64,000 nucleotides of DNA from a virus, in IMG/VR virus record IMGVR_UViG_3300035703_000080, positions 3,850-67,849 of that record. One strand, 5' to 3'. Positions 1-64,000 of the stretch are shown here, piece by piece. The notes beneath the pieces are model-generated. The model was not told the origin of the DNA and ran no database searches. It saw nothing but the letters and a program-made list of their open reading frames with translations. How positions within the stretch are numbered: the first letter of the stretch is position 1; every line of letters begins with the position of its first letter. A program made the translations under genes and the position numbers.

Positions 1-3000
1 GTCGCCGTCGGTGTCGCGGCGGAAGCTCCCACGGAGGTCGTGCAGTCCGTGTTGGAGCGGTGGCAAGCAGGTCTGCCGCTGCTGGACGAGGATGCCCTCA
101 AGGAGTACGGTGAGAGCGCCTATGCCGGTGCGCTGGTGGGCGGACCCGTTGGTGCCGCAGGCCGTGCCTACGGACGCTCGGGCGCCCGGGCCGAGATCCG
201 TGAGCAAGAAGAAGCCGCTGCTGCCGAGCAGCGTCGGGCCGCAGCGCAGGCCGAGCAGGAGCAGCGCGAAGCGCCTGACTACATCCTGACGCTGAACGAC
301 GAGTACCAGAAGCTGCTGGCGCAAGAGAACGCGCTCAAGGCGCAGCGCAAGAAAGAAACCAAAGAAGCGCCGCTGACGCAAGAAGACAAAGACAACAACG
401 AGCTGATCAACCGACAGCTTGCCGAAATTAAGGACCCCCTTGCGCAAGCACGCAAAGCATTCAACGACGCAGGCGGCCCCCCGGCGCTGAAGAAGGTTCA
501 AGATGCACGGCGCACTGCGGCGCTCAGTCCGCAAGAAGCCTTCCTCGAAAGCCTCGGTGTTTCCGCAGCAAAGCCGACGCCTTCGGCAGAAGCAGCAAGC
601 ATAGAGGAAGCAGCGCTTGAGTCTGCGGCGGCGACCGCGCCTTCGGCGCTTCAGCGCTACGCACAAAACCGCATAAGCCTTGCAAACGAGCAGACGTTCG
701 GCACCGCTACTGCCAAAGACTACGTCGACTACCTGCTGGAGCGCCCATCTCTGGCACAAAAACTGGTAGACGAAAACCAACAGCTCCCCGGCATAGACAG
801 CAAAAAGCTGAGCAACAGCGTTTTGTCTGGGTTGCGGCTGGCGCTGGCTGAGCGCAAGAAGCAAGCAGCCAAAGGCAGGCCGCTTGAAGGAACGCCGCTG
901 TCACAGCTTGAAGCTGAAGAAGCTGCTGCACTGGAAGATGTATCCAGAGAAGAAGCTGCGCGTCTTGCAGAGACAGAAGAGCGGCGCAAACTCGGACCGG
1001 AACTGACGGCACTCCAGCGCATGCGTGCGCGGCGTTTGCCCGAGAGCGTGCGCGAAGAACCTTACATCGAGGCTGTTGCGGAGCGCGCCGCGCGTGCTGC
1101 GCCCGCACCGGAACCGCAGCCTTCTGCTGCTGTCGGACAGATGCAGCAGCTCCTCACGGGGCAAGACGTAACGTACACCGCAGAAGAGCCGAAAGCACGG
1201 CAACTGCGGCGTGTGCCGACGGAAGGGCTGACTCTTTTTGGAGAAAGCCAACGCGAGGCTGAAGCCGCCCCTGCCAAGACGCCCGATCCCAAGCAGCTTC
1301 GCGAGCGCATCAATCGTGCGCTGCTGAACCCGAACCTTTCCGACGAGGCTTACGACCTGTTGCGGCGGGCAGAAGACCTCATGCCCGACGTCGAGACGCG
1401 CATCGCTACGCGCAGGGCAACCGCCGAAGGGCGCACCCGGGAAGACGTCGCACAAACGGCGGGGTTGCTGGAGCTGCTGGATCAGCAGCTCACCCGTATT
1501 GAGCGTGGGCAGGAGGGTGTGCCGACAGCGGGACGCACGCTTGTCCAAGATGCGGCGCGCCGACCTGCATTGGGCGCAAGCGTTGTTTCGCCGTCCGAGG
1601 CGACGAAGGATGATATTCGCCTGCGGCGGCAGCAGACGTATGCGGACCTTGTAGCGCAAGGTTTTTCTCCTGGGGCAGCGGCCAAGCGTGCTTTCCAAAT
1701 CGGCAAGCCTACGGCGCAAGCGCAAGAAGGCGCGCTGACGCGCTTCGACGTTCCGCAGCAACCTCAACGCCCCGAAGCGCAGGCCGAAGTCACACGCAAG
1801 GTGCCCGGGCGCATCACACCGATGGAGCCCCGCGCTGCCCGAGAAATGGCTCCGGGACCGGAGGCTGCGCGTCAGCCTGGGCGGCAGTTGGCGCAAGAAC
1901 CGCGTCGAGGCACTATCCGGGGACGCGGCGCGCCGCTGTCACTGGCCGCAGAGATTGAGCCCTTGTTGCAGATGCAGGAGCGTGCGCGGGCCGAAGACGC
2001 GGGGCAGCAGGTGCTGTTTCCTGAGCTGGAGCGCGAGCGCGGCACCATTGCATCTACGCCGGAAGCATTCCGTCGACGGCTCGACCGCTTGAAGGCGGTG
2101 AAGGACGGCTACGCACGAGAACTGTTGCGCAAAGAAGCGGCGGTGCAGCCGCTTGAACAAGAGATCCGAGAACTCGGAGCGACGTTGGACGAGTACCAAC
2201 GACAGCAAAAAGCGTTGCAAGACGCGCAGTTTGTTTTGCGAAATAACGAGGCGCTGCTCAAAGAGCTGCGCGTGACCGGTGCCGGTACTGAAAAACTCAG
2301 CGGCGGTATCGGTGCGCTTACGGTAAGCGAGAACACGTTTCAGCAAGCAGCAGACGCCTTGAACAGACAGCGGGTGTTGCTACTCAACTACGCAGAACAA
2401 CGGCGGCGTGAAAAGGAAGCTGCGCCAAAGCTCAAAACAAAAGACTTTGCAGAAATCAGCAAGTTGCTTGAAGTGCAAGCCAGCGACGACGCGCGGTTGG
2501 CCAATGCACTGGCTTCTATCGAAGCCGAAGTTGAGCGCATAAACGCGTTCGAGAAAGACGTCTACAAGCAGTTTCCGCTAATTGAGCGCGCAAAGGAAGC
2601 CGCGCGGGAGCGCATGCGTGACCTGCACCGCCGCTACGGTACCGCGTCCGAGTTTTTAGACGGTCTCAAAACACTGCGCGGAAAGATTGACCGGCAGTTG
2701 CAGACGGCAAAAGACAGCTATCGCAAAGACCCGTACAACGAAGAACTGCGAGAGCTTGTTTTTGAGCTTTTCCAGCAAACGCGCGAGATCGATTCACGGA
2801 TCGACCGCAACAAAAAGCTGATGAGCAAGATCTCTGCACAGGTAGATGTCGCTGTCGCAGAGGCCAACATCAATCGCCTGAAGGCTGAAGCTCCGGCAGG
2901 TGCGGTAAAAAAGGCGGCAGACGCGCTGGCGGACGCAAAGCGGCGCTTGCAAACGCTGCGCTCCGATCTTGCCAAAGCACAACCGAAACCCGCAGCAACA

Positions 3001-6000
3001 CCTGTCGAAGAAAAGGAAAGGCCTGCGTCTGCGGTTGCGGAAGGGCCGTTGCAAGAAGTCATTTCTTACTCGGCCAATCTGAACAGGCATCAGCGCATGT
3101 TGGAGGCCATGCAGTTGCGTACGAAGACCGGCACTATTGTTCCGGCACTTTCCTACGCGCAACGGCTTGCCCGAGAGTCAGGCGCAGAAGTCAAGTTCTC
3201 TGTAGACGACCTTGCGCTGCTGGACAAAGACCCCAAGCGTGTGCTTAACGGGCTTGTCAGTCGTGCAACGGATCTCGAGAACAAGATCAAAAAAGCGGTG
3301 GCTAACTCGCGCGGGGCGGTGCTGCGCGGCGAAGTAGAACTGATCAACCGTTACAAGCAACTGGTGCAGGACTACGAAAACGCAGAGTCCTCGTTGGAGC
3401 GTTCGCAGATCGAGCCGGAACTGGACCTAGTTGCCAAAGAGTACAGCACCGCGCTCAATGAGTCTTTGGCCAAGCGCGTTGTTTGGAAAGGCCAAAAGCG
3501 AGATACGGCAGAGCTGCTCAATCTCTACCAAAAAATTGCCTATCTCGAAGAGCGGTTCTTCTTGCCGCAGGCGGCGGAAAAACGCACGTACCGCCCCGAG
3601 ACAGAAGCGGAGATCGCGGAGCGCGAGCGCGAAGCTGCGGCCATTTTCGAGTCTCAGCGCGAAGCGCAAGCCGGTGCGGGCACGACTTCTGGCGAAGCCC
3701 TCACGCGTTCGCAAGTTGCAAAGCGCCGCAAAGCGCAAAAAACGCTGTACAGCAGCAAGGGTGTTACGGCCCAAGAAGAGCTGTCCAACGAGGCGCTCAT
3801 CGAAAACGCCAAGGCCTACGCAACGGCGCAGGAAGTTGCGTTGTTGCGCAGCGCGCTTGAAAAACGAGATCGCCTTGAGCCGCTGACGGATCTTGAGCAG
3901 TTTGCGTACAACAGCGCCGTAGAAGCAAACCGCCCCAGCTTTGCGGACTTCGAGCCTCTGGCGGACGTCGTGCAAAAAGAGCGCAAGGGTACGCGCAAGC
4001 GCGGCGCGGCGTTGTCAGAGGAAGGCGCACTTTCTGAAGAAGCGCTGGATGTTATTGCCGAAGGGCGCGACATCGAAGAGGAAGTAAAGGCAGAAGAAGC
4101 CGCAGAGAAAGAATTTGAGCAGCGTGTCATGTACAGCGAGAGCGCTGCTACAGAAGCACCGCCAGAAAAGAAGAGTGTTGGTCGAGGCTTCTCTAAGAAA
4201 GAGATGCAAAAAGCCAACGAAATTTCTAGACTTTTCCGCGAGATCAAAGATGCGGAAGCAGAGTTGCAGGCAGAGGCGCAGAAGAGCCTAGAAAACAAAA
4301 CGCTTCTTGCAGACCGCAAACCCCTGCTGGACCGCCGCAAAAAAGTCGAAGCGTTGCGCAGCGAGCTTCAGCGATTGCTGAAGAAGGAAAAAACGGTTGC
4401 CGACGACGACGAAGGGGGTGTTGAGCTGTCGCGCGGTGCAACCGCCACGCCGTCCACTACCGCCACGGTCCGCGCGGAGTTGGGCAAAATGTTCCCTGAC
4501 CTCGGTCGGGTGCAGATCTACGACTCGGTTGACGCGCTCGTCCAGGCCAACCCGCAGTACAAGGGGCGCATCCCGGCGGATGCGCGGGGCTTCGTGGACT
4601 CGGCAGGCAACAAGGCCTTCCTGATCGCGGAGAACATCGACCAGGGCCGTGCGTTGGGCGTGCTGCTGCACGAGGTTGGTTCGCACATCGGCCTGAAGAA
4701 CACGCTTGGTGAGGCCCAGTACAACGCGTTGGTCAAGGCAGTGCAGACGTGGGCCAAGAAGACCGACGGCAGCACCGAGGCCAAGGTCGCCCAGGCGGCG
4801 CTGGCGCGTGTGGAGGCGGCGCAGACACCGGCCAGCCAGCGGGCAGACGAGACGCTGGCCTACGCCATCGAGGAAGCGGTCAACGCAGGCGTCAAGCCGA
4901 TGGAGACCAAGAGCGTCCTGGGGCAGTGGCTCAGCCGCGTCGCCCAGCTCTTCCGCCGTGCACTGGAGAAGTTCGGCCTGCCGCCCAAGGCGCTCGATGC
5001 GCAAGGGCTCGTGGACATGGCGTTCGGTGCGGCCAAGATGGAGATGCGCGGCATGCGCCCGGAGGGCGCTGTGCCGAAACGCGGCGAGCTGCTTTTCTCC
5101 CGCAAGACCGACTACGCCCCCGGACTCGCCGCCGCAGGCAAAGTCTCGGAGCAGCTTGTCGGAGGCCAACGCTCGTTCGTCGACAAAGTCAAGGCCAACC
5201 TGCTGGGCTTCCGCGCGCAGGTGGTAGACAAGCTCGCGCCGCTGGAGAAGGTCGCCTACGCCAACATGGACGACATGAAGGCGGCGCAGTTGATGTTCTA
5301 CATGCGCATGTACGACCAGCGCAACCACTTCACGTCGGAGTCGCTGGCCACCGGGGTGCCGGAACGCAAGGAGATCGTTCGCGCAGACGGGCGTAAGGAG
5401 TTCGTCATCGAGTCCAAGCCCGGTGCGAACATCAAGCAGATCGTCGACAGGCTGAGCACCAAAGCCGTCGTCAAGGAAGCAGGCAGCGTCGACGCGGCCA
5501 ACAGGCTGTTCACGCTCTACACCGCCGCCAAGCGTGCGGATCGTGTGGGCTACCAGAAGCTCGGGTTTGGCCGCGCCGCCGCCGAGGCAGAGCTGCGCCA
5601 GATCGATGCCGATCTGCGCTCGCCTACGCTGGACCCCAACGACCGCAAGCGCCTGCTCCAGCGCAAGGACTACTTGGAGAAGAACGCCGCCCAGATGCCG
5701 AGCGAAGCCGACATCCGCGCCGCCGTCAAGGAGATCGAGGCCAACACGACTCTGCGCGATGCGTTCAAGGATGCGCGGGAGATGTACAACGAATACAACC
5801 GCAACCTGCTCAACTTCGCCGTGCAGGCGGGCACTATCTCTGACGCCGAGGCCAAGCGCCTGCTTGCGGCCAAGGACTACGTCCCGTACTACCGTGTGCG
5901 CGGCGGCAACGCCGAGCTGGTGATCGGCGGCGAGAACCCCATCCGCATCGGCAACCTGAAGGACAACCCGCAGCTCGAAGAGCTGGTCGGCGGCGAAGAA

Positions 6001-7821
6001 CCCATCTTCGACTTCCTCACCAGCAGCGTGCAGAACACCTCGATGCTGCTCGACATGTCCCTGCGCAACTTGGCGGTGAAGAACGCCATGCACGAGCTGC
6101 GCGACGTCGGGCTGGCCAAGGTGTACTCGGAGCGCAACGAGAAGGGCAAGCGCCGCTCGGTGCCTGACAACGCCGTGAAGTTCCGCGTCAAGGGCGAGGA
6201 CTGGTTCGCCATCGTCAACACCGACGCCGCTGGCGTGCCCTCTGATCTACTGGTCAAGGGTCTGGCGGGCATCCCGACGATGCTCCCGGCAGTGGTGCGG
6301 ATGATGGCGGTCCCGGCGCGCATCCTGCGCCGCGCCATCGTGGCGTCCCCTGTCTACGTCGCCCGACAAGTCGTGCGGGACTCGGTGTCCGCTGCGCTTG
6401 CCAGCGGGGCCAACATGACGCCGATACTGAGCAGCCTGCGCAAGATCCGCAAGAAGGGCGCGCTCGACGCGCGGGGCGTCACGGGCGGGCAGGTGTTCAC
6501 CGGCATGCCTGAGGACATGGCGCGGTTGCTGCGCGAGATGCAGACCGGCAGGCCTGGGTGGGCCAAGGCGTGGAGCATGATGGAGCGCGTCGCGATGGAG
6601 GCGGATGCCACCACTCGCCGCGCCCAGTACGACAGCTACCGGGAGCAGGGGCTGTCCGAGATGGAGGCAACGCTGGCGTCGCTGGAGTCGATGAACTTCA
6701 GCAGGCGCGGGCTGTCTCCGTCGGTGCACTTCGCCAACGCCGTCATCCCGTTCTTCAACGCGCAGATCCAAGGCCTGGACGTGCTGTACCGCTCGCTGCG
6801 CGGGCAGATGCCGTTCGACAAGCGCCTGGACATCCGCAACAAGCTGCTCACGCGCGGCGCGCTGCTGGCCGGTATGTCGCTGGCTTACGCCGCGTCCATG
6901 CAGGACGAGGAGGAGTACAAGAACGCCCGCCCCGACGAGAAGTACGGGAACTGGTTCGTGCGCATGCCGTTCTTGGACGAGTACGCCGACGAGCCGGTGG
7001 TCGTGCGCGTGCCGATCCCGTTCGAGCTGGGCTACATCTTCAAGTCGCTGCCTGAGGCGCTCGTCAACACGATGGCGTCCGAGGAAGGCGGCAAGGAGGC
7101 GCTGCAAGCGCTGAAGCAGATCGCGATCAACACGATCCCAGGCGGCTCGTCTTACGGCATCCCTGCTGCGGCCAAGCCGCTCATTGAGGTCGGCTTGGGC
7201 CGGTCGTTCTTCACCGGGCGCGACATCGAGTCGATGCAGGAGCAGCAGCGCGAGCCTGGGGAGCGGTTCCGCGACGGCACCTCTGAGGTGGCCAAGGCCA
7301 TTGGCCAGACCTTCAACGTCTCGCCCATCAAGCTGGAGTACCTGCTCCGGGGCTACACCGGTAGCCTGGGCGTGGCGCTGGTGCAGTCGCTGAACTTCCT
7401 CACGCCTGCCCCCGAGGGTTCGGAGAAAGCGCTCAAGCGCCTGTCTGAGCTGCCTGTGGTCGGCACCGTGTTCCAGCCGATGGACGCCGGAGGCATCATC
7501 GACGCCGCCTACGCCCGGGTCAACGAGATCCGCCAAGCGCAGGAGACCCACGAGAACATGATCACCACCGGACGCACGGCGGATGCCCAGGCGTATCTGG
7601 AGCGCAAGGCTGATGAACTGGCGCTGGCGTCGGTGGCCGGTGATTTTCGCAAGCGCATGGGGGACGTGACGAAGGCCGAGCGGGCCATCCGCGACGCGCC
7701 GTCACTGTCCGCGCAGGAGAAGCGCGAGCGGCTCAACGAGCTGCGTCAGGTGAAGCTCCAAATCGCCTCCGCAGCTCGGGCGATTTTCGATAGAAAAACA
7801 CCCCAAGCCGCCCCTGCTTGA
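1..7821 (+). CDS. Giant internal virion/ejection protein (>2600 aa, 5' truncated) with C-terminal LPD38-like region
   Basis: Frame is open from base 1. Long Ala/Glu-rich helical region, an HExxH-like motif (LLHEVGSHIGL), and a C-terminus (IPFELGYIFKSLPE, GRSFFTGRDIE) resembling large polyvalent protein domain 38 of podovirus ejection proteins. Confidence 0.75.
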   Translation, partial: VAVGVAAEAPTEVVQSVLERWQAGLPLLDEDALKEYGESAYAGALVGGPVGAAGRAYGRSGARAEIREQEEAAAAEQRRAAAQAEQEQREAPDYILTLNDEYQKLLAQENALKAQRKKETKEAPLTQEDKDNNELINRQLAEIKDPLAQARKAFNDAGGPPALKKVQDARRTAALSPQEAFLESLGVSAAKPTPSAEAASIEEAALESAAATAPSALQRYAQNRISLANEQTFGTATAKDYVDYLLERPSLAQKLVDENQQLPGIDSKKLSNSVLSGLRLALAERKKQAAKGRPLEGTPLSQLEAEEAAALEDVSREEAARLAETEERRKLGPELTALQRMRARRLPESVREEPYIEAVAERAARAAPAPEPQPSAAVGQMQQLLTGQDVTYTAEEPKARQLRRVPTEGLTLFGESQREAEAAPAKTPDPKQLRERINRALLNPNLSDEAYDLLRRAEDLMPDVETRIATRRATAEGRTREDVAQTAGLLELLDQQLTRIERGQEGVPTAGRTLVQDAARRPALGASVVSPSEATKDDIRLRRQQTYADLVAQGFSPGAAAKRAFQIGKPTAQAQEGALTRFDVPQQPQRPEAQAEVTRKVPGRITPMEPRAAREMAPGPEAARQPGRQLAQEPRRGTIRGRGAPLSLAAEIEPLLQMQERARAEDAGQQVLFPELERERGTIASTPEAFRRRLDRLKAVKDGYARELLRKEAAVQPLEQEIRELGATLDEYQRQQKALQDAQFVLRNNEALLKELRVTGAGTEKLSGGIGALTVSENTFQQAADALNRQRVLLLNYAEQRRREKEAAPKLKTKDFAEISKLLEVQASDDARLANALASIEAEVERINAFEKDVYKQFPLIERAKEAARERMRDLHRRYGTASEFLDGLKTLRGKIDRQLQTAKDSYRKDPYNEELRELVFELFQQTREIDSRIDRNKKLMSKISAQVDVAVAEANINRLKAEAPAGAVKKAADALADAKRRLQTLRSDLAKAQPKPAATPVEEKERPASAVAEGPLQEVISYSANLNRHQRMLEAMQLRTKTGTIVPALSYAQRLARESGAEVKFSVDDLALLDKDPKRVLNGLVSRATDLENKIKKAVANSRGAVLRGEVELINRYKQLVQDYENAESSLERSQIEPELDLVAKEYSTALNESLAKRVVWKGQKRDTAELLNLYQKIAYLEERFFLPQAAEKRTYRPETEAEIAEREREAAAIFESQREAQAGAGTTSGEALTRSQVAKRRKAQKTLYSSKGVTAQEELSNEALIENAKAYATAQEVALLRSALEKRDRLEPLTDLEQFAYNSAVEANRPSFADFEPLADVVQKERKGTRKRGAALSEEGALSEEALDVIAEGRDIEEEVKAEEAAEKEFEQRVMYSESAATEAPPEKKSVGRGFSKKEMQKANEISRLFREIKDAEAELQAEAQKSLENKTLLADRKPLLDRRKKVEALRSELQRLLKKEKTVADDDEGGVELSRGATATPSTTATVRAELGKMFPDLGRVQIYDSVDALVQANPQYKGRIPADARGFVDSAGNKAFLIAENIDQGRALGVLLHEVGSHIGLKNTLGEAQYNALVKAVQTWAKKTDGSTEAKVAQAALARVEAAQTPASQRADETLAYAIEEAVNAGVKPMETKSVLGQWLSRVAQLFRRALEKFGLPPKALDAQGLVDMAFGAAKMEMRGMRPEGAVPKRGELLFSRKTDYAPGLAAAGKVSEQLVGGQRSFVDKVKANLLGFRAQVVDKLAPLEKVAYANMDDMKAAQLMFYMRMYDQRNHFTSESLATGVPERKEIVRADGRKEFVIESKPGANIKQIVDRLSTKAVVKEAGSVDAANRLFTLYTAAKRADRVGYQKLGFGRAAAEAELRQIDADLRSPTLDPNDRKRLLQRKDYLEKNAAQMPSEADIRAAVKEIEANTTLRDAFKDAREMYNEYNRNLLNFAVQAGTISDAEAKRLLAAKDYVPYYRVRGGNAELVIGGENPIRIGNLKDNPQLEELVGGEEPIFDFLTSSVQNTSMLLDMSLRNLAVKNAMHELRDVGLAKVYSERNEKGKRRSVPDNAVKFRVKGEDWFAIVNTDAAGVPSDLLVKGLAGIPTMLPAVVRMMAVPARILRRAIVASPVYVARQVVRDSVSAALASGANMTPILSSLRKIRKKGALDARGVTGGQVFTGMPEDMARLLREMQTGRPGWAKAWSMMERVAMEADATTRRAQYDSYREQGLSEMEATLASLESMNFSRRGLSPSVHFANAVIPFFNAQIQGLDVLYRSLRGQMPFDKRLDIRNKLLTRGALLAGMSLAYAASMQDEEEYKNARPDEKYGNWFVRMPFLDEYADEPVVVRVPIPFELGYIFKSLPEALVNTMASEEGGKEALQALKQIAINTIPGGSSYGIPAAAKPLIEVGLGRSFFTGRDIESMQEQQREPGERFRDGTSEVAKAIGQTFNVSPIKLEYLLRGYTGSLGVALVQSLNFLTPAPEGSEKALKRLSELPVVGTVFQPMDAGGIIDAAYARVNEIRQAQETHENMITTGRTADAQAYLERKADELALASVAGDFRKRMGDVTKAERAIRDAPSLSAQEKRERLNELRQVKLQIASAARAIFDRKTPQAAPA

Positions 7822-7975
7822 CGCAGTAAACTGCCGCCGCGTCACGCAGTTTGTGACTAACGGCGGCAAGTAAACCTGCACTACGTGTCGCTTCGAGATC
7901 AAGGGCAGGGATGAAGAATCCCTCCCCTTTCTCTAGCTTATCCCACGGCAGCTTCGTTAGCTTGACTGTCGACAT
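7733..7975 (-). CDS. Small conserved phage protein (80 aa), possibly DNA-binding
   Basis: LPWDKLEKGEGFFIP motif is similar to LPLVQMNKGDSFLIP of 25401-25673. Overlaps the primase stop and ends the minus-strand operon. Confidence 0.6.
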   Translation of the reverse strand: MSTVKLTKLPWDKLEKGEGFFIPALDLEATRSAGLLAAVSHKLRDAAAVYCVKQGRLGVFFYRKSPELRRRFGASPDAAR

Positions 7976-10829
7976 CTTTTGGTCGGCTGATCATCATTGC
8001 GTGCACGCGCATCTGTGGACCGCGTGTTCTAGACGTCATGTCCTTGCGCAGGAACTTCACCGAGTAACCGTCGAGCCGCTGTATCTGGCGCTTGAAGTCC
8101 TCGTACCCGAACGACAGCGCGACGCAGTGTGACTTCATCACTTGCTCCTCGATGTAGTAGTCGACGTACCCCTTGCGGTCGATCTCGTGCTCCACACGCC
8201 CCATGATGCGGCTGCGCGTGATGGTCTGGTCGACAGTCTCCCCGTTACCCAGTGACGCCAGCAACGACCCGTCGCTCACGCGCACCACCACGAAGTGGCC
8301 GTAGTGCTCCCGGGTGAAGGCGTTGAGCACGTCCTCTGCGGAGCGCACCCCTGCGCGCACAACCTTGCGGGCCTTCTCGACCAGCTTGAACAGGCTGTTG
8401 ATCACGGCGTCCGTCGGGATGTCGACCACGTCCGCGTACTTGCTGGAGGCCAGGATCGCCCCGGCCACCACCGCCGCACAGCCCGCCGCCCAGAACCGCT
8501 CGTCGCCCGACATGCGCCACGTCTGCTTGAGCTGCTCCTCGGCCAGCCGCACCACGCTGCGCGCTGTGTCCTGATGCTGGACGAGCCAGCGCAGGTACTT
8601 CTCCCCCGCCACGCCGTAGTTGCTGTAGAGCAGCTTGAGCGTCTCGGTCTCCTCCGGCGACCAGTTCAGCGCTTCGTTGGGCGTCCACTCCAGCATGCGG
8701 AACAGCTCGCCGTTGGACGAGTGCTGGCGTGAGCCAGACATGTAGTCCTGCATGTGCATGTTGCTGGTCAGGAAGGCCAGCAGGGACCACGACACGTTGT
8801 TGATGCGTTCGCGGTTGGCGTAGACCTCGGACTTCTCCTTGCCTTTGCCCTCCGCCGTGTCGAAGATCAGCCCCGGGAACCACTCCATGTCCTGGCGGGA
8901 CTTGTGCGTGATCTCGTCGCTGACGAACGGCAGGCTGTTGAGGTTGCCCATGCGCTGCTGCATGGTCACGGGGCTGGTGGACTTGCCTGTGCGGTAGTTG
9001 ACCGGGTGCCCCATGATCGACGCGATGGCCGTCAGGGTCAGCGACTTGCCCGTGCCTGACTCCGTGGAGCCCGCATGGAACGTCAACGCGCTCATCTGCG
9101 TGAACCGCATGAGTGGCGAGCCGAACCCGATGCACAGCATCGCCAGCATGTCGTACAGCCGCCGCTTGACCAGCATCTGTGGGAACTTGCGCCAGTTCTC
9201 CAGCGTGCCCATCGGGCGCGTGGCGCGGTTGAGGTTGGCCAGATCCGGCATCGGCACGGTCCGCTCTGTGCCGTTCTGGAAGAACACACGCCCGTTGTAG
9301 ACGAACGTCCCGTCCTCTTGCCACCCGTACTGCTGCGGCACGCGCACCGCCTTCTTGGTCAGGCTCGCCTCCTCCACACAGGCGCGAATGTAGTCGAACA
9401 GGTTCTTGTCGTTGCCTGCACCGAACGAAGCCAGGATGTTCTGCTCGGCCAGCTTCTTGACGCAGTCGTCCTTGCTCACCGTGTACCGCTGCGGCATGAG
9501 GATGTCGACCGGTGCGTCCTTCTTGTTGGCCACCATGTGCACGGTGTGCTCGCCCTCCTTGACCAGCAGGTCGACCACGAACATGTCGTAGGGCAGCAGC
9601 ATGACGTTCTGCTTGCGCTTGGTACCGTCCGCCTCCTCGATGATGCGCTCCACGTAGATGCCGCCGTTGGCCCCGTAGCTGTACCCCTTGGGCGGCGCAG
9701 GGCGCATGACCTTGATGGTCTCGCGCTCTTCGGTGATCTCATCGACCTTGTGGATCTCGACCTCTTTCTCGGCGTTGTCCGCAAGCAGCTCGCGACCCAG
9801 GGCCAGCGGGTTGGTGATGTTGCTCCAGTGCTTGCAGCCGCTGCACACGCCGGGGTTCACCCCTTCGAGCTTCACGCACGAGTACGGCCCCTTGATCTCG
9901 TTCAGCTTCGTCCGCATCCGCGTGTCGTCGTACGGGTGCAGCTTGCTCAACCACACCGCCGCGCGCTCCCCGTCGGTGCAGAACTTGGCTTGCGACAGCA
10001 GCCCGCGCCACAGCGGCTCCATGCCCTCTTCTGCGGCGTGCTCGACGTAGTACGCGAGCTGCGCGCAGCCGTCGCCACGCTTCGTCCGATCGACGATGTT
10101 CTTGAACCTCGACGTCGTGTTCTCGACGAGCTTCACGCGGGTGGGGGAGGCGTTGGTCGGGCGTTGCCCGGGCAGCTCCAGTGCAGGCAGCGCAGGGCCC
10201 GCCAGCGGGTCGGCCTCGACCAGCGCAAAGACCGCGTCGCGCAGCGCCTCGAACGCCACCGGACGCCCCTCCAGCAGCACCTGAACCGGGCGGGGCTTGG
10301 GGTATGCGGGCTTGAAGTTGATCGTCCCCGGGATGCGCAGCACACGTGCGGCGTCGGCGGTGACGGTCATGTCGATGGACAGGTCCCGGGCCTTGCACAG
10401 GCGCTTGAACCGCTCTGCCAACGGGCGCCACTCGGGGATGCTGACCTCGCGGTCGAAGGACCAGTAGCAGTGCAGCCCGCCGCCGCTGGCAACAACCCAC
10501 GGGGCGCCAAAGCGGTGCAGGCCAGTGTCGTCGAGGAACCCGGACAGGGCGTTGGCGGCGTCCTTCTTGGAGGCGTAGCCGTCCATGTCGATAAACAACG
10601 CGCGAACGTAGCGCGCGTTGACTGCTTCTCTGCTTCCTTTGTTCTCGAATGTGGATAGTGCGAAGTAGACATCAAACCCTCTGCCTACCCACGCATCGAT
10701 TGTTTCTTCGTTACTGGCTAAGTCCTCTACGAACACGTGGTCGCGCTTGGGTGCTTTGTACCCTGCAAGACAGTAGTATCCGTGACCGGGTGACGGAAGG
10801 ACAGCCGCTAGAAAATCGAGCGGTTCCAT
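7938..10829 (-). CDS. Primase-helicase fusion (RepB/AEP-like primase + DUF927-type NTPase)
   Basis: Primase motifs FIDMD, SGGGLHCYW, DAARVLRIPGT; Cys cluster CSGCKHW; Walker A ESGTGKS; Walker B-like FVSDE. Confidence 0.85.
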   Translation of the reverse strand: MEPLDFLAAVLPSPGHGYYCLAGYKAPKRDHVFVEDLASNEETIDAWVGRGFDVYFALSTFENKGSREAVNARYVRALFIDMDGYASKKDAANALSGFLDDTGLHRFGAPWVVASGGGLHCYWSFDREVSIPEWRPLAERFKRLCKARDLSIDMTVTADAARVLRIPGTINFKPAYPKPRPVQVLLEGRPVAFEALRDAVFALVEADPLAGPALPALELPGQRPTNASPTRVKLVENTTSRFKNIVDRTKRGDGCAQLAYYVEHAAEEGMEPLWRGLLSQAKFCTDGERAAVWLSKLHPYDDTRMRTKLNEIKGPYSCVKLEGVNPGVCSGCKHWSNITNPLALGRELLADNAEKEVEIHKVDEITEERETIKVMRPAPPKGYSYGANGGIYVERIIEEADGTKRKQNVMLLPYDMFVVDLLVKEGEHTVHMVANKKDAPVDILMPQRYTVSKDDCVKKLAEQNILASFGAGNDKNLFDYIRACVEEASLTKKAVRVPQQYGWQEDGTFVYNGRVFFQNGTERTVPMPDLANLNRATRPMGTLENWRKFPQMLVKRRLYDMLAMLCIGFGSPLMRFTQMSALTFHAGSTESGTGKSLTLTAIASIMGHPVNYRTGKSTSPVTMQQRMGNLNSLPFVSDEITHKSRQDMEWFPGLIFDTAEGKGKEKSEVYANRERINNVSWSLLAFLTSNMHMQDYMSGSRQHSSNGELFRMLEWTPNEALNWSPEETETLKLLYSNYGVAGEKYLRWLVQHQDTARSVVRLAEEQLKQTWRMSGDERFWAAGCAAVVAGAILASSKYADVVDIPTDAVINSLFKLVEKARKVVRAGVRSAEDVLNAFTREHYGHFVVVRVSDGSLLASLGNGETVDQTITRSRIMGRVEHEIDRKGYVDYYIEEQVMKSHCVALSFGYEDFKRQIQRLDGYSVKFLRKDMTSRTRGPQMRVHAMMISRPKDVDSQANEAAVG

Positions 10830-10844
10830 GAAACTTCCCCGGAC

Positions 10845-10991
10845 TTAGCGCTGCGTGTTCGCGTCGATCTGTTTCTCTAGCGCATCGACAAGCGCATCGA
10901 CCCACTCCTTCGGTAACCCTTCTGTGTTGTACAAGCGCGCGTAGCGTGCCAGTTCTTCGGGCGTCAGACTTTGCGGTTGAATTCTTGGCAT
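10845..10991 (-). CDS. Hypothetical 48-aa protein (MPRIQPQSLTPEELARYA...)
   Basis: Translated by hand; fills the gap between the HTH gene and the primase in the operon direction. Confidence 0.6.
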   Translation of the reverse strand: MPRIQPQSLTPEELARYARLYNTEGLPKEWVDALVDALEKQIDANTQR

Positions 10992-11242
10992 GCTTGTATC
11001 CACGCTGTATCTGCGTTGGTGCTGGATTGAAGGATGTCGATCAGCTTCTCCACCAACGGACGATAGGGGGCGAGCACGTCACCCCCGACGATCCAGTTGT
11101 AAACGGTCTGGCGCGAGGCGCCAGTGAGCCGACCGATACGCATGACGGAGAAGTCTAGATCGACCGCCAGCCGCCCCAGCTTGTTGCCGAGCGACCGGTT
11201 GCCGTGCTTCACCGTGGTGATGGTTTTGACTGCGTAGGGCAT
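10964..11242 (-). CDS. HTH DNA-binding protein (Cro/CI-like)
   Basis: SVMRIGRLTGASRQTVYNWIVG is a helix-turn-helix pattern; ATG at 11242 chosen as start. Confidence 0.7.
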   Translation of the reverse strand: MPYAVKTITTVKHGNRSLGNKLGRLAVDLDFSVMRIGRLTGASRQTVYNWIVGGDVLAPYRPLVEKLIDILQSSTNADTAWIQACQEFNRKV

Positions 11243-11351
11243 GGTGTGGGGTGGGGTGGGGGCGGCCCCGGCGCAACCCGGGGCTATCGCGGTGCGGAGA
11301 CACTCAAGCGAGAACACCGCTCACGGCGCTGACCGCCGCCCCCGTAAGGGG

Positions 11352-12365
11352 TCAGTCGTCGTCCCAGTCCGCAGCCAGCTCAGCCAGCCGAGACTTGCCC
11401 GGTGCCGGGGCAGGGGCGGGAGGGTCTGCGCGGCGCACTTGCGGCTCCACGTCTTCCTCTTCAGGCGCAGGCTTCGTGGCTTCAGCGGCCTTGCGCGCCT
11501 CGACCACAGCCTTGGGCGGGCGCCCACGACGTGGGGCGGGAGCAGGCGGCTCGGCCTCCTCCGCCACCGGAGCGGGTGCAGGAGCAGGCACCGGGGCCGG
11601 CGCTGCGCCGCGCGGCGGCGCACCGTCCAGCTTGAGCCCTCCGACCTTGTCGGTCTGCGCCACCGTCATGGTGATCGCCGCCTTGGCGTCGTCCGTCTGG
11701 CCTTGCTCCTGCACGATGGCGTACTCGTCCTCGTTCAGCCAGCGCATCGGCTTGAAGCACAGCTTCGGCGCCTCCGCCTTGGTGTCGAACTTCAGGCGGG
11801 TGACCACCGTCTCGACGCCCACGTTCTGCGTGGCCAGCAGCCGCGCGTAGGCTTGCAGCGGCATGTTCTCGCCCTCGGCCTTGCCGAACAGCGACGCCGC
11901 CGGGACCTGCAACTGCATGACATCACCCTCGATGTCGTTGGCCAGCACCACCGCCAGACGCTGGCTGAACCGGCAGGCGCGAGACTCGCCTTGACCGGAG
12001 CCCCGCACGTTCTGCGGGCACGTGGCGCAGCGGTCCGCCTGGGGGTTCTGTGCCGAAGCATCAGGACGCTCGCCGTCCGCACTCCAGCAGTCCGGGCCTG
12101 CGGGAGAGTCCGGGTCGTACGACTTGAGGTAGAACGTGCGCCCGATCTTGGGCGCGGCGGAGACCACGACCACGTCGAGGTAGCGCTCATCGATGGCCGC
12201 GACTTGCTGGCCGTCCACCAACAGGCGGAACACGCCGCCCTTGATGGAGATGCGCTTGCCGCCCGCACCACCGCCTCCGGCGAGGGCCTTGGTCAGCGCG
12301 GATGCCGCCGCAGTGCGTGCGAAGGCGGGAACATTGGAACCAGAAAACAGAGCGATATTGCTCAC
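11352..12365 (-). CDS. Putative single-stranded DNA-binding/annealing protein
   Basis: Located in the replication module; KRISIKGGVF and CWSADG...CATCPQN motifs; Pro/Ala linker and acidic tail (WDDD). GTG start after GGAG. Confidence 0.65.
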   Translation of the reverse strand: MSNIALFSGSNVPAFARTAAASALTKALAGGGGAGGKRISIKGGVFRLLVDGQQVAAIDERYLDVVVVSAAPKIGRTFYLKSYDPDSPAGPDCWSADGERPDASAQNPQADRCATCPQNVRGSGQGESRACRFSQRLAVVLANDIEGDVMQLQVPAASLFGKAEGENMPLQAYARLLATQNVGVETVVTRLKFDTKAEAPKLCFKPMRWLNEDEYAIVQEQGQTDDAKAAITMTVAQTDKVGGLKLDGAPPRGAAPAPVPAPAPAPVAEEAEPPAPAPRRGRPPKAVVEARKAAEATKPAPEEEDVEPQVRRADPPAPAPAPGKSRLAELAADWDDD

Positions 12366-12375
12366 AGAGAACTCC

Positions 12376-12792
12376 TTACTTGGTGGAGGGTTTGCGGACA
12401 GAGACATCGAACTCCGTGTCGGAGTTCAGCCCCGGCGGCATCAGCGCGGGGTTCTCTTCCAAGAACTTCGCCATATTGCCTTGGTGAATACGTCGCTCAA
12501 GCAGGTCCACCGCTTCCTGCTCAACAACGAACGTCTTGAAAGATTCCCAGTCCTGCGTGTAGAACCGAGTCTTCTCAGACAAGACCACGGTGCCGTGGTC
12601 GGTGCGAACGGAACGCGAGCCCTGCGAGAGCATCATGTCCTTGATCGCGTTCTTGACTTCTTTCTGCTGCTCTTTCAGCGCGTCGATCTTGGCGTCGTAT
12701 TCAGCCTCGATCTCCGACAGCTTGGTGCGCATCTTCATGTAGATACGCACGAGCTTATCCAGAGGGATGACCTCCGGTGTGGGTGCTTCCAT
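12376..12792 (-). CDS. Conserved phage replication-module protein (138 aa)
   Basis: Coiled-coil N-terminus, SVRTDHGTV and DWESF motifs; SD AAGGAG upstream; preceded by a promoter. Confidence 0.7.
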   Translation of the reverse strand: MEAPTPEVIPLDKLVRIYMKMRTKLSEIEAEYDAKIDALKEQQKEVKNAIKDMMLSQGSRSVRTDHGTVVLSEKTRFYTQDWESFKTFVVEQEAVDLLERRIHQGNMAKFLEENPALMPPGLNSDTEFDVSVRKPSTK

Positions 12793-12837
12793 GCTTACTC
12801 CTTCAACGCAACCCGCTGAACTGCGGGTGTGTCTAAC

Positions 12838-12865
12838 ATTGTACAGGTCACTTCTTGGCCGTCAA
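12838..12865 (-). promoter_or_regulatory. Sigma70-like promoter overlapping a 16-bp operator-like site
   Basis: Minus strand TTGACG-N16-TACAAT; overlaps TGTCTAACATTGTACA (12830-12845). Confidence 0.55.
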
Positions 12866-15292
12866 CCCCCTTTCCGCGATCTCAGACTTGAACAGATCGA
12901 CCAGCAGCCGGTTGTCGTCAACCTTGCCCGCCAGGGCGGCGAACATCTTCTTCTCGACGGGCGAGCCTTGGATGTGGACGACGGTGACCTTGTCGCTGGT
13001 CTGCCCCTTGCGGTCGGCCCGGGCGCAGGCCTGGACGTACTGCTCGACGCTCATCAGCGGGCCGAAGAACACGACGGTGTCCGCCGCAGTCAGCGTGATC
13101 CCGTGCGCAGCCGCCTGGGGCTGCATGACCAGCACGCGCGGATCGGGCAGGGTCTGGAAGCGCTTGATGATGTCGCCTCGCTTGGTGGCCGTCACCCCGC
13201 CGTGGATCTCCTCGCACGCCACCCCGCGCTTGTTGAGGAACACCGAGATCGTCTCGATGGCCGCGCGGAACAGCGCGAACACGATGACCTTGCGGTCGGT
13301 CTCCTCCAGCACCTCCAGCAGCACGTTGAGCCGAGGCGTGGCGTCGAACTCCACCGTCTCCCCGTTGTCCGAGTAAGCCACGCCGCAACTGATCTGGAGC
13401 AGCTTGTTGAGCGCTGCCGCTGCGTTCACTGCCGTGATCGTCTCGCCTGCCGCCTGCGCCACCATCGCCGTCTTCAGCGCGTTGTAGTACTTGGCCTGCT
13501 GCGGGGTCAGCGGCACCTCTCGCGTCATCGTCACGACGGGCGGTAGGTCCAGGCACTGCTCCTTGGTGTAGCGGATGGCAGGCTGCAACGCCCGGTGCAC
13601 GCGGTCGGCGGCGTCGGCCTTGGGCGCCCACTTGAACATGGTGACCTTGTTCATCACCGTGTCGCGCCACGCGGTCTGGAAGGCGGGCACGCCCTTGGGG
13701 TTGACGAGCTTGGCCAGCCCGTAGGCGTCCACGGGCGACTGCGCCGCAGGCGTGCCGGTCATCATCCAGAGATAGGTGTTGGATGTCAGCAGCGAGTTGA
13801 GCACCTTCCACCGCTTGGTCTGCGGGTTCTTGTAGGCGTTGCAGTTGTGTACTACCCAGTGATCCCCAACAAGGTAGTTAGGTGCTCCTTCAACTTCGAG
13901 GTTGAAGACATCGACACCGCTTGGACATTCGATATACGAAACACTTTCCACCCAAGCGTCGCCAGTTTCTCTTCCTTCTTGCGATCCTGCTCTTGCCGTA
14001 TTTTCGCCGTATGGCTGTTGCCGTCCACTTCCAACCCCACCATCTGGTCGGGCCACGCGAAGTCGAGCTTGTAGTTCGTAGGAAAGCCGGGTTGCCTCCC
14101 ACCCAACGCTATTGGGTAGTTCCATACCCACCCCGCAGGCAAGACCTCGGAAATCAGTTGTTCGGCAGGCGTCATGCCCCTGCCGTTGCCGCCCTGTACT
14201 TTCGGTTTGTGCCATCGCGCCTTCAGTGCCGCCGACAGTTTCGCCCGATGCTCCGCTGTTTTCGGGCCTGTAGACTTGCCCCGTTGCTCTGGCGGCATTT
14301 TGTTGAAGTAGCTGGCCCCCGGATTCCGAGAGTGATACCTCTTCCGCGCGCAGGATTTCGAGCAGGTCAGGCCAAGCGGGTGGTTCTTTGCCATACCCCA
14401 AAGTACCCGGTGCCGCATATGGCGGAATTCCTGCCCGCAGGTATGACAGCTCAACACCAGATATGAGCCTTCTTCCCGTAAGATTTTTGGCGCACACCCA
14501 TCCGGCGTCTGTGAAGAAGGGGTGCTCGGGGGTGCATCGCAGTGTTTTTTCGTTTCCAAGACGGACCTCGACAAGTCGCGTAGCGGTATTGCGTACAAGA
14601 CGTTTTATACGTGCTACGCCGTTAGAAGTCAAGACCTTGTCCCCGGGCTGAAGCTGCTCGATTGAGTGTCGCCCCAGCGGCGTGCCCACGAGCGTGCCTG
14701 CCACAAAGCACTCATCGACGATCACGAGGTCGAAGCGCCCGTCGTTCTTCACCTCGGTCGAGATCAGGTCGAGCCCCTCGTAGTTGGTGATGACGATGTC
14801 ATGCCCTTCCTGCACGGCCTCTATGCGGCGCGATGCTTGCGCATGGTGGGCCACGATGGCGCTGCGGTGAATGACGGAGTTGCCGATGTCTTGCATCCAC
14901 GCGCTGTGCATGATCGACATGGGGCACAGGATGAGCACGCGCCGCACATCCCCGCGCGTCATCAGGTAGTCCGCCGCCCACAGCGCCGACAGCGTTTTGC
15001 CCGTCCCCGGCTCCGACAGCACGAACGCCCGCCGGTTGAGCGTGAGGAAGCTCGCTGTCTCCTGCTGGTGCGCCATCGGCTTGAAGCGCCCGGGCCAGTC
15101 GTAGCGCCCGTAGATGGGAGAGGGGACGTTGCGCACGCCCAGGTTGCGCAGGACCCGCGCTTCGTCCAAGCCCCAGTAGACCGCGATCTCGTAGCCCCCC
15201 GGGATCGGGAAGGCCTTGTGCTTGGGGATGATGCTGTACCGTTGCGGGTGCTGTGTCCTGAACAACAGGATCTTGTTTTCTACGATTTGCAC
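12848..15292 (-). CDS. SNF2/SF2 DNA helicase containing an intein
   Basis: Walker A EPGTGKT; Walker B VIVDE interrupted by an intein; MTGTP, HGITLT and QACARADRKGQ motifs. Confidence 0.9.
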   Translation of the reverse strand: MQIVENKILLFRTQHPQRYSIIPKHKAFPIPGGYEIAVYWGLDEARVLRNLGVRNVPSPIYGRYDWPGRFKPMAHQQETASFLTLNRRAFVLSEPGTGKTLSALWAADYLMTRGDVRRVLILCPMSIMHSAWMQDIGNSVIHRSAIVAHHAQASRRIEAVQEGHDIVITNYEGLDLISTEVKNDGRFDLVIVDECFVAGTLVGTPLGRHSIEQLQPGDKVLTSNGVARIKRLVRNTATRLVEVRLGNEKTLRCTPEHPFFTDAGWVCAKNLTGRRLISGVELSYLRAGIPPYAAPGTLGYGKEPPAWPDLLEILRAEEVSLSESGGQLLQQNAARATGQVYRPENSGASGETVGGTEGAMAQTESTGRQRQGHDACRTTDFRGLACGVGMELPNSVGWEATRLSYELQARLRVARPDGGVGSGRQQPYGENTARAGSQEGRETGDAWVESVSYIECPSGVDVFNLEVEGAPNYLVGDHWVVHNCNAYKNPQTKRWKVLNSLLTSNTYLWMMTGTPAAQSPVDAYGLAKLVNPKGVPAFQTAWRDTVMNKVTMFKWAPKADAADRVHRALQPAIRYTKEQCLDLPPVVTMTREVPLTPQQAKYYNALKTAMVAQAAGETITAVNAAAALNKLLQISCGVAYSDNGETVEFDATPRLNVLLEVLEETDRKVIVFALFRAAIETISVFLNKRGVACEEIHGGVTATKRGDIIKRFQTLPDPRVLVMQPQAAAHGITLTAADTVVFFGPLMSVEQYVQACARADRKGQTSDKVTVVHIQGSPVEKKMFAALAGKVDDNRLLVDLFKSEIAERGLTAKK
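13844..14710 (-). mobile_element. Intein (289 aa) in the helicase Walker B motif
   Basis: N-terminus CFVAGTLVGTPLG, block B CTPEHPFFT, block F/G VFNLEVEGAPNYLVGDHWVVHN, Cys +1. Removing it restores VDECNAYKN. Confidence 0.95.
13852..14598 (-). CDS. Vsr/DUF559-like PD-(D/E)xK endonuclease nested in the +1 frame of the helicase intein (start uncertain)
   Basis: CHTCGQEF...TCSKSC zinc finger, KTAEHRAKLS NUMOD3-like motif, YKLDFAWPDQMVGLEVDGNSH...DRKKEEKLATLGWKVFRISN nuclease core. Confidence 0.85.
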   Translation of the reverse strand: MYAIPLRDLSRSVLETKKHCDAPPSTPSSQTPDGCAPKILREEGSYLVLSCHTCGQEFRHMRHRVLWGMAKNHPLGLTCSKSCARKRYHSRNPGASYFNKMPPEQRGKSTGPKTAEHRAKLSAALKARWHKPKVQGGNGRGMTPAEQLISEVLPAGWVWNYPIALGGRQPGFPTNYKLDFAWPDQMVGLEVDGNSHTAKIRQEQDRKKEEKLATLGWKVFRISNVQAVSMSSTSKLKEHLTTLLGITG

Positions 15293-15305
15293 ATTTGCTC
15301 CTGCG

Positions 15306-15566
15306 TCACTTCATCGAGTGATCCTTGTTGCGCTTGAACGTCCGGTTCTTGCTTGCCGGTACAACCGACAAGTTCCCCGGGGATGTCTTGCCGCCCTTGC
15401 TCAGCGGCGTCTTGTGGTGCACGTCTTTCCCATCTCCTTTCTGGACTTTGCCTGCGGCCATCATCTGACGCCGCGCCTTGTTCCGTTCAGCGCGAGCCTT
15501 CTTGGCTTTCTCTGTCTGGTCGTAGGCGGGATAGGTATCTCGATCGTTCATGTCCTTGTACGGCAT
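15306..15566 (-). CDS. Small HNH-motif protein
   Basis: DVHHKTPLSKGG...NLSVVPASKNR; SD AGGAGG. Confidence 0.75.
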   Translation of the reverse strand: MPYKDMNDRDTYPAYDQTEKAKKARAERNKARRQMMAAGKVQKGDGKDVHHKTPLSKGGKTSPGNLSVVPASKNRTFKRNKDHSMK

Positions 15567-15574
15567 AAGCCCTC

Positions 15575-16243
15575 CTAATGTTCAGGATGAAACACGCAAG
15601 TCTTGACCGGGCACCACCCGCACAGCGGGCTCTGCGACGGGTTCCACACGTCGTTGGCGTGCGCTGCTTCGAGCTTCGCCACCCGCTCTCGGTACTTCCA
15701 CCACGCCGCCTCGGCCTCCTCACGCTCCATGCGGTGCTTGAACATGCTGCCCTTGACGATGAACATCAGGGCGGAGGACACGCGCCGGATGTGGGGGAAG
15801 TGCGTGAAGACCATCAGCGACATCAGCATGAGCTGGTCTTTGTCCGGGTACTTGTCGTTACCCGTTTTCCAGTCCACGACCCGCGCCGTCAGGTTGTCGT
15901 CGTTGATGATCAGCAGGTCTGCGATGCCCCGGACCCAGCGGTCCTTGGCGTCGAACGCGCAGGGCCTGAGGTCCGCCGTGACGCCCATCTCATGCTCGAA
16001 CAGCTTGCGCCCAGGGTGCGCCAGCACCGCGTCCACAACAGGCTGGAAGCCCGCCAGTGCCGGGGGCAATGGCGTGTTGTCCTTGCCGTACAGCTCGATG
16101 GCCTTGTGTACGTCCTTGCCGTAGATGGTGTGCTTGGTGTCCTTGAACGGGAACTTCTTGAGCACCTTGACTTCGTGGTAGCGCCGTGCGCAACCCTCGA
16201 AATCCTTGAGCCCGCTGTGCGACCATGTGATGGGAGTTGTCAT
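15575..16243 (-). CDS. PD-(D/E)xK (Cas4/RecB-like) exonuclease
   Basis: WSHSGLKDFEGC, RGIADL, VDWKTG and C-terminal CGWCPVKTC motifs. Confidence 0.85.
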   Translation of the reverse strand: MTTPITWSHSGLKDFEGCARRYHEVKVLKKFPFKDTKHTIYGKDVHKAIELYGKDNTPLPPALAGFQPVVDAVLAHPGRKLFEHEMGVTADLRPCAFDAKDRWVRGIADLLIINDDNLTARVVDWKTGNDKYPDKDQLMLMSLMVFTHFPHIRRVSSALMFIVKGSMFKHRMEREEAEAAWWKYRERVAKLEAAHANDVWNPSQSPLCGWCPVKTCVFHPEH

Positions 16244-16542
16244 CAGAACTTAGCCGAGAGGATGGCTTTGTTGAGCAGGCCGGAGAACTGGGTCACGAAC
16301 GCTTCGTCGTTGTGCAGCGGACTGCCCATCTCGTGAAGAATGGCATGCGTCAGCTCATGCCAGAACGTGTCGTAAAGCTCCTCGCGCTTGAACGCGCGGC
16401 CCGTGAAGTTGCTGTGCGTGACGACGTCGATGTACTTGGCGTCGTAGTTGACCTCACCAACCGTGAATCGCTTCCTCGGCTTGGCGCGCTGGTTGATGAT
16501 GTACAGCTTCTTGCCGACCTTGATTTGCTTTGGTATCTGCAT
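16243..16542 (-). CDS. Small zincin-like metallopeptidase-fold protein
   Basis: HExxH motif WHELTHAILH. Confidence 0.7.
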   Translation of the reverse strand: MQIPKQIKVGKKLYIINQRAKPRKRFTVGEVNYDAKYIDVVTHSNFTGRAFKREELYDTFWHELTHAILHEMGSPLHNDEAFVTQFSGLLNKAILSAKF

Positions 16543-16738
16543 ACAGTGCTTTCTCCTTTTCGTCCATCAACTTGAGCACATGCTGAAGCATGCGCGCTTC
16601 TGCCCCGAGTTCAATCGCCGCGTCTCGGGCTTCTGAGTACCTGTGCTCTAGGCACAGGTCGTGTGTGCGCTTGAGCATCTGCTCCATGCGAATCATGGGC
16701 GCGGCGTAATCAACGATGTCAGTCTTTTGCAAGTCCAT
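16454..16738 (-). CDS. Hypothetical protein (MDLQKTDIVDYA...)
   Basis: Overlaps the polymerase stop; its C-terminal part overlaps the next gene and may be a spurious extension. Confidence 0.55.
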   Translation of the reverse strand: MDLQKTDIVDYAAPMIRMEQMLKRTHDLCLEHRYSEARDAAIELGAEARMLQHVLKLMDEKEKALYADTKANQGRQEAVHHQPARQAEEAIHGW

Positions 16739-19598
16739 AGCGTTTGTGCACGCCCCCGCTTGCCGATAGCGGAATCCCCGGCAAGTATGGAGGCTCAATA
16801 GTCATCTGCGCCAAGACCCATGTCTTGGCGTCATCCGCTTCGCTCTCCGGCGCGACTGCGATGGCCTCGTCATGCACCGTGCCCGCCACAGGGTAGCGTT
16901 TGTCGATGCGTAGCATGCCGTCGGTCATCACGATCCGTGCGGTGCCTTGGACACAGTTGTGTACTATGAAAGGGCCTGTGGCTCCTTTGACAACGAATCT
17001 GTTTCTCGGGCCACAGTTGACAATATCGTACACCTGTTGCTGAACGAGGGCGGCAGCGTCAGCAGTTCCACGGGCCAGCCCGATTTGAGTCGGTTGTACA
17101 ACGTAGTTCTCCCTATGCCCGTAGCCGCGCTTAGCGCAGGTACGTCTACCGCCCGAACTGTTGTGCGTTTGTTCATAGAATTCGTCTGCCGAGACACCCA
17201 CCGACAGTTCTCCGGCGAGTACGGGCCGTTGTTGTCCATACGATCCAAGTCCAAGCCTCGCGCATACGTAGCGCCCATGTCTTCCCAAAAAGCCGCGAAG
17301 CTGTTGCGCCATCTCTCGCAAACGTACACCCCCCTTGCGCCATAGTTTTTGTACGCTGCTTCCGCCTTGCTGTAACACCGCGCATGCATGTTGCGCCAAA
17401 CGATATAGGCGGGGTGCCGGCTCATACCGTGCGTGGTGTTCTTCTCCCCTATCAGCCGCCGCGTCATACAACCGCAGTTCGGAATCCCCCCGCGTTTGGT
17501 TTCTTTCGTTACGTCTGCGCCGAGCTTCACTGTCTGCGCACCGCATTCGCAGCGGAAGCGCCATTTCCACGACTTCCCGGTGGACGCCTCCGGGTGCAAC
17601 GCCGTCAACATGCCGAAGGTCTGGCCGGAAAGGTTCTTGAACTTGTGATGCGGCTTCCCATCCATGATCTGTGAGAACGAGGTGTTCCGGGGTAATGAGG
17701 ACGCCGTCCACGGTAACACAACCCTGAACTCCGGTCAAGATCTTCCCCGCATGCCGCACGAACTCCACCCCGTCGTGCACCAAGTCTTGCGGTTCGACGC
17801 TCTCTATGGGCACCCAGCCTCGCGCAGTAAGCACGGGCGTTCCTGCGGCCAAGCAGTTGTTGGTGATCTTCCCGGCGTACAGCTTCGACCGCTTCTTGCC
17901 GTCTGCGTACGTCCACTGGATGCGCCGCCCGTCGCCTTCGGGCTTGAGGTCAGGATACCGCAAGCTCATGCCGTTTGGCAAGACGATCTCCTCCTTGCGG
18001 AAGGTCAGGCACTTGTGGCGGTACTCGTTGCCCTTGAACAGGCTGTGGGTGATGAGGTTCTGGAAGAGTTCCCACAGACGCACGACGGGCTGCGCCGTGG
18101 CGCGGTACCGGGTGATGATGGCCTGAGCGGCGAGGCAGTGGATGAGCAGCTCCTGCGCCGTGCAGGAGTGCGGGATGGCCTCCATCGCCTTGACGAGATG
18201 CTCGGAGCCGATGAAGACGTCGACGTCGCGTGACGTCACGCCGAGCTGCCGCGCTTCTGCTTTTGTGTACCTTTTAGGTGGTGCACCGAGGAAACCCGTC
18301 AATAATTGTGCCGCGAAACTTGCCCACCCCAATTGGTACCCGCACCCAAGCAAAGCAGACTTTGCACTTTGTCTCTCCACCGGATGAGAGTCTTTAGTCA
18401 TACCGGGTATATTGAACATGCCCGCGCCGAATGTGGCGTAGGGGTCGCCGCCACCCTTGAAGATGTCGAGCAGCGTGCCGTAGTCGGCCAGCCACGCCAG
18501 CACGCGCGGCTCGATCTGGGACAGGTCTCCCACCACCAGCACGTGGCCCTCGGGGGCGGTGATGGCCTTGCGCAGGAAGCTCCCGCGCTTGAGGTTCTGG
18601 AGGTTGATCTGACTGCCCTTGCTGGCCGTGTACCGGCCCGTGGCGGCGCCGTAGTAGTTGACCGGGAAGGGCAGCGGCCCGCGCCGCGAGATGTCGAGGA
18701 ACCGTTGCGCACGGGTGCGCTGGAGCGTGGACTTGACCATCAGCCGCGCCTCGCACAGCAGGGCGACGGCCTCGTTGTCGGAGTTCATCATCGCCTGGAA
18801 CAGCGCGTCGTTCTTGGCGAACGCGAACGTCTTCTCCCCGGTGGTCTTGCTGACCTTCGTCGGCGGCTCGACGCCCATGCCCTCCAGCACGGCGGCGAAC
18901 TTGTCGTTGGACGCCAGCGCCGCCTCCTCCACGCCCAGGCGTGTGAGCAGCTCCTCCCGTGCTTGGCGCTCTTCCTCGATGGCGGGCTCCAGCATCGCCC
19001 CGTCCAGCACCAGCAGCGGGCGCGTGTACATGCGCAGGGTCAGGTCGATCAGGCGCAGCTCCTTGGACGGGTACCCGGGCAGCATGCGTAGGAAGATCTG
19101 CTCGCACAGCCACGTGTCGTGCTTGCAGTAGTCGGCCAGCGTCTGCTCGACGTCGAAGGGCAGCTCGTCGAGGATGTTCTCGGACGGGCTGAGCCCGTCT
19201 CCCTTGGGCGGCAGACCGTAGCGCTCGGCCAGCACCTTCAGGCTGTTGCCCACCTCGACGCCGTGCAGGGCGCGGCCCATGCTGAGCGTGTCGAACATGA
19301 AGCACGGCTGCACGCCGTAGTGCCACGACAGGATGCTGCCGTCGAACTGGGTGTTCTGGCAGACGAGCGCGGTACGCGTCCAGTCGATGCTGTCCGCCCA
19401 GTCTTGGATGCCGTTGCGGCGGACCCAGACGGCCTTGTTGTCCGTCCCGACCTCCTTCCACGACAGGCCCCACGCCTTGAAGCGCGGGTCGCGCAGGTAC
19501 TCCTCGTTGGTCTGGCACGAGAACCCGAGCTTGACCTCGCGCCCCCAGGACGTCTCGAAGTCCACCGCCAGTATGCGGTCGAATGGCGGCTTGCTCAA
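16719..19598 (-). CDS. polA: Family A DNA polymerase with 3'-5' exonuclease, containing an intein
   Basis: Exonuclease motifs DFET, NTQFD, YCKHD; motif A DLSQIEPR, motif B RQSAKSALLGCGY, motif C TVHDEA. Confidence 0.95.
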   Translation of the reverse strand: MSKPPFDRILAVDFETSWGREVKLGFSCQTNEEYLRDPRFKAWGLSWKEVGTDNKAVWVRRNGIQDWADSIDWTRTALVCQNTQFDGSILSWHYGVQPCFMFDTLSMGRALHGVEVGNSLKVLAERYGLPPKGDGLSPSENILDELPFDVEQTLADYCKHDTWLCEQIFLRMLPGYPSKELRLIDLTLRMYTRPLLVLDGAMLEPAIEEERQAREELLTRLGVEEAALASNDKFAAVLEGMGVEPPTKVSKTTGEKTFAFAKNDALFQAMMNSDNEAVALLCEARLMVKSTLQRTRAQRFLDISRRGPLPFPVNYYGAATGRYTASKGSQINLQNLKRGSFLRKAITAPEGHVLVVGDLSQIEPRVLAWLADYGTLLDIFKGGGDPYATFGAGMFNIPGMTKDSHPVERQSAKSALLGCGYQLGWASFAAQLLTGFLGAPPKRYTKAEARQLGVTSRDVDVFIGSEHLVKAMEAIPHSCTAQELLIHCLAAQAIITRYRATAQPVVRLWELFQNLITHSLFKGNEYRHKCLTFRKEEIVLPNGMSLRYPDLKPEGDGRRIQWTYADGKKRSKLYAGKITNNCLAAGTPVLTARGWVPIESVEPQDLVHDGVEFVRHAGKILTGVQGCVTVDGVLITPEHLVLTDHGWEAASQVQEPFRPDLRHVDGVAPGGVHREVVEMALPLRMRCADSEARRRRNERNQTRGDSELRLYDAAADRGEEHHARYEPAPRLYRLAQHACAVLQQGGSSVQKLWRKGGVRLREMAQQLRGFLGRHGRYVCARLGLGSYGQQRPVLAGELSVGVSADEFYEQTHNSSGGRRTCAKRGYGHRENYVVQPTQIGLARGTADAAALVQQQVYDIVNCGPRNRFVVKGATGPFIVHNCVQGTARIVMTDGMLRIDKRYPVAGTVHDEAIAVAPESEADDAKTWVLAQMTIEPPYLPGIPLSASGGVHKRYGLAKD
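16956..17855 (-). mobile_element. Intein (300 aa) in DNA polymerase
   Basis: CLAAGTPVLTARGWVPIE, block B ITPEHLVLTDHGW, VYDIVNCGPRNRFVV...FIVHN, Cys +1. Removing it restores KITNNCVQGTAR. Confidence 0.95.
16964..17665 (-). CDS. HNH homing endonuclease nested in the +1 frame of the polymerase intein
   Basis: NLSGQTFGMLT, WRFRCECG, NCGC, THGMS, WRNMHARC, YGARGVYVCERW, LDRMDNNGPYSPENCRW and a C-terminal HTH (GIGRTTLYNRLKSGW). Collinear with the free-standing HNH at 46517-47116. Confidence 0.9.
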   Translation of the reverse strand: MDGKPHHKFKNLSGQTFGMLTALHPEASTGKSWKWRFRCECGAQTVKLGADVTKETKRGGIPNCGCMTRRLIGEKNTTHGMSRHPAYIVWRNMHARCYSKAEAAYKNYGARGVYVCERWRNSFAAFWEDMGATYARGLDLDRMDNNGPYSPENCRWVSRQTNSMNKRTTVRAVDVPALSAATGIGRTTLYNRLKSGWPVELLTLPPSFSNRCTILSTVARETDSLSKEPQALS

Positions 19599-19891
19599 TG
19601 CACTTCTCCGTTTTGCGCAGCGGTGGCGGCGTCTTGTTGGAACGAGTCCAGAAACGAGTCATGCGCTGTGCGCAACAGCACGAGCACGTCGAGGTGCGAG
19701 GCGTTGACGCCGTGAACGCGCAGCGTCTCCTCGTCCTCCGTCCAGACGAAAACCCCGTGGCTGCGCGGGGAAGTGAAGCACGTGAGCAGCGACGTCATCG
19801 TGTCCAGCAGTGCCGTGCGTACCTCCGGGTCAAGACTGTTGGCCTTCAAGAGGAGTTGCTTGGCGTTATTCAGTAGGGTTTCAGTGTCCAT
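19595..19891 (-). CDS. Hypothetical protein (98 aa)
   Basis: Overlaps both neighbours; SD AGGAG. Confidence 0.65.
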   Translation of the reverse strand: MDTETLLNNAKQLLLKANSLDPEVRTALLDTMTSLLTCFTSPRSHGVFVWTEDEETLRVHGVNASHLDVLVLLRTAHDSFLDSFQQDAATAAQNGEVH

Positions 19892-20183
19892 GTTTGATGC
19901 TCCTGAGCGTGTCGATGAGTAAGTTGATCGTGTCTTCGCGCACGACTAGCGTTGTGCCCCCTGCTGCGGATATGGCTGCAAGCTCTTTGTCTTGCAGCGC
20001 GGTTGTCTTGTTGAAGCCCGCTTTGCACTCGATGCCGATGAACTTGCCGTTGAGGCATGCGATGATGTCCGGGACGCCCGAGCGTCCGTAACCGCCCATG
20101 ACGGGGAAGAAATGATATGCGCCGTATGTCTTCAACACAGCAACGCACATGTCCTTGACGATTTTCTCTGGTGTCTTTGCCAT
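19881..20183 (-). CDS. VRR-NUC domain nuclease (possible resolvase)
   Basis: GVPDIIAC...FIGIECKA...TALQ...AAGG pattern. Confidence 0.85.
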   Translation of the reverse strand: MAKTPEKIVKDMCVAVLKTYGAYHFFPVMGGYGRSGVPDIIACLNGKFIGIECKAGFNKTTALQDKELAAISAAGGTTLVVREDTINLLIDTLRSIKHGH

Positions 20184-20200
20184 TTAGTTTCCTTGTTGGG

Positions 20201-20366
20201 CGGGGGAGGAGACGCACATTCCCAGCCTCCCCCGACTTCTGGGTATGAAAGCCACTTAGGCTCTCTCGCGCCAACGAGAGCGGTTCGCCATAAGTGCGGC
20301 GACAGGTTCGCATGTGCGATGCATACTACTGCCTCCGTGGAGCCCAACCCCTGACCGCTACGGGGC
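20201..20366 (-). ncRNA. Candidate structured ncRNA, copy 1
   Basis: Intergenic; five or six helices shared with copy 2, with compensatory changes. Strand inferred from operon direction only. Confidence 0.6.
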
Positions 20367-20379
20367 TGATGTGTTTGGT

Positions 20380-20545
20380 AGGGGAGGAAACGCACATTCC
20401 CAGCCTCCCCTGATCTCTGGGTGATCGGATCACCACGGCTTTCTCGCTGGCAGACGAGAACGGTTCGCCGTAAGTACTGTACGCAGCGCTACATGTGCGA
20501 GGTGTTGTCTGCATACAGGTATCTGTCCCTGACCGTTACGGGACG
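20380..20545 (-). ncRNA. Candidate structured ncRNA, copy 2
   Basis: Diverged tandem paralogue of 20201-20366 that keeps all pairings. Confidence 0.6.
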
Positions 20546-20742
20546 GAGTAGCTTGATTGTATCTGTTTACCACCGCGCTGCTTCGCTGTTGATCAGTTCT
20601 ATTTTGGCCTGCTTGGCGAACCACCGTGCGACCAGTACGCGCTCCGCGTCGGTCTTGAAGGGCCACGCCCAGCGGGCGAGCGTCAGTCCTGATGGGTGCA
20701 TCATTCACACCACAACAAGAGGACCAATGTACCAACGATGTT

Positions 20743-20778
20743 GGCGATGGCGATGGCGATGGCGATGGCGATGGCGAT
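20743..20778. repeat. (GGCGAT)6 tandem repeat
   Basis: Six perfect hexamers; on the minus strand they encode (IA)6 in a short hydrophobic ORF starting at 20790. Confidence 0.9.
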
Positions 20779-20786
20779 GAGTTCGA

Positions 20787-21068
20787 TCATGGTTTGTCCT
20801 TCGTTGGTGGGTTCCAGATCCATATGACAGCCTTGGCTTCTGTCTTCCCGCACTTGCATAGCAGGCCTTCATCTTCCAGAGCCTTGCGCCAGCGGTAGAC
20901 CGTGCCTCTGTCGAGCCCGGTCAGCGCGGTCAGTTCGTCAATGGTTCTCGGAGCCTTGACCCACAGGGCCAGCATGTCGGCGCATTTCTTGATGTTATCA
21001 GTTCTTGGCACCTTCTCTCCTTTGAATTTCTCTGTCGATATACCACCGGGCCTTCTTGAGATCCTCAA
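20787..21068 (-). CDS. Winged-HTH-like protein (true start probably downstream of 21068)
   Basis: TIDELTALTGLDRGTVYRWRKALEDEGLL. Confidence 0.65.
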   Translation of the reverse strand: MRISRRPGGISTEKFKGEKVPRTDNIKKCADMLALWVKAPRTIDELTALTGLDRGTVYRWRKALEDEGLLCKCGKTEAKAVIWIWNPPTKDKP

Positions 21069-21210
21069 TGGCGTCGTGTTTCAGGTCGGCACGCCAGATG
21101 TACTTCACCGCGTTACCAAGACAGAAGTTCATGTGCTCGGTGATTTGTATGCACTCGACACCTGACGGGTGCTCGGTGTAGTGCTGGGGGTGGTTGACTG
21201 GGTCGTGCAT
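20998..21210 (-). CDS. DUF3310 (SaV-like) protein
   Basis: DPVNHPQHY...IECI-like VECIQI...FCLGNAVKYIWRA...EDLKKARWY. Confidence 0.85.
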   Translation of the reverse strand: MHDPVNHPQHYTEHPSGVECIQITEHMNFCLGNAVKYIWRADLKHDAIEDLKKARWYIDREIQRREGAKN

Positions 21211-21528
21211 ATTGGTATCCTCATTTCACAAGGAACCCCTTCGAGTTCCCACGGGCCTGTCCATGTCTGCCGCTCATGCGGCGGGTCGGTGTGGCGGCGG
21301 CAGGTGCTGCACTCGGCAGCACCGTACCCCGCGCAGCGGGCGACGTCGGCTGGGAGGGTCATGTCTGCGCCTCCAGCGCTGCCCGCGCCTTGGCGTACGC
21401 TTCGCGCAGGGCAGCGCTTAGCTTGACTCCAGCGGCTCGCACCTGTGCCCACGCCTTCCGCCTGCGGTCTGTATAGATCCACCACGGGTAAAGGTGGTTC
21501 TTGAGTCTTCTGATTCTGGTGCGTTGTT

Positions 21529-21780
21529 TCACTTCTTCCCCCCTACCTTATGCGCCAGCTCAGCCTTGAGGTAGCCCGCGAAGAAAGCCTCTACAAGCTC
21601 CCACGATGGGAAGCGCTCCAGGCACACGTCCTTTGCGAACACCGTGTTGTCAGGCGCGGCGTACAGATAAATCTCCCCGGCCACGTGGCGGTTGCCAACC
21701 TCGCGCAACTCAAACCCGCACTCCTTGGCGAGCCGGAAGCAGTTGTCGATCTTGATCTTGATGGCGTATGGTCCGTTCAT
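21529..21780 (-). CDS. Hypothetical protein (83 aa)
   Basis: SD AGGAG; coupled to the upstream ORF. Confidence 0.6.
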   Translation of the reverse strand: MNGPYAIKIKIDNCFRLAKECGFELREVGNRHVAGEIYLYAAPDNTVFAKDVCLERFPSWELVEAFFAGYLKAELAHKVGGKK

Positions 21781-22010
21781 GTCTTGCTCCTATGCTCCTC
21801 AAGAGCGGTGTTGATGATGTAGAGCAGGTCGTCCACGTTGCCGCCGTGCAGCGTCTCGCGGATCATGTCCAGCGCCCCAGCGAGCTTGACGTTCGCTGAG
21901 CGAAGTCGGCGCAGTTCGGCTGCGGTGTCTTGCTCATTGCCCTGATCTCGGCGATGTAATATTTTGCGGCCCACTTCCCGATGTGTGCGTACAACGTCGT
22001 CTCGGGTCAC
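21777..22010 (-). CDS. Hypothetical modular protein (AAELRRL module)
   Basis: 4-nt start/stop overlaps on both sides. Confidence 0.55.
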   Translation of the reverse strand: MTRDDVVRTHREVGRKILHRRDQGNEQDTAAELRRLRSANVKLAGALDMIRETLHGGNVDDLLYIINTALEEHRSKT

Positions 22011-22168
22011 TTCTTTTCCTCGGCATCAGTTATGTGGTCTTGCAACAACTGGCACTTGACAATTTCAAGCACGCCTAATGCAGTTGCAAACGGCATGGCA
22101 TCGCTGTATTTGTAAATGACATCCAATATTTCTTGGGTCATTCCTTCGGCAAGTTTCAAGGGGTTCAT
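22007..22168 (-). CDS. Hypothetical protein (MNPLKLAEG...)
   Basis: SD AAGGAG; coupled to neighbours. Confidence 0.55.
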   Translation of the reverse strand: MNPLKLAEGMTQEILDVIYKYSDAMPFATALGVLEIVKCQLLQDHITDAEEKK

Positions 22169-22587
22169 GTCTTGCTCCTTGCGCGGATGGCGGCGGCGCA
22201 TCTATCCGCCTCTTTGCCGTCGTGATAAATGATGCCGTCGCAGATGTCGGCACACGCTTCGCGCTCTGCCTCAACCTCGATCTTGATCTCGCGCTCGTAG
22301 CTTGCCTTTTGCAGGGCGAGGGTGTGTTCGTACTGTTTGCGCTCCATCAGCACCTCAACCTCCAGTCCCTCGGCGATCTGCGTGCCGAGGTGGTCCAGCA
22401 GATCTTCTATCGTGTCGCCGTGGCCGGTGGCGTAGCCCATGCTGCGCATCCAGTGGGCGAGTTTCTCGCGTTGGGCTGCGGCGATGAGGGCGGCAAACTC
22501 TGTAAGCTCTGGCGTGAGCAACTCCAACGATCCGTCAGGGTCTGCAAAGCATTCCCGCGCCATGCGGATGATGTCGTCTTGAGTCAT
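22165..22587 (-). CDS. Hypothetical modular phage protein
   Basis: MTQDDIIRMARE, GYATGHGDT and EREACA...AAAIRAR modules typical of phage accessory ORFs. Confidence 0.7.
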   Translation of the reverse strand: MTQDDIIRMARECFADPDGSLELLTPELTEFAALIAAAQREKLAHWMRSMGYATGHGDTIEDLLDHLGTQIAEGLEVEVLMERKQYEHTLALQKASYEREIKIEVEAEREACADICDGIIYHDGKEADRCAAAIRARSKT

Positions 22588-22850
22588 TGCTGTCCCTCCG
22601 CTTTGGCTATGGCTGCGCGGGCGTTATGCAAAGCCATCCCGTATGTGTTGAAATTCTGCGCAGTGGTCAAGGCCTTCAACGCCTCCAGCAATTCTTTCAG
22701 AACACCGTTGTCGAAGTGATGGCGCTCATGAAGTAGCGCGTTCTCGGCGTACAACCGGCGCAGTTCGGCTGCAACAGCCTTGGTTCCTCCGCAGCGGTCG
22801 CATTTCTCAATGCGTTCAGCCAGCCGCAGGGCTTCGGGTTGGTCAGCCAT
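22584..22850 (-). CDS. Hypothetical modular phage protein
   Basis: QPEALRLA, AAELRRL and ARAAIAKAEG modules. Confidence 0.7.
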   Translation of the reverse strand: MADQPEALRLAERIEKCDRCGGTKAVAAELRRLYAENALLHERHHFDNGVLKELLEALKALTTAQNFNTYGMALHNARAAIAKAEGQQ

Positions 22851-23775
22851 TGTTCTTCTCCTTCAGCGCTCGCTCGACGGCGCGTGCGAAAGCCAGATTC
22901 CACCCACCCTGCTGCCCAGGCGTCTCAATGCCCATGCGTCGAATCTCCTTATCCGTCAGCGGATGCCACTCGCGGTGGGGTGGGGCGGTGTAGAGGGCAA
23001 ACGCCTTGTACGCGCCGACCAGATCGTGCGGGTTATCGGTGACATACGCCGACTTGCCATCCTCCGTGTAGACCATCCACGCCACCGGCTCCTGCTCCTG
23101 CTGCGGTGCATTTACCCACTGCTCGAAAGGTATGCCGCTTGGATGCTGGTCATCAACCACAGTACATTTGTAGCGTGCTGTTGGCTCCTGTTTTTCCTGC
23201 GCCAGCGCTGCCTTGACTGCGGTGATGGCATTCGCAATCTTCTGCACATCCGCATCCATCTCGGCGTGCCGCTCGGGCCGGTATCCCGCCATCGCAGCGT
23301 GGTACTGCGCCGCCTCGGCCTGCGCAGCGGCGTAGCCGATTTCGAGCGCCTCCAGTATCAGCGGCGACTTGCGACAGCAGTCGATCACCTCACACACGCC
23401 GTCCTCGGCGATGTCGCAGGGGGGTTGTGCGGGATCGGCCCGCTCCTGCTCTGGCACATACCGTTGCCGTCCGACGTAAACGGCAGCCGGTTGTCCGTTA
23501 GCACCAAAGGCTTGGCAGTCTTCCGGAGTGTGGCGCAACGCTCCGTTGTTGTCCTCGAAAAAAAGGTGCATTTTCGCCGCCGGCTCCTGCTCCTCCAATC
23601 CCCGCGCACACACCGCACAGAGCTTGGCACGCTCGCAGGTTTCGCCGCACTGGTTGCGTGGTTCGGGCTGCGCCAGCGCTTTGCGGAGGGCGACGGCTGC
23701 TCGCAGTTGGATGTCAGGGTGTTCAGAGTCCAACGCCTCCAGCGCCTGCTGGGCGGCTTCGCGTAGCGTAGTCAT
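22843..23775 (-). CDS. Modular accessory protein (310 aa; Eaa/DUF551-like modules)
   Basis: MTTLREAAQQALEAL, QEPVAW, LYTAPP and PLTDKEI modules. Confidence 0.7.
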   Translation of the reverse strand: MTTLREAAQQALEALDSEHPDIQLRAAVALRKALAQPEPRNQCGETCERAKLCAVCARGLEEQEPAAKMHLFFEDNNGALRHTPEDCQAFGANGQPAAVYVGRQRYVPEQERADPAQPPCDIAEDGVCEVIDCCRKSPLILEALEIGYAAAQAEAAQYHAAMAGYRPERHAEMDADVQKIANAITAVKAALAQEKQEPTARYKCTVVDDQHPSGIPFEQWVNAPQQEQEPVAWMVYTEDGKSAYVTDNPHDLVGAYKAFALYTAPPHREWHPLTDKEIRRMGIETPGQQGGWNLAFARAVERALKEKNNG

Positions 23776-24026
23776 TGCTTCTCTCCAATGTTGTGCGCAC
23801 GTTCGACAGTGCGGACAAATTTTGTGCGGAAGGTTGCATCTTTTGACGGGAATCCATACACCGCCGCTGCGATGGATGTAATTTCTTCATCCGTCAGGGG
23901 TTTCTTGTCTGGATCAGGCTGCGCCAGCAGCTTGCGGAAACGCTCGGCGTAGGCCGCGAAGTGGCCGCACCCACCGCAGTCGTAGTCGGCCACGAACTCT
24001 TGAACGGCTTCGCGTAGCGTGGTCAT
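23772..24026 (-). CDS. Hypothetical modular protein (MTTLREAV...PLTDEEI)
   Basis: Paralogous start and end modules to 22843-23775; SD GGAGG. Confidence 0.6.
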   Translation of the reverse strand: MTTLREAVQEFVADYDCGGCGHFAAYAERFRKLLAQPDPDKKPLTDEEITSIAAAVYGFPSKDATFRTKFVRTVERAHNIGEKQ

Positions 24027-24232
24027 GCCAACCCCTCCCATGCTGCCGCCACCACAACGGCGGTGAAGATCACGACGATCACGACCCAGAACCACATCGT
24101 GTCTTCCTTCGGGTCTTCGTCCTCCTGCCCGACGTCGGTGCAGGGCTCTGCGGCTTCGGGGTGACGCCCTTGGTAGTCGGCGCCCTTGGGGAGCCGACGC
24201 ACTGTCGGCGTAGTGTCGTCATCGTGTTTCAT
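24023..24232 (-). CDS. Small membrane protein
   Basis: C-terminal hydrophobic helix MWFWVVIVVIFTAVVVAAAW. Confidence 0.6.
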   Translation of the reverse strand: MKHDDDTTPTVRRLPKGADYQGRHPEAAEPCTDVGQEDEDPKEDTMWFWVVIVVIFTAVVVAAAWEGLA

Positions 24233-24486
24233 GGTGCATCCTTAATTGATAGTTTGTCCATGTCGTGGTGTAACCGCTCGTGGAACGACTCTTCGCTGTC
24301 GTCACTAGAGAGTAGGAAGTCGATACGCTCCAAGTACACCGCCGCCGCGCGAAGCGTGGCGAGTCCCTTACCGAATTCCGCCAACGTCTCCTTGCTGAAC
24401 TCGTCATTGGTCTCGATGACGGACGCAAGTCTGTCCGCCATGTTCTGCATCCGACACTGCTCGTAGTCGAAGTAGCCGCCGCTCAT
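24229..24486 (-). CDS. Conserved phage hypothetical protein (MSGGYFDY...)
   Basis: MSGGxFDY start and RIDFLLSSDD motif; SD AAGGAG. Confidence 0.7.
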   Translation of the reverse strand: MSGGYFDYEQCRMQNMADRLASVIETNDEFSKETLAEFGKGLATLRAAAVYLERIDFLLSSDDSEESFHERLHHDMDKLSIKDAP

Positions 24487-24634
24487 ACCAACTCCTTTCT
24501 GGGCACGTGCGTGGCGAGTAGCCAGCGGCTACCCAGCCGACGGATAGCGCGGGCCCATGCCCGCTGATTGTGGCGGTCGAGTTGTCGATCACCCGAGGCC
24601 CACAGGGCCCGGGCACGTCGTAGCATCTTGGTGT

Positions 24635-24943
24635 TCATGCGTCACCTCGCACTCGTGCGATCAGACTCTTCGCCGCGTTGACGGCCGCGATAGTGGCGTC
24701 GTCGCGTTCTCTGTCGTGGATAACGGCGAGCAGCTTCTCCACGCACTGGAGCAATTCCGGCGAAGCCGCGATCAGGCGTGCATTGGCAGCGTTCTCACCG
24801 ATCACATACCCATCAGGGCACGCCGCCACTTGTAGATGTAGCGTCGTGTCGGCGCCAACCCAAAACCAAGGTTCTTCTCCGCGCAAATGCCCGGTACCCA
24901 TAGGCCCGTACAGCGTCCACGGTCCCGGTGTGTGCTTGCTCAT
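24635..24943 (-). CDS. Phage hypothetical protein (HTPGPW...ANARLIAA family)
   Basis: Recognisable MSKHTPGPW and ANARLIAASPELL motifs. Confidence 0.75.
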   Translation of the reverse strand: MSKHTPGPWTLYGPMGTGHLRGEEPWFWVGADTTLHLQVAACPDGYVIGENAANARLIAASPELLQCVEKLLAVIHDRERDDATIAAVNAAKSLIARVRGDA

Positions 24944-25248
24944 ACCGCCTCCTTCACCTCATACCCTGCGTTGCGCAGTGCCTGCGGGATGTCCATCGCG
25001 CCCTTGAAGCTGCCCGGGAGTTCTGACCAGCTCACCACCTCACCATCGGCATTGGCACCGAAGATGTACGTCTCGGGATCGAGGAGTCCCGGGAAGGTGT
25101 CGATTTCAGGGATACCCGTGGGCTTGGGATTGATAGCGCTGACCACGACGTACTCGTGACCTTCGTGCGGGGGCTCCATGCGGAACAGCTCCGCTTCGCC
25201 CCGGAAGCTGTCCAGCTTCTTGATCTTGTGTGCAATCTTGTTTGTCAT
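24940..25248 (-). CDS. Hypothetical protein (MTNKIAHKIKK...)
   Basis: SD AGGAG before ATG at 25248; ETYIFGANADGEV motif. Confidence 0.65.
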   Translation of the reverse strand: MTNKIAHKIKKLDSFRGEAELFRMEPPHEGHEYVVVSAINPKPTGIPEIDTFPGLLDPETYIFGANADGEVVSWSELPGSFKGAMDIPQALRNAGYEVKEAV

Positions 25249-25310
25249 TTGTGCTCTCCTAGAGTTACCGCCCTTCGGGCGGATGCCCAATCGCAAAGCG
25301 ATCAGGCAAC

Positions 25311-25378
25311 AAAAACGCCCTGCCCTGGCGGGTGTTGAGCGTTCGGCCATGAAAAACGCCCTGCGTTTGCAGAGCGTT
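25311..25378 (-). terminator. Two tandem intrinsic-terminator-like hairpins
   Basis: Minus strand AACGCTCTGC-AAAC-GCAGGGCGTT-TTT, followed by a related imperfect hairpin also ending GCAGGGCGTTTTT. Confidence 0.5.
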
Positions 25379-25400
25379 GAGTGGGGAACGTTGTCGTCGT

Positions 25401-25673
25401 TCAGGCGGTGCGCCACACGCGCAGACCGGCGCCGTTCGCGTCGTTGACGACAGCCGTGCGGTATGCGGCATCGGGGTGCTCAAGGAGCACCTTCTTCTTG
25501 GACGCCAGCACCTTGCGGCGCCACGACTCCAGGGTCTTCTTTGCCCCTTCTCCCGTGACGTCGAAGGGGATGAGGAACGAGTCGCCCTTGTTCATCTGCA
25601 CGAGGGGCAGGTCGACGGCCTTGCGACCACGGGCAGCGGCGGGCAGCGGGATGCCCGAAACGATTTGGAACAT
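25401..25673 (-). CDS. Small conserved phage protein (90 aa)
   Basis: IVSGIPLP...MNKGDSFLIP...GLRVWRTA; has its own promoter upstream. Confidence 0.7.
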   Translation of the reverse strand: MFQIVSGIPLPAAARGRKAVDLPLVQMNKGDSFLIPFDVTGEGAKKTLESWRRKVLASKKKVLLEHPDAAYRTAVVNDANGAGLRVWRTA

Positions 25674-25746
25674 GTGTTCTCCACACGCAGCGTACCGAGC
25701 AGCGATACGCAGAGATCAGGACAGTGGCTGCTCCACAGGGAACCGC

Positions 25747-25776
25747 AGTGTATGCGAGTTCAACCACACGCGTCAA
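25747..25776 (-). promoter_or_regulatory. Sigma70-like promoter
   Basis: Minus strand TTGACG-N18-TACACT; the -35 lies inside the 16-bp operator-like site 25771-25786. Confidence 0.55.
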
Positions 25777-25806
25777 GACTTGGACGAGAGTGATGACTGT
25801 TCCCGA

Positions 25807-26433
25807 TCAGTACTTCTTGACCTTCTCGACGATGGTGGTCACGCCGTTGCCAGGGGTATAGCACAGCAGGCAGTCAGCGCACTTCTGCCCGGTGCAGTTC
25901 TGGCGGTCGACAAACTCGTGCTCCAGCACGTTGTTGAACGTGCGGTCGAAGTAGCGAGGGGGCCTGCGCATGATGTTGCTGATCTTGGGGTTGCTGTAGA
26001 TCAGGATCAGGTTGACGGGCTTCGGCGTGGTGCGGAAGAACTTCGACACGATGTCGTTGCGCTTGGTCCACAGAGCGAAGGACGTGCGCGGGTTGCGCTC
26101 ACTGATGGCGCACAGGTTGGCGAGGTGGGTGTCGTTGATCAGCTCGCCGTGCGCGTCGAAGCGGAAGACGGCATCGATGATGCGCGGGATCTCATGCTCA
26201 CCCAGCATGCGCGCGGACAGCGCGTCGCTGTTGCGCTGCAACGCGGGCTGCATGTTCTTGCGGTAGCTCGACAGCATCGTGTGGCTGTAGCACTTGGTGC
26301 AGATGTTGTCTGCACCGCCCGAGGCGTTCTGCTTGATGCAGTACGGGTTGGTGCGGGTGTTGGTGCTGATGGCGCGAAGGCCGTCGAGCTTGCCGGTCAT
26401 GACCGAGATGTGGATGGGTTGGGTGGTGGGCAT
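25807..26433 (-). CDS. Gp88-like Cys-rich protein
   Basis: C...CTKCY, FRFDAHGEL, FALWTKR and NCTGQKCADCLLCY motifs; SD GGAGGT. Confidence 0.65.
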   Translation of the reverse strand: MPTTQPIHISVMTGKLDGLRAISTNTRTNPYCIKQNASGGADNICTKCYSHTMLSSYRKNMQPALQRNSDALSARMLGEHEIPRIIDAVFRFDAHGELINDTHLANLCAISERNPRTSFALWTKRNDIVSKFFRTTPKPVNLILIYSNPKISNIMRRPPRYFDRTFNNVLEHEFVDRQNCTGQKCADCLLCYTPGNGVTTIVEKVKKY

Positions 26434-26492
26434 AGATACCTCCGGTGGTTGGGGGAAGGGATGGGGGACATGTGTCCCCCGGGAGAAAGGCT

Positions 26493-26825
26493 TCAGTCCG
26501 CGTTGACGTAGGCGCACTGCGCCTCCAGCCAGTGCTCGACGAGCGACATGTGCTCAGCGCTCACGGTCCAGCGAGGCGCGCCTGCGTGCAGGCACAGCGG
26601 CATGCCGGGGTGGTCGCGGGTCAGGATGGTCGGCGCGCCGTAGCGGCTGACGAACTGGCCCCACGGGCCGAACTTGGTGAGGCTCTGCTCGGCGTCGTAG
26701 AACTCCACGAGCGGCATGTCTTCGGCATGCTCGATGACGTTGTTCAGGCCGTAGCGCTCGCCCTTCCAGACGATGCGCACGGTCCACGGGCCGATGCGGG
26801 CGGTGGTGTGACGGGTGGTGTCCAT
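26493..26825 (-). CDS. Hypothetical early protein (110 aa)
   Basis: SD AGGAG; VRIVWKGERYG and VEFYD...GQFVSRY motifs; flanked by palindromes. Confidence 0.7.
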   Translation of the reverse strand: MDTTRHTTARIGPWTVRIVWKGERYGLNNVIEHAEDMPLVEFYDAEQSLTKFGPWGQFVSRYGAPTILTRDHPGMPLCLHAGAPRWTVSAEHMSLVEHWLEAQCAYVNAD

Positions 26826-26915
26826 GATGCTCCTGTGAAAAAGGGGGACACATGTCCCCCGGGGTTACGCTTCTGGGGATGGGTTAGCATTAGCGTTGCT
26901 TAATGGGGATCTCCT

Positions 26916-27479
26916 ATGATGAAGCTGAAGGTGGGCGCGGTGCGCGGGGACGGGAAGGTCTTTCGCGGCTACCGCAAAGGGGCCAACGGCCTGCTTGAGC
27001 ACTGGGTTTCCGCCGAAGCGTTTGAACGCAGGCGGCTGCGGATCAACGAACTCAACCGGGCGCGGGCGCAAAGGCTGCGTAGCAGCCCTGAAGGACGCGC
27101 AAACATGAACGCGCGGTGGGGCGAATACATGCGTTTGTCTCGTCAGAAGAATCCAATTGTGCATATGCTCGCAAGAGCAAAAGCACGCGCGAAAGCCAAA
27201 GGCATGGTGTTTGCGTTGACTAAAGAAGACGTTGTTGTTCCTTTGGTTTGCCCTGTTTTGGGCATCGCACTGTATGTAGGCAGCGGCACGGCCAGCGATC
27301 ACTCTCCTGAACTTGACCGCATCGACAATACGAAGGGTTACGTAAAGGAAAATGTGCTGGTTGTATCGCGCCGTGCCAACAGAATAAAGAATGATGCGAC
27401 ACTAGCGGAACTCGAACGAGTAGCCGCTTTTTACCGCACGTTTACGCAGCCAGGGCGATCTCAAGCGCACGGCTCTTAG
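26916..27479 (+). CDS. Free-standing HNH-type endonuclease, antisense to the early region
   Basis: AKARAKAKGMVFALT...CPVLG...SPELDRIDNTKGYVKENVLVVSRRANRIK; lower GC than neighbours. Confidence 0.85.
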   Translation: MMKLKVGAVRGDGKVFRGYRKGANGLLEHWVSAEAFERRRLRINELNRARAQRLRSSPEGRANMNARWGEYMRLSRQKNPIVHMLARAKARAKAKGMVFALTKEDVVVPLVCPVLGIALYVGSGTASDHSPELDRIDNTKGYVKENVLVVSRRANRIKNDATLAELERVAAFYRTFTQPGRSQAHGS

Positions 27480-28434
27480 CCGCATCTCCGGGACCCCACA
27501 AAGTTGACGCCAAACGGTGTTCAGAAGAGTGTGCACGTACTTCGTGATCAAAGTACTGTGTGCACGCGTTCAGCCAGCCCCAGGCCGTACCGCGCGCAGT
27601 CTCCAGCATGGCGCCCTTGCCTGCGCCTGCGAACAGGCTCATGACAGAGGCGAAGCCACGGGACTCGCGCACCTTGTCGGCATCGGACTCGGCGCCCTTC
27701 TTGAACAGCGCCACGGTCATCTCCTCGGCCCGCCTGGACTCGACACGGATGGCGGCGAGCTTGCGCGACGTCTCCATGAAGGTGCCGAACTCGGCGTGGG
27801 CGGTCTCGATGACAGCGCGGAACTTCTCGGGCTTCCACTCCGAGCGGTGGGTCACACGGAAGGCAGTAGCGCCCTCCTGCGCCATGCGCAGCGTGTTGTT
27901 GCACACCACGCGCACCGTCGTCCACCGACCCTCGGTGGCCAGCGAGCCGTCAGCGGAGGTGCTGAGCAGGGCGTAGGGCACGACCTTGTCCCGGGAGCCG
28001 TCCACGCACACGCCCTCGGCCAGCTTCGCCGTGGCGAAGTAGCGCTTGCCGCCGAACAGCACGCCTGCCGACTCGATGGTGAGTCCGCCTGCGTCCGCCC
28101 ACTCGCGGAAGAACTCCAGCACCTCCTGGGGCTGCACGACCTTGTAGCCGTCGCTGACCACGCCCAGGGGGGCGTGCGTGTCCGAGCGGAACAGCACGAC
28201 CTTGTCCTCGACTTGGCGCAGGGAGGTGGCGGGGATGTGCGAGGCGGCGGGGTCGATGCGCTCGATGGCGTACCGGGGGTACGCACGCTGGACCTTGTAG
28301 CCCATCCCGGCAGCAGCCGCCCAGGCGGCGAGGTCTGCGCCTGCGGGCATGAGCTGCCCCAGGCCGTGCCACTCGCGCTGAGTGGAGGCGTAGGAAGCGG
28401 CGGCGCGGGAGGTGGTGTCGATCATGTGAGCCAT
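27442..28434 (-). CDS. DUF932/DUF945 family protein
   Basis: WHGLG, LGVVSDGYKVVQ, IESAG, TTVRVVCNNTL and GTAWGWLNA motifs. Confidence 0.85.
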   Translation of the reverse strand: MAHMIDTTSRAAASYASTQREWHGLGQLMPAGADLAAWAAAAGMGYKVQRAYPRYAIERIDPAASHIPATSLRQVEDKVVLFRSDTHAPLGVVSDGYKVVQPQEVLEFFREWADAGGLTIESAGVLFGGKRYFATAKLAEGVCVDGSRDKVVPYALLSTSADGSLATEGRWTTVRVVCNNTLRMAQEGATAFRVTHRSEWKPEKFRAVIETAHAEFGTFMETSRKLAAIRVESRRAEEMTVALFKKGAESDADKVRESRGFASVMSLFAGAGKGAMLETARGTAWGWLNACTQYFDHEVRAHSSEHRLASTLWGPGDAAKSRALEIALAA

Positions 28435-28524
28435 TACTTTCTCCTTGCTGCGGTGCAGCATTGCTTGCCCCTGGGCCGCAGGGGCGACGGTTGGGGGACA
28501 GGTGTCCCCCGTGTCCAAGGCTTG

Positions 28525-28553
28525 ACTATATCAGGTTCCTGAACCTGTGGGAA
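28525..28553 (-). promoter_or_regulatory. Sigma70-like extended -10 promoter
   Basis: Minus strand TTCCCA-N17-TATAGT with TGn; the spacer is itself an inverted repeat (CAGGTTC-CT-GAACCTG); abuts operator-like site 28512-28527. Confidence 0.55.
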
Positions 28554-28584
28554 GGGGTTCCTGCGTCTGTGCCGCTGCGCGGCT

Positions 28585-28977
28585 TCAGACGCTGATGCTG
28601 AGGGTCGCGCCGTTCAGCAGCTTCTGGACCATCTCCTCGATGTCGTCGTTGTCGCCGTGCGTGCGGTTCTCCTCGTGGTTGTCGATGGCCGTTTCGATCA
28701 GGGAGTGGACGTCGTCCTCGTCGAGGTGGTCCGCGTTCTCCAGATGGGCGTCGATGGCGTCCGCCGTGCGCGTCTGCACGAAGCACTCGATGCGGTGCCA
28801 GAAGGACTCGGCGTTGTCGAGGTAGGCGGACACCGCCTCCTCCATCTGCGGAGCAGGCGCAGCCTGGACCTGCGCGAGCTGCACCTCCAGGGCGGCGATG
28901 CGCTCCACGAGGGGCTTGGTGGCCTCGGCCACGGCGGTGGTGAGGGCTTGGGTGAGGATGGTGTTGATGTCGATCAT
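28585..28977 (-). CDS. Acidic hypothetical early protein
   Basis: SD AAGGAG; Asp/Glu-rich C-terminal half. Confidence 0.65.
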   Translation of the reverse strand: MIDINTILTQALTTAVAEATKPLVERIAALEVQLAQVQAAPAPQMEEAVSAYLDNAESFWHRIECFVQTRTADAIDAHLENADHLDEDDVHSLIETAIDNHEENRTHGDNDDIEEMVQKLLNGATLSISV

Positions 28978-29026
28978 GGTGCTTTCTCCTTGGTGAATGG
29001 GGGACACATGTCCCCCGGGGTTGATA

Positions 29027-29314
29027 TCAGGCGTGAGCCTGGGTTGTGGCGGGCTCGTTCACGGGGACCCACACGAGGTCGACCACGGCGGGGAAGAACT
29101 CGATCTCTTCGGGCGAGGCGGAGCCGAACGGCCTGACGTACACGCGCCCGCTGCTGCTGGGCTTGTGCGGGGCGGCGCCCCCGGAGACGACGAACTTCTC
29201 GCCACGGAACGACGTGACCACGCGGCCCACGCCGATGGCTTTGTTGCTCGTGCCACTGCCCGGGCGCAGCACACACTGGCGCCCTTGATAGTCGGTCGAG
29301 ATGATGGTAGGCAT
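29027..29314 (-). CDS. Hypothetical early protein (MPTIISTDY...)
   Basis: SD AAGGAG; VTSFRGE...APHKPSSSGRVYV...FFPAV motif. Confidence 0.65.
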   Translation of the reverse strand: MPTIISTDYQGRQCVLRPGSGTSNKAIGVGRVVTSFRGEKFVVSGGAAPHKPSSSGRVYVRPFGSASPEEIEFFPAVVDLVWVPVNEPATTQAHA

Positions 29315-29328
29315 GATGGAGACTCCTT

Positions 29329-29634
29329 TCACTTGCTGGTCTTGTGCGCAGACAGGCGCACGGCTGCGTAGGGCTCGCCTACGGTGGTGTGGGCGGTGAT
29401 GAGCTGGCGTGAGGGCTGGAACCGCATGGCGATGGTCTGCCAGTCGGTGGTCGAGCGTCCCTCGCACAGCGACACCGTGGCGCGGTGCGTGGTGCCCATG
29501 ATGACGGGCTGCTCGGCGCTGGTGAGGAACTGCTTCAGCTCGGCCTCCTCCTTCTGGAGCGTGGCGATCTGCGCCTTGACGAGCGCGAGCCGGTCGACGG
29601 CGGTGACGAGGATGTGTGGCGTGTCGTTGTGCAT
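29329..29634 (-). CDS. Hypothetical early protein
   Basis: SD GGAGGT; VDRLALVKAQIATL coiled coil. Confidence 0.65.
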   Translation of the reverse strand: MHNDTPHILVTAVDRLALVKAQIATLQKEEAELKQFLTSAEQPVIMGTTHRATVSLCEGRSTTDWQTIAMRFQPSRQLITAHTTVGEPYAAVRLSAHKTSK

Positions 29635-29727
29635 GGATACCTCCAGTGGGTTGGGAAAGGAAGGGGATGGGGGACACATGTCCCCCGGGGTTAGCGCAGG
29701 CTCACGCCTGCGGGCTCAGGCGCAGGC

Positions 29728-29984
29728 TCAGTAGTCGCTCCAGTCTGCGCGGGCGGCGAGCAGCTCCTCACCGATGCGCACCTCGTCGGCGTCGGTCATC
29801 TTGCGCTCCAGCCAGGGGGCGGGGCGTCCGCGCCTGTCGAGGATGTCGTAGTCCAGCTCCTCCGGCTCCTCGGGATAGCAGTCCTCCGGCGGGCCGTAGA
29901 TACGCGCGGGGCGACCCCCGGCGTAGTAGGTGATGCGTGCGCGGCACGGGATGCCCTGCACGTGGGTGTCGATGGTGATGCTCA
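29728..29984 (-). CDS. Hypothetical early protein
   Basis: GIPC...[11 protein letters not shown]...[15 protein letters not shown] motif. Confidence 0.65.
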
Positions 29985-29986
29985 TC

Positions 29987-30490
29987 TCAAACTCCGATCT
30001 CATTGACGGGGTAGACACTGCGCGCGATCTGGCGCAGGCACTGCTCAGCCAGCTCCTCGATGATCTCCTTGTGGTACTCAGTGGCGTCGGACTCGATGCG
30101 CCACAGCGAGTCGCTCACCGCACCGTCCTCGGTGCGAACCACAATGCCGATGAAGAACCAGTCGCCCTGACACCACCTCCGCAGGTACTGGAAGTCGGCC
30201 TCCACCGCTGCTGCGGCCTGCTGCCGCTTGGTGGCGAAGGTCTGCCCGGCAACACCCCAGCCATCACGCAGTGCGATGGCCGTGGTCTGCTGGACGTCGT
30301 AGTAGAGCCGAGCGCCACGGTCCTCGTGCAGCACACGCTCACCGGGTCTCTTATCCCGGTAGGTCCACTCAGACACGACACCGAGTCCGTCGCTGTCCTT
30401 CCAGGGCTTCCCGGAGTCATCGTCGTAGTAGTACTCGACCACGAGGGTCGTGTTGTTGCGGGTGATGGTCTGGGTCTCGTATGGGCGCAT
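29987..30490 (-). CDS. Hypothetical early protein (167 aa)
   Basis: SD AAGGAG; [10 protein letters not shown]...DSLWRIE motif. Confidence 0.7.
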
Positions 30491-30968
30491 TACTTTCTCC
30501 TTTCAGTTCTTCCTTGACAGCCACGCGATGGCCTCTTCCTTGGTGTCGAAGCGCCCGGCGAGGGGCGTCTGGTGTGCTCCGCGCACGACGAACCAACCGC
30601 CGAGGATGCGGTTGTAGATGATGCGGACTCCGGTCTTTGCGCTCACTTCATCTCCTCCCATCCGTAGGCGAGCATGCCCTGCGGCTCGGAGTCGCGCGTC
30701 CACTTGTACATGTTGCGCGCTTGGGTGAGCGTCAGCCCAGGCCAGCGCAACTCCTTGTCGCCTTCGAGGCGTATGAAAAATACGTACTTCTTCACTTGCT
30801 TTCTCCTTCAGTTCAGACCAGTACCCATGTGATGCGCACGCCGTCGCGCTCGCGCAGGCGGCGCTGCTCCTGCCAGTACGGCAGGGCCCAGGCGATGTTG
30901 GTCTCCACGACGGTGCGGCGTCCGTTGACGGACACGTGCATGTGCATGTGCTTCATTACTTTCTCCTT

Positions 30969-31295
30969 TCAGCGGACGAACCGCGTGTTGACGTAGTTCT
31001 TGAGGATGATCTGCTTGGCCTCGTCTCGTGACCATGCGCGGACGTACAGGCGTGTGCCCATCGCCGCCGGGGCCGTCGCCGTGTCGGGGTTGAACGCACA
31101 CCAGAGGTGCGGCGCAGACGTGCCGCCGCCCCAGTACGTCCCGTCGGGTGCGTAGCCACCATCGACGAAGCGCACGCGCTGTAGGCGCAGCACGATGTGC
31201 CCGTCGTACTGGTCACTGGCACCGAGCGGTGCACCACCACGCCGTAACGGGCGTGGGTTCTGTCTGAGTATGCGGTTGATGTCGAGCTTGTTCAT
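30969..31295 (-). CDS. Hypothetical early protein (108 aa)
   Basis: SD AAGGAG; GAPLG...LQRVRFVDGGYAPDGTYWG motif. Confidence 0.7.
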   Translation of the reverse strand: MNKLDINRILRQNPRPLRRGGAPLGASDQYDGHIVLRLQRVRFVDGGYAPDGTYWGGGTSAPHLWCAFNPDTATAPAAMGTRLYVRAWSRDEAKQIILKNYVNTRFVR

Positions 31296-31355
31296 GCTTG
31301 CTTTCTCCTTCAGTTGAAACGGGGGACAAATGTCCCCCGGCAGGCTACGCGTGCG

Positions 31356-32087
31356 CTACGCGCACACGATCTCCTTCTTCTCCTCGCGGACCACGCGCTC
31401 GGTCACGCCCGTGACCACCACGCGGCACAGCGGGCTGTCGCTCTTCACGTAGGCGTACACGTTCACGATGATCTTCAACTCACTGGGCGTGGTCGGGTCC
31501 CAGTGGCTGAGCGCGGACAAGGCGTCGTGCGCCCGGGCGAGGGCCTTGCGCAGCCCCGGCGGGAGCCGGGTCGGGTCGGCCAGCGACAGCCTGCGTTCGA
31601 ACGCGTAGTCGCGGTTGGGCATGGTGAACGCGTAGTTCGCCGTCGAGGCCTCCCACTCGGTGCCGTCGGCGCCGGCGGTGCCAACGAACGCCTCCAGCAC
31701 CTTCAGCAAGCGCGGGTCTTTGAACGACTCCAAGTCACGCAGGGACACGCCGATGCGCACGGTCTCGGCATGCTGGTCCACGTCCAGCCAAGGCTGGATG
31801 GCCCCGGAGGAGACGTAGACGTCGCCGGAGGAGGCAGGCGTGTCGCCGGTGGGCGTGGGTGCAGGCACCGCGTAGGCACGGGCCAGGGCCCGGGTGAGCG
31901 TGGCGTAGGCCTTGCGCACCTCGGGATGGGTGAGCATGTGCGGAGCCAGTGCCGCCAGGGTCTGCGTCCTGCGCAGGTTGGAGTGCACTCCGTGCGCGGC
32001 GTTGGCGAACGTGCGCATGCTGGGGAAGATGAGGGAGGAGGCGCGGGGGGTGTTGGCGCGGGAGGCAGGGGCGTTGGTCTTCTTCAT
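31356..32087 (-). CDS. Hypothetical early protein
   Basis: SD AAGGA; between two palindromes; C-terminal AYVKSDSPLCRVVV. Confidence 0.65.
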   Translation of the reverse strand: MKKTNAPASRANTPRASSLIFPSMRTFANAAHGVHSNLRRTQTLAALAPHMLTHPEVRKAYATLTRALARAYAVPAPTPTGDTPASSGDVYVSSGAIQPWLDVDQHAETVRIGVSLRDLESFKDPRLLKVLEAFVGTAGADGTEWEASTANYAFTMPNRDYAFERRLSLADPTRLPPGLRKALARAHDALSALSHWDPTTPSELKIIVNVYAYVKSDSPLCRVVVTGVTERVVREEKKEIVCA

Positions 32088-32446
32088 GATGACTTCCTTT
32101 CGGGAGTTGATGGGGGACATGTGTCCCCCGAGGATGGCGCGGGTGCGCCGGGGATGGCGCGGTGTCAGATGACACCAAGGAGCAACAGGGCTGCGATGAG
32201 CGTGCAGAGCACGAGCAAGAGGGCGTCGTCGATGTTCACTTCACCCCTCCCTTACGGGAGGTGCGCCGCACGTAGCGCAGGGAGGCGAGGATCTGCTCGA
32301 TGCTCGTAGCCAGCGCCGGGGTCGGGCGCTGGTAGAACGCCCGCTGGGCGCGGGCGAGTTCGTCGAGCAAGGCGTCGTGCCGCGAGAGGGGGTTGGTGAG
32401 GGTGCGGGGGTTGGTGTCTTTCATGACGGGTTCCTTTCTTTTGGGG

Positions 32447-33136
32447 CTACTTCTTTTCCCAAGAGTGCAGCCAAGGGCTGCGGGATGTGCGTCGGCCTGG
32501 GATGGGCTGACACACGGCGTACAGGCGGCGTAGCCGCCCGATCTCGTGCGCAAGCACGTAGGTGCACGGGTCTGCCTGCTCTGGCGTGGGGCGTCGGCGC
32601 CGCATCCCCGTGTCTGGGTCGATGGTGAGTTCCGCGCGAGCGTACTCGGCGCGTGCGCCGTCCAACATGCGCTGGAGAACCTCGGCGTAGTAGGTGAAGA
32701 AGGCCAGCCAAGGCCTGCCGTAGTCGGGATGCAGCGGGAAGCGCTCGCGGATGCCCGGGCGTGGGTGCTCCCACAACGCCAACTGGTGCGTGTACCGGTC
32801 ACGCATGGACTCGGCCCAGGTCAGTTCCTTCTGAAGAGGCGTGAGGATGGCCTCGGCCCAGGCTTCGCGACCCAAGCGGCGCTGCGTGAGCAGGGCGGTG
32901 GTTGCCTGCTTCCCGCGAAATTCGTCGCGCTCCTGGCGCTCCATCGCCGCAACGATGAGCCAGTTCACCCGACCATGCGCCACCTCGTTGGCGCGCTGCT
33001 TTTTTGTCATCTGCTTGAGCGTGCGCGGGGGATCGCACACGTTGCAGACCGAGCGCTGGATTTTCTTGCGCCCCGAAAATCGGCGGAATAATTGGAGCGG
33101 ACGGGACTGTGCGCACTGTGCGCAGACTTTTTCCAT
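32447..33136 (-). CDS. Hypothetical protein with N-terminal zinc finger
   Basis: CAQC...CNVC; SD AAGGAG immediately after palindrome 33151; next to the AT-rich element. Confidence 0.6.
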   Translation of the reverse strand: MEKVCAQCAQSRPLQLFRRFSGRKKIQRSVCNVCDPPRTLKQMTKKQRANEVAHGRVNWLIVAAMERQERDEFRGKQATTALLTQRRLGREAWAEAILTPLQKELTWAESMRDRYTHQLALWEHPRPGIRERFPLHPDYGRPWLAFFTYYAEVLQRMLDGARAEYARAELTIDPDTGMRRRRPTPEQADPCTYVLAHEIGRLRRLYAVCQPIPGRRTSRSPWLHSWEKK

Positions 33137-33225
33137 GCATTTCTCCTTGCGGGGGACATTTGTCCCCGGATTTTCCGGGGATTTTTGAGGAATTTTTCTA
33201 AGGGTAAACCCTGACAAACGCTTGA

Positions 33226-33633
33226 CCACTGGCCCAAGAATCGACGGGACTGGCCCCGGAGTTGAACTTTTGTGGTGGGAATCGGGACGCGCTAAGTTGT
33301 TGATCTGTAAGGGGTGCGCAAGCGCACTGGTTGAGTAGTGTATCCAAAAAAAGTACCCCTCTCTCCCTCTCTCTCCCTAGAGAAAAAAGGAAAAAAGGAA
33401 AAAGCAAAAATATAGAAATAAAAAAATACTTTCTTATATATATATATATATAGAAGGTAGTAGTAGTAGTAAGTAAGAAAAAATGTTTAAGATCAAGGGG
33501 TTAGCGCGGCAGCACGCGTGGTTGGGCTGCGCAAGAGCGGGGCCAGTGGCCCTATTGCGAATGCGTTCGCATTAGCACCGGTATCCGGGGCCTTTGGCGC
33601 GGTATCCGGGGCCTTTGGCGCGGTATCCGGGGG
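33226..33633. other. AT-rich non-coding element (origin-like) with flanking inverted motifs and 21-bp tandem repeats
   Basis: Poly-A, (TA)n and (GTA)n tracts at ~33340-33490; TAAGTTGTTGATC (33293) and GATCAAGGGGTTA (33491); CGGTATCCGGGGCCTTTGGCG twice plus a partial copy at 33579-33633. Confidence 0.55.
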
Positions 33634-33658
33634 ACACTTGTCCCCCGGAGAGGGGCGT

Positions 33659-33790
33659 TCAGCCCTTCTTTGCCGCACGCGGCTTGCGCTCGGTCTTGAA
33701 GGCGCGGGCCTGGGCCCGGGCTTGCCGGTCAAGCAGGCGCTTGATTTCTTTCGCCACGAAGGCGGCGCGGATTTCCTTTTGGAGGTTCAT
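33659..33790 (-). CDS. 43-aa basic peptide (MNLQKEIRAAF...RAFKTERKPR)
   Basis: Translated by hand; SD AAGGA; lies between two palindromes and shares RAFKTE with the next ORF. Confidence 0.5.
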   Translation of the reverse strand: MNLQKEIRAAFVAKEIKRLLDRQARAQARAFKTERKPRAAKKG

Positions 33791-33865
33791 GACTGTTCCT
33801 TTCAGGGGCGTGCGCCCCGTTGACGGGGGACAAATGTCCCCCGGGTTGTGCCTGCGTCGCAGGCT

Positions 33866-34045
33866 TCAGCGCAGCGGGGTCACGCCGCGCAGCGCTTGCT
33901 CCCAGGTCTCCGCCCGGGCTTCCTTCACCTGCGCTGTGCGCAGGGCCTGGGCCTTGCGGCGGGCAGCAGCCCGCTCTTCCTGCGCACGCGTGCGCAGTTC
34001 GGTCTTGAACGCCCTGAGGGCGTCGCGTTGGGTTTCCTTCAGCAT
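33866..34045 (-). CDS. 59-aa basic peptide (MLKETQRDALRAFKTE...)
   Basis: SD AGGAG; between two palindromes. Confidence 0.55.
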   Translation of the reverse strand: MLKETQRDALRAFKTELRTRAQEERAAARRKAQALRTAQVKEARAETWEQALRGVTPLR

Positions 34046-34092
34046 TTGCTCTCTCCTGTGAATGGGGGACAAATGTCCCCCGCCGATTACGC

Positions 34093-34395
34093 CTAGGCTA
34101 TGAGCGTCCACTCGTTCTTGCCCGTCTTGCGGTATGTGGTCACCCACTCCGTTTCTTCCTCTTCCGGGCGGCACTTCCGCGTCACTTCGTACAACGACCC
34201 GACAGGGGCGAGCGCCAGCATGGCGAGGGCTTCTTCCCTCGATGCGTGGTCTTGCGGGCCTTTGGAGGTGATGACCTCCATCGGCAGTGCCGTTTCTTCG
34301 CCCTCAGGCGTGTGCAGCACGCCGTACTGGCGGTCGCTGTACAGGTAGCCGCCTGCGTACCGCTGTGGCAGCGGCAGGTTTTTGGTCATGAGCAT
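34093..34395 (-). CDS. Hypothetical early protein
   Basis: SD GGAG; between two palindromes. Confidence 0.55.
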   Translation of the reverse strand: MLMTKNLPLPQRYAGGYLYSDRQYGVLHTPEGEETALPMEVITSKGPQDHASREEALAMLALAPVGSLYEVTRKCRPEEEETEWVTTYRKTGKNEWTLIA

Positions 34396-34785
34396 GGCTT
34401 TCTCCAACAGCACGCCGCTCCCGACGGGAGCATCAAGCGCACTCGCAAGGGGGACACGTGTCCCCCTTAGCGGCTACGCTCAGAACTCGTAGTCTTCCAG
34501 CGCCGCAGGCGCATATCCGCCCACGGGTTCGCTCTCGTAGACAGGTAGATCGCACATTTGTGCAGCCTCTTGCGGCAGTTCTTGCACAGGCAGTTTTCCG
34601 CCGTTGTGCACGAAGCGCGTGGCGTAGTAGAGAACGTCCACTTCACTCTCCTTTGCAGGGCTGTGCCCTGACGTACGGACAGCGCCCGTCGGGCGCGTCA
34701 CATCCGCACTGGTCTGCGCCCCGTAGGACGCAGCACCGCTGCGGACGCAGCGATGATGGGGGGACATCGCGTCCCCCCTGAGGGA

Positions 34786-35181
34786 TCACTCGAACGTGAT
34801 CCCGTCCTTGACGGCCTTGAGCACGCCCGCTACTTCGGCCTTGCTCAGGCCTGCGGCCACGAGGGCCGCGATCACATCGGTGGCCACGCGGGCCACGACG
34901 CGACTCCGCACAGGCTCAGCCTTGTGCTGGCGAGAGCCACCGACGAACTCCGGGTGCGCACGGCGCAGACGCTTCAGGCGCTGGTACGCCGCAGCGTCTG
35001 CCTTGGGTAGCGTGCCGTCCTCGTTCAGGGCCGTGCCGTACTTGGCGGCGATCGCCTGGATACAGGCGGTTTCGTAGGCGGGATAGGAAACCCGCTTCGC
35101 TGCCTCTTGCAGAGCGAGCCAAGCCGTGGCGAGCGCGTCGCCGTGCGTCAGCACGGCAGCGATTGCAGTCTTCAGAGACAT
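34786..35181 (-). CDS. Hypothetical early protein (first gene of the leftward arm)
   Basis: SD-like GAAGGT; between two palindromes. Confidence 0.6.
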   Translation of the reverse strand: MSLKTAIAAVLTHGDALATAWLALQEAAKRVSYPAYETACIQAIAAKYGTALNEDGTLPKADAAAYQRLKRLRRAHPEFVGGSRQHKAEPVRSRVVARVATDVIAALVAAGLSKAEVAGVLKAVKDGITFE

Positions 35182-35603
35182 ATGAGATACCTTCCGATCA
35201 TGGGGGACATTGTGTCCCCCCAGCGTACACGACGCTGGCACGTCGAGAGCGAAGTGCTCTCATAAGTAGTGCTACCCCCCTGCCGAGGGGGTCAAAAGCC
35301 CCTGCTGCGGCGACCCCACCCCGCCCCACCACCCCCCTGTGTAGGGCTGATACGCGACATAATATAAACACTAATCCACAACCATAATCACAATTTTTAC
35401 AAAAACGGCAGTTTTCATAAAAACACAAAACAAAAATTCTAAAAAACACAAAATTACAAACCAAAAAATACACAAATAAAATTTCTACAAAAATTCTACA
35501 AAAATACCTTACACACTGTCTAGTGTTTGACACGTATGCAGAAAAAAATCCCGGGGAGCAAGCTCAACCCGGGCCAAGGCACAGAAGCCTTTGTAGTATA
35601 GGC

Positions 35604-35632
35604 TTGCGACGCGCGGGTTGCAACGCTACACT
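35604..35632 (+). promoter_or_regulatory. Sigma70-like promoter for packaging genes
   Basis: TTGCGA-N17-TACACT, about 40 nt before ATG 35670. Confidence 0.45.
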
Positions 35633-35669
35633 GCGCGCACTGGGGCGCTTTGACGCGGCCCTGCGCCAT

Positions 35670-36275
35670 ATGCTGGAACACCTCCTCGATTTCGAACCGC
35701 CCATTGAAAGCCCCGACCGTGTAGTGCCGGTGACACAGGTGTCTGCGCCAGAACTTGTAGCCGCTCAACAGGGCACCGTGGACTGGCTGGCTTCTCTGGG
35801 CGCGCCTACCGAAGCCTCTACCGACGCACAGCTTGCCGCTGCGCTGGCACAACAGGCCTTTACGGCGGTCACGACGTCGACTCCGACGCCCGATCAGCAC
35901 GCTGCGCTGTTGCAGTTGAAGACGCCTCCGGCGGTGCGCCACCTTGTGGGCATGTTGACCGCCTACGACTGGGCATTCGTTGAGCAGGCGCGAGAGTTGC
36001 GCGGCTACGCGGTGTCGCAGATCTTGGAGGAGACGAAAAACCCCGACCCGCGCATCCGCTTGCGGGCGCTGGAGATGCTGGGCCGCGTCACCGAGGTGGC
36101 ACTGTTCACCGACCGGGTGGAGGTCAAGAAGACCAGCGTCAACGACGCCGAGTTGGACGCCAAGATCAAGGAGAAGTTGTCGCGGTTCATGGCGGTCACG
36201 GACGTCTCTGACGTCTCTGACGCCTCCGTCGTCTTCGACGTCTCCGACGTCTCCGCCGAGGCAGATGCCTCGTGA
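35670..36275 (+). CDS. Putative terminase small subunit
   Basis: Directly upstream of and overlapping terL; RLRALEMLGRVTEVALFTDRVEV motif. Confidence 0.65.
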   Translation: MLEHLLDFEPPIESPDRVVPVTQVSAPELVAAQQGTVDWLASLGAPTEASTDAQLAAALAQQAFTAVTTSTPTPDQHAALLQLKTPPAVRHLVGMLTAYDWAFVEQARELRGYAVSQILEETKNPDPRIRLRALEMLGRVTEVALFTDRVEVKKTSVNDAELDAKIKEKLSRFMAVTDVSDVSDASVVFDVSDVSAEADAS

Positions 36276-37825
36276 AGTTCCCTGACTTCCTGACCCCCGC
36301 AGAGGCCGCAGCGCTTCAGCGCGCGTTGCCCACGATGACGGCCAAGGAGAAGGCCGAGCTGTTCGACCTGCTGGAGGAGCGCGAGAAGCGCGCCAAGCTC
36401 AGCGCCGCCCGCACAGGTCTGCTGGGCTACGCCCACGCCATCTACCCGGGGTTCAAGGAGGGGCCGCATCACCGCAAGCTGGCGCAGATCTTCGACGCCG
36501 TGGTCAGGGGCGAGAAGACACGCGTGATCATCAACATCGCGCCTCGCATGGGCAAGTCGGAGTTCTCCTCGTACCTGTTCCCGTCGTACTTCCTCGGACG
36601 CTTCCCCGAGAAGAAGATCATCATGGGCACGCACACGTCGTCGCTCTCGGAGGACTTCGGGCGCCGGATCAGAAACCTCATCGAGACCGAGGACTACCAG
36701 CAGATCTTCCCCAGCACCCAGGTGGCTGATGACCAGAAGGCCTCCGGCAAGTGGTCGACCGCATCGGGCGGGCAGTACTACGCCGTCGGTGTGGGCGGCA
36801 GCATCGCAGGCCGGGGCGCGGACCTGTTCGTCATTGACGACCCGCACTCGGAGCAGGACCTGAAGGCGGGCACACGCACGCCCTTCGACGCGGCATGGAA
36901 CTGGTTCCAGACCGGCCCTTTGCAGCGCCTGATGCCCAACGGGGCGATCATCGTGATCATGACGCGGTGGTCGCAGATCGACCTCACGGGCCAGTTGATC
37001 AGCCACCAGATCAAGAACCCCGACGCCACGCCTTGGGAGATCGTCGAGCTGCCCGCCATCCTCAACGAGAACACCGCCGAGGAGAAGAGCCTGTGGCCCG
37101 GACAGTGGCCGTTGGAGCAGTTGCAGGCAAAGCGCGCAGGCATGGACCCGCGCTTCTGGCAGGCGCAGTACCAGCAGAATCCCACGAGCGAGATTGCGGC
37201 GGTCATCCGGCGCGATGCATGGCGTATATGGGAGCGTGATCAGCCGCCCAGGTGCGACTACGTCATCCAGTCATGGGACACCGCGCACGAGACCAAGACC
37301 GCTGCGGACTTCAGCGCCTGCACCACGTGGGGCGTGTGGTTCAACGAGGACGACAACAACAACGCGCACATCATCCTGCTGGACGCCATCAAGCACCGTT
37401 GGACGTTCCCGGAGTTGAAAAAGCGCGCGTTGGACTACTACAGGGAGTGGGAGCCCGACACGTGTCTTGTTGAGAAGAAAGCCGCAGGGGCGCCTCTGAT
37501 ACAAGAGCTACGCGCAACCGGCGTGCCGGTGTCGGAGTTTTCGCCTTCAAGAGGTAAAGTTGGCACAAAGACAGACAAAATGGCGCGTTTGAACTCCGTG
37601 TCGGACATGTTCATGTCTGGGCGCGTGTGGGCACCGGACACTCGCTGGGCTAAAGAGGTCATTGAGGAGGTTGCCGCGTTCCCCGCAGGGGACCACGACG
37701 ACTACGTGGACACGTGCATACAGGCCCTGATGCGCCTGCGCATGGGCGGGTTCGTCAGCCTGCCGTCTGACGTGCCGGATGAACCGCCACAATTCCGTGG
37801 GTTCAGGAAGACGGCGTACTACTGA
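36272..37825 (+). CDS. terL: Terminase large subunit
   Basis: Walker A APRMGKS, Walker B FVIDDP, MTRW, nuclease QSWDTA, VEKKAAG and HDDYVD motifs. Confidence 0.95.
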   Translation: MKFPDFLTPAEAAALQRALPTMTAKEKAELFDLLEEREKRAKLSAARTGLLGYAHAIYPGFKEGPHHRKLAQIFDAVVRGEKTRVIINIAPRMGKSEFSSYLFPSYFLGRFPEKKIIMGTHTSSLSEDFGRRIRNLIETEDYQQIFPSTQVADDQKASGKWSTASGGQYYAVGVGGSIAGRGADLFVIDDPHSEQDLKAGTRTPFDAAWNWFQTGPLQRLMPNGAIIVIMTRWSQIDLTGQLISHQIKNPDATPWEIVELPAILNENTAEEKSLWPGQWPLEQLQAKRAGMDPRFWQAQYQQNPTSEIAAVIRRDAWRIWERDQPPRCDYVIQSWDTAHETKTAADFSACTTWGVWFNEDDNNNAHIILLDAIKHRWTFPELKKRALDYYREWEPDTCLVEKKAAGAPLIQELRATGVPVSEFSPSRGKVGTKTDKMARLNSVSDMFMSGRVWAPDTRWAKEVIEEVAAFPAGDHDDYVDTCIQALMRLRMGGFVSLPSDVPDEPPQFRGFRKTAYY

Positions 37826-37835
37826 GGAGCCAGAT

Positions 37836-40265
37836 ATGGCAACGAACTTCGACCGGGCGATGACGCCCTCTCCCCTGGCGCTGCTGCCGGAGCCCAGCCT
37901 GGACGACCCGGGCATGATCGAGATTGAGATCGAGAACCCGGACAGCGTCACGGTCGGCGTGGACGGCATGGAGATCACGCTGGCGCCCGGCGAAACGGGC
38001 CCGGAGGAGTTCGGTGCCAACCTTGCCGAAACGATGCCTGAGGACGCCCTACAGGCCCTGGCGAGCGACCTGCTGGAGCTGGTGGACGCCGACATCAACA
38101 GCCGCAAGGACTGGGTCAAGGCCTACATCGACGGGCTGGAGGTGCTGGGGCTGAAGTACGAGGAGCGCACCGAGCCCTGGTCGGGCGCGTGCGGGGTGTA
38201 CAGCCCGCTGCTGGCCGAGGCGGCGATCAGGTTCCAGTCCGAGATGATCACCGAGACGTTCCCCGCGCAAGGTCCGGTGAAGACGCAGATCGTCGGGGCG
38301 ATCAACCGCCTGAAGGAGGAGGCTGCGGAGCGCGTCCGTGAGGACATGAACTACCGCCTGACCGAGGAGATGGTGTCTTACCGCCCGGAGCACGAGCGGT
38401 TGCTGTTCTCCCTGGGCCTTGTCGGCGCGGCATTCAAGAAGCTCTACAAGGTGCCCGGGCAGAAGAACCCCGAAGCGCCGTACATCCCCGCAGAAGACCT
38501 CATCATCCCCTACGGCGCGGCCAACGTGTACGTCGCCGAACGCGTGACGCACATCATGCGCAAGACCAAGAACGAGGTCAAGAAGCTGCAAGTGGCGGGG
38601 TTCTACCGCGACGTGGAGCTGGGCGAGCCTGAACACATCGTCACCGACATCGAGAAGAAGAAAGCCGAGGAAGAGGGCTACGCGCTCAACGAGGACAACC
38701 GGTACCAGTTGCTGGAGATCCACGTCGACTACGACATGCCCGGGCATGAGGACGAGGACGGTGTGGCGCTGCCCTACGTGATCACGCTGGAGCGCGGCAC
38801 GCAGCAGATCCTGGCCATCCGGCGTAACTGGGACGAGGACGACGAGACCCACCAGAAGCAGCAGCACTTCGTGCAGTACACGTACATCCCGGGCTTCGGG
38901 GCGTACGGGCTGGGCTTCTTCCACATCATCGGCGGCTACGCGCGCGGCGGCACGTCCATCATCCGGCAACTGGTCGATGCGGGCACGCTGAGCAACCTGC
39001 CCGGGGGGTTGAAAGCCAGAGGACTGCGAATCAAAGGGGACGATACCCCCATCGCCCCGGGCGAGTTCAGGGACGTCGACGTGCCCTCCGGCGTGGTGCG
39101 CGACAACATCATGCCGCTGCCCTACAAGGAGCCGTCGCAGGTGCTGGCGGGCCTGCTGGAGCGCATCACGGACGAGGGGCGCAGGCTTGCAGCCATCGGG
39201 GACTTGAAGGTCTCCGACATGTCCTCCGAGGCGCCCGTGGGCACCACGCTGGCGCTGCTGGAGCGCCAGCTCAAGACGATGAGCGCCGTTCAGGCCCGGG
39301 TCCACGCCAGCTTGCGGATGGAGTTCAAGCTCCTGAAGAAGCTCATCCGTGACGACACCCCGCCCGATTACAGCTACGAGCCCGAAGGGGCCACGCGCAG
39401 GGCCAAGCAGAGCGACTACGACATCGTTGAGATCATCCCGGTCAGCGACCCCAACGCGGCCACGATGGCGCAGCGGATCGCGCAGTACCAAGCCGTGTTG
39501 CAGCTCGCGAGCAGCGCGCCGCAGATCTACAACATGCCGCAGCTCCACCGAGGGATGCTGGAGGTGATCGGGATCAAGAACGCCGACAAGCTCGTCGCCT
39601 TGCCGGAGGACCAGAAGCCGCAGGACCCGGTCACCGAGAACATGCACGTGCTCATGGGCACGCCCGTCAAGGCGTTCGTGTACCAAGACCACGAGGCGCA
39701 CATCATGGTGCACCAGTCGTTCATGCAGGACCCGAAGATCGCCGCCACGCTGGGTCAGAACCCGATGGCGCAGCAGATGATGGCCGCGCTCATGGCGCAC
39801 ATCGCGGAGCACACGGCGTTCGCGTATCGCGCGCAGGTCGAGCAGGCGCTGGGGGTGCCGTTGCCCGCGCTGGACGAGGACTCTCAGGCGCCCATCGCCC
39901 CGGCGGACGAGAAGGCCCTGGCCCCGCTCATCGCCGCTGCCGCGCAGCGCACGATGCTCCAGAACCAAGCTGCTGCCGCCCAGATGCAGGCCCAGCAGCA
40001 GGCGATGGACCCGACGGTCCAGATGCAGATGCAGGAGCTTCAGCTCAAGGCGCAGGAGTTGCAGCGCAAGGAGGCCGACAGCCAGCGGGACTTTGCGATT
40101 TCGCAGCAGAAGCTCCAGCTTGAGGGCCAGCGCCTCGCGCTGGACGCGCGCAAGGAGGGTGCACGGCTCCAGTCCCAAGAGCGACAGGGTGACAAGCGCA
40201 TCCAGGCGGACATGGTCAAGAGCATGATGAAGCCGCGCCCGCAGCCTAAAGGACCGGCCAAATGA
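37836..40265 (+). CDS. Portal protein
   Basis: Follows terL; ~810 aa; RQLVDAGTLSNLPGGLKARG motif and Gln-rich coiled-coil C-terminus typical of podovirus portals. Confidence 0.85.
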   Translation: MATNFDRAMTPSPLALLPEPSLDDPGMIEIEIENPDSVTVGVDGMEITLAPGETGPEEFGANLAETMPEDALQALASDLLELVDADINSRKDWVKAYIDGLEVLGLKYEERTEPWSGACGVYSPLLAEAAIRFQSEMITETFPAQGPVKTQIVGAINRLKEEAAERVREDMNYRLTEEMVSYRPEHERLLFSLGLVGAAFKKLYKVPGQKNPEAPYIPAEDLIIPYGAANVYVAERVTHIMRKTKNEVKKLQVAGFYRDVELGEPEHIVTDIEKKKAEEEGYALNEDNRYQLLEIHVDYDMPGHEDEDGVALPYVITLERGTQQILAIRRNWDEDDETHQKQQHFVQYTYIPGFGAYGLGFFHIIGGYARGGTSIIRQLVDAGTLSNLPGGLKARGLRIKGDDTPIAPGEFRDVDVPSGVVRDNIMPLPYKEPSQVLAGLLERITDEGRRLAAIGDLKVSDMSSEAPVGTTLALLERQLKTMSAVQARVHASLRMEFKLLKKLIRDDTPPDYSYEPEGATRRAKQSDYDIVEIIPVSDPNAATMAQRIAQYQAVLQLASSAPQIYNMPQLHRGMLEVIGIKNADKLVALPEDQKPQDPVTENMHVLMGTPVKAFVYQDHEAHIMVHQSFMQDPKIAATLGQNPMAQQMMAALMAHIAEHTAFAYRAQVEQALGVPLPALDEDSQAPIAPADEKALAPLIAAAAQRTMLQNQAAAAQMQAQQQAMDPTVQMQMQELQLKAQELQRKEADSQRDFAISQQKLQLEGQRLALDARKEGARLQSQERQGDKRIQADMVKSMMKPRPQPKGPAK

Positions 40266-40450
40266 ACGTGTTCGAGGCGGCGCTCAAAGAGATCGTATGG
40301 AAGCGTCAGTCGCTTGAGACGGCGCTGTGCGGGGGTCAAGCAGAAGACTTTCCCGCATACAAAGGACTCGCAGGGGAAATCCGAGGTCTTTCCTTTGCCG
40401 AGATGGTAATCAACGACCTTGTGCGTAAATTGGAGAATGGCGATGAGTGA
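40262..40450 (+). CDS. Small conserved head-module protein
   Basis: Overlaps the portal stop; YKGLAGEIRGL motif. Confidence 0.7.
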   Translation: MNVFEAALKEIVWKRQSLETALCGGQAEDFPAYKGLAGEIRGLSFAEMVINDLVRKLENGDE

Positions 40451-40844
40451 ACTGCTCCTAGCGGATGCAGAGGGGAGTACGTCTGTTTTGCCTCAAACTG
40501 ACGCCGAAAAGGCACGTCAAGTGCCCGATCCGGCGACCTACCACATTTTGTGCATGGTGCCAAAGGCAGAACAGGAGTACGAGAGCGGTCTGGCCAAGGC
40601 CGGACAGACGATGCACTACGAAGAAGTGCTGTCACCCGTGCTGTTCGTGGCCAAAATGGGCCCGGACTGCTACAAAGACCCCCTGCGCTTCCCTTCCGGG
40701 CCGTCGTGCAAGGTCGGAGACTTTGTGCTCGTGCGTCCGAACTCGGGCACTCGACTGAAGATCCACGGAACCGAGTGGCGGATCATCAATGATGACTCCG
40801 TCGAAGCGGTGGTTCAAGACCCGCGCGGCATCAAGCGCGCATAA
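40443..40844 (+). CDS. GroES-like co-chaperonin
   Basis: VAKMGPDCY...CKVGDFVLV...G..L.I.G.EWRIINDDSVEAVV matches the Cpn10 pattern. Confidence 0.75.
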   Translation: MSELLLADAEGSTSVLPQTDAEKARQVPDPATYHILCMVPKAEQEYESGLAKAGQTMHYEEVLSPVLFVAKMGPDCYKDPLRFPSGPSCKVGDFVLVRPNSGTRLKIHGTEWRIINDDSVEAVVQDPRGIKRA

Positions 40845-40854
40845 GGAGTAGGAC

Positions 40855-41790
40855 ATGGCTGATTTCAAGTTCCCTGACGAGCAGGAAAACGACAAGGCTG
40901 AAGCCAAAGTCGACTACGAGGTCGAAGGCGACACCGAGATCGAGGTCATTGACGATACGCCGCCGGAGGACCGGGGCCGCACGCCGATGAAGGACCCCCC
41001 GCCGGAGGTGACGGACGAAGAGCTGGAGCAGTACGGCGACAGTGTGCGCAAGCGCATCCAGCACCTCTCCAAGGGCTACCACGAGGAGCGCAGGGCCAAG
41101 GAAGCGGCGCAGCGCGAGCGCGATGAGGCGGCGCGACTGGTCAACTCGCTGCTCAACGAGAACAAGAAGCTCCAGGGCACGGTGGGTCAGGGGCAGCAAG
41201 TGCTCGTCGAGCAGGCCAAAAAGGTCGCCCAGACCGAGTTGGACGAAGCCAAGCGCAAACTCAAGGAGGCGCACGAGGCGTTCGACACCGACGCCATCAT
41301 CGAGGCGCAAGAGGCCCTGACGGCGGCAAAGATGCGTGTAGAGCGCATCAACAGTTTCAAGCCCGCCCCTTTACAGCAAGGTCAAAATGCGGTACAACCC
41401 GCACAGCAGCCCCCGGCGCAAGCGCCACAACAGCAGCTCGACCCCAAAACCAATGCGTGGATGCAAGCCAATCCTTGGTTCGGGAAAAACAAGCGGCTGA
41501 CGGCCTTTGCGATGGCGCTGCATGAAGAGCTTGTGGAAGAAGGCGTCGACCCTCGGGATGATGCATACTTCCAACGGATCGACTCAGAGCTGCGCGACAA
41601 CTTCCCGAGCGCGTTTTCCTCGGTGAAGAAGCCAGCGAAGGCGTCCGTGGTGGCACCGGCCACGCGCAGCACAGCGCCCAAGAAGATCGTGCTGACGCAG
41701 TCGGCGCTTGCCCTTGCAAAGCGGCTCGGCTTGACGCCGGAGCAGTATGCCCGCGCGGCAGCAGAGGAAATGAGGAAGCAAAATGGCTGA
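40855..41790 (+). CDS. Scaffolding protein
   Basis: Acidic coiled coil upstream of the capsid gene; ends AKRLGLTPEQYA. Confidence 0.75.
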   Translation: MADFKFPDEQENDKAEAKVDYEVEGDTEIEVIDDTPPEDRGRTPMKDPPPEVTDEELEQYGDSVRKRIQHLSKGYHEERRAKEAAQRERDEAARLVNSLLNENKKLQGTVGQGQQVLVEQAKKVAQTELDEAKRKLKEAHEAFDTDAIIEAQEALTAAKMRVERINSFKPAPLQQGQNAVQPAQQPPAQAPQQQLDPKTNAWMQANPWFGKNKRLTAFAMALHEELVEEGVDPRDDAYFQRIDSELRDNFPSAFSSVKKPAKASVVAPATRSTAPKKIVLTQSALALAKRLGLTPEQYARAAAEEMRKQNG

Positions 41791-42238
41791 TCGTACCCCC
41801 CGTGATCTGGACACTCGTGCGCGAACCGAGCGTCCTCGCCAATGGGTTCAACCCGATCTTCTGCCGAGCCCGACCCCTCAAGAGGGGTACGAGTACCGGT
41901 GGATTCGCCTGAGCACTTTGGGCACGCATGACCCGAAGAACATTTCTTCCAAGATGCGCGAAGGCTGGGAACCTGTCAAAGCAGCCGACCACCCCGAACT
42001 CATGATGGCTGGGAACAACGACAATCCTCGTTTTCCTGACTGCGTCGAGATCGGCGGGTTGATGCTCTGCAAAACCCCCAAAGAGTTCGTTCAACAGCGC
42101 AATGCCCACTTTCAACGCATGACTGACGGGCAGATGCACTCTGTTGACAATTCGTTGATGCGCGAGAACGACGCCCGCATGCCGCTGTTCAATGAACGGC
42201 GCTCGGAGGTGAAGTTCGGACGTGGTGCAGCAAACTAG
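41783..42238 (+). CDS. Conserved head-module protein
   Basis: YRWIR...MREGWEPV...IGGLMLCK motif; operon position. Confidence 0.7.
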   Translation: MADRTPRDLDTRARTERPRQWVQPDLLPSPTPQEGYEYRWIRLSTLGTHDPKNISSKMREGWEPVKAADHPELMMAGNNDNPRFPDCVEIGGLMLCKTPKEFVQQRNAHFQRMTDGQMHSVDNSLMRENDARMPLFNERRSEVKFGRGAAN

Positions 42239-42247
42239 GAGTTCTAG

Positions 42248-43111
42248 ATGTCTTACCCCTCTGTTGATCGGCCTTACGGCCTGATTCCGCAGAACCTGAT
42301 CGGCGGACAAGTCTTCGCAGGTTCGACGCGGATGATCCCGATTGCCTCCGGCTACACCACGGGTGTGTCGGGCGGCGGTCTTTTCTTCGGTGACCCGGTG
42401 AAGTTCACCAACACCGGCACGCTGATCACCTCTGGTCTGGCGTACAACTCGGCTGCGGCGGAGACGGGCGGCACGCTCGGCATCTTCCTGGGCTGTGAGT
42501 ACACCCAGGCGGGCGGTCCGATCTACGGCAAGCTGCGGTCCCAGTACTGGGCCAACGGCACGGTCGCCCCCGACGCCGTGGCTTACGTCTGCGATGACCC
42601 CGACGTCGTCATGAAGGCGGCGGTGATCAGCTACACCAGCGGCTCGACCATCACTGCCGGTGCGGTCAGCGCCCTGTCCCTGGGCACGAACGTGTCCACG
42701 ATGGCCACCAACACCGCCAACACGGGTGTGAACGCCAACACGGCGGGCAACTCCAACGTCGGCGTGATGGGCGGCTCGACCAACGCCCGCCTGCTGACCA
42801 CGACCCCGTTCCGCATCGTCCAGTTGGTGGAAGACACCAAGATGGTCACGCAGTCCATCGGGACCACGACCAGCGGCAGCGCCTCGGTCACGCTGGCAGC
42901 GGCCAACGCCGACATCCGCACGGGCATGCTCGTGACGGGCACTGGTGTTCCCGCAGGCACCACCGTCAACGCGGTCTCCGGCACGTCGGTCACTCTGTCG
43001 GCCAACGCCTCCGCTTCCGGCACCGTCACGCTGACCTTCGTCGGCTACCCCGAAGTGCTGCTGAAGTGGAACTTCGGCTACCACGCCTACCAAGTCGCCG
43101 TGGCGATCTGA
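42248..43111 (+). CDS. Putative capsid decoration/minor head protein
   Basis: Immediately precedes the capsid gene; Thr/Gly/Ser-rich beta protein. Confidence 0.65.
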   Translation: MSYPSVDRPYGLIPQNLIGGQVFAGSTRMIPIASGYTTGVSGGGLFFGDPVKFTNTGTLITSGLAYNSAAAETGGTLGIFLGCEYTQAGGPIYGKLRSQYWANGTVAPDAVAYVCDDPDVVMKAAVISYTSGSTITAGAVSALSLGTNVSTMATNTANTGVNANTAGNSNVGVMGGSTNARLLTTTPFRIVQLVEDTKMVTQSIGTTTSGSASVTLAAANADIRTGMLVTGTGVPAGTTVNAVSGTSVTLSANASASGTVTLTFVGYPEVLLKWNFGYHAYQVAVAI

Positions 43112-43123
43112 GGAGTCTGAATC

Positions 43124-44035
43124 ATGGCAATTTCTCGCGCACAACTTCTCAAGGAGCTGCTCCCCGGCCTGAACGCCCTGTTCGGCATGGAGTACAAGCG
43201 CTACGGCGAAGAGCACAAGGAGATCTACGAAACGGAGACCTCCGACCGCTCGTTCGAGGAAGAGACCAAGCTCGCTGGTTTCTCCGCCGCTCCGGTGAAA
43301 AACGAAGGACAGGCCATCGCGTACGACAACGCGCAGGAAGCCTGGACCGCTCGTTACAACCACGAGACCATCGCTATGGGCTTCTCCATCACCGAAGAGG
43401 CGATGGAAGACAACCTGTACGACAGTCTGTCGGCGCGGTACACCAAGGCTCTGGCTCGGGCGATGTCCTACACCAAGCAGGTCAAGGCCGCTGCGATCCT
43501 GAACAACGGCTTCAACAGCTCGGTCACCTACGGTGATGGGCAGTCGCTGTTCTCGACCGCGCACCCGCTGGTCTCTGGGGGCACCAACAGCAACCGTCCT
43601 GCGACGGCGGCTGACCTCAACGAGACCTCGCTGGAGAACGCGGTGATCCAGATCGCTGCGTGGACGGACGAGAAGGGCCTCCTGATCGCCGCCAAGCCGC
43701 GCAAGCTCATCGTGCCCCCGGCCCTGATGTTCGTCGCAACCCGTCTGCTGGAGACCAACCTCCGCGTGGGCACCAACGACAACGACCTCAACGCGCTGAA
43801 GAACAACGGTGCCATCCCGGAAGGGTACACCGTCAACCACTTCCTGACCGACAACAACGCTTGGTTCCTCAAGACCGACGTTCCCAACGGTCTGAAGCAC
43901 TTCGTGCGCGTGGCCATGTCGACGTCGATGGACGCCGACTTCGATACCGGCAACAGCCGGTACAAGGCGCGTGAGAGGTATTCGTTTGGCGTGTCGGATG
44001 CTTTGGGAGTGTACGGCTCCCCCGGCGCAAGCTGA
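43124..44035 (+). CDS. Major capsid protein
   Basis: MAISRAQLLKELLPGLNALFG...KLIVPPAL...RYKARERYSFG; strong codon bias; followed by a terminator. Confidence 0.9.
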   Translation: MAISRAQLLKELLPGLNALFGMEYKRYGEEHKEIYETETSDRSFEEETKLAGFSAAPVKNEGQAIAYDNAQEAWTARYNHETIAMGFSITEEAMEDNLYDSLSARYTKALARAMSYTKQVKAAAILNNGFNSSVTYGDGQSLFSTAHPLVSGGTNSNRPATAADLNETSLENAVIQIAAWTDEKGLLIAAKPRKLIVPPALMFVATRLLETNLRVGTNDNDLNALKNNGAIPEGYTVNHFLTDNNAWFLKTDVPNGLKHFVRVAMSTSMDADFDTGNSRYKARERYSFGVSDALGVYGSPGAS

Positions 44036-44087
44036 GCCAGAACAAACCCCGCACGCCTCTCAACGATGCGCACCAGCGGGGTTCCTC

Positions 44088-44115
44088 AAGGCCCCCTCGG
44101 GGGCCTTTTCTTTTT
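44088..44115 (+). terminator. Intrinsic terminator after the capsid gene
   Basis: AAGGCCCCC-TC-GGGGGCCTT hairpin followed by TTCTTTTT. Confidence 0.85.
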
Positions 44116-44230
44116 GGGTCAGGTATGCTAGGCTCGGGCTTGCCCGAGACCCCACTCACCCCTAAACCACTGCACCGACCGGCTCGGCGGACTGTCTCCT
44201 CAAGACGGTGCGGTATGACGAGGAACCATC

Positions 44231-44725
44231 ATGGGATTCAGTACCTTCTCCGGCCCAATCCGCTCGGGCACGCAACGCTACGGCGCAGGACGCAACACGG
44301 GTCTAACGCTGCTGACGCAGTCCAAGACCATCGACATGGCGGGTGTGGCGCTGACCTCCGCGCCTCCGGCGCAGGACCTGTTTACGCTGCCTGCGGGCTC
44401 GAAGATCGTCTCGATCATCGCGGACAAGACTGTGGCGCTGACGGGCAACTCTGTCTCGCAGGTCGCGCTGATCGTGGGCAACGCATCGGACGACAACCAA
44501 TATCTGGAGTCGGTGAATCTGGCCACGACCAAGGGCCGTGCTGCACAGGCTACGGTCGACGCGGGCCTTCAGGTGGACGACTGCGACAACATCGGCACCT
44601 CCGACGTCATGCTTCAGGCCAAGTTCACGGCGACCACGGGTAACCCCACGGCGGGGCAGATCATCGTGACGGTGGTGTACGTCCAGCGCGCCGACGACGG
44701 TTCTGCGAACCCGTCGCAGGTCTAA
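44231..44725 (+). CDS. Virion structural protein (164 aa)
   Basis: STFSGPIRSG start; beta-rich; late-operon position. Confidence 0.7.
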   Translation: MGFSTFSGPIRSGTQRYGAGRNTGLTLLTQSKTIDMAGVALTSAPPAQDLFTLPAGSKIVSIIADKTVALTGNSVSQVALIVGNASDDNQYLESVNLATTKGRAAQATVDAGLQVDDCDNIGTSDVMLQAKFTATTGNPTAGQIIVTVVYVQRADDGSANPSQV

Positions 44726-44769
44726 CCCCATAAGCCCCGCCTCTTGACGGGGCGGGGCAGGAGCCCCGT

Positions 44770-45021
44770 ATGGCAAAGACCAACTACAGCCCGACGTTCC
44801 CGATGTTTCCTGGGGACGCGGCGTCTGTCACGCCCAGTGATACCGTTACTTTTGAACCCTCCATCATTTTTGTTGGCGGGTTGGGTAACGTCACTGTCAA
44901 AACAGCGCAGGGGAGTACTGTGCTGTTCTTCTCTGTCCCCGGCGGTACAGTGATACCTGTGCAGGTAATACAAGTCTTGGCCACGGGTACCAATGCGTCA
45001 AATCTAGTGCGGATCTTCTGA
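44770..45021 (+). CDS. Small virion protein (spike-base-like)
   Basis: AASVTPSD...IFVGGLGNVTV...GTVIPVQV.QV.ATGT motif. Confidence 0.7.
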   Translation: MAKTNYSPTFPMFPGDAASVTPSDTVTFEPSIIFVGGLGNVTVKTAQGSTVLFFSVPGGTVIPVQVIQVLATGTNASNLVRIF

Positions 45022-45299
45022 TGTCGCTCAATTTTGGGTTTTCGCTTCCGGCGTTTGTACAACCCAAAGCGGGTAGCTCAAATTTGCTTGGTCCGTCGCT
45101 TGACTTACAGTTCATTGCGATGGACACCAGCTACGCAACAGGCGAAACGCTGGACCTGTCGTTCACAGATCAACAGTACGAAGAGTGGGCACTGCCTGCG
45201 GAGCCGCAGGGTCTCTATTTTGTCTGGGACGGTTACGCTCCGTGGGAGCCTTACCTTGACCTTGACTTCATTGCGCAACGTTACCTTGAGGAGACTTGA
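45021..45299 (+). CDS. 92-aa protein with three LDLxF repeats
   Basis: PSLDLQF, TLDLSF and YLDLDF; coupled to the previous gene. Confidence 0.65.
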   Translation: MSLNFGFSLPAFVQPKAGSSNLLGPSLDLQFIAMDTSYATGETLDLSFTDQQYEEWALPAEPQGLYFVWDGYAPWEPYLDLDFIAQRYLEET

Positions 45300-46514
45300 A
45301 TGCCCCTCGTCAGCAAAACCTTCTCGCAGATCATCACCTTCACCCGCGCAAGCACGGCGACGTACTTCGACGCCACGGGTACGCTCCAGAGCGCAGCGAT
45401 TGATGTGCCACGCTTCGACTACAACCCCGCCACGCTGGCTGCGCAGGGGTTTTTGATTGAGGAGTCGAGGACGAATAGCATCCGCAACAACACGATGCAA
45501 GGTGCGGTGGCGGGTACGCCGGGGACTGCGCCGACGAATTGGCAAGCTACAGTTTCTTTAAACGGAATTACACGCGAGATAATTGGTGTTGGAACGGAAA
45601 GCGGCATCACATATATAGATGTCAAATATAGCGGCACGCCAACTGCAAATACTACTTTTCAAATAATTTTTGAAGCAAACAATCAAATTGCAGCGACATC
45701 TGGGCAAACATGGACGCAATCTCAGTTTATGCGTCTTGCCGCTGGCGCGTTGACAAACGTAACTTCATTTTTGATGGTTTTAAGTGGGCGCGACAGTGGC
45801 GGTGCGAGTACAGGCGAACAATTTTCCGACACGATTACCCCAACATCAGCCGGCTTAAGCTCTCAAAGAGAAACCTTAACGGGAACTTTTTTTAACGCTG
45901 CAACTGCGTTTGTGCGGCCAAGTTTGCAATTCAACGTCACCAACGGCGCAGCCATTGACATCACCCTCCGCATCGGCCTTCCCCAGCTAGAGCAAGGCGC
46001 ATTCGCCACCTCCGTCATCCCCACCACCACCACAGCCCTGACCCGTGCGGCAGATGTGGCGAGTGTGAATACGCTGAGTCCTTGGTATAACGCGAGTGCT
46101 GGAACTTTGTATGCGGAATACAGCCGTTTAGCAAACGTATCTGGGCGTATCGTCACTTTCCATGACACTACATCCGGAGAGCAGATTCGAATTAACGGAA
46201 GCGTCAGCGTAAACATTCGGCCTGATTGGCAAATTATTGATGGCGGAGTTACTCAAGCAAACGTGATCGGTACTGTTGAAATTGCGCCTAATGCTATCGG
46301 AAAAACGGCAGGTGCCTACTCAGTAAACGATTTTCAGCAAGCTACAAACACAAGCCTTGGTGTTGCGGATACTAGCGGTACGGTACCAACAGTGTCAAAA
46401 GTAAATTTAGGCACTAATGAAGTAGGCGCTTCAAATATAAACGGCTACCTCCGCCGTATAGTATACTATCCTCGTAGGCTCTCGGACGCAGAGCTTCAAA
46501 GCATAACGAGCTAG
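45300..46514 (+). CDS. Head spike/fibre protein
   Basis: ITFTRASTATYFD...PRFDY...GFLIEESRTN...QLEQGAFATSVIPT...TRAAD and a LamG-like C-terminus; SD GAGGAG. Confidence 0.75.
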   Translation: MPLVSKTFSQIITFTRASTATYFDATGTLQSAAIDVPRFDYNPATLAAQGFLIEESRTNSIRNNTMQGAVAGTPGTAPTNWQATVSLNGITREIIGVGTESGITYIDVKYSGTPTANTTFQIIFEANNQIAATSGQTWTQSQFMRLAAGALTNVTSFLMVLSGRDSGGASTGEQFSDTITPTSAGLSSQRETLTGTFFNAATAFVRPSLQFNVTNGAAIDITLRIGLPQLEQGAFATSVIPTTTTALTRAADVASVNTLSPWYNASAGTLYAEYSRLANVSGRIVTFHDTTSGEQIRINGSVSVNIRPDWQIIDGGVTQANVIGTVEIAPNAIGKTAGAYSVNDFQQATNTSLGVADTSGTVPTVSKVNLGTNEVGASNINGYLRRIVYYPRRLSDAELQSITS

Positions 46515-46516
46515 TA

Positions 46517-47116
46517 ATGGGAAAACCTCTAATCGACCTTACGGGCCAGCGTTTTGGCAGGCTTACCGTGGTGGAGCGTGCAGGCTTCAACGGTAAGACG
46601 CTGTGGCGCTGCGCATGTGACTGCGGCAAAGAAATAACTGCGCTCAGTCCAAACCTGCGTAAGGGTGTGACCCGTTCGTGTGGCTGTCTGAAAACTGACT
46701 TGCAGCGCCAGCGCATGACCAAGCACGGCAGCGGCGTTAAAGGCGCGGAAACTCTGCTGTACCGCATTTGGAAAAACATGCGTCAGCGTTGCTTGAACGA
46801 CAAGCATCCTCGCTATGCGGACTACGGAGGCAGAGGCATCGCTATCTGTGACCGTTGGAATGACTTTGCTGCGTTTGCTCAAGATATGGGCGAAGCACAG
46901 GAAGGTTTGACGCTTGATCGCATTGACGTCAACGGCCCTTACGCCCCCGAAAACTGCCGGTGGGTGGACTACAAAGCGCAGATGCGAAACAAGCGCAACA
47001 ACGTCTGGGTTGATGTGCAAGGCCAGCGCATGGTGCGTGAAGACGCTCGGAAAATGCTTGGCATCAACAACAAACGCATGAATCAGATTGTTGCGGCTCA
47101 GGCCATCACAGCATGA
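46517..47116 (+). CDS. Free-standing HNH homing endonuclease
   Basis: DLTGQRFGRLTV, WRCACDCG, SCGC, YGGRGIAICDRW, TLDRIDVNGPYAPENCRW. Confidence 0.9.
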   Translation: MGKPLIDLTGQRFGRLTVVERAGFNGKTLWRCACDCGKEITALSPNLRKGVTRSCGCLKTDLQRQRMTKHGSGVKGAETLLYRIWKNMRQRCLNDKHPRYADYGGRGIAICDRWNDFAAFAQDMGEAQEGLTLDRIDVNGPYAPENCRWVDYKAQMRNKRNNVWVDVQGQRMVREDARKMLGINNKRMNQIVAAQAITA

Positions 47117-47328
47117 CCTACGACCCCTGCGATCCATTCAACCAACTCCTGAAGGAGACACCGGCTCATCTGCTGGCATCGGGTGGGTTCTGGGTTCAGC
47201 AACATTTTTACGACGAGTTGGCTGCTGAAGTGGCGGACCTGAAGCAGACCAGCGGAGAGCTTTGCGAATCTTGCGGCTGGCGGTTTGTTGTGCCGGGCCG
47301 GGGATGCCTGAACTGTGAGAAAGGATGA
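47113..47328 (+). CDS. Small zinc-finger protein
   Basis: CESCGW...CLNC; 4-nt overlaps on both sides. Confidence 0.55.
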   Translation: MTYDPCDPFNQLLKETPAHLLASGGFWVQQHFYDELAAEVADLKQTSGELCESCGWRFVVPGRGCLNCEKG

Positions 47329-47744
47329 CCATGTATCGCGACTACTACATCCGCGCACTGCCGAAAGACTGGCCCACGCTGATTGCGCTGGGGGAGAAGC
47401 TCGGGGCGCTGTCGGTCTACGAGTCTGAGGACGGCGAGTCTGTCGTCTCGGCCAAGACGCCGGGGTCCTGGGACTTCATCGGGGTGCTGTACAAGCCCAC
47501 AGGGAACATCATCGAGACCGAAGATGGGGACATCCCTGAGATGACCGAAGTCACCGACGAAAAGGGCACGGCCTACTGGCACGCCAACCTGCGCACCACG
47601 GTGCATCTGGGTGAGGTCGCGCGGGAGATGGCCAAGACGGACCCCGAGATTGCCGATGCCATGCAGGCGCTGGATCGGTTCTTCCTGCTGGATGAGCAGG
47701 GCAATCCTCGGGCTCCAGCGCAGCCTGCAAGGGGTTACGCATGA
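47325..47744 (+). CDS. Hypothetical protein, possibly a fibre assembly factor
   Basis: DFIGVLYKPTG...YWHANLR motif. Confidence 0.65.
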   Translation: MTMYRDYYIRALPKDWPTLIALGEKLGALSVYESEDGESVVSAKTPGSWDFIGVLYKPTGNIIETEDGDIPEMTEVTDEKGTAYWHANLRTTVHLGEVAREMAKTDPEIADAMQALDRFFLLDEQGNPRAPAQPARGYA

Positions 47745-47929
47745 TCGCCGCCGCTCTGAAATCCCGCACCGTCTGGTTCGCCATAGCGCTGGCGGTGCTG
47801 TCCGTCCTGCAAGGCTTCGTGCTGCAACTGCCGATCCCGGCCTGGGGCCACGCCATCGTGGGCAGCGTGATCGCTGCGGCCATCGTCGTGCTGCGCATCA
47901 TCACCACCCAGCCGCTGTCGGAGAAGTGA
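47741..47929 (+). CDS. Two-TM membrane protein (holin-like)
   Basis: KSRTVWF...LRIITTQPL with two hydrophobic helices. Confidence 0.65.
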   Translation: MIAAALKSRTVWFAIALAVLSVLQGFVLQLPIPAWGHAIVGSVIAAAIVVLRIITTQPLSEK

Positions 47930-47930
47930 A

Positions 47931-48209
47931 ATGCCCACGCCCCCGCTCAGCAAATCCAAGATGGCTTGTAACTCGCCCCGTGCCACGCCCGGGCATCCGA
48001 AGAAGTCTCACGTGGTCAAGGCCTGTGCTGGCGGCAAAGAGAAGGTCATCCGTTTTGGTGAGCAAGGTGCTTCAACGGCAGGCAAGCCGAAGGCGGGCGA
48101 GTCTGAGCGGATGACCAAGAAGCGTGCTTCGTTCAAAGCGCGGCACAGTGCGAATATCGCAAAGGGCAAGATGTCCGCAGCCTACTGGGCGGACAAGGTC
48201 AAGTGGTAA
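47931..48209 (+). CDS. Basic conserved phage protein (DUF6321-like)
   Basis: KVIRFGEQG...RASFKARH...SAAYWADKVKW. Confidence 0.7.
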   Translation: MPTPPLSKSKMACNSPRATPGHPKKSHVVKACAGGKEKVIRFGEQGASTAGKPKAGESERMTKKRASFKARHSANIAKGKMSAAYWADKVKW

Positions 48210-48215
48210 GGCATC

Positions 48216-48461
48216 ATGGAAGCAACTCTCTTGTGGAACACCCTTCTGACTGTCCTTCTGGGCGTGGTGGCATTCTTCATGGCTGCAAAGTTCCGTGAAC
48301 TCGACCGGCTCAGCATTCTGCTCAACCGGACCCGGGAAGAGGTGGCGCGTGACCACATCACTCGTTCAGAGTTCCGTCAGGACATGAAAGAGTTGCTCGA
48401 ACGCTTTGACAGGCTAGAGGCCAAGATCGACAATCTCAAGAACCGCCCCAACCCGGGCTGA
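48216..48461 (+). CDS. TM + coiled-coil protein
   Basis: N-terminal hydrophobic helix, LLNRTREEVA, RFDRLEAKID. Confidence 0.7.
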   Translation: MEATLLWNTLLTVLLGVVAFFMAAKFRELDRLSILLNRTREEVARDHITRSEFRQDMKELLERFDRLEAKIDNLKNRPNPG

Positions 48462-48478
48462 CCCAACTGGAGTTCAAG

Positions 48479-48682
48479 ATGGCGCTGAAAAACGACCCCA
48501 CGCCGCAGATGGTGACGGACCCGGACTACAAGGACGGCAGGCCGACCAAGTCGCAATATCCGCTTCCGCCTGCGCCCCCGCCCAGCAAGCGCAGACCTGC
48601 TCCCAAGAAGTACGCCAAGGGTGGCGTGACCCGCGCTGATGGCTGCGCTGTCAAAGGCCATACCAAGGGAAGGATGGTGTGA
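48479..48682 (+). CDS. Small basic protein with YAKGG motif
   Basis: KKYAKGGVTRADGCAVKGHTKGRMV; SD GGAG. Confidence 0.65.
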   Translation: MALKNDPTPQMVTDPDYKDGRPTKSQYPLPPAPPPSKRRPAPKKYAKGGVTRADGCAVKGHTKGRMV

Positions 48683-48683
48683 G

Positions 48684-48824
48684 ATGATGAAGAAGCCCCC
48701 GATGTCCGCCAAGACGCCCGCCAAGGCGAAAGGCAAGAAGGAACTGCCGTTCTTCATGAAGAAGGACGCCCCCAAGGCCAAAGCCAAACCCAAGAAGATG
48801 ATGGGCGGCGGTAGCTGCAAGTGA
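48684..48824 (+). CDS. Small Lys-rich protein
   Basis: MMKKPPMSAK...KKMMGGGSCK. Confidence 0.55.
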   Translation: MMKKPPMSAKTPAKAKGKKELPFFMKKDAPKAKAKPKKMMGGGSCK

Positions 48825-48831
48825 GGTAGAG

Positions 48832-49563
48832 ATGGTACGCCCCAACTACGCCAAAGATGCGGCGTCGACTCCTGGCGCGAAAAGGCTCAGGCAGGAGCTG
48901 GCGGGCGTTCTTGAGCCCAAGAAACCGCGTTGGAAGACGTCGTACAAGGGGCCTGACCCCGACCGTCAGAAGATCGACGGGAAGATGGTCGTCAGCCGTG
49001 AGGAACTTGCGGACTTCCGCAAGCGCTTCGGCGCGGACAAAACGCTGCGGGATTTGCTGAACGCAGACCGCACGGGCAAGCTGCCGACACCTGTCGGCGC
49101 AGGCGCGGGTCGCGGCGCAGCCGAAGGCCGTAAGGCAGAAGACAGAGACGTCTACCGTCCTACGCCCAAAATGGAGCGTGAGTTGGCCGAGATGAAGCGT
49201 CCGGGGCGTGACGCCATCGAGCCTACGCTTGGTCCTGAAATGGGTCTTGCCGCGCTTGGAAGAGCGGGAGCCGGTGCGCTGGTTCGCGGACTGGCGGGCA
49301 TGGCGGGGCGCCGCACGGCAACCAAAGCAGCTCCTGAACGCAAGGAACCCTCTTCGCTGTACCCCGACCCACCCAAGACTGGCGGGGTCTTCAGCAGCGC
49401 AAGGCGCGGCACTCGCGGTGAGCAGCAAGCCGCAGGTCGCAAAGCGTCGGAGGACTACGCTCGCGACGTCATGGAGCGGGGCGCCGAGATGGGCTTCAAG
49501 AAGGGCGGCATGACCAAGGGTGGCGGGTGCGAGACTCGCGGCAAGAAGGCAAGGTACGTCTGA
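48832..49563 (+). CDS. Basic, likely disordered virion-associated protein (243 aa)
   Basis: SD GAGGT; ends GFKKGG...RGKKARYV. Confidence 0.65.
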   Translation: MVRPNYAKDAASTPGAKRLRQELAGVLEPKKPRWKTSYKGPDPDRQKIDGKMVVSREELADFRKRFGADKTLRDLLNADRTGKLPTPVGAGAGRGAAEGRKAEDRDVYRPTPKMERELAEMKRPGRDAIEPTLGPEMGLAALGRAGAGALVRGLAGMAGRRTATKAAPERKEPSSLYPDPPKTGGVFSSARRGTRGEQQAAGRKASEDYARDVMERGAEMGFKKGGMTKGGGCETRGKKARYV

Positions 49564-49817
49564 TGCGTGCGTCCCGTGGCATGGGGTGCATCCGCCCCGA
49601 ATTGATCAAGTCCCGGGCTCGGGCCCCGGGATATGTTAAGGGCGGCGAAGCAAAGTCGACCCCCAAGAACGCCTCCTTGTGGTCCCAGGTCAAGTCTGAA
49701 GCCAAGAGCAAGTTTGACGTGTACCCGAGCGCCTACGCCAACGCGTGGGCCGCGAAGGAATACAAGAAGCGTGGGGGGTCTTGGGGCGGTGCTGACAACC
49801 GGGTGAAGCGTGGCTAA
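49563..49817 (+). CDS. Small basic protein
   Basis: MRASRGMG...YPSAYANAWAAKEYKKRGG. Confidence 0.65.
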   Translation: MRASRGMGCIRPELIKSRARAPGYVKGGEAKSTPKNASLWSQVKSEAKSKFDVYPSAYANAWAAKEYKKRGGSWGGADNRVKRG

Positions 49818-50046
49818 GGGCGGGCTCGGCAAGTGGTTCGGCGAGAAGTGGGTCGACGTGAAGACAGGCAAGGCCTGCGGTCGCTCAGGGGAGGAGAAGT
49901 CCTCCCGCGCCTACCCCGCATGCCGCCCCGCCAAAGCGGCGAGTAAGCTCTCCACTGCCCAGCGCAAGACGATGGCGCAGCGCAAAACGGGCCCTGCTAG
50001 GCAATCCTGGCCGGTGAGTCCTTCGGGGAAGAAACGGAGTGCATGA
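49810..50046 (+). CDS. Small basic protein (DUF5872-like)
   Basis: LGKWFGEKWVDVKTGKACGR...YPACRP. Confidence 0.65.
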   Translation: MAKGGLGKWFGEKWVDVKTGKACGRSGEEKSSRAYPACRPAKAASKLSTAQRKTMAQRKTGPARQSWPVSPSGKKRSA

Positions 50047-50222
50047 TGGCCAAGAATTGGATCAAAGGAGCCATAAAGGCCCCTGGTTCCCTGCGCAAAT
50101 CTCTTGGCGTCAAGGAAGGCGAGAAGATCCCCGCCAAGAAACTCGCCGCAGCAGCCAAGGCTCCCGGTAAGATGGGTCAGCGTGCGCGTCTGGCGCAGAC
50201 GCTGAAAGGGTTCAAGAAGTGA
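50043..50222 (+). CDS. 59-aa Lys-rich protein (MMAKNWIKGAIKAPGSLR...)
   Basis: Translated by hand; 4-nt overlaps with both neighbours. Confidence 0.65.
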   Translation: MMAKNWIKGAIKAPGSLRKSLGVKEGEKIPAKKLAAAAKAPGKMGQRARLAQTLKGFKK

Positions 50223-50914
50223 CTACCTCCGGCACCACATCATTCAACCTTGACCTCAACGAAGCGGTCGAGGAAGCCTTCGAGCGCTGTGGTGCTGAGC
50301 TACGCACGGGCTACGACCTGCGCACGGCGCGTCGGTCTCTGAACCTGCTGTTCGCAGACTGGGCCAACCGAGGGGTGAACCTCTGGACGGTGAACCAAGA
50401 CACGATCAACCTGACGCAGGGCACCAACACCTACAACCTCCCGCTGGACACCGTCGATCTGCTCGAACACGTCATCAGGACCGGTGCGGGCAACGTCAGC
50501 ACGCAGGTCGACCTGACCATCACGCGCATCAGCGTCAGCACCTACTCGTCCATCCCGAACAAGCTCCAGCAGGCGCGGCCCATTCAGGTCTGGATTAACC
50601 GCCAAGCACCAACACCGCAGATCGTCGTGTGGCCTACGCCGGATCAGACGGGCGTCTATCAGTTCGTCTACTGGTATTTGCGGCGCATTCAAGATGCGGG
50701 TGCAGGCGGTGGCTATACGCAGGACATCCCCTTCCGCTTCCTCCCGTGCTTGGTCTCTGGTCTGGCGTACTACTTGGCACTGAAGATCCCCGGCGCGATG
50801 GAGCGCCTGCCGGTGCTGAAAGCACAATATGACGAGGATTGGCGAAACGCTGCGGAAGAAGATAGAGAAAAGGCATCCGTAAGATTTGTGCCCAGACAGA
50901 TGTTCATTGCTTAA
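50219..50914 (+). CDS. Head-tail adaptor / tail tubular protein A-like
   Basis: EEAFERCG, ARRSLNLL, WPTPD and LVSGLAYYLA motifs. Confidence 0.7.
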   Translation: MTTSGTTSFNLDLNEAVEEAFERCGAELRTGYDLRTARRSLNLLFADWANRGVNLWTVNQDTINLTQGTNTYNLPLDTVDLLEHVIRTGAGNVSTQVDLTITRISVSTYSSIPNKLQQARPIQVWINRQAPTPQIVVWPTPDQTGVYQFVYWYLRRIQDAGAGGGYTQDIPFRFLPCLVSGLAYYLALKIPGAMERLPVLKAQYDEDWRNAAEEDREKASVRFVPRQMFIA

Positions 50915-51702
50915 TGCCTAAAATGCTTACGTGTTCTAAATGCGGGATTGAAAAATCTTTGGAGTTATTTCCAAAGAAAGGTCGCTGCTGTAAGGCATGT
51001 AAAGCCATTCTGGACGCGGCATATACAGCAAAAAACAAAGACAAAATACAAGCACGTAAAAATGAATGGCAGCGTAATGCCAGAGCAGAAGCACGTCTAC
51101 TCAATCCCCGCGCAGTGTCTACTCTTCAAAAGGCTAAAGACGCTGGGCATACACTTTACAACACAGGCAAACCCTGTCCACAAGGGCATATTGCGGATCG
51201 TCTGGTAAGCAACCGCGCATGCGTTGAGTGTCAAAGACTTCGTGCGCTAGCGTATAAGGAGCAGCACCGCGAAGAGCTTCTTCCAAAGAAAAGGGCTTAC
51301 GCAAAAATGCGTAATGAGGAGTCCCACGAAACGGTGCGCGCTATAGCAAAACGCGCCTACGACTCCCGTACAGAAGAACAGCGTAGAAAAGATAGCGAGA
51401 ATGCAAAAAAGTGGCGGATAAAAAACAAAGGGCGCGTACTTGCATGGACGAGGAACCGGCAGCTTGCAAAAAAGCAGCGCACTCCTGCGTGGCTAACAGC
51501 GTCTGACAAACTTAAAATTGAGCATTTGTATTCGATTGCAGCTACATTGACGCGTACTAGTAGTGAGTCTTGGCATGTCGATCACATAATACCTTTACAA
51601 GGTGAGAACGTTTCTGGCCTTCACGTCCCCTCAAATCTACGTGTGTTACGCGGCAAAGAAAATGCCCGTAAACGTAACAAGTTTGAGGTGACAGATGGCT
51701 AA
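50914..51702 (+). CDS. Free-standing HNH endonuclease
   Basis: CSKC...CKAC, YNTGKPCPQGH, RTPAWL, WHVDHIIPLQGENVSGLHVPSNLRVL...N; AT-rich. Confidence 0.9.
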   Translation: MPKMLTCSKCGIEKSLELFPKKGRCCKACKAILDAAYTAKNKDKIQARKNEWQRNARAEARLLNPRAVSTLQKAKDAGHTLYNTGKPCPQGHIADRLVSNRACVECQRLRALAYKEQHREELLPKKRAYAKMRNEESHETVRAIAKRAYDSRTEEQRRKDSENAKKWRIKNKGRVLAWTRNRQLAKKQRTPAWLTASDKLKIEHLYSIAATLTRTSSESWHVDHIIPLQGENVSGLHVPSNLRVLRGKENARKRNKFEVTDG

Positions 51703-52807
51703 CCGTTTTGCTAACGGTAAGAACGCTTTTGGGTTCTGTGATGTGTGTTCTTTTAGGTTTCCTCTAAGGAGACTGAAGAACCTCGTCGTCAAGACGAAAG
51801 AGACACAGATCAAGGCTTGTCCGCAGTGCTGGACACCGGATCAGCCGCAGTTGCAACTCGGGATGTACCCGATCAGCGACCCGCAGGCTATCAGAGACCC
51901 ACGCCCGGACACAAACACGTGGTATCAGTCTGGCGTCAATGCTATCGGCAACGTCAGCGAAGGCATGTTGGTCACCCAGTGGGGCTGGGGCCCTATCGGT
52001 GGTGCGCGAGACTTCACTGATCCGTTGACCCCCAACGCGCTTGTCGGCGTGGGGCAGGTTGGTCAGGTGACCTCTTTTGCCCCTTGGACCTCCCTTTTGT
52101 TCACCACGCCCGGTACATATTCTTGGACTGCACCTGTTGGCGTCACGCAGGTGTATGTTCTTTGCGTTGGCGGCGGAGGAAGTGGTAGGTCTATTGGTGG
52201 TCCAGGGGCCCCAGGAGGTGATTCTAGTTTTGACACCTTCTTTGCCGGTGGGGGCGCAGGCAGTATAAGTTCGCTAGGCGGTGCTGGCGGCACGGGCACT
52301 ACATTGAGTGCCACCGTTTTTGGTGGTAACGGTGGTGCAGGGGGTAACTACACTGTCTTTCCGCCCGGTGGCGGCGGGGGCGCAGGTGGTTATGCAGGCG
52401 CGGGCGGTGCCGGTAGTGCGTTCCCTTCGGCGGGCGGTACAGGTGTAGGCGGAGCTGCTGGAGGCGGTTCTAGTGGGATTTCTTTGGGCGCTGGCGGTGG
52501 CGGTGTCGGTTTGAACGGTCAGGGGGCAAGCGGCGCAGGCGGCACAACCGTGACTGGAGGCTATGGTTTTGGTGGCTCCGGTGGCCAAAACGGTGACGCA
52601 AACGGTAACGGAGGCCTTTACGGTGGCGGCGGAGGCGGAAATAGTTCTTTTTGTGGCGGCGGAGGCGGCGGCGGACTTCGTTGGACATTCTTGCCCGTCG
52701 TTCCCGGAACCACATATCCCGTTGTTGTTGGCGCAGGTGGTGTTGCTCCAGTAGGACCTAGCGGTGGTAACGGAGCAGTTCGCATCGACTATCTGCTGGT
52801 TCCCTAA
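51695..52807 (+). CDS. Virion protein: Cys-containing N-terminal domain fused to a glycine-rich domain
   Basis: FCDVC...CPQC...PQAIRDPRPD, then FTTPGTYSWTAPVGVTQV...GGGGG...GNGAVRI. Confidence 0.7.
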   Translation: MANRFANGKNAFGFCDVCSFRFPLRRLKNLVVKTKETQIKACPQCWTPDQPQLQLGMYPISDPQAIRDPRPDTNTWYQSGVNAIGNVSEGMLVTQWGWGPIGGARDFTDPLTPNALVGVGQVGQVTSFAPWTSLLFTTPGTYSWTAPVGVTQVYVLCVGGGGSGRSIGGPGAPGGDSSFDTFFAGGGAGSISSLGGAGGTGTTLSATVFGGNGGAGGNYTVFPPGGGGGAGGYAGAGGAGSAFPSAGGTGVGGAAGGGSSGISLGAGGGGVGLNGQGASGAGGTTVTGGYGFGGSGGQNGDANGNGGLYGGGGGGNSSFCGGGGGGGLRWTFLPVVPGTTYPVVVGAGGVAPVGPSGGNGAVRIDYLLVP

Positions 52808-52858
52808 ACCGCCGGTCAGCGGTATCATTCACACGGGCGCAGCCCGAAGGAGTTCAAG

Positions 52859-53035
52859 ATGAAAAAGTCCATGTCCCCCAAGCAAGCCGTGCACAAGCAC
52901 GAGACGGCGATGCACCCGGGCAAGCCCAAGACGAAGCTCGCCAAGGGTGGTGTCACCACGCAGGCCGCTCAGCAGATGGGCCGCAACATGGCCCGTGCGG
53001 CCAACCAAGGCGCTGTCGGGCGCAAGAAGGGGTGA
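52859..53035 (+). CDS. 58-aa basic protein (MKKSMSPKQAVHKHE...LAKGG...GRNMARA)
   Basis: Translated by hand; SD AAGGAG. Confidence 0.65.
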   Translation: MKKSMSPKQAVHKHETAMHPGKPKTKLAKGGVTTQAAQQMGRNMARAANQGAVGRKKG

Positions 53036-53039
53036 CCCC

Positions 53040-53219
53040 ATGATGAAGGCCAAACGTGTCCCTACGCCGTCGCTGAGCGACCCTGAGCGCACTCCCCCAC
53101 GCCTTGTGGTCGGCACTGCCGCCACGGCTCCCTGCCCGCCTGTGAAGACCTCCGGGATCAAGGTGCGCGGCACGGGTGCGGCCACCAAAGGTACGATGGC
53201 CCGAGGGCCGATGGCGTAA
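53040..53219 (+). CDS. Small basic protein
   Basis: KTSGIKVRGTGAATKGTMARGPMA. Confidence 0.65.
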   Translation: MMKAKRVPTPSLSDPERTPPRLVVGTAATAPCPPVKTSGIKVRGTGAATKGTMARGPMA

Positions 53220-53222
53220 GCC

Positions 53223-53876
53223 ATGAACTACACCGCGCTCAAGGCCGCTGTCGAGGACGCTGTTGAGAATACATTCTCAGCAGCGGACTTTGAAACGCTC
53301 ACCAAACTGGCTGAGCAGAAGATCTACCAGTCGGTTCAGCTTCCGATTCTGCGGAAGGACGCGACGCTGGCCCTGACCAGCGGCGTGCAAACGCTTGACC
53401 TACCGACAGACTTCTTGGCGATGTACAGCCTCGCGGTGTACTCGACGTTGCTGGGTGGCGGAGACCGGGAGTTCCTCCTGAACAAGGACGTGAACTTCAT
53501 GCGCGAGAGCTACCCCAACCCGGCCACCACAGGCACGCCACGGTACTACGCGCTCGACGGGACCAGCACACCGCTGGTGCAGAAGATCATCCTCGGCCCC
53601 ACGCCCGGTGCGAATTTCAGTGCTGAGCTGAACTACTTCTACCAGCCGGAGAGCATCGTCACCGCAGGCAATACGTGGCTGGGTGACAACTTCGAGTCGG
53701 TGCTGTTCAACGCGGTCATGGTCGAGGCTGCTCGGTTCATGAAGGAAGAGGCGGACATCGTCACGATGTACCAGAACCAGTTCAACGAGTCGTTCCTGCT
53801 GCTCAAGAACCTTGGGGATGGCAAGAACCGCATGGACGCCTACCGCAGCGGGCAGGTACGGACTCCTGTCAAGTAA
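53223..53876 (+). CDS. Head-tail connector/adaptor protein
   Basis: MNYTAL...AEQKI...LPTDFL...GTPRYYA...LGPTP...TWL pattern. Confidence 0.7.
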   Translation: MNYTALKAAVEDAVENTFSAADFETLTKLAEQKIYQSVQLPILRKDATLALTSGVQTLDLPTDFLAMYSLAVYSTLLGGGDREFLLNKDVNFMRESYPNPATTGTPRYYALDGTSTPLVQKIILGPTPGANFSAELNYFYQPESIVTAGNTWLGDNFESVLFNAVMVEAARFMKEEADIVTMYQNQFNESFLLLKNLGDGKNRMDAYRSGQVRTPVK

Positions 53877-53885
53877 GGCGACGCT

Positions 53886-54302
53886 ATGGCAATCCTTCAA
53901 GGCATGTGTTCGTCGTTCAAACAGGAGTCCTGGCTGGGCATCCATGACCTCGCCACTGACACCCTGAAGCTGGCGCTCTACACCGCTGCGGCTGATCTGA
54001 GCCAAGCGACGACGGTTTACACGCCGACCGGCGAGGTGGCCGGTACGGGCTACATTGCGGGCGGCATTCCGCTTGTCAACGTCCAAGTTCTCCTGTCCGG
54101 GACCACTGCCTACGTCACCTTCGACAACCCGGTGTTCGCCAACGCCTCGTTCGTCTGCCGGGGCGGGCTGATCTACAACGCCAGCAAGGCCGACCGCGCC
54201 ATCGCGGTGCTGGACTTCGGCGCGGACAAGACGGCATCGGGCACGTTCACCATTCAACTCCCTGCGGCCACAGCCGCGTCGGCGCTGCTGCGCTTCGCTT
54301 GA
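53886..54302 (+). CDS. Tail/virion structural protein (138 aa)
   Basis: SFKQE...KLALYT...GYIAGG...VLDFGADKT...FTIQ. Confidence 0.7.
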   Translation: MAILQGMCSSFKQESWLGIHDLATDTLKLALYTAAADLSQATTVYTPTGEVAGTGYIAGGIPLVNVQVLLSGTTAYVTFDNPVFANASFVCRGGLIYNASKADRAIAVLDFGADKTASGTFTIQLPAATAASALLRFA

Positions 54303-54309
54303 GGTCACC

Positions 54310-56034
54310 ATGCCGTCCACCTTTACCCCTCTTCTTCGCCTGACCAAGCCTGGACTCAATGACACGGGCTGGGGCACCACGGTCAACAACGGTACGTTCG
54401 AGCTGATCGACAACTCCATCGCCGGTCTGGTGAGTGTGGATGTCACGTCGGGCAACGCGACCCTGACGACGGCCAACGGGGCGACGGATCAGGCGCGCTA
54501 CATGTTCATCCGCGCCTTCGGCGCATCGGTGGCCCGGGACGTGGTGGTCCCTGCGACCAGCAAGCTGTACTTCGTCATCAACGACTGCACGGCGGCGGTG
54601 ACGTTCAAGGTCTCTGGTCAGACAGGTGTGACTGTTCCTGGGGGTAAGACGGCAGTTCTCCGCTGCGATGGCACCGATGTGGTGGCGGCGGTGACGCACC
54701 TTACGGCGCTGTCAGTGGACGGTGATTTGGGCGTGGGGACGAGTTCGCCGGGCTACAAACTAGATATACAGGGCGCGTCAGGTGTCGGTATTCAAATCTA
54801 TGAAACATCGACAGGTTTTAACAACAGGCTCAGGATTACCCAAGACGCAGGTTTGGCGACATACGACACGACATACACCAGCAGTTCTACAAACGCGCAT
54901 GTCTGGAAGATTGCGGCTTTCGAGTACATGCGCCTCGACGCATCCGGAAACCTCGGGATTGGGACGAGTTCGCCGGCTTATAAGTTGGTCGTATCAAGCA
55001 ACGGCGCAAGTGGTATCGAGTTTGGTCCAGCCTTTTCTGGCACGGCAAACCTAATTCAAAGCTACAACCGCAGCGGTAGCGCGTACGTGAACACCGTGTA
55101 CGACGCAGCGTCCCACATTTACCAAGTAAGTGGCACCGAGCACATGCGCCTCGACGCATCCGGCAACCTCGGCCTGGGGGTGACGCCGAGTGCTTGGGCG
55201 AGCGGGTACGCCGCGCTGCAAATGAAATCGGGCGGCGCATCTTTGTGGTCAGACGGAACACAACGATTCTTCTTGTCTGCAAACGTCTACTACAACGGAA
55301 CAAACCGCATCTATCAGACCACAGGCGTGGCAAGTGAGTACATCCAAAACGGCGGCGCTCATTCTTGGTACACCGCCCCCTCCGGCACCGCAGGCAATCC
55401 CATCTCCTTCACGCAGGCGATGACGCTGGATGCGAATGGGAATTTGTTGGTGGGGACGACAAGCACCACTCTAGTTGGCGGTCGCGCTTCGAAAGTTAAT
55501 GTTGTACAAGACGCTATCGGGACTTGGGCTGGCGGCTTTATACACACTACGTCTAATAGCGCCGAACCGTTTGGTATAGCGGTTTTTTACTCTAACGCGG
55601 CACCAAACAACGTACAAAATCCATTTTTATATCTTGTAGACAACGCTGCATTGCGGGCAGAGATTCGTTCTAACGGAGGTCTTGCCAACTACAGCGGCAA
55701 CGACGTCAACCTTTCAGACCGCCGCGAGAAGACCAACTTCGCGCCTGCCAAGGCCTATCTCGACACCATCTGCGCCATCCCGGTTCAGACGTTCAACTAC
55801 ATCGACCAGAGCGAAGACGATCCGGGGCTAACTCTCGGCGTAGTCGCGCAAGACGTTCAAGCAGTCGCGCCTGAACTGGTGATGGAGTCCAACTGGGGCA
55901 CGAAAGACAACCCCAAGATGCGCCTGAGCATTTACCAGACTGACCTGCAATACGCCCTAATGAAGTGCATTCAGGAGCTGAAGGCAGAACTTGATCAGAC
56001 CAAGGCGCGGCTTGTTGCACTGGAGTCCAAATGA
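54310..56034 (+). CDS. Tail fibre with C-terminal intramolecular chaperone (peptidase S74)
   Basis: Repeated MRLDASGNLGIGTSSP units; SDRREK cleavage motif, GVVAQDV, terminal coiled coil. Confidence 0.85.
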   Translation: MPSTFTPLLRLTKPGLNDTGWGTTVNNGTFELIDNSIAGLVSVDVTSGNATLTTANGATDQARYMFIRAFGASVARDVVVPATSKLYFVINDCTAAVTFKVSGQTGVTVPGGKTAVLRCDGTDVVAAVTHLTALSVDGDLGVGTSSPGYKLDIQGASGVGIQIYETSTGFNNRLRITQDAGLATYDTTYTSSSTNAHVWKIAAFEYMRLDASGNLGIGTSSPAYKLVVSSNGASGIEFGPAFSGTANLIQSYNRSGSAYVNTVYDAASHIYQVSGTEHMRLDASGNLGLGVTPSAWASGYAALQMKSGGASLWSDGTQRFFLSANVYYNGTNRIYQTTGVASEYIQNGGAHSWYTAPSGTAGNPISFTQAMTLDANGNLLVGTTSTTLVGGRASKVNVVQDAIGTWAGGFIHTTSNSAEPFGIAVFYSNAAPNNVQNPFLYLVDNAALRAEIRSNGGLANYSGNDVNLSDRREKTNFAPAKAYLDTICAIPVQTFNYIDQSEDDPGLTLGVVAQDVQAVAPELVMESNWGTKDNPKMRLSIYQTDLQYALMKCIQELKAELDQTKARLVALESK

Positions 56035-56507
56035 ACTTCGACGCAGCATTCGACGTTCTCCTCAAGCATGAGGGCGGCTTCTCTGACCACGCCGCTGACC
56101 CGGGCGGCAAGACCCGCTACGGCATCACCGAGGCCGTCGCACGCAGGGTGGGCTACCGGGGCGACATGCGCGAGCTGCCGCTCGATCTGGCCAAGCGAAT
56201 CTACCGTGAGGACTACTGGCAAGCTGTCCGTGCCGAGCAACTGCCCCCTGCGGTCCGCTACGCCGTCTTCGACGCTGCGGTGAACTCAGGCCCTGCGCAG
56301 TCTGTGCGCTGGCTACAGCGGGCCCTTGGCGTAACGGACGACGGTGTCATCGGACCCCAGACCCTGTCTGCGGCCAACCAAGCCAACCCCGACGCGCTCC
56401 GCGCCCGCCTCGTGGCCCAGCGCCTGCGCTTCATGACCAACCTCGACACCTTCGGCACTTTCGGTCGTGGGTGGACCCGTCGCTGCTGTGACATCCTGAC
56501 CATGTGA
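56031..56507 (+). CDS. Endolysin, glycoside hydrolase family 108
   Basis: HEGGFSDHAADPGGKTRYGIT, FDAAVNSG, DGVIGPQT, FGRGWTRR. Confidence 0.9.
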   Translation: MNFDAAFDVLLKHEGGFSDHAADPGGKTRYGITEAVARRVGYRGDMRELPLDLAKRIYREDYWQAVRAEQLPPAVRYAVFDAAVNSGPAQSVRWLQRALGVTDDGVIGPQTLSAANQANPDALRARLVAQRLRFMTNLDTFGTFGRGWTRRCCDILTM

Positions 56508-56514
56508 GGCCACT

Positions 56515-56775
56515 ATGACCGCTCTTGCCGTCGCGCTGCTGCTTGCCGCAGCTCCGGTCCCTGTGGCCGAGTATCGTGAGGGCGATGCGCGGGTCGAGCT
56601 GTACGCCGAAGCAGGCCCCTGTGTGGGTAGCGCCCGGTGGGCGGTGTTCCTCCAAGGCCCGGTGCGCGTGCCGGGGTGCTGGCTTCTGACAGGAGACTCT
56701 GTTCAAATCGCGTGGCTGGACGGTGATTTCACCAGAGTGCCCACGCATGTGTTTCGCAAACCGGAGGTTCTATGA
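56515..56775 (+). CDS. Hypothetical secreted protein
   Basis: Signal-peptide-like N-terminus; GCW motif. Confidence 0.55.
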   Translation: MTALAVALLLAAAPVPVAEYREGDARVELYAEAGPCVGSARWAVFLQGPVRVPGCWLLTGDSVQIAWLDGDFTRVPTHVFRKPEVL

Positions 56776-57176
56776 ACCCGCTCTTTCTCGGCCCCATCCT
56801 TGAGGTGGGAAAGACGCTCCTTGATCGGTTCGTCCCCGACCCCGAAAAGCGCCGTGAGGCAGAGGCTGAGTTCCTCAAGCAGGCGATGGACGGCGAACTC
56901 AAGCAGGTCATCGCCCAATTGGAGATCAACGCCAAAGAGGCGCTGCACCCCTCTGTGTGGGTTGCGGGATGGCGACCTTTCGTGGGTTGGGTCGGTGGCC
57001 TGGGGCTCATGTACGCCACGCTTGGTCAACCGGTGCTGACTTGGGTAGGTTCTATCCACGGCTGGCCTGCACCCCCTACGGTTGAGACCGACCTTTTGTG
57101 GGTTGTTCTGTCTGGCATGCTAGGTATTGGTGGCCTCAGAAGTGTGGAAAAGATCAAGGGCGTAGCTACGAAGTAA
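56772..57176 (+). CDS. Holin (3TM/GTA-holin-like)
   Basis: GWRPFVGW...MLGIGGLRSVEKIKG. Confidence 0.8.
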   Translation: MNPLFLGPILEVGKTLLDRFVPDPEKRREAEAEFLKQAMDGELKQVIAQLEINAKEALHPSVWVAGWRPFVGWVGGLGLMYATLGQPVLTWVGSIHGWPAPPTVETDLLWVVLSGMLGIGGLRSVEKIKGVATK

Positions 57177-57180
57177 CACC

Positions 57181-59115
57181 ATGCCGCTGAAAGCACTACG
57201 TCTCAAACCCGGTATCTTCCGGGAGAACACACGCTACTCCGCAGAAGGCGGATGGTACGAGTGTGACAAAGTGCGTTTCCGCTCGGGGCAACCTGAAAAG
57301 ATCGGCGGCTGGCAGCAGCTCAGCAACGACCAATTCCTGGGGGTATGTCGTTCTCTCTGGCCCTGGACAAGCTACATCGGTGTAGGAACAAACCTCAAGT
57401 ACTACATCTATTTCGGCACCTACGACGACATAACCCCCATACGCCGTGTAACAACTCCTGGGACTATAAGCCTTTCTGTCACAGCAGGGTCAAACATCAT
57501 GACCGTGACAGATAATAATCATGGATGTATTACAGGAGACTTTGTAACATTCAGCGGTGCAACAGGCTTTGGCGGGAATGTCACACCCGCTGTGATTGAC
57601 CAAGAGTACCAAGTAACTGTAATAGATGCAAACACATACACTGTTGTTCTGCCTGTTGTTGCCAACGTAGCAGACGAAATCTACCTTGACCTTGACTTTG
57701 TTACCGACACCTATGACGAGTGGGATACCACAGAAACGGTTGTCGGTACATACCAAATCAACGTAGGTAATGCCATCCAAATCGCCACGGTGGGCTGGGG
57801 TTCAGGCGGCTGGGATTCAGGCGGTTGGGGAGGATCAGGCACAGGTGTTTCACAAATCGGCATCTGGACGGCATATAACTTCGGCGAAGATCTATTGATC
57901 AATCCTATCGGCGGAGGTGTCTACTACTGGGACGCTTCTGCGGGGACATCAGTACGAGCAGTTGATATCTCAACCCTCTCCGGTGCCAGTGACACGCCCA
58001 GCAAGGCGAACTATATTGTCGTCTCCGATGCCTCGCGCTTCGTCTTGGCTTTCGGCACGACGGACTACGGCTCGCCTTCGTTGGACCCCATGCTGATCCG
58101 CTGGTCGGATCAGGAGACCGCTGCCAACTGGACACCCGCAGCCACTACGCAGGCCGGTAGCCTACGTCTGTCGCATGGTTCAAAGATCGAAGCTGTAGCG
58201 CAGGTGCGTCAAGAGATTCTTGTTTGGACGGACACCTCGCTCTACTCCCTCCAATACCTCGGCCCGCCCATCGTCTGGGGCTCGCAGATCCTCGCGGACA
58301 ATATCACCATCGTCAGTGACCGCGCCTGGGCCACGGCTGCGGGTGTCACCTACTGGATGGGCTACGAGAAGTTCTACATGTTCGACGGGCGCGTGCAAAC
58401 GCTCAACTGCGACATCCGCCAGTTCATCTTCAACGATTTCAACTACAGTCAGAACCTACAGGTCTTTTGCTCAACGGTCGAACAATTCAGCGAGGTCTGG
58501 TGGTTCTATTGTTCCGCTAACTCTACTACGGTAGACCGCTACGCGGTGTTCAATTACGCTGAAAATATCTGGTACTACGGGTCGTTGGCGCGTACCGCGT
58601 GGGTCGATGCGAGTGTGATAGCGGATGTCCCCATCTCTGCGGACTACAACAACCGGTTGAATTTTCAAGAAACAGGTTGTGATGATGCGTCCACAGTGTC
58701 CCCCCAGCCTATTGACGCCTACATCACGTCGTCTGAGTTTGATATTGACGACGGACACAACTTTGGTTTTGTCTGGCGCGTAATCCCGGACGTCACGTTC
58801 AACGGGTCTACGACGGTCCTGCCTGCACAGCCCAGCGTCGAACTATCGCTCCTCACGCTGCAAAACTCCGGTTCAGGATACACGCGGGGCGTGGACCCGG
58901 TGACTACCGAAACCTCTAACATGTCGGTTGCGGGGAGCAACGCATTCCCCGTGGCGCGAGTAGCGACAACGACGGTGGAGCGCTTCACTCAACAGGTCAA
59001 CATCCGAATCAGGGCACGCCAGATGGCGCTCAAGGTAGGGTCTACAGGCCTGGGGGTGCAGTGGCAGCTTGGTGTGCCGCGTATTGATCTGCGGCCAGAT
59101 GGTCGTAAGTCATGA
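57181..59115 (+). CDS. Tail nozzle/stabilisation protein (tubular protein B-like)
   Basis: Beta-propeller-like 644 aa: KVRFRSGQPEKIGGW, IRWSDQE, WWFYCS, WQLGVPRIDLRPDG. Confidence 0.75.
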   Translation: MPLKALRLKPGIFRENTRYSAEGGWYECDKVRFRSGQPEKIGGWQQLSNDQFLGVCRSLWPWTSYIGVGTNLKYYIYFGTYDDITPIRRVTTPGTISLSVTAGSNIMTVTDNNHGCITGDFVTFSGATGFGGNVTPAVIDQEYQVTVIDANTYTVVLPVVANVADEIYLDLDFVTDTYDEWDTTETVVGTYQINVGNAIQIATVGWGSGGWDSGGWGGSGTGVSQIGIWTAYNFGEDLLINPIGGGVYYWDASAGTSVRAVDISTLSGASDTPSKANYIVVSDASRFVLAFGTTDYGSPSLDPMLIRWSDQETAANWTPAATTQAGSLRLSHGSKIEAVAQVRQEILVWTDTSLYSLQYLGPPIVWGSQILADNITIVSDRAWATAAGVTYWMGYEKFYMFDGRVQTLNCDIRQFIFNDFNYSQNLQVFCSTVEQFSEVWWFYCSANSTTVDRYAVFNYAENIWYYGSLARTAWVDASVIADVPISADYNNRLNFQETGCDDASTVSPQPIDAYITSSEFDIDDGHNFGFVWRVIPDVTFNGSTTVLPAQPSVELSLLTLQNSGSGYTRGVDPVTTETSNMSVAGSNAFPVARVATTTVERFTQQVNIRIRARQMALKVGSTGLGVQWQLGVPRIDLRPDGRKS

Positions 59116-60461
59116 GTATCTGGGCCAATATCGTCAAACGCTTCAAAGCACCGGCACTGCCGTTGCCCACGCGTGAGTACGACCTGAACTACTTCAACCA
59201 GCTTCTCAGTGTTCTCCGCCTTTACTTCAACCAACTGGATAACCTGCTTGGAGAAATCGTGGCCGCACAACCTGTAAACGTCCAGTTCTACGGCTCTGCC
59301 TTGGACGCGTTTGGCCGCGCACGGTTCAGCCAGCCTTTCACCCTGTTTGACAGCCAGAACAGGTACGCCAAGAATGACGATTTTGATGAGGCACTGACCG
59401 GGTCTGGCACGGTGACCTACGTCACCAATGAGTCCACGGTAGAGTTGAACACCACCACAGCTTCCGGCGACAAGGTCATTCGGCAAACCAAGCGCTCGTT
59501 CTCGTACCAACCCGGGAAGAGTCTGCTGACGTTCAACACTTTTGTGATGAGCGCAGCGCAGCCGGATCTTCGGATGCGGGTTGGGTATTTCAACGATCAG
59601 AACGGCGTGTTCTTTGACCGCAGCGGGTCAACGCTGTACTTCGTGCGCAGGACGTATGTTTCGGGTGCGGCGGTAGACACTCCCGTAGCCCAGATTGACT
59701 GGAACGGCGACAAGTTGGACGGCACTGGAGATTCAGGGCTTACCCTCGACGTTACTAAGGCGCAAATTCTTTGGCAGGACTTCGAGTGGCTTGGAGTTGG
59801 CTCCGTCCGGTGCGGCTTCGTGATCGACGGGCAGGTCATCATCTGCCATACGTTTCAAAATGCCAACAACCTGACCAGCGTTTACATGACGACGGCAATT
59901 CTGCCGCTGCGGTACGAGGTCGAAAACGTCGGGTCGATTGCTTCCAACGCCAAGCTCAAGCAGATCTGCTCGACGGTGATCTCGGAAGGCGGGTATGAGA
60001 AAAAGGTGAACCTGAACGTCGCCCGAATGACCACGGCGAACACCGGCGTCACCACGAGTTTCATCCCCCTGGTCTCCATCCGTCTTGCCTCGGGCCGCAC
60101 GGGTGCGGTGGTGCTGCCTGACGGATACTCTGCTCTGTGCAGCGGGACGAACGGCGAGTTCGAGATCGCGCTGTTCAAGAATGCGACGCTGACCGGCGCA
60201 TCCTTTGTAACATCCGACTCGGCCAACGTCGAGCAGGACATCTCTGCCACAGCGATGACGGGCGGTACCATGATCAGGAATACCTACACCTCGTCAGGTG
60301 CGCAGGTCGACGGGTCGGTGGATTCCCCCGAGAACTACAACTGGGATTTGCAGATCGGCGCAACCATTGGTGGCACGAGTGACATCTACACGCTGGCTGT
60401 CCGCACGTTAAGTAGTACGCACAGTGCCATCGGTTCCTTGTCGTTCTGGGACTTGACGTGA
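59112..60461 (+). CDS. Tail-associated structural protein
   Basis: APALP...LRLYFNQLD N-terminus followed by a DAFGR...YQPGK...WLGVGSVR domain. Confidence 0.65.
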   Translation: MSIWANIVKRFKAPALPLPTREYDLNYFNQLLSVLRLYFNQLDNLLGEIVAAQPVNVQFYGSALDAFGRARFSQPFTLFDSQNRYAKNDDFDEALTGSGTVTYVTNESTVELNTTTASGDKVIRQTKRSFSYQPGKSLLTFNTFVMSAAQPDLRMRVGYFNDQNGVFFDRSGSTLYFVRRTYVSGAAVDTPVAQIDWNGDKLDGTGDSGLTLDVTKAQILWQDFEWLGVGSVRCGFVIDGQVIICHTFQNANNLTSVYMTTAILPLRYEVENVGSIASNAKLKQICSTVISEGGYEKKVNLNVARMTTANTGVTTSFIPLVSIRLASGRTGAVVLPDGYSALCSGTNGEFEIALFKNATLTGASFVTSDSANVEQDISATAMTGGTMIRNTYTSSGAQVDGSVDSPENYNWDLQIGATIGGTSDIYTLAVRTLSSTHSAIGSLSFWDLT

Positions 60462-60865
60462 TTGAAGTGCACCACGTCCCAACCTCGTTCGTCCATCAGC
60501 AATGGGCGTCGGTGGCGGAGCACTTGGATGCCGCGCTGGAATATGCGCAGGGGGACCTCACGCTGGACCAGTTGCGGGCTGACCTGGGAACGAACCGGCT
60601 GGCGCTCTACAAGTGGGTTGATGGTGGGCGGACGGTGGGCGCTGCGGCGGTGGTGTTCCAGAACAAGCCCAACGCCCGAGTGGCGTTCGTGGTGGCGATT
60701 GGCGGGCGCGGAGTGTTTGATCTCTATGCCTGGGGACGGTTTTGTGATCTCTTACGTCGAGCCGGCGCTACGAAAGTAGCCGGTGCGATGCGCGATTCGA
60801 TGCTGCGTCTGACGCGCCGTGTCGGTGTCCGAAAGAAGTACAGCATTGGTGAGGTGGATCTATGA
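60458..60865 (+). CDS. GNAT-fold-like virion assembly protein
   Basis: Sits between tail and ejection genes; VAFVVAIGG motif. Confidence 0.55.
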   Translation: MIEVHHVPTSFVHQQWASVAEHLDAALEYAQGDLTLDQLRADLGTNRLALYKWVDGGRTVGAAAVVFQNKPNARVAFVVAIGGRGVFDLYAWGRFCDLLRRAGATKVAGAMRDSMLRLTRRVGVRKKYSIGEVDL

Positions 60866-62283
60866 GCGGGATGGACAGCGACTTCAGCGGGTTTAGCTAC
60901 AGTGATAGTAATGCTAGCACGGGGTCTGATCAAACCCCCTCATACAACCCCGCTAACGATCCGACGACAGTCAACGATCCGTTCTCTTACTACGACCCTA
61001 ACACGGGTAGCTACTTTACTGACGCGCCGACCCCAACTGAAAGTGATACTGCGCCTGCGCCTGCGCCTGCGCCTGCGCCTACATCGCGGGGTCTTGCCCC
61101 GGTGCCCGACGCGCCTGTCACAAACTTCTCCTTCCCCACTGGGCAGAATCTTAACGACATTCTGTACGGCTCTTTTTTTAATGTTGCTCCGGTTTACACC
61201 CCTGGATATTTAGAAGAGCTGGCTGCGATTGATGGTTTTACTGTCCCCCCTATAGCTCCGCCGCCTACACCTGAACCCGCTCCCGCTCCCGCTCCCGCTC
61301 CCGCTCCCGCTCCCGTAGCTCCTGCTCCCGTAGCTCCTGCTCCCGTAGCTCCCGCTTCTGCTTCCACGACGTCCCCTGCCGTCCCTGGTGATTACGGGCA
61401 GAAAGTGTTCGAGGCGCTTGATTATGGTATTTCAGGTGTACAGACTGGCACCTCTGGGAAACCGCAACTAGAAGCACTTGTTGAAGCAGGTCTTGGAAAT
61501 GTCACGGGACTCAACCCCAACAACCCCGATCAGACTGCACAACAACTACTAAATACTTACAGCACGAGCGACTTCCTCGACAAGTACGGTCAGACGATCT
61601 TCTCTGCGCTGGGTCCTCCGGGGACAGGACTGTTGTTCGCTGCGAACCGAGGGCTGGGTGCCATCGCATCGGGGAAACTGACTCCCGGGCAGGCCATCAC
61701 AGATTTCGGTCTTGGGCTGGTCTCCGCCATGCTGGGAGTGCCCGCAGGCACGCTGCGCGGAGCGCTCAATGGTGACTTTGGTGCGGCAGCTTCCGCCACG
61801 GTGCAAGGGCTGCTGAATCGGCAGTTGTCGCAGGCCACGGGCATTCCCGGTCTGTTGACGGGTATCCTACTCAAAGAGTCCGGTGTCGGTCCTGCTGCGG
61901 GGAACTTGGCCGATAAGGCTGTCAGCGGTATCATCCCTGACCAGAACTGGGGTACGACAGACCTGCTGTCCTCCGGTATCGACAAGGGGCTGACAACGGT
62001 AGGCGACCTGTTCGACTTTGACTTCGACTTCGGCTCCGACAGCTCCACGCCTGTGACGACACCCTCCGCAGACCGGTCCATGTACGACTCTGGTGATGCC
62101 CCATCTATACCGGACGCAACGACACCGCCTGATGAGGAAGAAACAAAGCCCCCGATGGTGGGCGGCGGCACTCCAGAGGCATTCGCGGGGTACACCTCAC
62201 GCATACCGATCAGACGTTACATCGTGGAGACACCTGACGGGCCCCAGATCAAGTACGACTACGCCGAGATCCCCATCGGTTGA
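60862..62283 (+). CDS. Putative ejection protein with (PA)n low-complexity linkers
   Basis: 473-aa ORF, Gly-rich hydrophobic centre, tandem repeats at ~61050 and 61275-61350. Confidence 0.6.
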   Translation: MSGMDSDFSGFSYSDSNASTGSDQTPSYNPANDPTTVNDPFSYYDPNTGSYFTDAPTPTESDTAPAPAPAPAPTSRGLAPVPDAPVTNFSFPTGQNLNDILYGSFFNVAPVYTPGYLEELAAIDGFTVPPIAPPPTPEPAPAPAPAPAPAPVAPAPVAPAPVAPASASTTSPAVPGDYGQKVFEALDYGISGVQTGTSGKPQLEALVEAGLGNVTGLNPNNPDQTAQQLLNTYSTSDFLDKYGQTIFSALGPPGTGLLFAANRGLGAIASGKLTPGQAITDFGLGLVSAMLGVPAGTLRGALNGDFGAAASATVQGLLNRQLSQATGIPGLLTGILLKESGVGPAAGNLADKAVSGIIPDQNWGTTDLLSSGIDKGLTTVGDLFDFDFDFGSDSSTPVTTPSADRSMYDSGDAPSIPDATTPPDEEETKPPMVGGGTPEAFAGYTSRIPIRRYIVETPDGPQIKYDYAEIPIG

Positions 62284-62293
62284 GGAGAGATAG

Positions 62294-62968
62294 ATGATTG
62301 AGAACCCCGAAGATGAACTCCGCAGGCTCTTTCCCGTATCTACGCCGTATGTGGATGATTCCGGCACAGATCTGTTGGGGCTTGATTATTCCCAGTACAA
62401 AATCAACGAAGACCGAGATTACGGCACCAACTGGGGGGACTTTTTCTCTTCCCTCGGCAGGTCCGTTGCCGGTGCAGGTAAGGGCGTTGTCGACACCATC
62501 TTGAACCCATCCGGTTCGGGTCTGCTGGCGCTGATCGCGGCTTTGGCTTCGTCCAAAGAGCGGCTCCCAGCACGAGGTGGCGGCACGCGGATGGCCATGC
62601 CTGTTGTTCCCCGACGTGCAGCGATGGGCGGCATGATGCAGGCTTACGCCCAAGGGGGACAAGCCCGTGGCTACGCCCACGGGGGTCCTGTCCGCATGGA
62701 AGACGGTGGCTTCGTCCTGACCGAACGCGCAGTCCAAGGCGCTGGCGGTCCTCGTGGTCTGGCAGCGGTACTGCCCCAAGCACGCATGATCCGGGGCCCA
62801 GGTAACGGCACAAGCGACAGCATTCCCGCGACAATCAGTGGACCCAAGGGGCAGACTCCGGCCCGGGTGTCGAACGGTGAAGCCTACGTCCCTCGTAGTG
62901 CAGTGCAGCAAGCCGGGGGCCCCAAGCGAATGTACGGGCTGATGAGCGCCCTTGAGAGGAGAGCGTGA
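62294..62968 (+). CDS. Putative internal virion protein
   Basis: YAQGG/YAHGG, IRGPGNGTSDSIPA, ARVSNGEAY motifs; SD GAGGAG. Confidence 0.7.
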   Translation: MIENPEDELRRLFPVSTPYVDDSGTDLLGLDYSQYKINEDRDYGTNWGDFFSSLGRSVAGAGKGVVDTILNPSGSGLLALIAALASSKERLPARGGGTRMAMPVVPRRAAMGGMMQAYAQGGQARGYAHGGPVRMEDGGFVLTERAVQGAGGPRGLAAVLPQARMIRGPGNGTSDSIPATISGPKGQTPARVSNGEAYVPRSAVQQAGGPKRMYGLMSALERRA

Positions 62969-64000
62969 TGGCAACTGACGTCACCACTACCGGAACCGCA
63001 GCACCACTAGACCCCTCGCAGTCGACGCTCAGCGTCAACTTTGCGCCGTATGTCTACGACATGCTGGCCAAAGGGCAGGCTGCGGCCAACCTTGACTATC
63101 TACCGTACACCGGACAGCGGTATGCGGGCCCCTCTGCACTGGAATCTCAGGCGTTTACCGGCCTTGGTGCGCTCGGTCAGTTCAGTCCAACGCAGTTCAG
63201 CTCCGGCTACACGGCTCCCGGATTGTCTGGAGCTACGCAGTTTGGCAATCAGTTCGCCGCGCCGGGGGCGTACAGTCCAACGCAGTTCAGCTCCGGCTAC
63301 ACCGCACCTTCTCTGTCTCAAGCCACACAGTTCAGCAATCAGTTCATCTCCCCCGGTGCGTACAACGCTGCGCAGTTCAGTTCCGGCCTTGGAGCGGTAG
63401 GTTCGGTGCAGGACTACATGTCGCCGTATCTGTCCAATGTCACGGACATCGAGGCGCGGGAGGCGCGGAGGCAGGCGGACATCAGTCGCCAAGCGGAGCA
63501 GGCCCGCCTTGCACAAGCAGGGGCATTCGGCGGCAGCAGACAGGCCATCATGGAGGCCGAGCGCCAGCGCAATCTCGGGACGCAGATCGGGGATATTCGG
63601 ACCAAGGGCTTGCAGAGCGCCTACGACCGGGCACTGACCCAGCGTTTGCAGGAGTCCCAACTGGGACTTGAGGCTCAACGCGGGACGGAAGCATCTCGTC
63701 AGTTCGGTGCTCAACAGGGTATGACCGCTGCGCAACTTGCCGCCCAGTACGGGATGTCGGCACAGCAGGCACAAGAAACCGCCCGCCAGTTCCAAGAGCA
63801 ACAACGTGCCAGGGGGGCAGAGTTTGGCGCAACACAAGGACTTGAAGCCCAACGCCTTGGCGAATCTTCTCGCCAGTTCGGTGCCCAACAAGGCATGACC
63901 GCTGCGCAAGAAGCGGCGCGGTACGGGTTGGCAGGTCTGCAACAGACTGAAGCAGCGCGGCAGTTCCAAGAGCAACAACGTGCCAGGGGCGCGGAGTTTG
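62968..64000 (+). CDS. Putative DNA ejection protein, 3' truncated, with internal repeats
   Basis: ATG at 62968 overlaps the previous TGA; frame appears open to the window end; YMSPY and GAFGGSR motifs; 90-nt and 174-nt repeat units. Confidence 0.7.
   Translation, partial: MATDVTTTGTAAPLDPSQSTLSVNFAPYVYDMLAKGQAAANLDYLPYTGQRYAGPSALESQAFTGLGALGQFSPTQFSSGYTAPGLSGATQFGNQFAAPGAYSPTQFSSGYTAPSLSQATQFSNQFISPGAYNAAQFSSGLGAVGSVQDYMSPYLSNVTDIEAREARRQADISRQAEQARLAQAGAFGGSRQAIMEAERQRNLGTQIGDIRTKGLQSAYDRALTQRLQESQLGLEAQRGTEASRQFGAQQGMTAAQLAAQYGMSAQQAQETARQFQEQQRARGAEFGATQGLEAQRLGESSRQFGAQQGMTAAQEAARYGLAGLQQTEAARQFQEQQRARGAEF

Follow-up and report, generated by a model that had tools for sequence, protein, structure and literature searches.

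We observed in this study that the intein interrupting a phage helicase gene carries two open reading frames on the same strand, and we hold it likely, with a probability of about 0.8, that this mobile intein consists of two genes on one DNA, namely a Hint splicing domain and a separate homing endonuclease in the +1 frame. The window, by which we mean the whole stretch of DNA analyzed, covers 64,000 nucleotides of the virus record IMGVR_UViG_3300035703_000080. Two open frames, their conservation, a switch of selection from one frame to the other, a nuclease fold and a patchy distribution were all observed, and the features concerned are as follows.

12848..15292, minus strand: SNF2-family helicase precursor ORF, 814 aa, open across the intein (ORF list, Pfam)
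14711..15292, minus strand: N-extein, aa 1-194, ending in motif II, ...VIVDE (intein boundary by motif)
13844..14710, minus strand: class-1 intein, 289 aa (867 nt), precursor aa 195-483, from the first Cys to the terminal His-Asn
14450..14710, minus strand: N-terminal splicing region with blocks A and B, where only the helicase frame is coding (codon-position variability, dN/dS)
13852..14598, minus strand: open +1 frame, listed from its first TTG, 248 aa with the stop included (ORF list)
14468..14472, minus strand: Shine-Dalgarno-like GAAGG, 10 nt upstream of the GTG, putative ribosome-binding site (sequence)
13852..14457, minus strand: likeliest nuclease gene, from GTG 14455-14457 (or TTG 14452-14454) to TAG, 201 aa
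14350..14448, minus strand: zinc-finger-like N-terminal module of the nuclease, C4, C7 ... C32, C36 (alignment, profiles)
13855..14181, minus strand: Vsr-like/DUF559 nuclease domain, nuclease residues 93-201 (Pfam, profile, fold)
13844..13957, minus strand: C-terminal splicing region, blocks F and G, overlapping the nuclease C-terminus (variability, dN/dS)
13852..13854, minus strand: TAG stop of the nuclease, made within the last codons of the intein (...GTA GTA CAC AAC)
12848..13843, minus strand: C-extein, beginning CNAYKN... and including the stop codon

The helicase precursor matched the Pfam families SNF2-rel_dom (4.1e-22) and Helicase_C (5.7e-16), as well as Hint_2 at 31.7 bits (cutoff 28.4) and Intein_splicing at 35.0 bits, slightly below its cutoff of 35.8. 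The intein sits in helicase motif II (DE/C, the slash marking the insertion point), where intein-less relatives read ...VDE/ANAYKN, and a Cys directly follows its terminal His-Asn. This Cys at the +1 extein position was noticed in every intein-bearing allele, while Ala stands there in 77 of the 78 empty alleles. The splicing residues C1, T60 and H63 (the TxxH of block B), H288 and N289 are invariant in all nine aligned relatives, the first intein residue (block A) is Cys in all 22 loci examined, and residues 252-289 in frame 0, which form the C-terminal splicing region, are almost invariant. The N-terminal splicing region is 35-42% identical to its counterparts in the CP-T1 and phi673 inteins. 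With the first Cys, the TxxH, the His-Asn followed by Cys and the Hint_2 profile match all present, the element is, judged from its sequence, a class-1 Hint intein, and the coordinates (13844-14710, 289 aa) and normal splicing blocks given by the initial annotation hold. Protein splicing would be expected from the intact splicing residues and from the need of the helicase for an intact motif II. The GC content of the intein is 0.57, against 0.65 in the remainder of the helicase gene.

In the helicase frame of the intein, no endonuclease domain was detected by Pfam at E<=0.1, in agreement with the earlier remark that this frame lacks a recognizable endonuclease motif. The +1 frame, whose offset to the helicase frame follows from (15292-14598) mod 3 = 1, is uninterrupted over 13852-14598 as had been reported, and its product matched DUF559 (PF04480) at 27.8-28.4 bits, above the cutoff of 20.6, and MTES_1575 at 29.4 bits, below the cutoff of 38.2. 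A profile of the nuclease family recovered the DUF559 structure 3hrl from the PDB at 3e-11, and 3r3p (I-Bth0305I) at E 0.0058 with 57 residues aligned. The AF2 model of the 201-aa nuclease has a mean pLDDT of 87.9, with 91-97 across most of the nuclease domain, and VIA-align placed residues 94-201 closest to 3r3p (Z 11.0; rmsd 3.0 over 91 residues), 3hrl (Z 10.8), the Vsr structures 1cw0 (Z 10.5) and 1vsr (Z 10.0); a Foldseek search with the same model gave no PDB match at E<=0.001, its E-values being 4.6e-3 or above. The same intein DNA modelled in frame 0 reached a pLDDT of 40.6, with residues 99-260 below 50 and the C-terminal splicing part at only 49-60, though this contrast with the nuclease is an unfair comparison because the frame-0 alignment was shallow (9 sequences against 81). 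All 81 sequences carry D132, E143, H149 and D158, and at least 90% of them retain D145 and K161; catalytic roles may be assigned to the acidic and His residues by homology. The domain order is a zinc-finger-like N-terminal part followed by the nuclease; the cysteines C4, C7 ... C32, C36 are invariant in a 6-sequence alignment, and the module has weak profile matches to zinc-ribbon proteins (E 0.03-0.4). Taken by sequence and model, the +1 protein is a zinc-finger and DUF559/Vsr-like PD-(D/E)xK nuclease, with DNA cleavage as its predicted activity. The nuclease homology proposed at first is thus borne out by Pfam, profile and fold, and the 'NUMOD3-like motif' proposed with it is not confirmed, since no NUMOD family was found in Pfam at E<=1. 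The 150 best representatives of the family are all free proteins of 100-342 aa, and an in-frame, intein-fused form was found neither among them nor in a search of longer proteins.

Separately, the DNA polymerase of this phage is interrupted by a second intein built to the same plan, the hidden ORF of which ends in the same 13 bases as the nuclease of the helicase intein.

Both frames are open in all 14 related IMG/VR viral contigs and in all seven GenBank phage loci examined (Vibrio, Pseudomonas, Corynebacterium), and the offset of the nuclease is +1 in all 22 loci, that is, the window, the 14 contigs and the seven GenBank loci. Through the intein, no stop interrupts the helicase frame, either in the window or in any of the 21 relatives, and the +2 frame, taken as a control, has 9-35 stops. 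For the window alone, the stop-free helicase frame is only weakly beyond chance on account of the GC-rich DNA (P ~0.17, given the nuclease protein and helicase codon usage). It is the relatives that settle the matter, as the same calculation for four AT-richer phage loci gave P values of 3.7e-9 to 3.6e-13, with 15-20 helicase-frame stops expected and 0 seen, and a stop-making T at 0 of 61-74 risky codon junctions. The openness of the helicase frame across the nuclease gene is therefore under selection. This weighs directly on the reading of the locus as a fractured gene, in which the helicase would be made as two halves joined through a split intein, with the nuclease gene lying between them, as in the split inteins around a free-standing Vsr-like or GIY-YIG endonuclease gene described by Dassa et al. 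2009 (PMC2677866). Both share a same-strand Vsr-like nuclease between N- and C-terminal intein parts inside a phage DNA-metabolism gene, the helicase gp41 being among those that paper describes, and the 3' end of the nuclease gene overlaps the C-terminal intein part here as it does in 15 of its loci (PMC2677866). According to the same description, however, the fractured host gene is broken: its N-terminal intein part is followed by a stop and a spacer of 27-51 nt, and the C-terminal part has a start of its own, with overlaps of 6-69 bp (PMC2677866). Here the overlap takes in the whole nuclease gene, the host is one ORF instead of two, and the intein is contiguous because no stop interrupts the host frame along the nuclease gene. 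As an open helicase frame is needless for a split gene, and as none of the 22 loci has a stop in it, we regard a fractured gene as highly improbable.

Purifying selection was examined by NG86 on 11 distinct sequences (55 pairs), and we found that it switches frame within the intein, acting on the helicase frame in the splicing part and on the +1 frame in the intein center. In the N-terminal splicing region, dN/dS is 0.11 in frame 0 vs about 2.1 in +1 and +2, and the most variable position over intein nt 1-261 is frame-0 position 3. In the center (intein nt 349-783), the +1 frame has a dN/dS of 0.17, against 1.15 for frame 0 and 1.43 for +2, and variability peaks at frame-0 position 1, the equivalent of the third codon position in +1. 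In the C-terminal splicing region, frame 0 has a dN/dS of 0.30 and +1 one of 0.70, and variability is low at all codon positions (0.14, 0.10, 0.20); both frames are constrained at 13844..13957 because this splicing region overlaps the nuclease C-terminus. The checks proposed in the initial annotation accordingly came out in its favor, with purifying selection in the +1 frame of the center (0.17 vs 1.15), no +1 stops in any of the homologous contigs and GenBank loci, and no compensating indels in contigs from other runs.

The last of these checks concerns the possibility that two compensating indels, introduced by sequencing or assembly, displaced an endonuclease that is really in frame. This was rejected and retains next to no probability: 14 independent viral contigs and seven GenBank phage genomes from different hosts share the +1 offset, contigs of runs X2 and X3 span the stretch with 2 substitutions and no indels, and function is conserved in both frames of the C-terminal overlap.

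With respect to translation of the nuclease, the candidate starts were located as first described, GTG at 14455-14457 and TTG at 14452-14454 with GAAGG at 14468-14472. Of the 11 distinct sequences in the clade of the window, 10 have a GTG or TTG adjoining the zinc finger and six retain the AAGG; in one sequence (L015), the closest start is a TTG 11 codons upstream of the zinc finger. No promoter-like site was found inside the helicase gene upstream of the nuclease. The signals are clearer in distant relatives, as an ATG stands 2-5 codons ahead of the first Cys in all six gammaproteobacterial phage loci, each time preceded by GAGG at a distance of 6-9 nt, and three distant lineages (CP-T1, 1.088.O and phi673) have a +1-frame stop 1-3 codons before the start codon. 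These features suggest that the nuclease is probably translated by internal initiation, less firmly so for the window's own clade. Programmed +1 frameshifting near the end of the N-terminal splicing region would instead produce an N-extein/Hint-N/nuclease fusion and no free nuclease. Rare codons can promote +1 shifts, and the helicase-frame codons just upstream, AGA AGG CTC ATA, look rare in this GC-rich genome; the +1 frame of the window's clade is open 38-52 codons upstream of the zinc finger, and the start signal of this clade is weak and does not occur in every member. Conservation of a slippery or hungry-codon pattern across the clade was not seen, however, as AGA AGG alternates with AGA CGG, and CTC ATA with CTC GTG or CTT ATA. 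The 1-3 codons between the +1-frame stop and the start codon in each of CP-T1, 1.088.O and phi673 can hardly accommodate a shift site, GAGG precedes the ATG in all six gammaproteobacterial loci, and the 150 best family representatives are free proteins. The distant relatives thus favor internal initiation, and frameshifting appears unlikely.

In terms of distribution, 78 of the best 80 C-extein relatives are without the intein, and the extein tree requires at least five gains or losses of it, although the share of intein-bearing alleles in this tree is biased because its rows were picked through two different searches. The nearest empty allele (L038) is about 98% identical in DNA, with 9/540 and 15/855 flanking nt differing, and four of the flanking differences fall within 6 nt spanning the insertion point. 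Contigs in runs X5 and X19 lack 873 nt and have 6 nt in between; the net difference, 867 nt, is exactly the intein length, and empty and filled alleles occur together in run X5. Between another relative (L009) and the window, the helicase is only 46-59% identical and the nuclease 86%. The patchy distribution and near-identical empty alleles are consistent with mobility of the intein. It might be argued that the nuclease ORF is a relic, or was recruited for a non-homing task such as phage competition, in an intein inherited vertically, and uniformly intein-bearing helicase subclades (clades of 6 rows and 3 rows) do fit vertical descent there. Against this stand the +1 dN/dS over the 55 pairs, which argues against decay, the retention of the putative catalytic residues, the absence of stops in 14/14 and 7/7 relatives, the patchy distribution with empty alleles of nearly the same DNA, the mixture in run X5 and the disagreement of intein and extein identities in L009. 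A relic or recruited ORF is thus quite improbable, somewhat more so than frameshifting.

We propose that the two-gene intein would operate as follows. The Hint domain sits between the DE and a Cys, at which position intein-less alleles have Ala, and its N-terminal (about 87 aa) and C-terminal (about 38 aa) splicing parts are joined by a linker of ~160 aa, which in the helicase frame would have no fold of its own and would need only to lack stop codons. With the linker open, the whole precursor could be translated and the intein would excise itself, leaving an intact helicase. Read in +1, the linker DNA would be a real gene for the 201-aa zinc-finger and DUF559/Vsr-like homing endonuclease, which would be made as a protein of its own, most likely by ribosomes that initiate within the helicase mRNA, at GTG or TTG following GAAGG here and at ATG following GAGG in distant relatives. 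The nuclease would presumably cut the intein-less helicase gene at DE/A during co-infection, and repair would copy the intein in.

A cyanobacterial dnaX intein with its endonuclease outside the intein frame was reportedly described by Gorbalenya in 1998. Out-of-frame endonucleases were described more recently for the cyanobacterial dnaX intein (Phillips, DeSimone & Gogarten, bioRxiv 10.64898/2026.09.14.751524) and for inteins of actinobacteriophages (Gosselin, Arsenault & Gogarten, bioRxiv 10.1101/2025.01.02.630785). As these preprints describe them, such non-canonical inteins are contiguous, keep the host frame open and carry the endonuclease in another frame between the splicing blocks, with purifying selection in the endonuclease frame, raised host-frame dN/dS and sporadic distribution, all as observed here, and a free-standing endonuclease gene invading a mini-intein is proposed as their origin. 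The published cases comprise a LAGLIDADG endonuclease in the second frame (dnaX), an endonuclease VII-like one in 'frame 3' and antisense LAGLIDADG/VSR-like ones, in DnaX, DNA polymerase, minor capsid, terminase and thymidylate synthase. Unlike these cases in their main-text descriptions, the present intein carries a same-strand +1 DUF559/Vsr-like nuclease in helicase motif II, a layout that spans phages of Proteobacteria and Actinobacteria. The novelty implied by the initial annotation was thus too high, because out-of-frame intein endonucleases were already in print (1998, 2025-26); what is new, going by those main-text descriptions, is the combination of nuclease family, frame and host gene. 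I-Bth0305I of the EDxHD homing endonuclease family (Taylor et al. 2011, PMC3239194) likewise has an N-terminal DNA-binding part followed by a Vsr-like nuclease domain; as reported there, it resides in a recA group I intron and carries NUMOD2/HTH motifs, whereas the window nuclease has a zinc-finger-like N-terminus and is by sequence nearer DUF559 (3hrl, 3e-11) than I-Bth0305I (0.0058). The ShiLan insertion, in which a phage methylase gene conceals an HNH endonuclease read out of frame (Arsenault et al. 2025, PMC11855218), shares the out-of-frame endonuclease, the stop-free host frame and a GTG start inside the insertion, but is described as having no detectable splicing domain, and here a complete Hint domain flanks the nuclease gene.

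On a wider scale, the SF2 helicases concerned are of different types, SNF2 DEAx here and DECH-box helicases in the Vibrio, Pseudomonas and Corynebacterium phages, and divergence is similar in the two partners (35-42% identity for the Hint parts, about 30-34% for the nuclease parts). With the +1 offset constant over all loci, this similar divergence and no in-frame form found, we see an even chance that Hint and +1 nuclease form one old, stable and obligately two-frame mobile unit, not a short-lived intermediate toward an in-frame fusion or a split intein, which moved between unrelated SF2 helicase families by targeting motif II DNA and is common but unannotated in phages. The +1 offset may have stayed constant because it lets the nuclease gene avoid host-frame stops solely by synonymous choices at its own third codon positions.

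The expectation that standard annotation misses the nuclease held in the seven GenBank records examined, all of which annotate only the helicase CDS and leave the nuclease ORF unlisted. Pipelines and intein catalogues that seek only in-frame endonuclease domains would call such elements mini-inteins and miss their homing genes. As several carriers are cultured, among them the Corynebacterium glutamicum phage phi673 and phages of Vibrio lentus and V. crassostreae, the translation start, cleavage site and homing are directly testable. The locus offers a natural case of long same-strand dual coding, extending over about 600 nt, with selection on one of the frames acting only against stops, and a complete, selected nuclease gene can hide unannotated inside a well-annotated helicase gene. 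A separate, overlapping mobility gene also bears on how inteins acquired their endonucleases, for which invasion of a mini-intein by a free-standing gene has been proposed by Dassa 2009 (PMC2677866) and the Gogarten group.

The helicase gene of the window carries a real, selected two-frame intein, and this intein is probably mobile. The viral record from which it comes has 67,849 bases and is rated 100% complete, and the relevant features are as follows.

12848-15292, minus strand: helicase precursor, a single open frame of 814 aa in the ORF list
13844-14710, minus strand: intein (aa 195-483 of the precursor), in helicase motif II between ...VIVDE and CNAYKN...
13852-14598, minus strand: +1-frame ORF, open and offset by one base from the helicase frame

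The initial annotation had described this intein as concealing an endonuclease in its +1 frame. The observation is confirmed, as the coordinates, the offset and the candidate start codons all agree with the sequence, and the interpretation as a dual-frame intein is supported. The 814-aa precursor matches the SNF2, Helicase_C and Hint/intein families of Pfam, and no endonuclease domain was detected in the helicase frame in Pfam at E<=0.1. The +1 ORF scores above the Pfam cutoff for DUF559 (27.8 bits vs 20.6), while the 'NUMOD3-like' label earlier attached to it finds no support in Pfam. The intein has a lower GC content (0.57) than the remainder of the gene (0.65).

The model of the 201-aa +1 protein, built from an 81-sequence alignment, has a mean pLDDT of 87.9, with most of its C-terminal domain at 91-97. 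The same DNA read in the helicase frame gave a pLDDT of 40.6, with residues 99-260 below 50, a contrast that is indicative only because the helicase-frame alignment comprised 9 sequences. Foldseek returned zero matches for the +1 protein model in the PDB at E<=0.001, and its candidates were re-examined with VIA-align. Residues 94-201 aligned with several structures: I-Bth0305I, a homing endonuclease, through its catalytic domain (Z 11.0; 91 residues at rmsd 3.0), the DUF559 protein 3hrl (Z 10.8), the nuclease Vsr (Z 10.0-10.5), and mitoribosomal proteins through their RAP-type domains (Z up to 11.2). In profile comparisons of sequence, the nuclease is closer to DUF559 (3hrl, 3e-11) than to I-Bth0305I (0.0058). 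D132, E143, H149 and D158 do not vary across the 81 sequences, D145 and K161 hardly vary, and the N-terminal part displays a conserved Cys pattern of the zinc-finger type. This Cys module is single in the nucleases of the window and of phages 104E43.1 and phi673, and the nucleases of phages CP-T1 (locus L001, 2369-3118) and 1.088.O (locus L003, 2324-3109) harbor two N-terminal Cys-x2-Cys ... Cys-Ser-Lys-x-Cys modules.

Among 1.84 billion representatives, 1744 relatives of the +1 protein were recovered at E<=0.001, and every one of the best 150 is of free-standing size (100-342 aa). No in-frame fused relative was found among longer proteins of 353-2000 aa, which is weak evidence, and a survey of intein host genes through the representative relatives P0007 and P0011 yielded nothing useful. 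In genome contigs, the only DUF559 matches were three partial ones in MAGs, which offer no clue to the host. A free-standing relative, annotated 'homing endonuclease protein', lies within the tRNA gene cluster of Rhizobium phage RHph_TM39 (1755-2297 of its locus); the nuclease family therefore also exists outside inteins.

The two-frame arrangement is shared by relatives. A tblastn search of GenBank phages with the +1 protein matched 45 records, and 40 of the matches lie beneath a long annotated CDS, named as a helicase, P-loop NTPase, 'coil containing protein' or hypothetical protein. Seven records were examined, namely Vibrio phages CP-T1, 104E43.1, 159E43-1b, 1.088.O and 1.194.O, Pseudomonas phage MR14 and Corynebacterium phage phi673. 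In each of them, the intein sits between DE and C within the CDS and the nuclease match is offset from that CDS by +1; the +1 frame is open over 215-263 codons, and the +2 control frame contains 16-35 stops. Standard annotation had been expected to miss such a nuclease, and the nested ORF is indeed unannotated in 7/7 records (loci L001-L005, L115 and L116). Several of them list even the precursor only as 'coil containing protein' or 'hypothetical protein'.

Stops in the +1 frame of homologues, or compensating indel errors, would bear on whether the overlap is genuine. Both frames are open in 14/14 close IMG/VR relatives, whose nucleases are 68-88% identical, and contigs from the sequencing runs X2 and X3 show two substitutions and zero indels over the stretch. 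A sequencing artefact is ruled out by the two open frames in relatives together with the indel-free contigs of other runs. Loci L021-L032, found via one common peptide pattern, carry short free-standing DUF559-like ORFs with no long ORF around them, and were excluded from every count. In the window taken by itself, a helicase frame open by chance is only mildly unlikely (P about 0.17) because the DNA is GC-rich. Four AT-richer phage loci would be expected to contain 15-20 helicase-frame stops and have 0 (P 3.7e-9 to 3.6e-13). Such a stop requires T at nuclease codon position 3 followed by AA, AG or GA; in the AT-richer loci, T occurs at 0 of 61-74 of these junctions, as against 20-33% at other junctions.

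Selection was analyzed by frame in a gap-free alignment of 11 distinct 867-nt inteins, using Nei-Gojobori estimates over 55 pairs, after dropping one 870-nt intein (L019) and three duplicates (L008, L014 and L016).

Table. dN/dS by region of the intein and reading frame.
N-terminal splicing region (nt 1-261): helicase frame 0.11; +1 about 2.1; +2 about 2.1
Centre (nt 349-783): helicase frame 1.15; +1 0.17; +2 1.43
C-terminal region (nt 784-867): helicase frame 0.30; +1 0.70; +2 0.91

Variability peaks at codon position 3 of the helicase frame in nt 1-261 and, in nt 349-783, at position 1 of that frame, equivalent to the third position in +1. The purifying selection anticipated for the +1 frame is thus found at the centre (0.17 vs 1.15), where the helicase frame resembles the non-coding control frame. 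The last 84 nt, where the C-terminal end of the nuclease shares its DNA with intein blocks F and G, show low variability at all three codon positions, which fits true double constraint.

Regarding how the nuclease is translated, the phage loci point to internal initiation. In CP-T1, 1.088.O and phi673, the +1 frame opens just 1-3 codons ahead of the start codon, and all six gammaproteobacterial phage loci have an ATG 2-5 codons upstream of the first zinc-finger Cys, preceded at 6-9 nt by a GAGG (6/6) that forms part of the helicase-frame Asp-Glu-Val codons. The putative start signal is weaker in the window's clade, where a GTG or TTG lies 2-3 codons ahead of the Cys in 10/11 distinct sequences (L015 has its nearest start, a TTG, 11 codons upstream) and an AAGG lies 10-13 nt upstream in 6/11. 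In this clade the +1 frame also stays open 38-52 codons further upstream, as would suit entry of helicase-frame ribosomes by frameshifting; no conserved slippery site was found in the clade's sequences, and frameshifting appears improbable. Judging from these sequence signals, we put internal initiation in the window's clade at a probability of roughly 0.65-0.7. A consensus scan of the nuclease's strand detected no promoter-like site ahead of the gene, which carries little weight either way.

With respect to mobility, the best 80 of at least 599 C-extein matches (the helicase part after the intein) are 74-99% identical to the window, and 78 of them lack the intein and read DE followed directly by ANAYKN; of the remaining two, one has the intein (the L007 contig) and one is cut. 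The closest empty allele among them, L038, differs from the window at 9/540 N-extein and 15/855 C-extein nt; four of the differences fall within six bases across the insertion point, two being synonymous in the Asp-Glu codons, the others changing Ala to Cys. A tree of 93 C-exteins, whose rows were chosen with bias and from which L062 (L007's contig) and L081 (cut before the motif) were dropped, needs at least five intein gains or losses, three of them forced by well-supported branches, and places the window in a supported 4-row clade alongside three empty alleles. Locus L009 is 46-59% identical to the window in the helicase and 86% in the nuclease, so the intein and extein histories conflict.

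Filled and empty alleles also seem to coexist in samples. Runs X5 and X19 sample another habitat and belong to two further studies, distinct from the one behind X2 and X3; their contigs replace 873 nt of the window by 6 other letters, a net difference of exactly the 867-nt intein. In X5 the empty allele has a depth of about 17 and intein pieces a depth of about 5-6, so that both alleles are present, and a low-depth X2 contig departs from the window at 13841 into empty-allele-like sequence. X19, labelled RNA-Seq and probably DNA, contains the empty allele and flanks only. Locus L041 lacks the intein yet has Cys after DE (DE then CNAYKN), its sister L046 having Ala; this Cys may be the footprint of a precise intein loss.

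The gene for the DNA polymerase contains another intein built in the same way, with a hidden ORF.

16719-19598, minus strand: DNA polymerase gene, with the polymerase frame open through the intein
16956-17855, minus strand: second intein, inside the DNA polymerase gene
16964-17719, minus strand: +1 ORF of the second intein, 251 aa, matching PHROG 374 'HNH endonuclease' (4.1e-55)

The 251-aa ORF has no Pfam match at E<=1. The phage thus has two putative homing genes outside the intein frame, each from a different nuclease family. Both hidden ORFs terminate at the identical 13 bases, TAGTACACAACTG (13841-13853 and 16953-16965, minus strand), which also code for the terminal Val-His-Asn of the intein and begin the next Cys codon; both TAG stops are produced by the codon choice xTA GTA.

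Endonuclease genes placed out of frame or antisense within contiguous inteins are a kind already published. Gorbalenya reportedly described in 1998, as two later preprints recount, a cyanobacterial dnaX intein with its endonuclease outside the intein frame. In the available parts of their texts, Phillips et al. 2026 (bioRxiv 10.64898/2026.09.14.751524) present a contiguous cyanobacterial dnaX intein with an out-of-frame endonuclease gene, Gosselin et al. 2025 (bioRxiv 10.1101/2025.01.02.630785) actinobacteriophage inteins that carry LAGLIDADG or VSR-like genes in antisense or endonuclease VII-like genes in 'frame 3', and Dassa et al. 2009 (PMC2677866) 'fractured genes', in which Vsr-like endonuclease genes lie between split-intein halves. 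As far as those parts go, the helicase intein shares its overlapping, same-strand layout with the dnaX and actinobacteriophage inteins and its nuclease superfamily with the fractured genes, and its host gene and insertion site are absent from all three accounts. Among the papers listed, no title or abstract described a Vsr-like gene lying on the same strand within an unbroken intein of a helicase, and no literature on a CP-T1 intein was found. Set against the same parts of these accounts, what is new here is the combination of layout and nuclease superfamily. Between the window, CP-T1 and phi673 inteins, the Hint parts are 35-42% identical and the nucleases about 30-34%, which fits a two-frame unit that would have descended as a whole.

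What the first reader, a model, noticed from the sequence alone, without database searches (positions are those of the whole stretch)
13842..16966. Both hidden nucleases stop at an identical 13-mer that also encodes the intein C-terminus
Seen: the helicase intein ends tgg gTA GTA CAC AAC TGc and the polymerase intein ends ttc aTA GTA CAC AAC TGt. The shared TAGTACACAACTG (13842-13854 and 16954-16966, minus strand) places the +1-frame TAG at the same offset, three codons from the splice junction. GTA and ATA codons appear rare in the surrounding GC3-rich host genes. Inference: codon choice is selected so the overprinted gene ends inside the element whatever the extein, making the unit portable. 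The motif could also be a recombination point for swapping nuclease cassettes.
Basis: partly seen in the sequence, partly recalled or inferred. Interest (0 to 1): 0.8.

Follow-up and report, generated by a model that had tools for sequence, protein, structure and literature searches.

The report
Hidden nuclease stop inside intein end
Two self-splicing inserts (inteins) in a phage's helicase and polymerase genes each hide a DNA-cutting gene in a second reading frame, and both hidden genes end at a stop codon built into the intein's last codons; that stop is a real, partly conserved feature, but the identical 13 letters are mostly a by-product of a shared protein motif.

Summary
TAGTACACAACTG occurs only twice in the window, and each copy ends a +1-frame nuclease ORF four codons before the HN|C splice junction.

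The 13-mer encodes block G ([I/V]-V-H-N) plus TG of the +1 Cys. An NTA codon at -4 followed by the G of Val makes the TAG. This is the last place where an intein ending h-V-H-N can hold a +1 stop.

- **Vsr-like family (helicase intein).** All 80 viral relatives examined are overprinted in +1. Of 62 distinct sequences, 43 stop at this site. Host-frame synonymous sites are frozen up to the TAG and free just after it.
- **HNH family (polymerase intein).** The stop wanders between -3 and -24.
- **Ordinary inteins.** They also carry NTA at -4 (13 of 39), mostly AT-rich ones and none of 10 at GC3 0.5 or above.

Given a TAG in both inteins, the other shared bases match by chance about 9% of the time. 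Nothing supports a recombination point.

Out-of-frame intein nucleases are already published, and this scan has noted them on other DNA, including a CTA-made TAG. This is a new detail of a known kind, of moderate interest.

The parts
12848..15292 (-). SNF2-type helicase precursor ORF (814 aa), continuous through the intein
   Evidence: Translation has no stop. Pfam SNF2-rel_dom E 4.1e-22 and Helicase_C E 5.7e-16.
13844..14710 (-). Helicase intein, 289 aa, inserted after Walker B (motif II) DE. It starts with Cys and ends VVHN, followed by Cys +1.
   Evidence: Bounds. Hint_2 scores 31.7 bits (cut-off 28.4); Intein_splicing scores 35.0 bits, just under its 35.8 cut-off. Of 80 close helicase relatives, 78 read DE|ANAYKN with no insert.
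13852..14457 (-). Vsr-like (DUF559 / EDxHD-type) homing-nuclease gene in the +1 frame. The open frame reaches back to 14598. The likely start is GTG 14457 or TTG 14454, after a purine-rich GGGAAGAAGG (inferred). The stop is TAG 13854-13852.
   Evidence: Host-frame synonymous freezing begins at about codon -216 to -205 and ends at the TAG.
13842..13854 (-). 13-mer, copy 1: the last two bases of codon -4 (GTA), then V-H-N, then TG of the +1 Cys codon. Its first three bases are the nuclease's stop.
16719..19598 (-). Family A DNA polymerase precursor ORF (959 aa), continuous through the intein
   Evidence: Translation has no stop. Pfam DNA_pol_A E 8.5e-21.
16956..17855 (-). Polymerase intein, 300 aa. 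It starts CLAAGT and ends IVHN, followed by Cys +1.
   Evidence: Bounds. Its N-terminal 78 aa are 35% identical to the helicase intein. Of 44 polymerase relatives, 37 read KITNN|VVQGTA with no insert. No Pfam intein model reached E 0.01.
16964..17665 (-). HNH homing-nuclease gene in the +1 frame. ATG 17665 lies in the codons for D-H-G-W just after block B. The open frame reaches back to 17719. The stop is TAG 16966-16964.
   Evidence: (phrog_374, E 4.1e-55). In 27 of 79 viral relatives the nuclease is embedded the same way.
16954..16966 (-). 13-mer, copy 2: the last two bases of codon -4 (ATA), then V-H-N, then TG of the +1 Cys codon. Its first three bases are the nuclease's stop.

Best explanation
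The 13-mer is the coding sequence of the intein's last four residues ([I/V]-V-H-N, block G) plus the first two bases of the obligatory +1 Cys codon. Its TAG is the true stop codon of each nested nuclease gene. The stop forms when codon -4 (Leu, Ile or Val) is spelled NTA and is followed by the G of the Val codon.

GTN-CAY-AAY followed by a Cys, Ser or Thr codon cannot form a +1 stop. This is therefore the last exit: the last position where a +1 ORF can end before it runs into host sequence. That is why unrelated nested nucleases converge on it.

The two inteins reached this site by different routes.
- **Vsr-type element (helicase).** The nuclease's last ~30 residues are truly overprinted on splicing blocks F-G. 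Both frames are under selection, and the -4 TAG is the modal, selectively kept end.
- **HNH-type element (polymerase).** The nuclease ends functionally before block F. Its tail is run-on and the stop drifts among hydrophobic codons. This phage's clade happens to use the last exit.

The remaining identical bases come from invariant residues spelled with common codons (CAC, AAC, and GTA at about one third). The TG belongs to a Cys that arrives with the intein.

Shown: the anatomy, the conservation, the synonymous-site pattern and the sporadic distribution. Inferred: separate translation of the nucleases from internal starts, homing, and a fitness cost of running into the extein.
For: **Anatomy.**

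**The nucleases are real.**. A profile of the Vsr-type alignment hits PDB 3hrl (E 2.8e-6) and 3r3p, I-Bth0305I (E 0.009). The best Foldseek match of the model is 3r3p (probability 1.00, TM-score on the target 0.58), with Vsr 1cw0 at rank 5.

**The two-frame layout is conserved.**
- 27 of 79 relatives of the HNH nuclease lie in the +1 frame of a long ORF. In the other 52 that frame is closed (51) or the locus is too short to tell (1).
- 80 of 80 relatives of the Vsr-like nuclease are embedded in +1. They were found with patterns outside the tail.

**Position of the stop.**
- Vsr-type, 62 distinct sequences: -4 in 43, -8 in 7, -16 in 3, -18 in 4, in the extein in 5.
- Codon -4 is CTA 28, TTA 14, GTA 2, ATA 2 of 55. 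Codon -3 is GTC 19, GTA 18, GTG 9, GTT 8, ACT 1.

**Synonymous-site profile, 27 helicase-type inteins.** Mean third-base entropy at conserved 4-fold codons:
- N-extein: 1.63 bits (6 columns)
- Intein N-splicing part: 1.41 bits (31 columns)
- Nuclease body: 0.24 bits (19 columns)
- Blocks F-G: 0.55 bits (10 columns)
- After the TAG and in the C-extein: 1.68 bits (19 columns)

**HNH-type, 17 distinct sequences.** 4- to 6-fold sites in the last 26 codons carry 1.3-2.0 bits. Stops lie at -23 (3), -22 (4), -13 (3), -12 (5), -11, -8, -5 and -4 (6).

**Controls on ordinary inteins.** NTA at -4 occurs in 13 of 39 overall, and in 0 of 10 with GC3 of 0.5 or more. Only 5 of those 10 have any +1 stop in their last 24 codons. 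By comparison, all 16 distinct dual-coding inteins with GC3 of 0.5 or more do (my hand count).

**Portability.** Vsr-type elements sit after Walker B in SNF2 helicases, ResIII/DEAD helicases and one large terminase.

**Recent arrival.** 78 of 80 helicase relatives and 37 of 44 polymerase relatives lack the intein, including relatives 97-99% identical. They have Ala, Val or Ile where the intein-bearing allele has Cys.
Against: - Counts are not corrected for shared descent. At 70% nuclease identity the 62 Vsr-type sequences form 41 clusters. Only 22 of these contain a -4 TAG member, and 5 contain a member that runs 3-30 codons into the extein. Run-on is therefore tolerated.
- Synonymous resampling with each intein's own codon usage gives at least one +1 stop in the last 24 codons in most trials. 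The probability of no stop was 0-0.58 per locus, and under 0.16 in 18 of 22. The chance that all 22 distinct loci have a stop is 0.044 without phylogenetic correction. For the HNH family, chance alone nearly suffices.
- +1 stops are about as dense in exteins (0.039 per codon) as in intein tails (0.057 per codon).
- In AT-rich ordinary inteins NTA at -4 is common: 11 of 19 at GC3 below 0.40. In the motif-based sample, dual-coding inteins (8 of 15) and ordinary inteins (13 of 39) do not differ significantly (p 0.22).
- AlphaFold gives the nuclease tail (residues 233-248) pLDDT below 50. Its conservation might therefore be a nucleotide-level constraint rather than a protein-level one.
- No Foldseek match reached E 0.001.
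- I have no expression, splicing or cleavage data. No sigma-70-like promoter was found inside either intein.
Confidence: 0.68

Rival explanations
1. Pure by-product. Hydrophobic beta-strand codons (NTN followed by a purine-starting codon) in blocks F-G make +1 stops so often that any overprinted ORF ends there by chance. On this view neither the TAG nor its place is under selection, and the shared 13-mer is coincidence.
For: - Resampling null.
- 32 of 39 ordinary inteins already have a +1 stop in their last 24 codons.
- The stop wanders and synonymous sites are free in the HNH family.
- L006 carries the same 13-mer although its nuclease ORF already ended at -13.
- The residual match has a probability of about 0.09.
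Against: - In the Vsr family A at the third base of codon -4 is seen in 46 of 55 sequences, against 18 of 55 next door.
- The usually rare CTA is the main codon there, 28 of 55.
- Synonymous constraint ends exactly at the TAG.
- GC-matched ordinary inteins have NTA at -4 in 0 of 10 cases and any tail stop in only 5 of 10.
Confidence: 0.2
2. The 13-mer is a recombination or exchange point at which nuclease cassettes are swapped between inteins.
For: The only support is that two different nucleases end at identical bases in one genome, and that inteins with similar block F-G sequences can carry either nuclease type.
Against: - Identity does not extend beyond the 13 bases, and an automatic DNA alignment did not even pair the two copies.
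- The inteins share only 78 N-terminal residues at 35%, and the nucleases share nothing.
- L413 (Vsr-like) and L430 (HNH-like) share only their last 27 residues, not the N-terminal splicing domain.
- A 13-base match that encodes an invariant motif is expected in many unrelated inteins. 76 of the 234 probe hits are intein-like ends.
Confidence: 0.03
3. The frozen bases in blocks F-G and at codon -4 reflect a nucleic-acid element, for example an RNA structure or a protein-binding site that controls nuclease or host expression, rather than the nuclease's protein tail and stop.
For: The predicted tail is low-confidence. Two further frozen GTA codons lie far upstream of the nuclease start, at -258 and -251 (GTA in 21 of 22 sequences each).
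Against: The frozen host third positions are exactly those that fix a hydrophobic pattern in the +1 peptide (K-L-K-x-H-L-T-T-L-L). Positions where the +1 residue varies are free: G-25 at 1.9 bits, V-22 at 1.3 bits and G-15 at 1.3-1.4 bits. I did not fold the region or test covariation.
Confidence: 0.07

Closest known systems
Fractured genes: split inteins with a free-standing Vsr-like or GIY-YIG endonuclease gene between the halves (Dassa et al. 2009, PMC2677866; passages read)
   Same: The nuclease family is the same (Vsr-like) and the elements are mainly in phages. Host genes are DNA-metabolism genes. In 15 of their loci the 3' end of the endonuclease gene overlaps the downstream C-intein coding region by 6-69 bp.
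   Different: Here the host gene is not split. The host frame stays open through the nuclease gene. The overlap covers the whole C-terminal splicing module and ends 8 nt before the junction.
Non-canonical actinobacteriophage inteins (Gosselin, Arsenault and Gogarten, bioRxiv 10.1101/2025.01.02.630785; passages read)
   Same: The homing endonuclease is encoded in a reading frame other than the intein's. The in-frame middle is featureless. The authors propose origin by invasion of a free-standing endonuclease gene.
   Different: They report an endonuclease VII-like gene in frame 3 and antisense LAGLIDADG or VSR-like genes. [quoted passage not shown] Here sense-strand +1 Vsr-like and HNH genes run through blocks F-G.
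Cyanobacterial dnaX intein with an out-of-frame LAGLIDADG endonuclease (Phillips, DeSimone and Gogarten, bioRxiv 10.64898/2026.09.14.751524; abstract, Results and one Discussion section read)
   Same: Selection depends on the frame: synonymous changes in the host frame drop over the overlapping endonuclease ORF. Alleles with and without the intein coexist.
   Different: The nuclease family (LAGLIDADG), the frame as they label it (+2) and the host (bacterial) all differ. The sections I read say nothing about where the ORF stops.
ShiLan element: out-of-frame HNH endonuclease inserted in phage methylase genes (PMC11855218; passages read)
   Same: The hidden nuclease ORF is self-contained. Its TAA lies within the last four bases (TAAC) of the insertion, and the host frame is kept open.
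   Different: The element has no splicing domains, so it is not an intein. The nuclease is in the third frame. Its stop is not nested in a conserved catalytic motif.
Hamiltonella phage APSE-1 DNA polymerase P45 with nested CDS P46, annotated 'HNH endonuclease' (NC_000935.1; annotation seen)
   Same: It belongs to the same HNH family (40.7% identity to the window's nuclease), in the +1 frame of a PolA intein at the same site.
   Different: Its stop is a TGA at -23 in block F, and codon -4 is ATT. This shows that the stop position is not fixed in this family.
I-Bth0305I, prototype of the EDxHD (Vsr-like) homing endonucleases (PMC3239194, passages read; PDB 3r3p)
   Same: It is the best structural match of the model and is also a sequence-profile hit. 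The conserved E...D-G-x-x-H...D core is present.
   Different: It is encoded in a group I intron as an ordinary ORF and overprints no host protein motif.

Membership tests
Intein (Hint-fold protein-splicing element) | Nucleophile (Cys, Ser or Thr) as first residue; C-terminal His-Asn followed by Cys, Ser or Thr at +1 | tested here: met
   The helicase intein reads CFVAGT...VVHN|C and the polymerase intein CLAAGT...IVHN|C.
Intein (Hint-fold protein-splicing element) | Match to curated Hint or intein profiles | tested here: inconclusive
   Helicase intein: Hint_2 scores 31.7 bits, above its 28.4 cut-off; Intein_splicing scores 35.0, under its 35.8 cut-off. Polymerase intein: no intein model at E 0.01 or better. 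It is 35% identical over 78 aa to the helicase intein, and both carry T-P-E-H where I recall block B to lie.
Intein (Hint-fold protein-splicing element) | Precise in-frame insertion relative to uninterrupted alleles of the host gene | tested here: met
   78 of 80 helicase relatives read DE|ANAYKN and 37 of 44 polymerase relatives read NN|VVQGTA (or similar) with no insert. One relative of each carries the intein. One helicase locus and six polymerase loci were undetermined or truncated.
Intein (Hint-fold protein-splicing element) | Protein splicing activity | not testable with these tools
   Inferred only, because both host genes are essential replication genes.
[quoted passage not shown] | Complete nuclease ORF in another frame, wholly inside the intein, with the host frame kept free of stops | tested here: met
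   The layout is conserved in 27 of 79 HNH relatives and 80 of 80 Vsr-like relatives. In free-standing relatives the corresponding frame is closed.
[quoted passage not shown] | Purifying selection on the overlapping frame (loss of host-frame synonymous change over the nuclease ORF) | tested here: met
   Mean 4-fold entropy is 0.24 bits over the nuclease body and 0.55 bits over blocks F-G, against 1.41-1.68 bits elsewhere. This is from 27 helicase-type inteins.
Vsr-like / EDxHD homing endonucleases (DUF559 fold) | Profile similarity and conserved catalytic core (E, D, H, D) | tested here: met
   DUF559 scores 27.8 bits, above its 20.6 cut-off. 21 of the 31 +1 ORFs that end at the motif match DUF559. 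E190, H196 and D205 are invariant in 15 sequences. PDB 3hrl E 2.8e-6 and 3r3p E 0.009. The assignment of catalytic roles comes from PMC3239194 and was not tested.
Vsr-like / EDxHD homing endonucleases (DUF559 fold) | Vsr-type nuclease fold | tested here: inconclusive
   The model has mean pLDDT 70, with the core at 80-93. The top Foldseek matches are 3r3p (TM-score on the target 0.58, E 0.017), then Vsr 1cw0 and 3hrl. None reaches E 0.001.
HNH homing endonucleases | Profile similarity to HNH endonuclease families | tested here: met
   phrog_374 E 4.1e-55 and four further PHROG nuclease families (three HNH, one annotated restriction endonuclease) below 1e-25. No Pfam family at E 0.01 or better. 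I did not examine the catalytic residues.
Fractured gene (split intein with a free-standing endonuclease gene) | Host gene broken into two ORFs by the endonuclease gene | tested here: not met
   Both host ORFs are continuous. All 80 Vsr-type relatives have a host ORF of at least 300 codons that spans the nuclease.
Either nuclease as an active homing enzyme | Cleaves the intein-less allele and promotes copying of the element | not testable with these tools
   The only evidence is indirect: the inteins are absent from relatives that are 97-99% identical.

The most novel reading that the evidence does not exclude
A large, so far undescribed lineage of phage inteins is an obligate two-frame module. 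It had 280 relatives in one viral collection, and all 80 that I examined were overprinted.

In this reading, the C-terminal splicing blocks F-G and the conserved C-terminal peptide of a Vsr-like (EDxHD) homing nuclease are written on the same bases and co-evolve. The nuclease's stop is fixed at the last position that the invariant V-H-N allows. The element therefore carries its whole gene, start to stop, together with the +1 Cys, between Walker-B sites of SNF2 helicases, ResIII/DEAD helicases and terminases.

This would be the missing contiguous intermediate in the route from free-standing nuclease to intein domain that Dassa et al. proposed.
Probability: 0.4. Interest if true: 0.6.

Novelty: new variant of a known kind. 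Interest (0 to 1): 0.42.

Why it matters
Inteins with out-of-frame nucleases have only lately been recognised, and annotation usually misses them. The Vibrio phage CP-T1 helicase, for example, carries an unannotated nested ORF.

This case shows where and how such a nested gene ends: at a stop codon built from the codons of the intein's catalytic end. In one abundant family the splicing module itself is dual-coding and under selection in both frames. Three uses follow.
- **A search rule.** Look for a long +1 ORF that ends in NTA-G four codons before HN|C.
- **A selection signature.** Host-frame synonymous freezing switches off at the TAG.
- **A test of an evolutionary model.** It bears on how free-standing homing nucleases become parts of inteins.

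It also warns that an exact repeat over a conserved protein motif is weak evidence for a DNA-level function.

Tried and rejected
- **Shuffle statistics.** I rejected these as the null, because both copies encode the same motif.
- **Near-identical phage records.** None found.
- **Recombination-point idea.** Rejected.
- **Common ancestry of the two inteins as the cause of the repeat.** Rejected: similarity is confined to the N-terminal blocks.
- **Internal promoters or terminators.** No sigma-70-like site in either intein. The three terminator-like hits in the helicase intein are all on the opposite strand.
- **Control with a broad alignment of 22 ordinary intein ends.** The tool found it not conserved enough. 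I replaced it with a 7-sequence alignment. The control therefore covers only inteins ending ANG-h-h-VHN. From that control I dropped 19 matches whose host frame was open for fewer than 250 codons, 6 duplicates and the query's own contig.
- **Junction finding in the Vsr set.** One search missed 9 of 80 loci. One search, with a looser rule, missed 1 (L374).
- **Scripts.** The script used a wrong spacing and caught only 5 sequences; one search corrected it (25 sequences), then stopped with an index error after printing all the rows I used. One search found nothing for the same reason and one search corrected it.
- **Gorbalenya 1998 (Non-canonical inteins).** Not held. I know it only through citations in the papers I read.
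- **Supplements.** Supplementary files of the papers are closed. Those of Gosselin et al. and Dassa et al. may list overlaps or stop positions that I could not see.
- **Print status.** My statement that a conserved +1 stop inside block G and a sense-strand +1 Vsr-like gene in a contiguous intein are not in print rests on the searches and on the passages read.
- **Not done.** No RNA reads, complex prediction or large protein-database searches; they would not have changed the verdict.

Full report
**What is there.** The window is most of a 67.8-kb viral record. On the minus strand lie an 814-aa SNF2-type helicase ORF (12848-15292) and a 959-aa family A DNA polymerase ORF (16719-19598). Both are continuous.

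Each ORF is interrupted by an intein. The helicase intein is 289 aa (14710-13844), reads CFVAGT...VVHN and is followed by Cys. The polymerase intein is 300 aa (17855-16956), reads CLAAGT...IVHN and is followed by Cys. The bounds are confirmed by uninterrupted alleles. Of 80 close helicase relatives, 78 read DE|ANAYKN; of 44 polymerase relatives, 37 read NN|VVQGTA or similar, including relatives 97-99% identical. One relative of each carries the intein, and the rest were undetermined or truncated.

The exteins have GC3 near 0.9 and the inteins 0.4-0.6. Both inteins therefore look like recent arrivals.

**The hidden genes are real.** In the host frame the middle of each intein is featureless. 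The +1 frame of the helicase intein (13852-14598) matches DUF559, the Vsr-like nucleases, above Pfam's cut-off. A profile of it with 14 relatives hits PDB 3hrl and the homing endonuclease I-Bth0305I. That enzyme is also the best structural match of an AlphaFold model whose core scores pLDDT 80-93, although no Foldseek match reaches E 0.001.

The +1 frame of the polymerase intein matches PHROG HNH family 374 at E 4e-55. Its ATG at 17665 lies in the codons for D-H-G-W just after block B. The Vsr-like gene probably starts at GTG 14457 or TTG 14454, behind a purine-rich stretch. This start is inferred.

**The observation.** TAGTACACAACTG occurs exactly twice, at the stated coordinates, and both +1 ORFs end with its TAG. 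In both inteins the TAG straddles codons -4 and -3 and ends 8 nt before the junction. GTA and ATA are rare in host-like genes (2.5% of Val and 1.9% of Ile codons), but they make up a fifth to a third of Val and Ile codons inside the inteins.

The shuffle test overstates the surprise. Given the shared residues and the inteins' own codon usage, 13 identical bases have a probability of about 0.018. Given a TAG at -4 in both, the three other free positions match with probability about 0.09.

**Why this position.** After codon -4 the intein reads GTN-CAY-AAY and then a Cys, Ser or Thr codon. None of the +1 triplets across these codons can be a stop. An NTA codon at -4 followed by the G of Val is therefore the last place where a +1 ORF can end before it enters host sequence. 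This follows directly from the genetic code and the invariant motif.

**Relatives of the HNH element.** Of 79 viral loci that encode relatives of the polymerase-intein nuclease, 27 have it in the +1 frame of a long ORF, down to 37% identity. In the other 52 that frame is closed (51) or the locus is too short to tell (1).

All embedded ORFs end inside the last 24 intein codons, at offsets from -3 to -24. In 17 distinct sequences with the same spacing, the host-frame synonymous sites of blocks F-G are free (1.3-2.0 bits) and the stops scatter over eight positions. One relative, L006, has the very same 13-mer although its ORF already ended at -13. APSE-1, where the nested gene is annotated, stops at -23.

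Synonymous resampling shows that a stop somewhere in the last 24 codons is expected in most trials. In this family the tail is run-on and the stop drifts.

**Relatives of the Vsr-like element.** I used the 13-mer, extended to its two 14-base forms, as a probe. This returned 234 loci, with the scans capped. Of these, 76 are intein-like ends, and 39 of the 76 carry a +1 ORF of at least 150 codons. Of the 31 distinct +1 ORFs of at least 100 codons that end at the probe's TAG, 21 match DUF559 and about 8 match HNH families.

Because the probe conditions on the motif, I searched again with an alignment of the nucleases. That search used patterns in the catalytic core only. It found 280 relatives, and all 80 that were kept are embedded in the +1 frame of a long host ORF.

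Among 62 distinct sequences the ORF ends at -4 in 43, at -8 in 7, at -16 in 3, at -18 in 4, and in the extein in 5. Codon -4 is mostly CTA or TTA, while Val -3, His -2, Asn -1 and the +1 codon use all their synonyms. The third base is A in 46 of 55 sequences at -4, against 18 of 55 at -3. The exact 13-mer is only one spelling among many: 17 of the 80 loci by my count.

In 27 helicase-type members, mean third-base entropy at conserved 4-fold codons follows this course (details):
- 1.41 bits in the N-terminal splicing domain
- 0.24 bits over the nuclease body
- 0.55 bits over blocks F-G
- 1.68 bits straight after the TAG and in the C-extein

In this family the nuclease's last ~30 residues (K-L-K-x-H-L-T-T-L-L) are truly overprinted on the splicing blocks, and the TAG is the real, selectively kept end of the gene.

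The caveats matter. At 70% identity the 62 sequences form 41 clusters, of which only 22 contain a -4 TAG member, and 5 contain a run-on member. The predicted tail is also low-confidence.

**Control.** A search with the pattern ANG[VIF][LVI]VHN gave 55 distinct usable intein ends: the query's own contig, 15 with a long +1 ORF and 39 without. I had dropped 19 short host frames and 6 duplicates. The 15 dual-coding ORFs end at -4 (7), -16 (4), -18 (3) and -30 (1), and none runs into the extein.

Ordinary inteins have NTA at -4 in 13 of 39 cases. By GC3 this is 11 of 19 below 0.40, 2 of 10 at 0.40-0.50 and 0 of 10 at 0.50 or above. Only 5 of those last 10 have any +1 stop in their last 24 codons. 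At the GC content of this window's inteins the NTA codons are therefore unusual for an ordinary intein. In AT-rich phages they are commonplace.

**Portability and swapping.** Vsr-type elements sit just after Walker B (motif II) in SNF2 helicases, ResIII/DEAD helicases and one large terminase. Empty alleles have Ala, Val or Ile where the intein-bearing alleles have Cys. The TG at the end of the 13-mer thus belongs to a residue that travels with the element.

I found nothing in favour of a recombination point. The flanks of the two copies are unrelated, the inteins share only N-terminal blocks, and the nucleases share nothing. A Vsr-bearing and an HNH-bearing intein with similar ends share only their last 27 residues.

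**Comparison with what is known.** Out-of-frame or antisense nucleases in inteins are in print:
- The dnaX intein, which the papers I read attribute to Gorbalenya 1998. I could not read that paper itself.
- Actinophage inteins (Gosselin et al.).
- The cyanobacterial dnaX intein (Phillips et al.).

The Vsr-like family is known from split-intein "fractured genes", where the endonuclease's 3' end overlaps the C-intein by 6-69 bp (Dassa et al.). [quoted passage not shown]

This scan has also noted the two-frame layout on other DNA, including one note of a CTA-made TAG 8 nt before the junction.

In the searches I ran I did not find three things:
- a sense-strand +1 Vsr-like gene in a contiguous intein
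- the overprinting of blocks F-G
- the conserved last-exit stop

**Verdict.** The stop inside the intein end is real and, in one of the two families, selectively kept. The identical 13 bases are largely motif plus common codons. The recombination idea is unsupported. I rate it a new variant of a known kind, of moderate interest.

Noticed in passing
L491, L495 (helicase) and L571, L573 (polymerase): the same two viral contigs in both searches: The nearest relatives of this phage (97-99% identical in both genes) lack both inteins. This genome therefore gained both elements recently, or its relatives lost both.
   Followed up: partly
L498 (helicase relative) and L576 (polymerase relative): These intein-free alleles nevertheless have Cys at the +1 position (DE|CNAYKN and NN|CVQGAA), where other empty alleles have Ala, Val or Ile. 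They may be footprints of precise intein loss.
   Followed up: no
window 14615-14617 and 14594-14596 (-), codons -258 and -251 of the helicase intein: Two Val codons in the N-terminal splicing domain are frozen as GTA in 21 of 22 relatives, far upstream of the likely nuclease start. In the window the first forms a +1-frame TAG with the next codon. Unexplained; no promoter consensus was found there.
   Followed up: partly
L490 (Vibrio phage CP-T1, NC_019457.1, helicase gp10) and other Vibrio phage records: Cultured phages carry the same Vsr-like +1 ORF inside a helicase intein. In CP-T1 only the helicase is annotated, and its nested ORF stops at -16.
   Followed up: partly
L421, L440, L442, L460 (and L150): HNH-like +1 ORFs of 260-350 codons lie in inteins whose C-extein starts C-[VAG]-[IV]-[IL]-D-D. 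This is a further host context for dual-coding inteins, and two of the four end at the -4 TAG. I did not identify the host gene.
   Followed up: no
L105, L121, L127, L149, L199/L206, L201, L237/L250, L243/L248, L245: Intein ends bearing the 13-mer that lack a long +1 ORF but have long +2 or antisense open frames (177-314 codons). These may be other non-canonical nuclease layouts or GC-driven open frames.
   Followed up: no
window 10590-10830, 18255-18420, 26463-35221, 45021-46514: Other first-reader notes on this window (recoded patches, a repeated 18-bp palindrome, LDLxF peptide units) were listed. I did not examine them.
   Followed up: no

Follow-up and report, generated by a model that had tools for sequence, protein, structure and literature searches.

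Inteins whose endonuclease is encoded outside the intein's own reading frame are already in print, in Gorbalenya 1998 (as cited by later authors) and in papers of the Gogarten laboratory from 2025-2026, and the caution on novelty that a sequence-only reading had attached to the present locus was well placed. The available text of Gosselin, Arsenault and Gogarten (bioRxiv 10.1101/2025.01.02.630785) describes actinophage inteins whose nucleases lie out of frame or antisense, lists in-frame HNH, antisense LAGLIDADG, antisense VSR-like and, in 'frame 3', endonuclease VII-like types, and proposes that they arose when a free-standing endonuclease gene invaded an intein. Phillips, DeSimone and Gogarten (bioRxiv 10.64898/2026.09.14.751524), who cite Gorbalenya 1998, report a LAGLIDADG endonuclease encoded out of frame in a dnaX intein of cyanobacteria. 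ShiLan, an insertion element in mycobacteriophage methylases (Arsenault, Gosselin and Gogarten 2025, PMC11855218), is the phage insertion element with out-of-frame HNHs which the sequence-only reading had mentioned.

The window, which is the whole stretch of 64,000 nucleotides of viral DNA analysed, carries a family-A DNA polymerase gene (16719-19598, minus strand) that reads, intein included, as a single open frame of 959 aa (Pfam DNA_pol_A, E 8.5e-21) and has relatives in viral contigs at 64-100% identity. All polymerase, intein and overlapping nuclease ORF features lie on the minus strand; no strand had been given before. The gene is composed of an N-extein of 581 aa ending in ...KITNN (17856-19598), a class-1 intein of 300 aa (16956-17855, polymerase residues 582-881) and a C-extein of 78 aa plus stop (16719-16955). 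The intein is an in-frame insertion of 900 nt at the conserved site ...NN/V/VQGTAR. It had been called at this very position from the letters alone, and this is borne out by the splicing residues Cys1, T55-x-x-H58 and His299-Asn300, followed by the +1 Cys of the C-extein, whose TGT codon (16953-16955) is GTC (Val) in intein-less alleles. C1, T55, H58, W66, H299 and N300 are invariant in 17 aligned intein sequences.

The N-terminal splicing domain (intein residues 1-68, 17652-17855) has block mean pLDDT values of 91-96, and the C-terminal splicing domain with blocks F and G (residues 271-300, 16956-17045) shows conserved columns and pLDDT of 94-95. In the AlphaFold model of the whole polymerase-frame intein the block means are 91-96 for residues 1-80 and 271-300, and pLDDT is below 50 for residues 84-178 and 187-266, in agreement with the centre previously described as featureless in this frame. 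Every PDB match that Foldseek lists for this model is an intein or an intein-like Hint domain, among them gp41-1, Msm DnaB and Mtu RecA; the best has an E of 1.7e-3 (prob 1.00). The Pfam intein and Hint models do not match this polymerase at E<=0.01, whereas the Pfam intein models do match the helicase intein of the window and the first inteins of the related loci L074 and L086. A split intein or fractured gene was rejected, the host gene being one 959-aa frame and not two ORFs; single host frames of 544-1117 aa are present in the 15 related loci listed with a complete intein.

Within the same DNA, an ORF for a 233 aa HNH-type (His-Me finger-like) putative homing endonuclease (16964-17665, minus strand) begins 190 nt into the intein, which places it in the +1 frame. 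Its ATG (17663-17665) straddles the codons for His and Gly in the D-H-G-W of the intein, and the 25 nt upstream contain no GGAG, GAGG or AGGA, just as had been read; the TAG stop is at 16964-16966. A Shine-Dalgarno motif before the ATG is likewise absent in the related locus L071. In 16/17 embedded copies the start codon lies 27-35 codons before a W..CxC anchor, several having a GGAG/GAGG-like motif upstream, and in several loci a stop closes the nuclease frame only 1-6 codons upstream of this conserved-distance start. Searched against PHROG, the protein matches phrog_374 'HNH endonuclease' (E 4.1e-55), the HNH-annotated families ranging from 4.1e-55 to 6.9e-26; there is no nuclease family match in Pfam (E<=0.01) or NCBIfam (E<=1). 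It has 401 homologs, and some sources label homologs 'DNA-binding transcriptional regulator AlpA'. The likeness to a free-standing HNH of the same genome also holds: the 199 aa paralog (46517-47116, plus strand) is 41% identical (71/172, E 9e-42) and has 11 stops in the frame which is open in the intein copy.

The predicted fold of the +1-frame protein has a mean pLDDT of 86.9. Its nuclease core (ORF residues 79-167, 17165-17431) contains a predicted beta-beta-alpha unit, with strands 139-142 and 154-157 and helix 159-164, and harbours R142, Y149, N153 and N165. It is followed by a helix-turn-helix-like putative DNA-binding module (residues 172-205, 17051-17152) with predicted helices 175-182 and 186-194 and weak matches to MerR/TnrA-type regulators, Ner and TorI. 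The top VIA-align match of the model is PacI (3m7k_A; rmsd 2.7, 75 residues) at a Z of 6.2, where values below 8 may reflect a common arrangement, and Foldseek gave no match in the PDB at E<=0.001. The family profile reaches I-HmuI (1u3e) at a marginal E of 0.059, the DRxDN...N...N block of the family lying opposite the DH...N...N block of I-HmuI. In this alignment Arg142, invariant in 32 aligned members, takes the place of the canonical first HNH His, and N153 and N165, also invariant, lie opposite Asn residues of I-HmuI. In this respect the earlier description as a 'complete HNH' was an overstatement.

Y149, in the loop between the two predicted strands, is invariant as well. The His-Me finger survey PMC5714182, in its available text, describes PacI as lacking the catalytic His and using a loop Tyr instead; by analogy Y149 could stand in for the missing His, a residue correspondence inferred from that survey. 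The same source counts three superfamily groups without His, two of which have no equivalent Tyr either and have presumably lost activity. With the His changed to Arg throughout the aligned family, nuclease activity is not assured, and the family raises the biochemical question of whether Tyr is used as in PacI.

The open polymerase frame across the nuclease ORF is not what its codons would give by chance. Across the observed ORF the polymerase frame contains no stop and the third frame 12, and in 20,000 synonymous recodings a mean of 7.96 polymerase-frame stops was obtained (P of 0 stops 0.0003). T-ending codons before risky contexts number 0/870 in the 17 embedded copies as compared to 557/2760 in other contexts (Fisher 1.5e-73), and to 988/3547 in the risky contexts of 63 free-standing relatives, where the corresponding frame has 15 stops at the median and is never stop-free. 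Selection against polymerase-frame stops thus holds the host frame open. Since such stops need T-ending nuclease codons, and NNT to NNC is always synonymous, the +1 layout is cheap to maintain.

Substitutions show the other side of the overprinting. Between the window and L071, the differences at intein codon positions 1/2/3 number 2/4/14 in the N-terminal nt 1-190 of the intein and 61/18/22 in the overlap, shifting from position 3 to position 1 exactly across the overlap, where the amino acid identity is 196/230 for the nuclease frame and 162/229 for that of the intein. An independent pair of helicase inteins (L084 and L086) behaves in the same way, with 7/6/32 differences outside and 61/18/13 inside the overlap, and with identities of 184/206 in the nuclease frame and 140/206 in the intein frame. 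At the protein level the nuclease frame is therefore under purifying selection in the centre, and the intein frame at both ends. The nuclease ORF is complete in 17/17 embedded copies examined.

Alleles with and without the intein co-exist. The intein is missing from 18 of the 20 polymerase loci at 64-100% identity, while one carries it and one ends before the site; phages whose polymerases are 94-99% identical are among those without it. All ten empty alleles shown (10/10) have Val in place of the +1 Cys of the intein allele. Run X1 is one subsurface metagenome in which the two alleles are at about equal depth: an intein-spanning contig at 276.8 and a contig skipping 903 nt (16953-17855) at 286.4, although X1 may be the source sample of the window and is then not independent proof of the junctions. 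In intein-less contigs GAC (plus strand) replaces the skipped 16953-17855, and the skipped form is present in run X4 too. Co-existence alone does not reveal the direction of transfer.

Among 86 loci fetched with the nuclease (L071-L156), the same +1 layout is found in 18 inspected loci, a count that leaves out L091, whose figures equal those of L090. Their host genes are the polymerase, the SNF2 helicase and one other gene. The overlapping frame is +1 in every embedded copy, and in a quick tree 17/18 embedded nucleases fall into one group subdivided by host gene; common descent is expected to give such a uniform frame. Free-standing copies of the family occur in many phages. The window itself holds a second case, also foreseen by the sequence-only reading, with an unrelated nuclease in the same architecture: the intein of an SNF2 helicase (13844-14710) carries a DUF559/Vsr-like ORF, again in +1, across which the host frame has 0 stops. 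The 18 loci, the avoidance of host-frame stops (0/870) and this helicase intein bear out the general class that had been proposed, as opposed to an accident. A wider generalisation, which we hold tentatively and with slightly more doubt than confidence, is that the +1-frame inteins seen here form a large class-1 lineage in uncultured phages, probably of single origin, hosted by family-A polymerases, two SNF2 helicase sites and at least one other gene. Its nuclease would be His-less and PacI/I-HmuI-like, and always in +1 as the sole frame where synonymous NNT to NNC changes clear every host-frame stop; the element would be homing now, and one phage could carry two with unrelated nucleases.

For the polymerase locus itself, the probable explanation is a composite selfish element in an essential gene, in which a contiguous class-1 intein encloses a separate nuclease gene. 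The intein would consist of two splicing half-domains joined by a linker of about 190 meaningless residues, kept only free of stops. Read in +1, the linker DNA would encode a DNA-binding nuclease built of three modules: a zinc/beta-barrel unit at the N-terminus, a His-Me finger core resembling I-HmuI and PacI, and a helix-turn-helix at the C-terminus. We infer that the precursor is translated straight through and that the intein splices out to restore the polymerase, while the nuclease, whose own ATG at 17665 lacks a Shine-Dalgarno signal, would be produced in small amounts by initiation there. In a co-infection the nuclease may nick or cut the empty allele near ...AACAAC/GTCGTC..., and recombinational repair would then copy the intein into it, along with the nuclease gene and the neighbouring Cys codon.

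It is rather unlikely that the +1-frame protein is functional without being a nuclease, for instance a sequence-specific DNA-binder acting as a regulator or recombination helper, with the intein spread by another enzyme such as the free-standing paralog. The Arg for the first HNH His in 32/32 aligned members, the AlpA naming of some homologs, the helix-turn-helix-like C-terminal part and the supposed inactivity of two of the three His-less groups (PMC5714182) would fit such a role; they are countered by PacI, itself His-less with a loop Tyr (PMC5714182), being the top structural match, by the invariance of Y149, N153 and N165, and by the homing-gene-like behaviour of the family, which has free-standing copies, target-gene clades and presence/absence polymorphism. 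The nuclease gene might also be a decaying passenger in a mini-intein with a long junk linker, inherited vertically or lost now that homing is over. A published model does predict decay after homing stops (10.1101/2025.01.02.630785, available text), and a ribosome-binding site is absent in this phage, but decay is made improbable by the ORF being complete in 17/17 copies, by two independent pairs in which the nuclease frame is under purifying selection, by intein-less phages with polymerases 94-99% identical, and by the similar depth of the two alleles in one run.

Programmed +1 ribosomal frameshifting, giving an N-extein/N-intein/nuclease fusion with no internal initiation, would account for the +1 relation in every embedded copy and for the missing Shine-Dalgarno motif in this phage. 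Common descent would give the uniform frame as well, the conserved start distance with motifs in several copies and the upstream stops of several loci speak against it, and no known slippery motif was seen on reading the sequence by eye, so that frameshifting is very improbable. An assembly artefact, against which the sequence-only reading had itself warned, is excluded by contigs of other records and by Logan contigs: the layout recurs in contigs of many other metagenome records, Logan contigs from runs of three studies cover the intein, and a contig of X5 crosses a junction with 26 differences in 1030 nt. Local GC is about 59% and long chance ORFs are frequent in the window, yet a chance open frame in GC-rich DNA is hardly compatible with an HMM E-value of 4.1e-55, and artefact and chance are together counted as refuted.

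The composite element in the polymerase gene, with its complete out-of-frame nuclease ORF, intact splicing domains, frame-dependent selection and empty alleles, belongs to a class already described, the inteins with overprinted endonucleases. Since annotation pipelines expect a single frame in any stretch, the nuclease is missed or is called at the cost of the polymerase, and such inteins end up misfiled as decaying or as mini-inteins. The family supports the view of intein evolution in which splicing came first and the nuclease was captured later. A linker that only has to stay open allows a captured free-standing nuclease to persist here as a separate gene in the intein loop.

As to the nuclease, the beta-beta-alpha metal-finger core of I-HmuI, the HNH homing endonuclease of phage SPO1 (1u3e), and of the restriction enzyme PacI (3m7k/3ldy) is predicted here also, at marginal similarity (E 0.059 and Z 6.2, respectively), and PacI shares with this family the lack of a catalytic His (PMC5714182). 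As to architecture, the fractured genes of Dassa et al. 2009 (PMC2677866), in the available description, have split inteins whose halves flank a free-standing endonuclease gene, the end of which overlaps the downstream intein part; there the host gene is in two ORFs and splicing is in trans, whereas here a continuous host frame is under selection. ShiLan (PMC11855218), as far as its available text goes, resembles our locus in the hidden out-of-frame HNH gene within an open host frame, in the nuclease stop at the very end of the insertion and in having no detectable ribosome-binding site; it lacks splicing domains and is presumed to remain in the protein, in contrast to the bona fide intein found here. 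The dnaX intein (10.64898/2026.09.14.751524), again from the available text, likewise has a same-strand overlapping ORF between splicing domains and frame-dependent selection, omega being low for the nuclease frame and high for that of the intein, but its nuclease is a LAGLIDADG on a bacterial chromosome with a reported Shine-Dalgarno, and ours is HNH-type, in a phage and without such a motif. With the non-canonical inteins of actinophages (10.1101/2025.01.02.630785), on the text available, are shared the contiguous intein with intact splicing blocks, the unstructured centre, the complete overlapping nuclease ORF, the related free-standing phage nucleases and a disjunct distribution with intein-free close relatives. 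The present case extends the class with a same-strand HNH-type nuclease, a same-strand Vsr-like one in a second gene of the genome and hosts far removed from actinophages, combinations which the available text of the 2025-2026 papers does not list. In comparison to the actinophage inteins, the nuclease here is I-HmuI/PacI-like, on the same strand and in +1, as is the Vsr-like one of the helicase, the hosts are uncultured environmental phages, and the extein is a family-A polymerase in place of the DNA polymerase III alpha named in that text.

The window, which makes up the larger share of a complete 67.8-kb record of an uncultured virus, carries a family-A polymerase gene as a single open frame of 959 aa (16719-19598, minus strand), identified from the ORF list and its Pfam domain. 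Among cultured phages the blastn search with this gene returned only four Rhizobium phage records, at 72.6% identity over 106 nt, so there is no close cultured relative. Polymerase residues 582-881 form an intein of 300 aa (16956-17855, minus strand), which starts with Cys, contains a T-x-x-H block B and ends in His-Asn followed by Cys; aligning 17 related inteins showed no variation at these splicing residues. None of the Pfam intein models reached E 0.01 with the polymerase protein, and the Foldseek matches listed for the intein model are inteins or intein-like Hint domains (best E 1.7e-3, probability 1.00). When the intein is read in the polymerase frame, AlphaFold models residues 1-80 and 271-300 with confidence (block mean pLDDT 91-96), and residues 84-178 and 187-266 stay below a pLDDT of 50, confirming the sequence-only reading that the centre of the intein is featureless in this frame.

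The +1 frame of the intein contains, 190 nt from its beginning, an ORF of 233 codons for a putative nuclease (ATG at 17665 to TAG at 16964-16966, minus strand). The ATG spans the His and Gly codons of the D-H-G-W of the intein, in agreement with the sequence-only reading, and the TAG is made from Ile-Val codons of block G, three codons 5' of the splice junction (window 16954-16966, minus strand). The final 27 or so codons of the nuclease are the out-of-frame reading of blocks F and G, and are weakly conserved and of low model confidence.

Several comparisons address whether such an arrangement could be due to chance or to an artefact. Across the nuclease ORF the polymerase frame is free of stops and the third frame has 12. 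In 20,000 trials that redrew the nuclease codons synonymously under the codon usage of the window, a mean of 7.96 polymerase-frame stops appeared and the frame was open in 0.03% of trials; the free-standing paralog at 46517-47116 has 11 stops in the corresponding frame. A polymerase-frame stop requires a T-ending nuclease codon followed by a codon starting with AA, AG or GA (a risky context). In the window ORF a T-ending codon precedes none of 55 risky contexts, compared to 32 of 177 other contexts. The intein of L071, one of the fetched viral loci, aligns with that of the window without gaps over 900 nt, in polymerases which are 70% identical. Counted by intein codon position (1/2/3), the two differ at 2/4/14 sites over the first 190 nt and at 61/18/22 within the overlap, and over the last 60 nt the differences shift back to position 3. 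Within the overlap 196/230 amino acids are identical when the nuclease frame is translated, compared to 162/229 for the intein frame and 154/229 for the third. The same is seen in a second, independent pair, the helicase inteins of L084 and L086, with 7/6/32 differences across the splicing domains compared to 61/18/13 for the core, and identities of 184/206 in the nuclease frame and 140/206 in the intein frame. Judged by these sequence comparisons, the overprinted layout is neither chance nor artefact. Protein-level constraint in the centre of the intein acts on the nuclease frame only, the polymerase frame needing only to avoid stops, and the overprinting is therefore one-sided.

The ORF product matches PHROG families labelled HNH endonuclease (phrog_374, E 4.1e-55) and is 41% identical to the free-standing paralog. 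In the protein collection it has 401 homologs of similar length, most of them unnamed and a few called AlpA-like regulators. Searches of Pfam (E<=0.01) and NCBIfam (E<=1) with both proteins gave no nuclease family, the single-sequence PDB search with the ORF product found only TorI, over 25 residues (E 0.54), and Foldseek of its model against the PDB gave nothing at E<=0.001. The model (mean pLDDT 86.9) shows a beta-barrel with a CxC...CxC cluster, a core made up of a pair of strands plus one helix, and a tail of helix-turn-helix form. In VIA-align it matches PacI, an HNH restriction enzyme, better than any other structure (rmsd 2.7 A over 75 residues), although the Z of 6.2 falls under 8, where the tool advises caution. 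In the family profile a D-R-x-D-N...N...N block aligns to the D-H...N...N block of I-HmuI at a marginal E of 0.059, and all 32 aligned members have Arg where the catalytic His would stand. The protein thus fits the HNH pattern only in part, and its earlier description as a complete HNH protein goes too far. PacI, according to an excerpt of a His-Me finger survey (PMC5714182), likewise has no catalytic His and uses a loop Tyr instead. Y149, invariant in the family, sits in the loop corresponding to the Tyr-bearing loop of PacI, and we infer that it may play the role of that Tyr in the putative nuclease. The free-standing paralog starts 2 nt past the stop of an upstream 404-aa ORF (45300-46514) and has no Shine-Dalgarno-like motif (46512-46519), which suggests its translational coupling to that ORF.

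As to how the embedded nuclease could be translated, the start codon lies 27-35 codons 5' of a conserved W..CxC anchor in 16 of 17 copies and 40 codons in the remaining one (L080). Six loci (L074, L081, L082, L083, L084 and L086) have a GGAG/GAGG-like motif 5' of the start, and these motifs are often formed by the Glu/Lys-Gly-Trp codons which close the N-terminal splicing domain. No such motif was found 5' of the start in the window or in L071, and the 25 nt 5' of the window ATG have no Shine-Dalgarno-like motif, in accordance with the sequence-only reading. At several loci the nuclease frame is cut off by a stop 1-6 codons before the start, which favours internal initiation over frameshifting for the predicted nuclease; around the window ATG, reading by eye showed no known slippery motif. 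A scan of 16700-18300 found no terminator and, against 0.3 expected, a single promoter-like site on the minus strand (17981-17952), which lies some 290 nt 5' of the ATG and to which no weight was given. The sequencing run X14 is labelled RNA-Seq and was rated as probably DNA; parts of the intein are covered by contigs of this run, whose loose ends read like an empty site.

The intein is polymorphic in its host gene. Out of twenty polymerase loci at 64-100% identity (L003-L022), one (L003, 99% identical) carries the intein, eighteen have the C-extein directly after the N-extein and one ends before the site; four of the empty alleles sit in polymerases 94-99% identical to that of the window. All ten empty alleles displayed read ...NN-V-VQGTAR, and the intein alleles have Cys for that Val (GTC to TGT), so that the mobile unit carries its own +1 nucleophile, as would be expected from co-conversion during repair. 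Logan contigs of public sequencing runs show both forms. In X1, possibly the run from which the window itself was assembled, a contig at depth 276.8 is identical to the window over 16881-17934, and a second one, at depth 286.4, lacks 16953-17855 and has GAC in its place; contig depths are rough. The skipped form is present on two contigs of run X4, with only 22 letters on the shorter side, and in run X5, from a separate study, a contig that spans the C-terminal junction differs from the window at 26 of 1030 nt. The most likely scheme for the polymerase intein combines splicing, an internal start and homing. The polymerase precursor would be translated through the open linker, and the two splicing halves, to judge by their conserved residues and fold, would fold together and excise the intein. 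The nuclease would be produced separately at a low level from the internal ATG, recognise the empty site in the polymerase gene of a co-infecting phage, and nick or cut there. Repair off the intein-bearing allele would then copy all 900 nt and the Cys codon, as the polymorphism suggests.

The arrangement is not confined to this gene. Eighty-six viral-contig loci (L071-L156) carry the nuclease or an alignment of its homologs; of at least 588 matches in the alignment search, the 80 best were used. In 22 of the 86 loci the frame lying one base upstream of that of the nuclease is open over the whole match, and the other shifted frame is open in none; since the nuclease frame does not exceed 358 aa at any of them, no in-frame version was seen. 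On inspection 18 of the 22 open-frame loci show intein blocks, including L073 and, only partly and at a contig end, L103; the count leaves out L091, whose figures equal those of L090. L108, L111 and L129 have short open frames in which no intein blocks are seen. At 13 of the 18 loci the host gene is a family-A polymerase with the same insertion site; the others are SNF2 helicases, with a ...LLQIS|C... site in L082, L084 and L086 and a different site in L074, and one other protein in L104. Among 17 embedded copies a T-ending codon precedes none of 870 risky contexts versus 557 of 2760 others (Fisher 1.5e-73). Among 63 relatives that stand free, a T-ending codon precedes 988 of 3547 risky contexts and 2480 of 8182 others, with a median of 15 stops in the host-equivalent frame and none of the relatives free of stops. 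The observation made from the sequence alone is therefore confirmed, and its interpretation as a general class of inteins rather than an accident is supported by the same +1 layout at 18 inspected loci in several host genes.

The uniform +1 frame could be thought to follow from coding constraint alone. This explanation was rejected, since the +2 frame forbids nothing but Met before an A-starting codon and leaves nearly as much freedom. NNT and NNC codons are always synonymous, so avoiding polymerase-frame stops in the +1 layout costs the nuclease nothing; this property of the genetic code explains only the low cost of keeping the layout. In a quick IQ-TREE maximum likelihood tree of 85 nucleases (SH-aLRT support only), 17 of the 18 embedded copies fall in one group (SH-aLRT 91), which splits into helicase and polymerase branches; that of L104 lies outside, in a region without resolution. 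With +2 nearly as free and the embedded copies grouped, common descent is the simpler reason for the uniform frame, and a single nuclease capture followed by spread to new sites may account for it.

A further intein of 289 aa (13844-14710, minus strand) follows D-E of motif II in the SNF2 helicase gene at 12848-15292. Its +1 frame holds an ORF of 248 codons (13852-14598, minus strand), the C-terminus of which is DUF559/Vsr-like (Pfam DUF559 scores 27.8 bits against a cut-off of 20.6). This ORF has no stop in the helicase frame and eight in the third, and a T-ending codon before 0/57 risky contexts versus 32/190 others. Relatives of this ORF are found, again in the +1 frame, in the first helicase inteins of L086 (56% identity) and L074 (34%). 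The SNF2 genes of these loci (L074:999-4262 and L086:252-3602) have two inteins each, with a +1-frame Vsr-like ORF in the first and a +1-frame HNH-type ORF in the second. The ...LLQIS|C... site is present and empty in the window helicase (...NKLLQIS-CGVAYSD..., minus strand) and could be a target for the HNH-bearing intein lineage of L082, L084 and L086. At L067:2086-4670 a distant polymerase relative is interrupted, with its N-part (2086-3120) and later part (3765-4439) in different frames; the stretch separating these parts holds, in the remaining frame, a 30%-identical nuclease relative (3371-3793). A split gene or a nuclease-bearing intron could explain this locus. The segment L071:6364-6624, which lies downstream of the L071 polymerase at a distance of about 2.4 kb, matches the N-terminal splicing domain (48% identity over 87 aa) and probably belongs to another intein of this family, in an adjacent gene. 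At about 20735-20780 of the window a short tandem repeat of period 6 gives GDGDGD, RWRWRW and IAIAIA runs in ORF translations.

Inteins with an out-of-frame nuclease are an already published class. In its accessible text an actinophage preprint (bioRxiv 10.1101/2025.01.02.630785) describes intein nucleases in a separate frame or on the opposite strand, namely an endonuclease VII-like type in 'frame 3', an antisense LAGLIDADG and an antisense VSR-like type, and proposes that free-standing nuclease genes invade inteins. A same-strand out-of-frame HNH-type or Vsr-like nuclease in a bona fide intein is absent from the published descriptions in the portions available, to which the supplementary tables of the actinophage work may add types. 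The dnaX preprint (bioRxiv 10.64898/2026.09.14.751524), in the part accessible, reports an out-of-frame LAGLIDADG, frame-dependent selection and co-existing alleles, and credits the first proposal of an out-of-frame intein nuclease to Gorbalenya 1998. The phage insertion element with an out-of-frame HNH which the sequence-only reading had mentioned is that of ShiLan (PMC11855218); as described in the excerpt available, it conceals an HNH gene and lacks splicing domains, whereas the element of the window is an intein with splicing domains. In the split-intein fractured genes, as outlined in the available portion of PMC2677866, the host gene is broken, while the window polymerase is a single unbroken frame.
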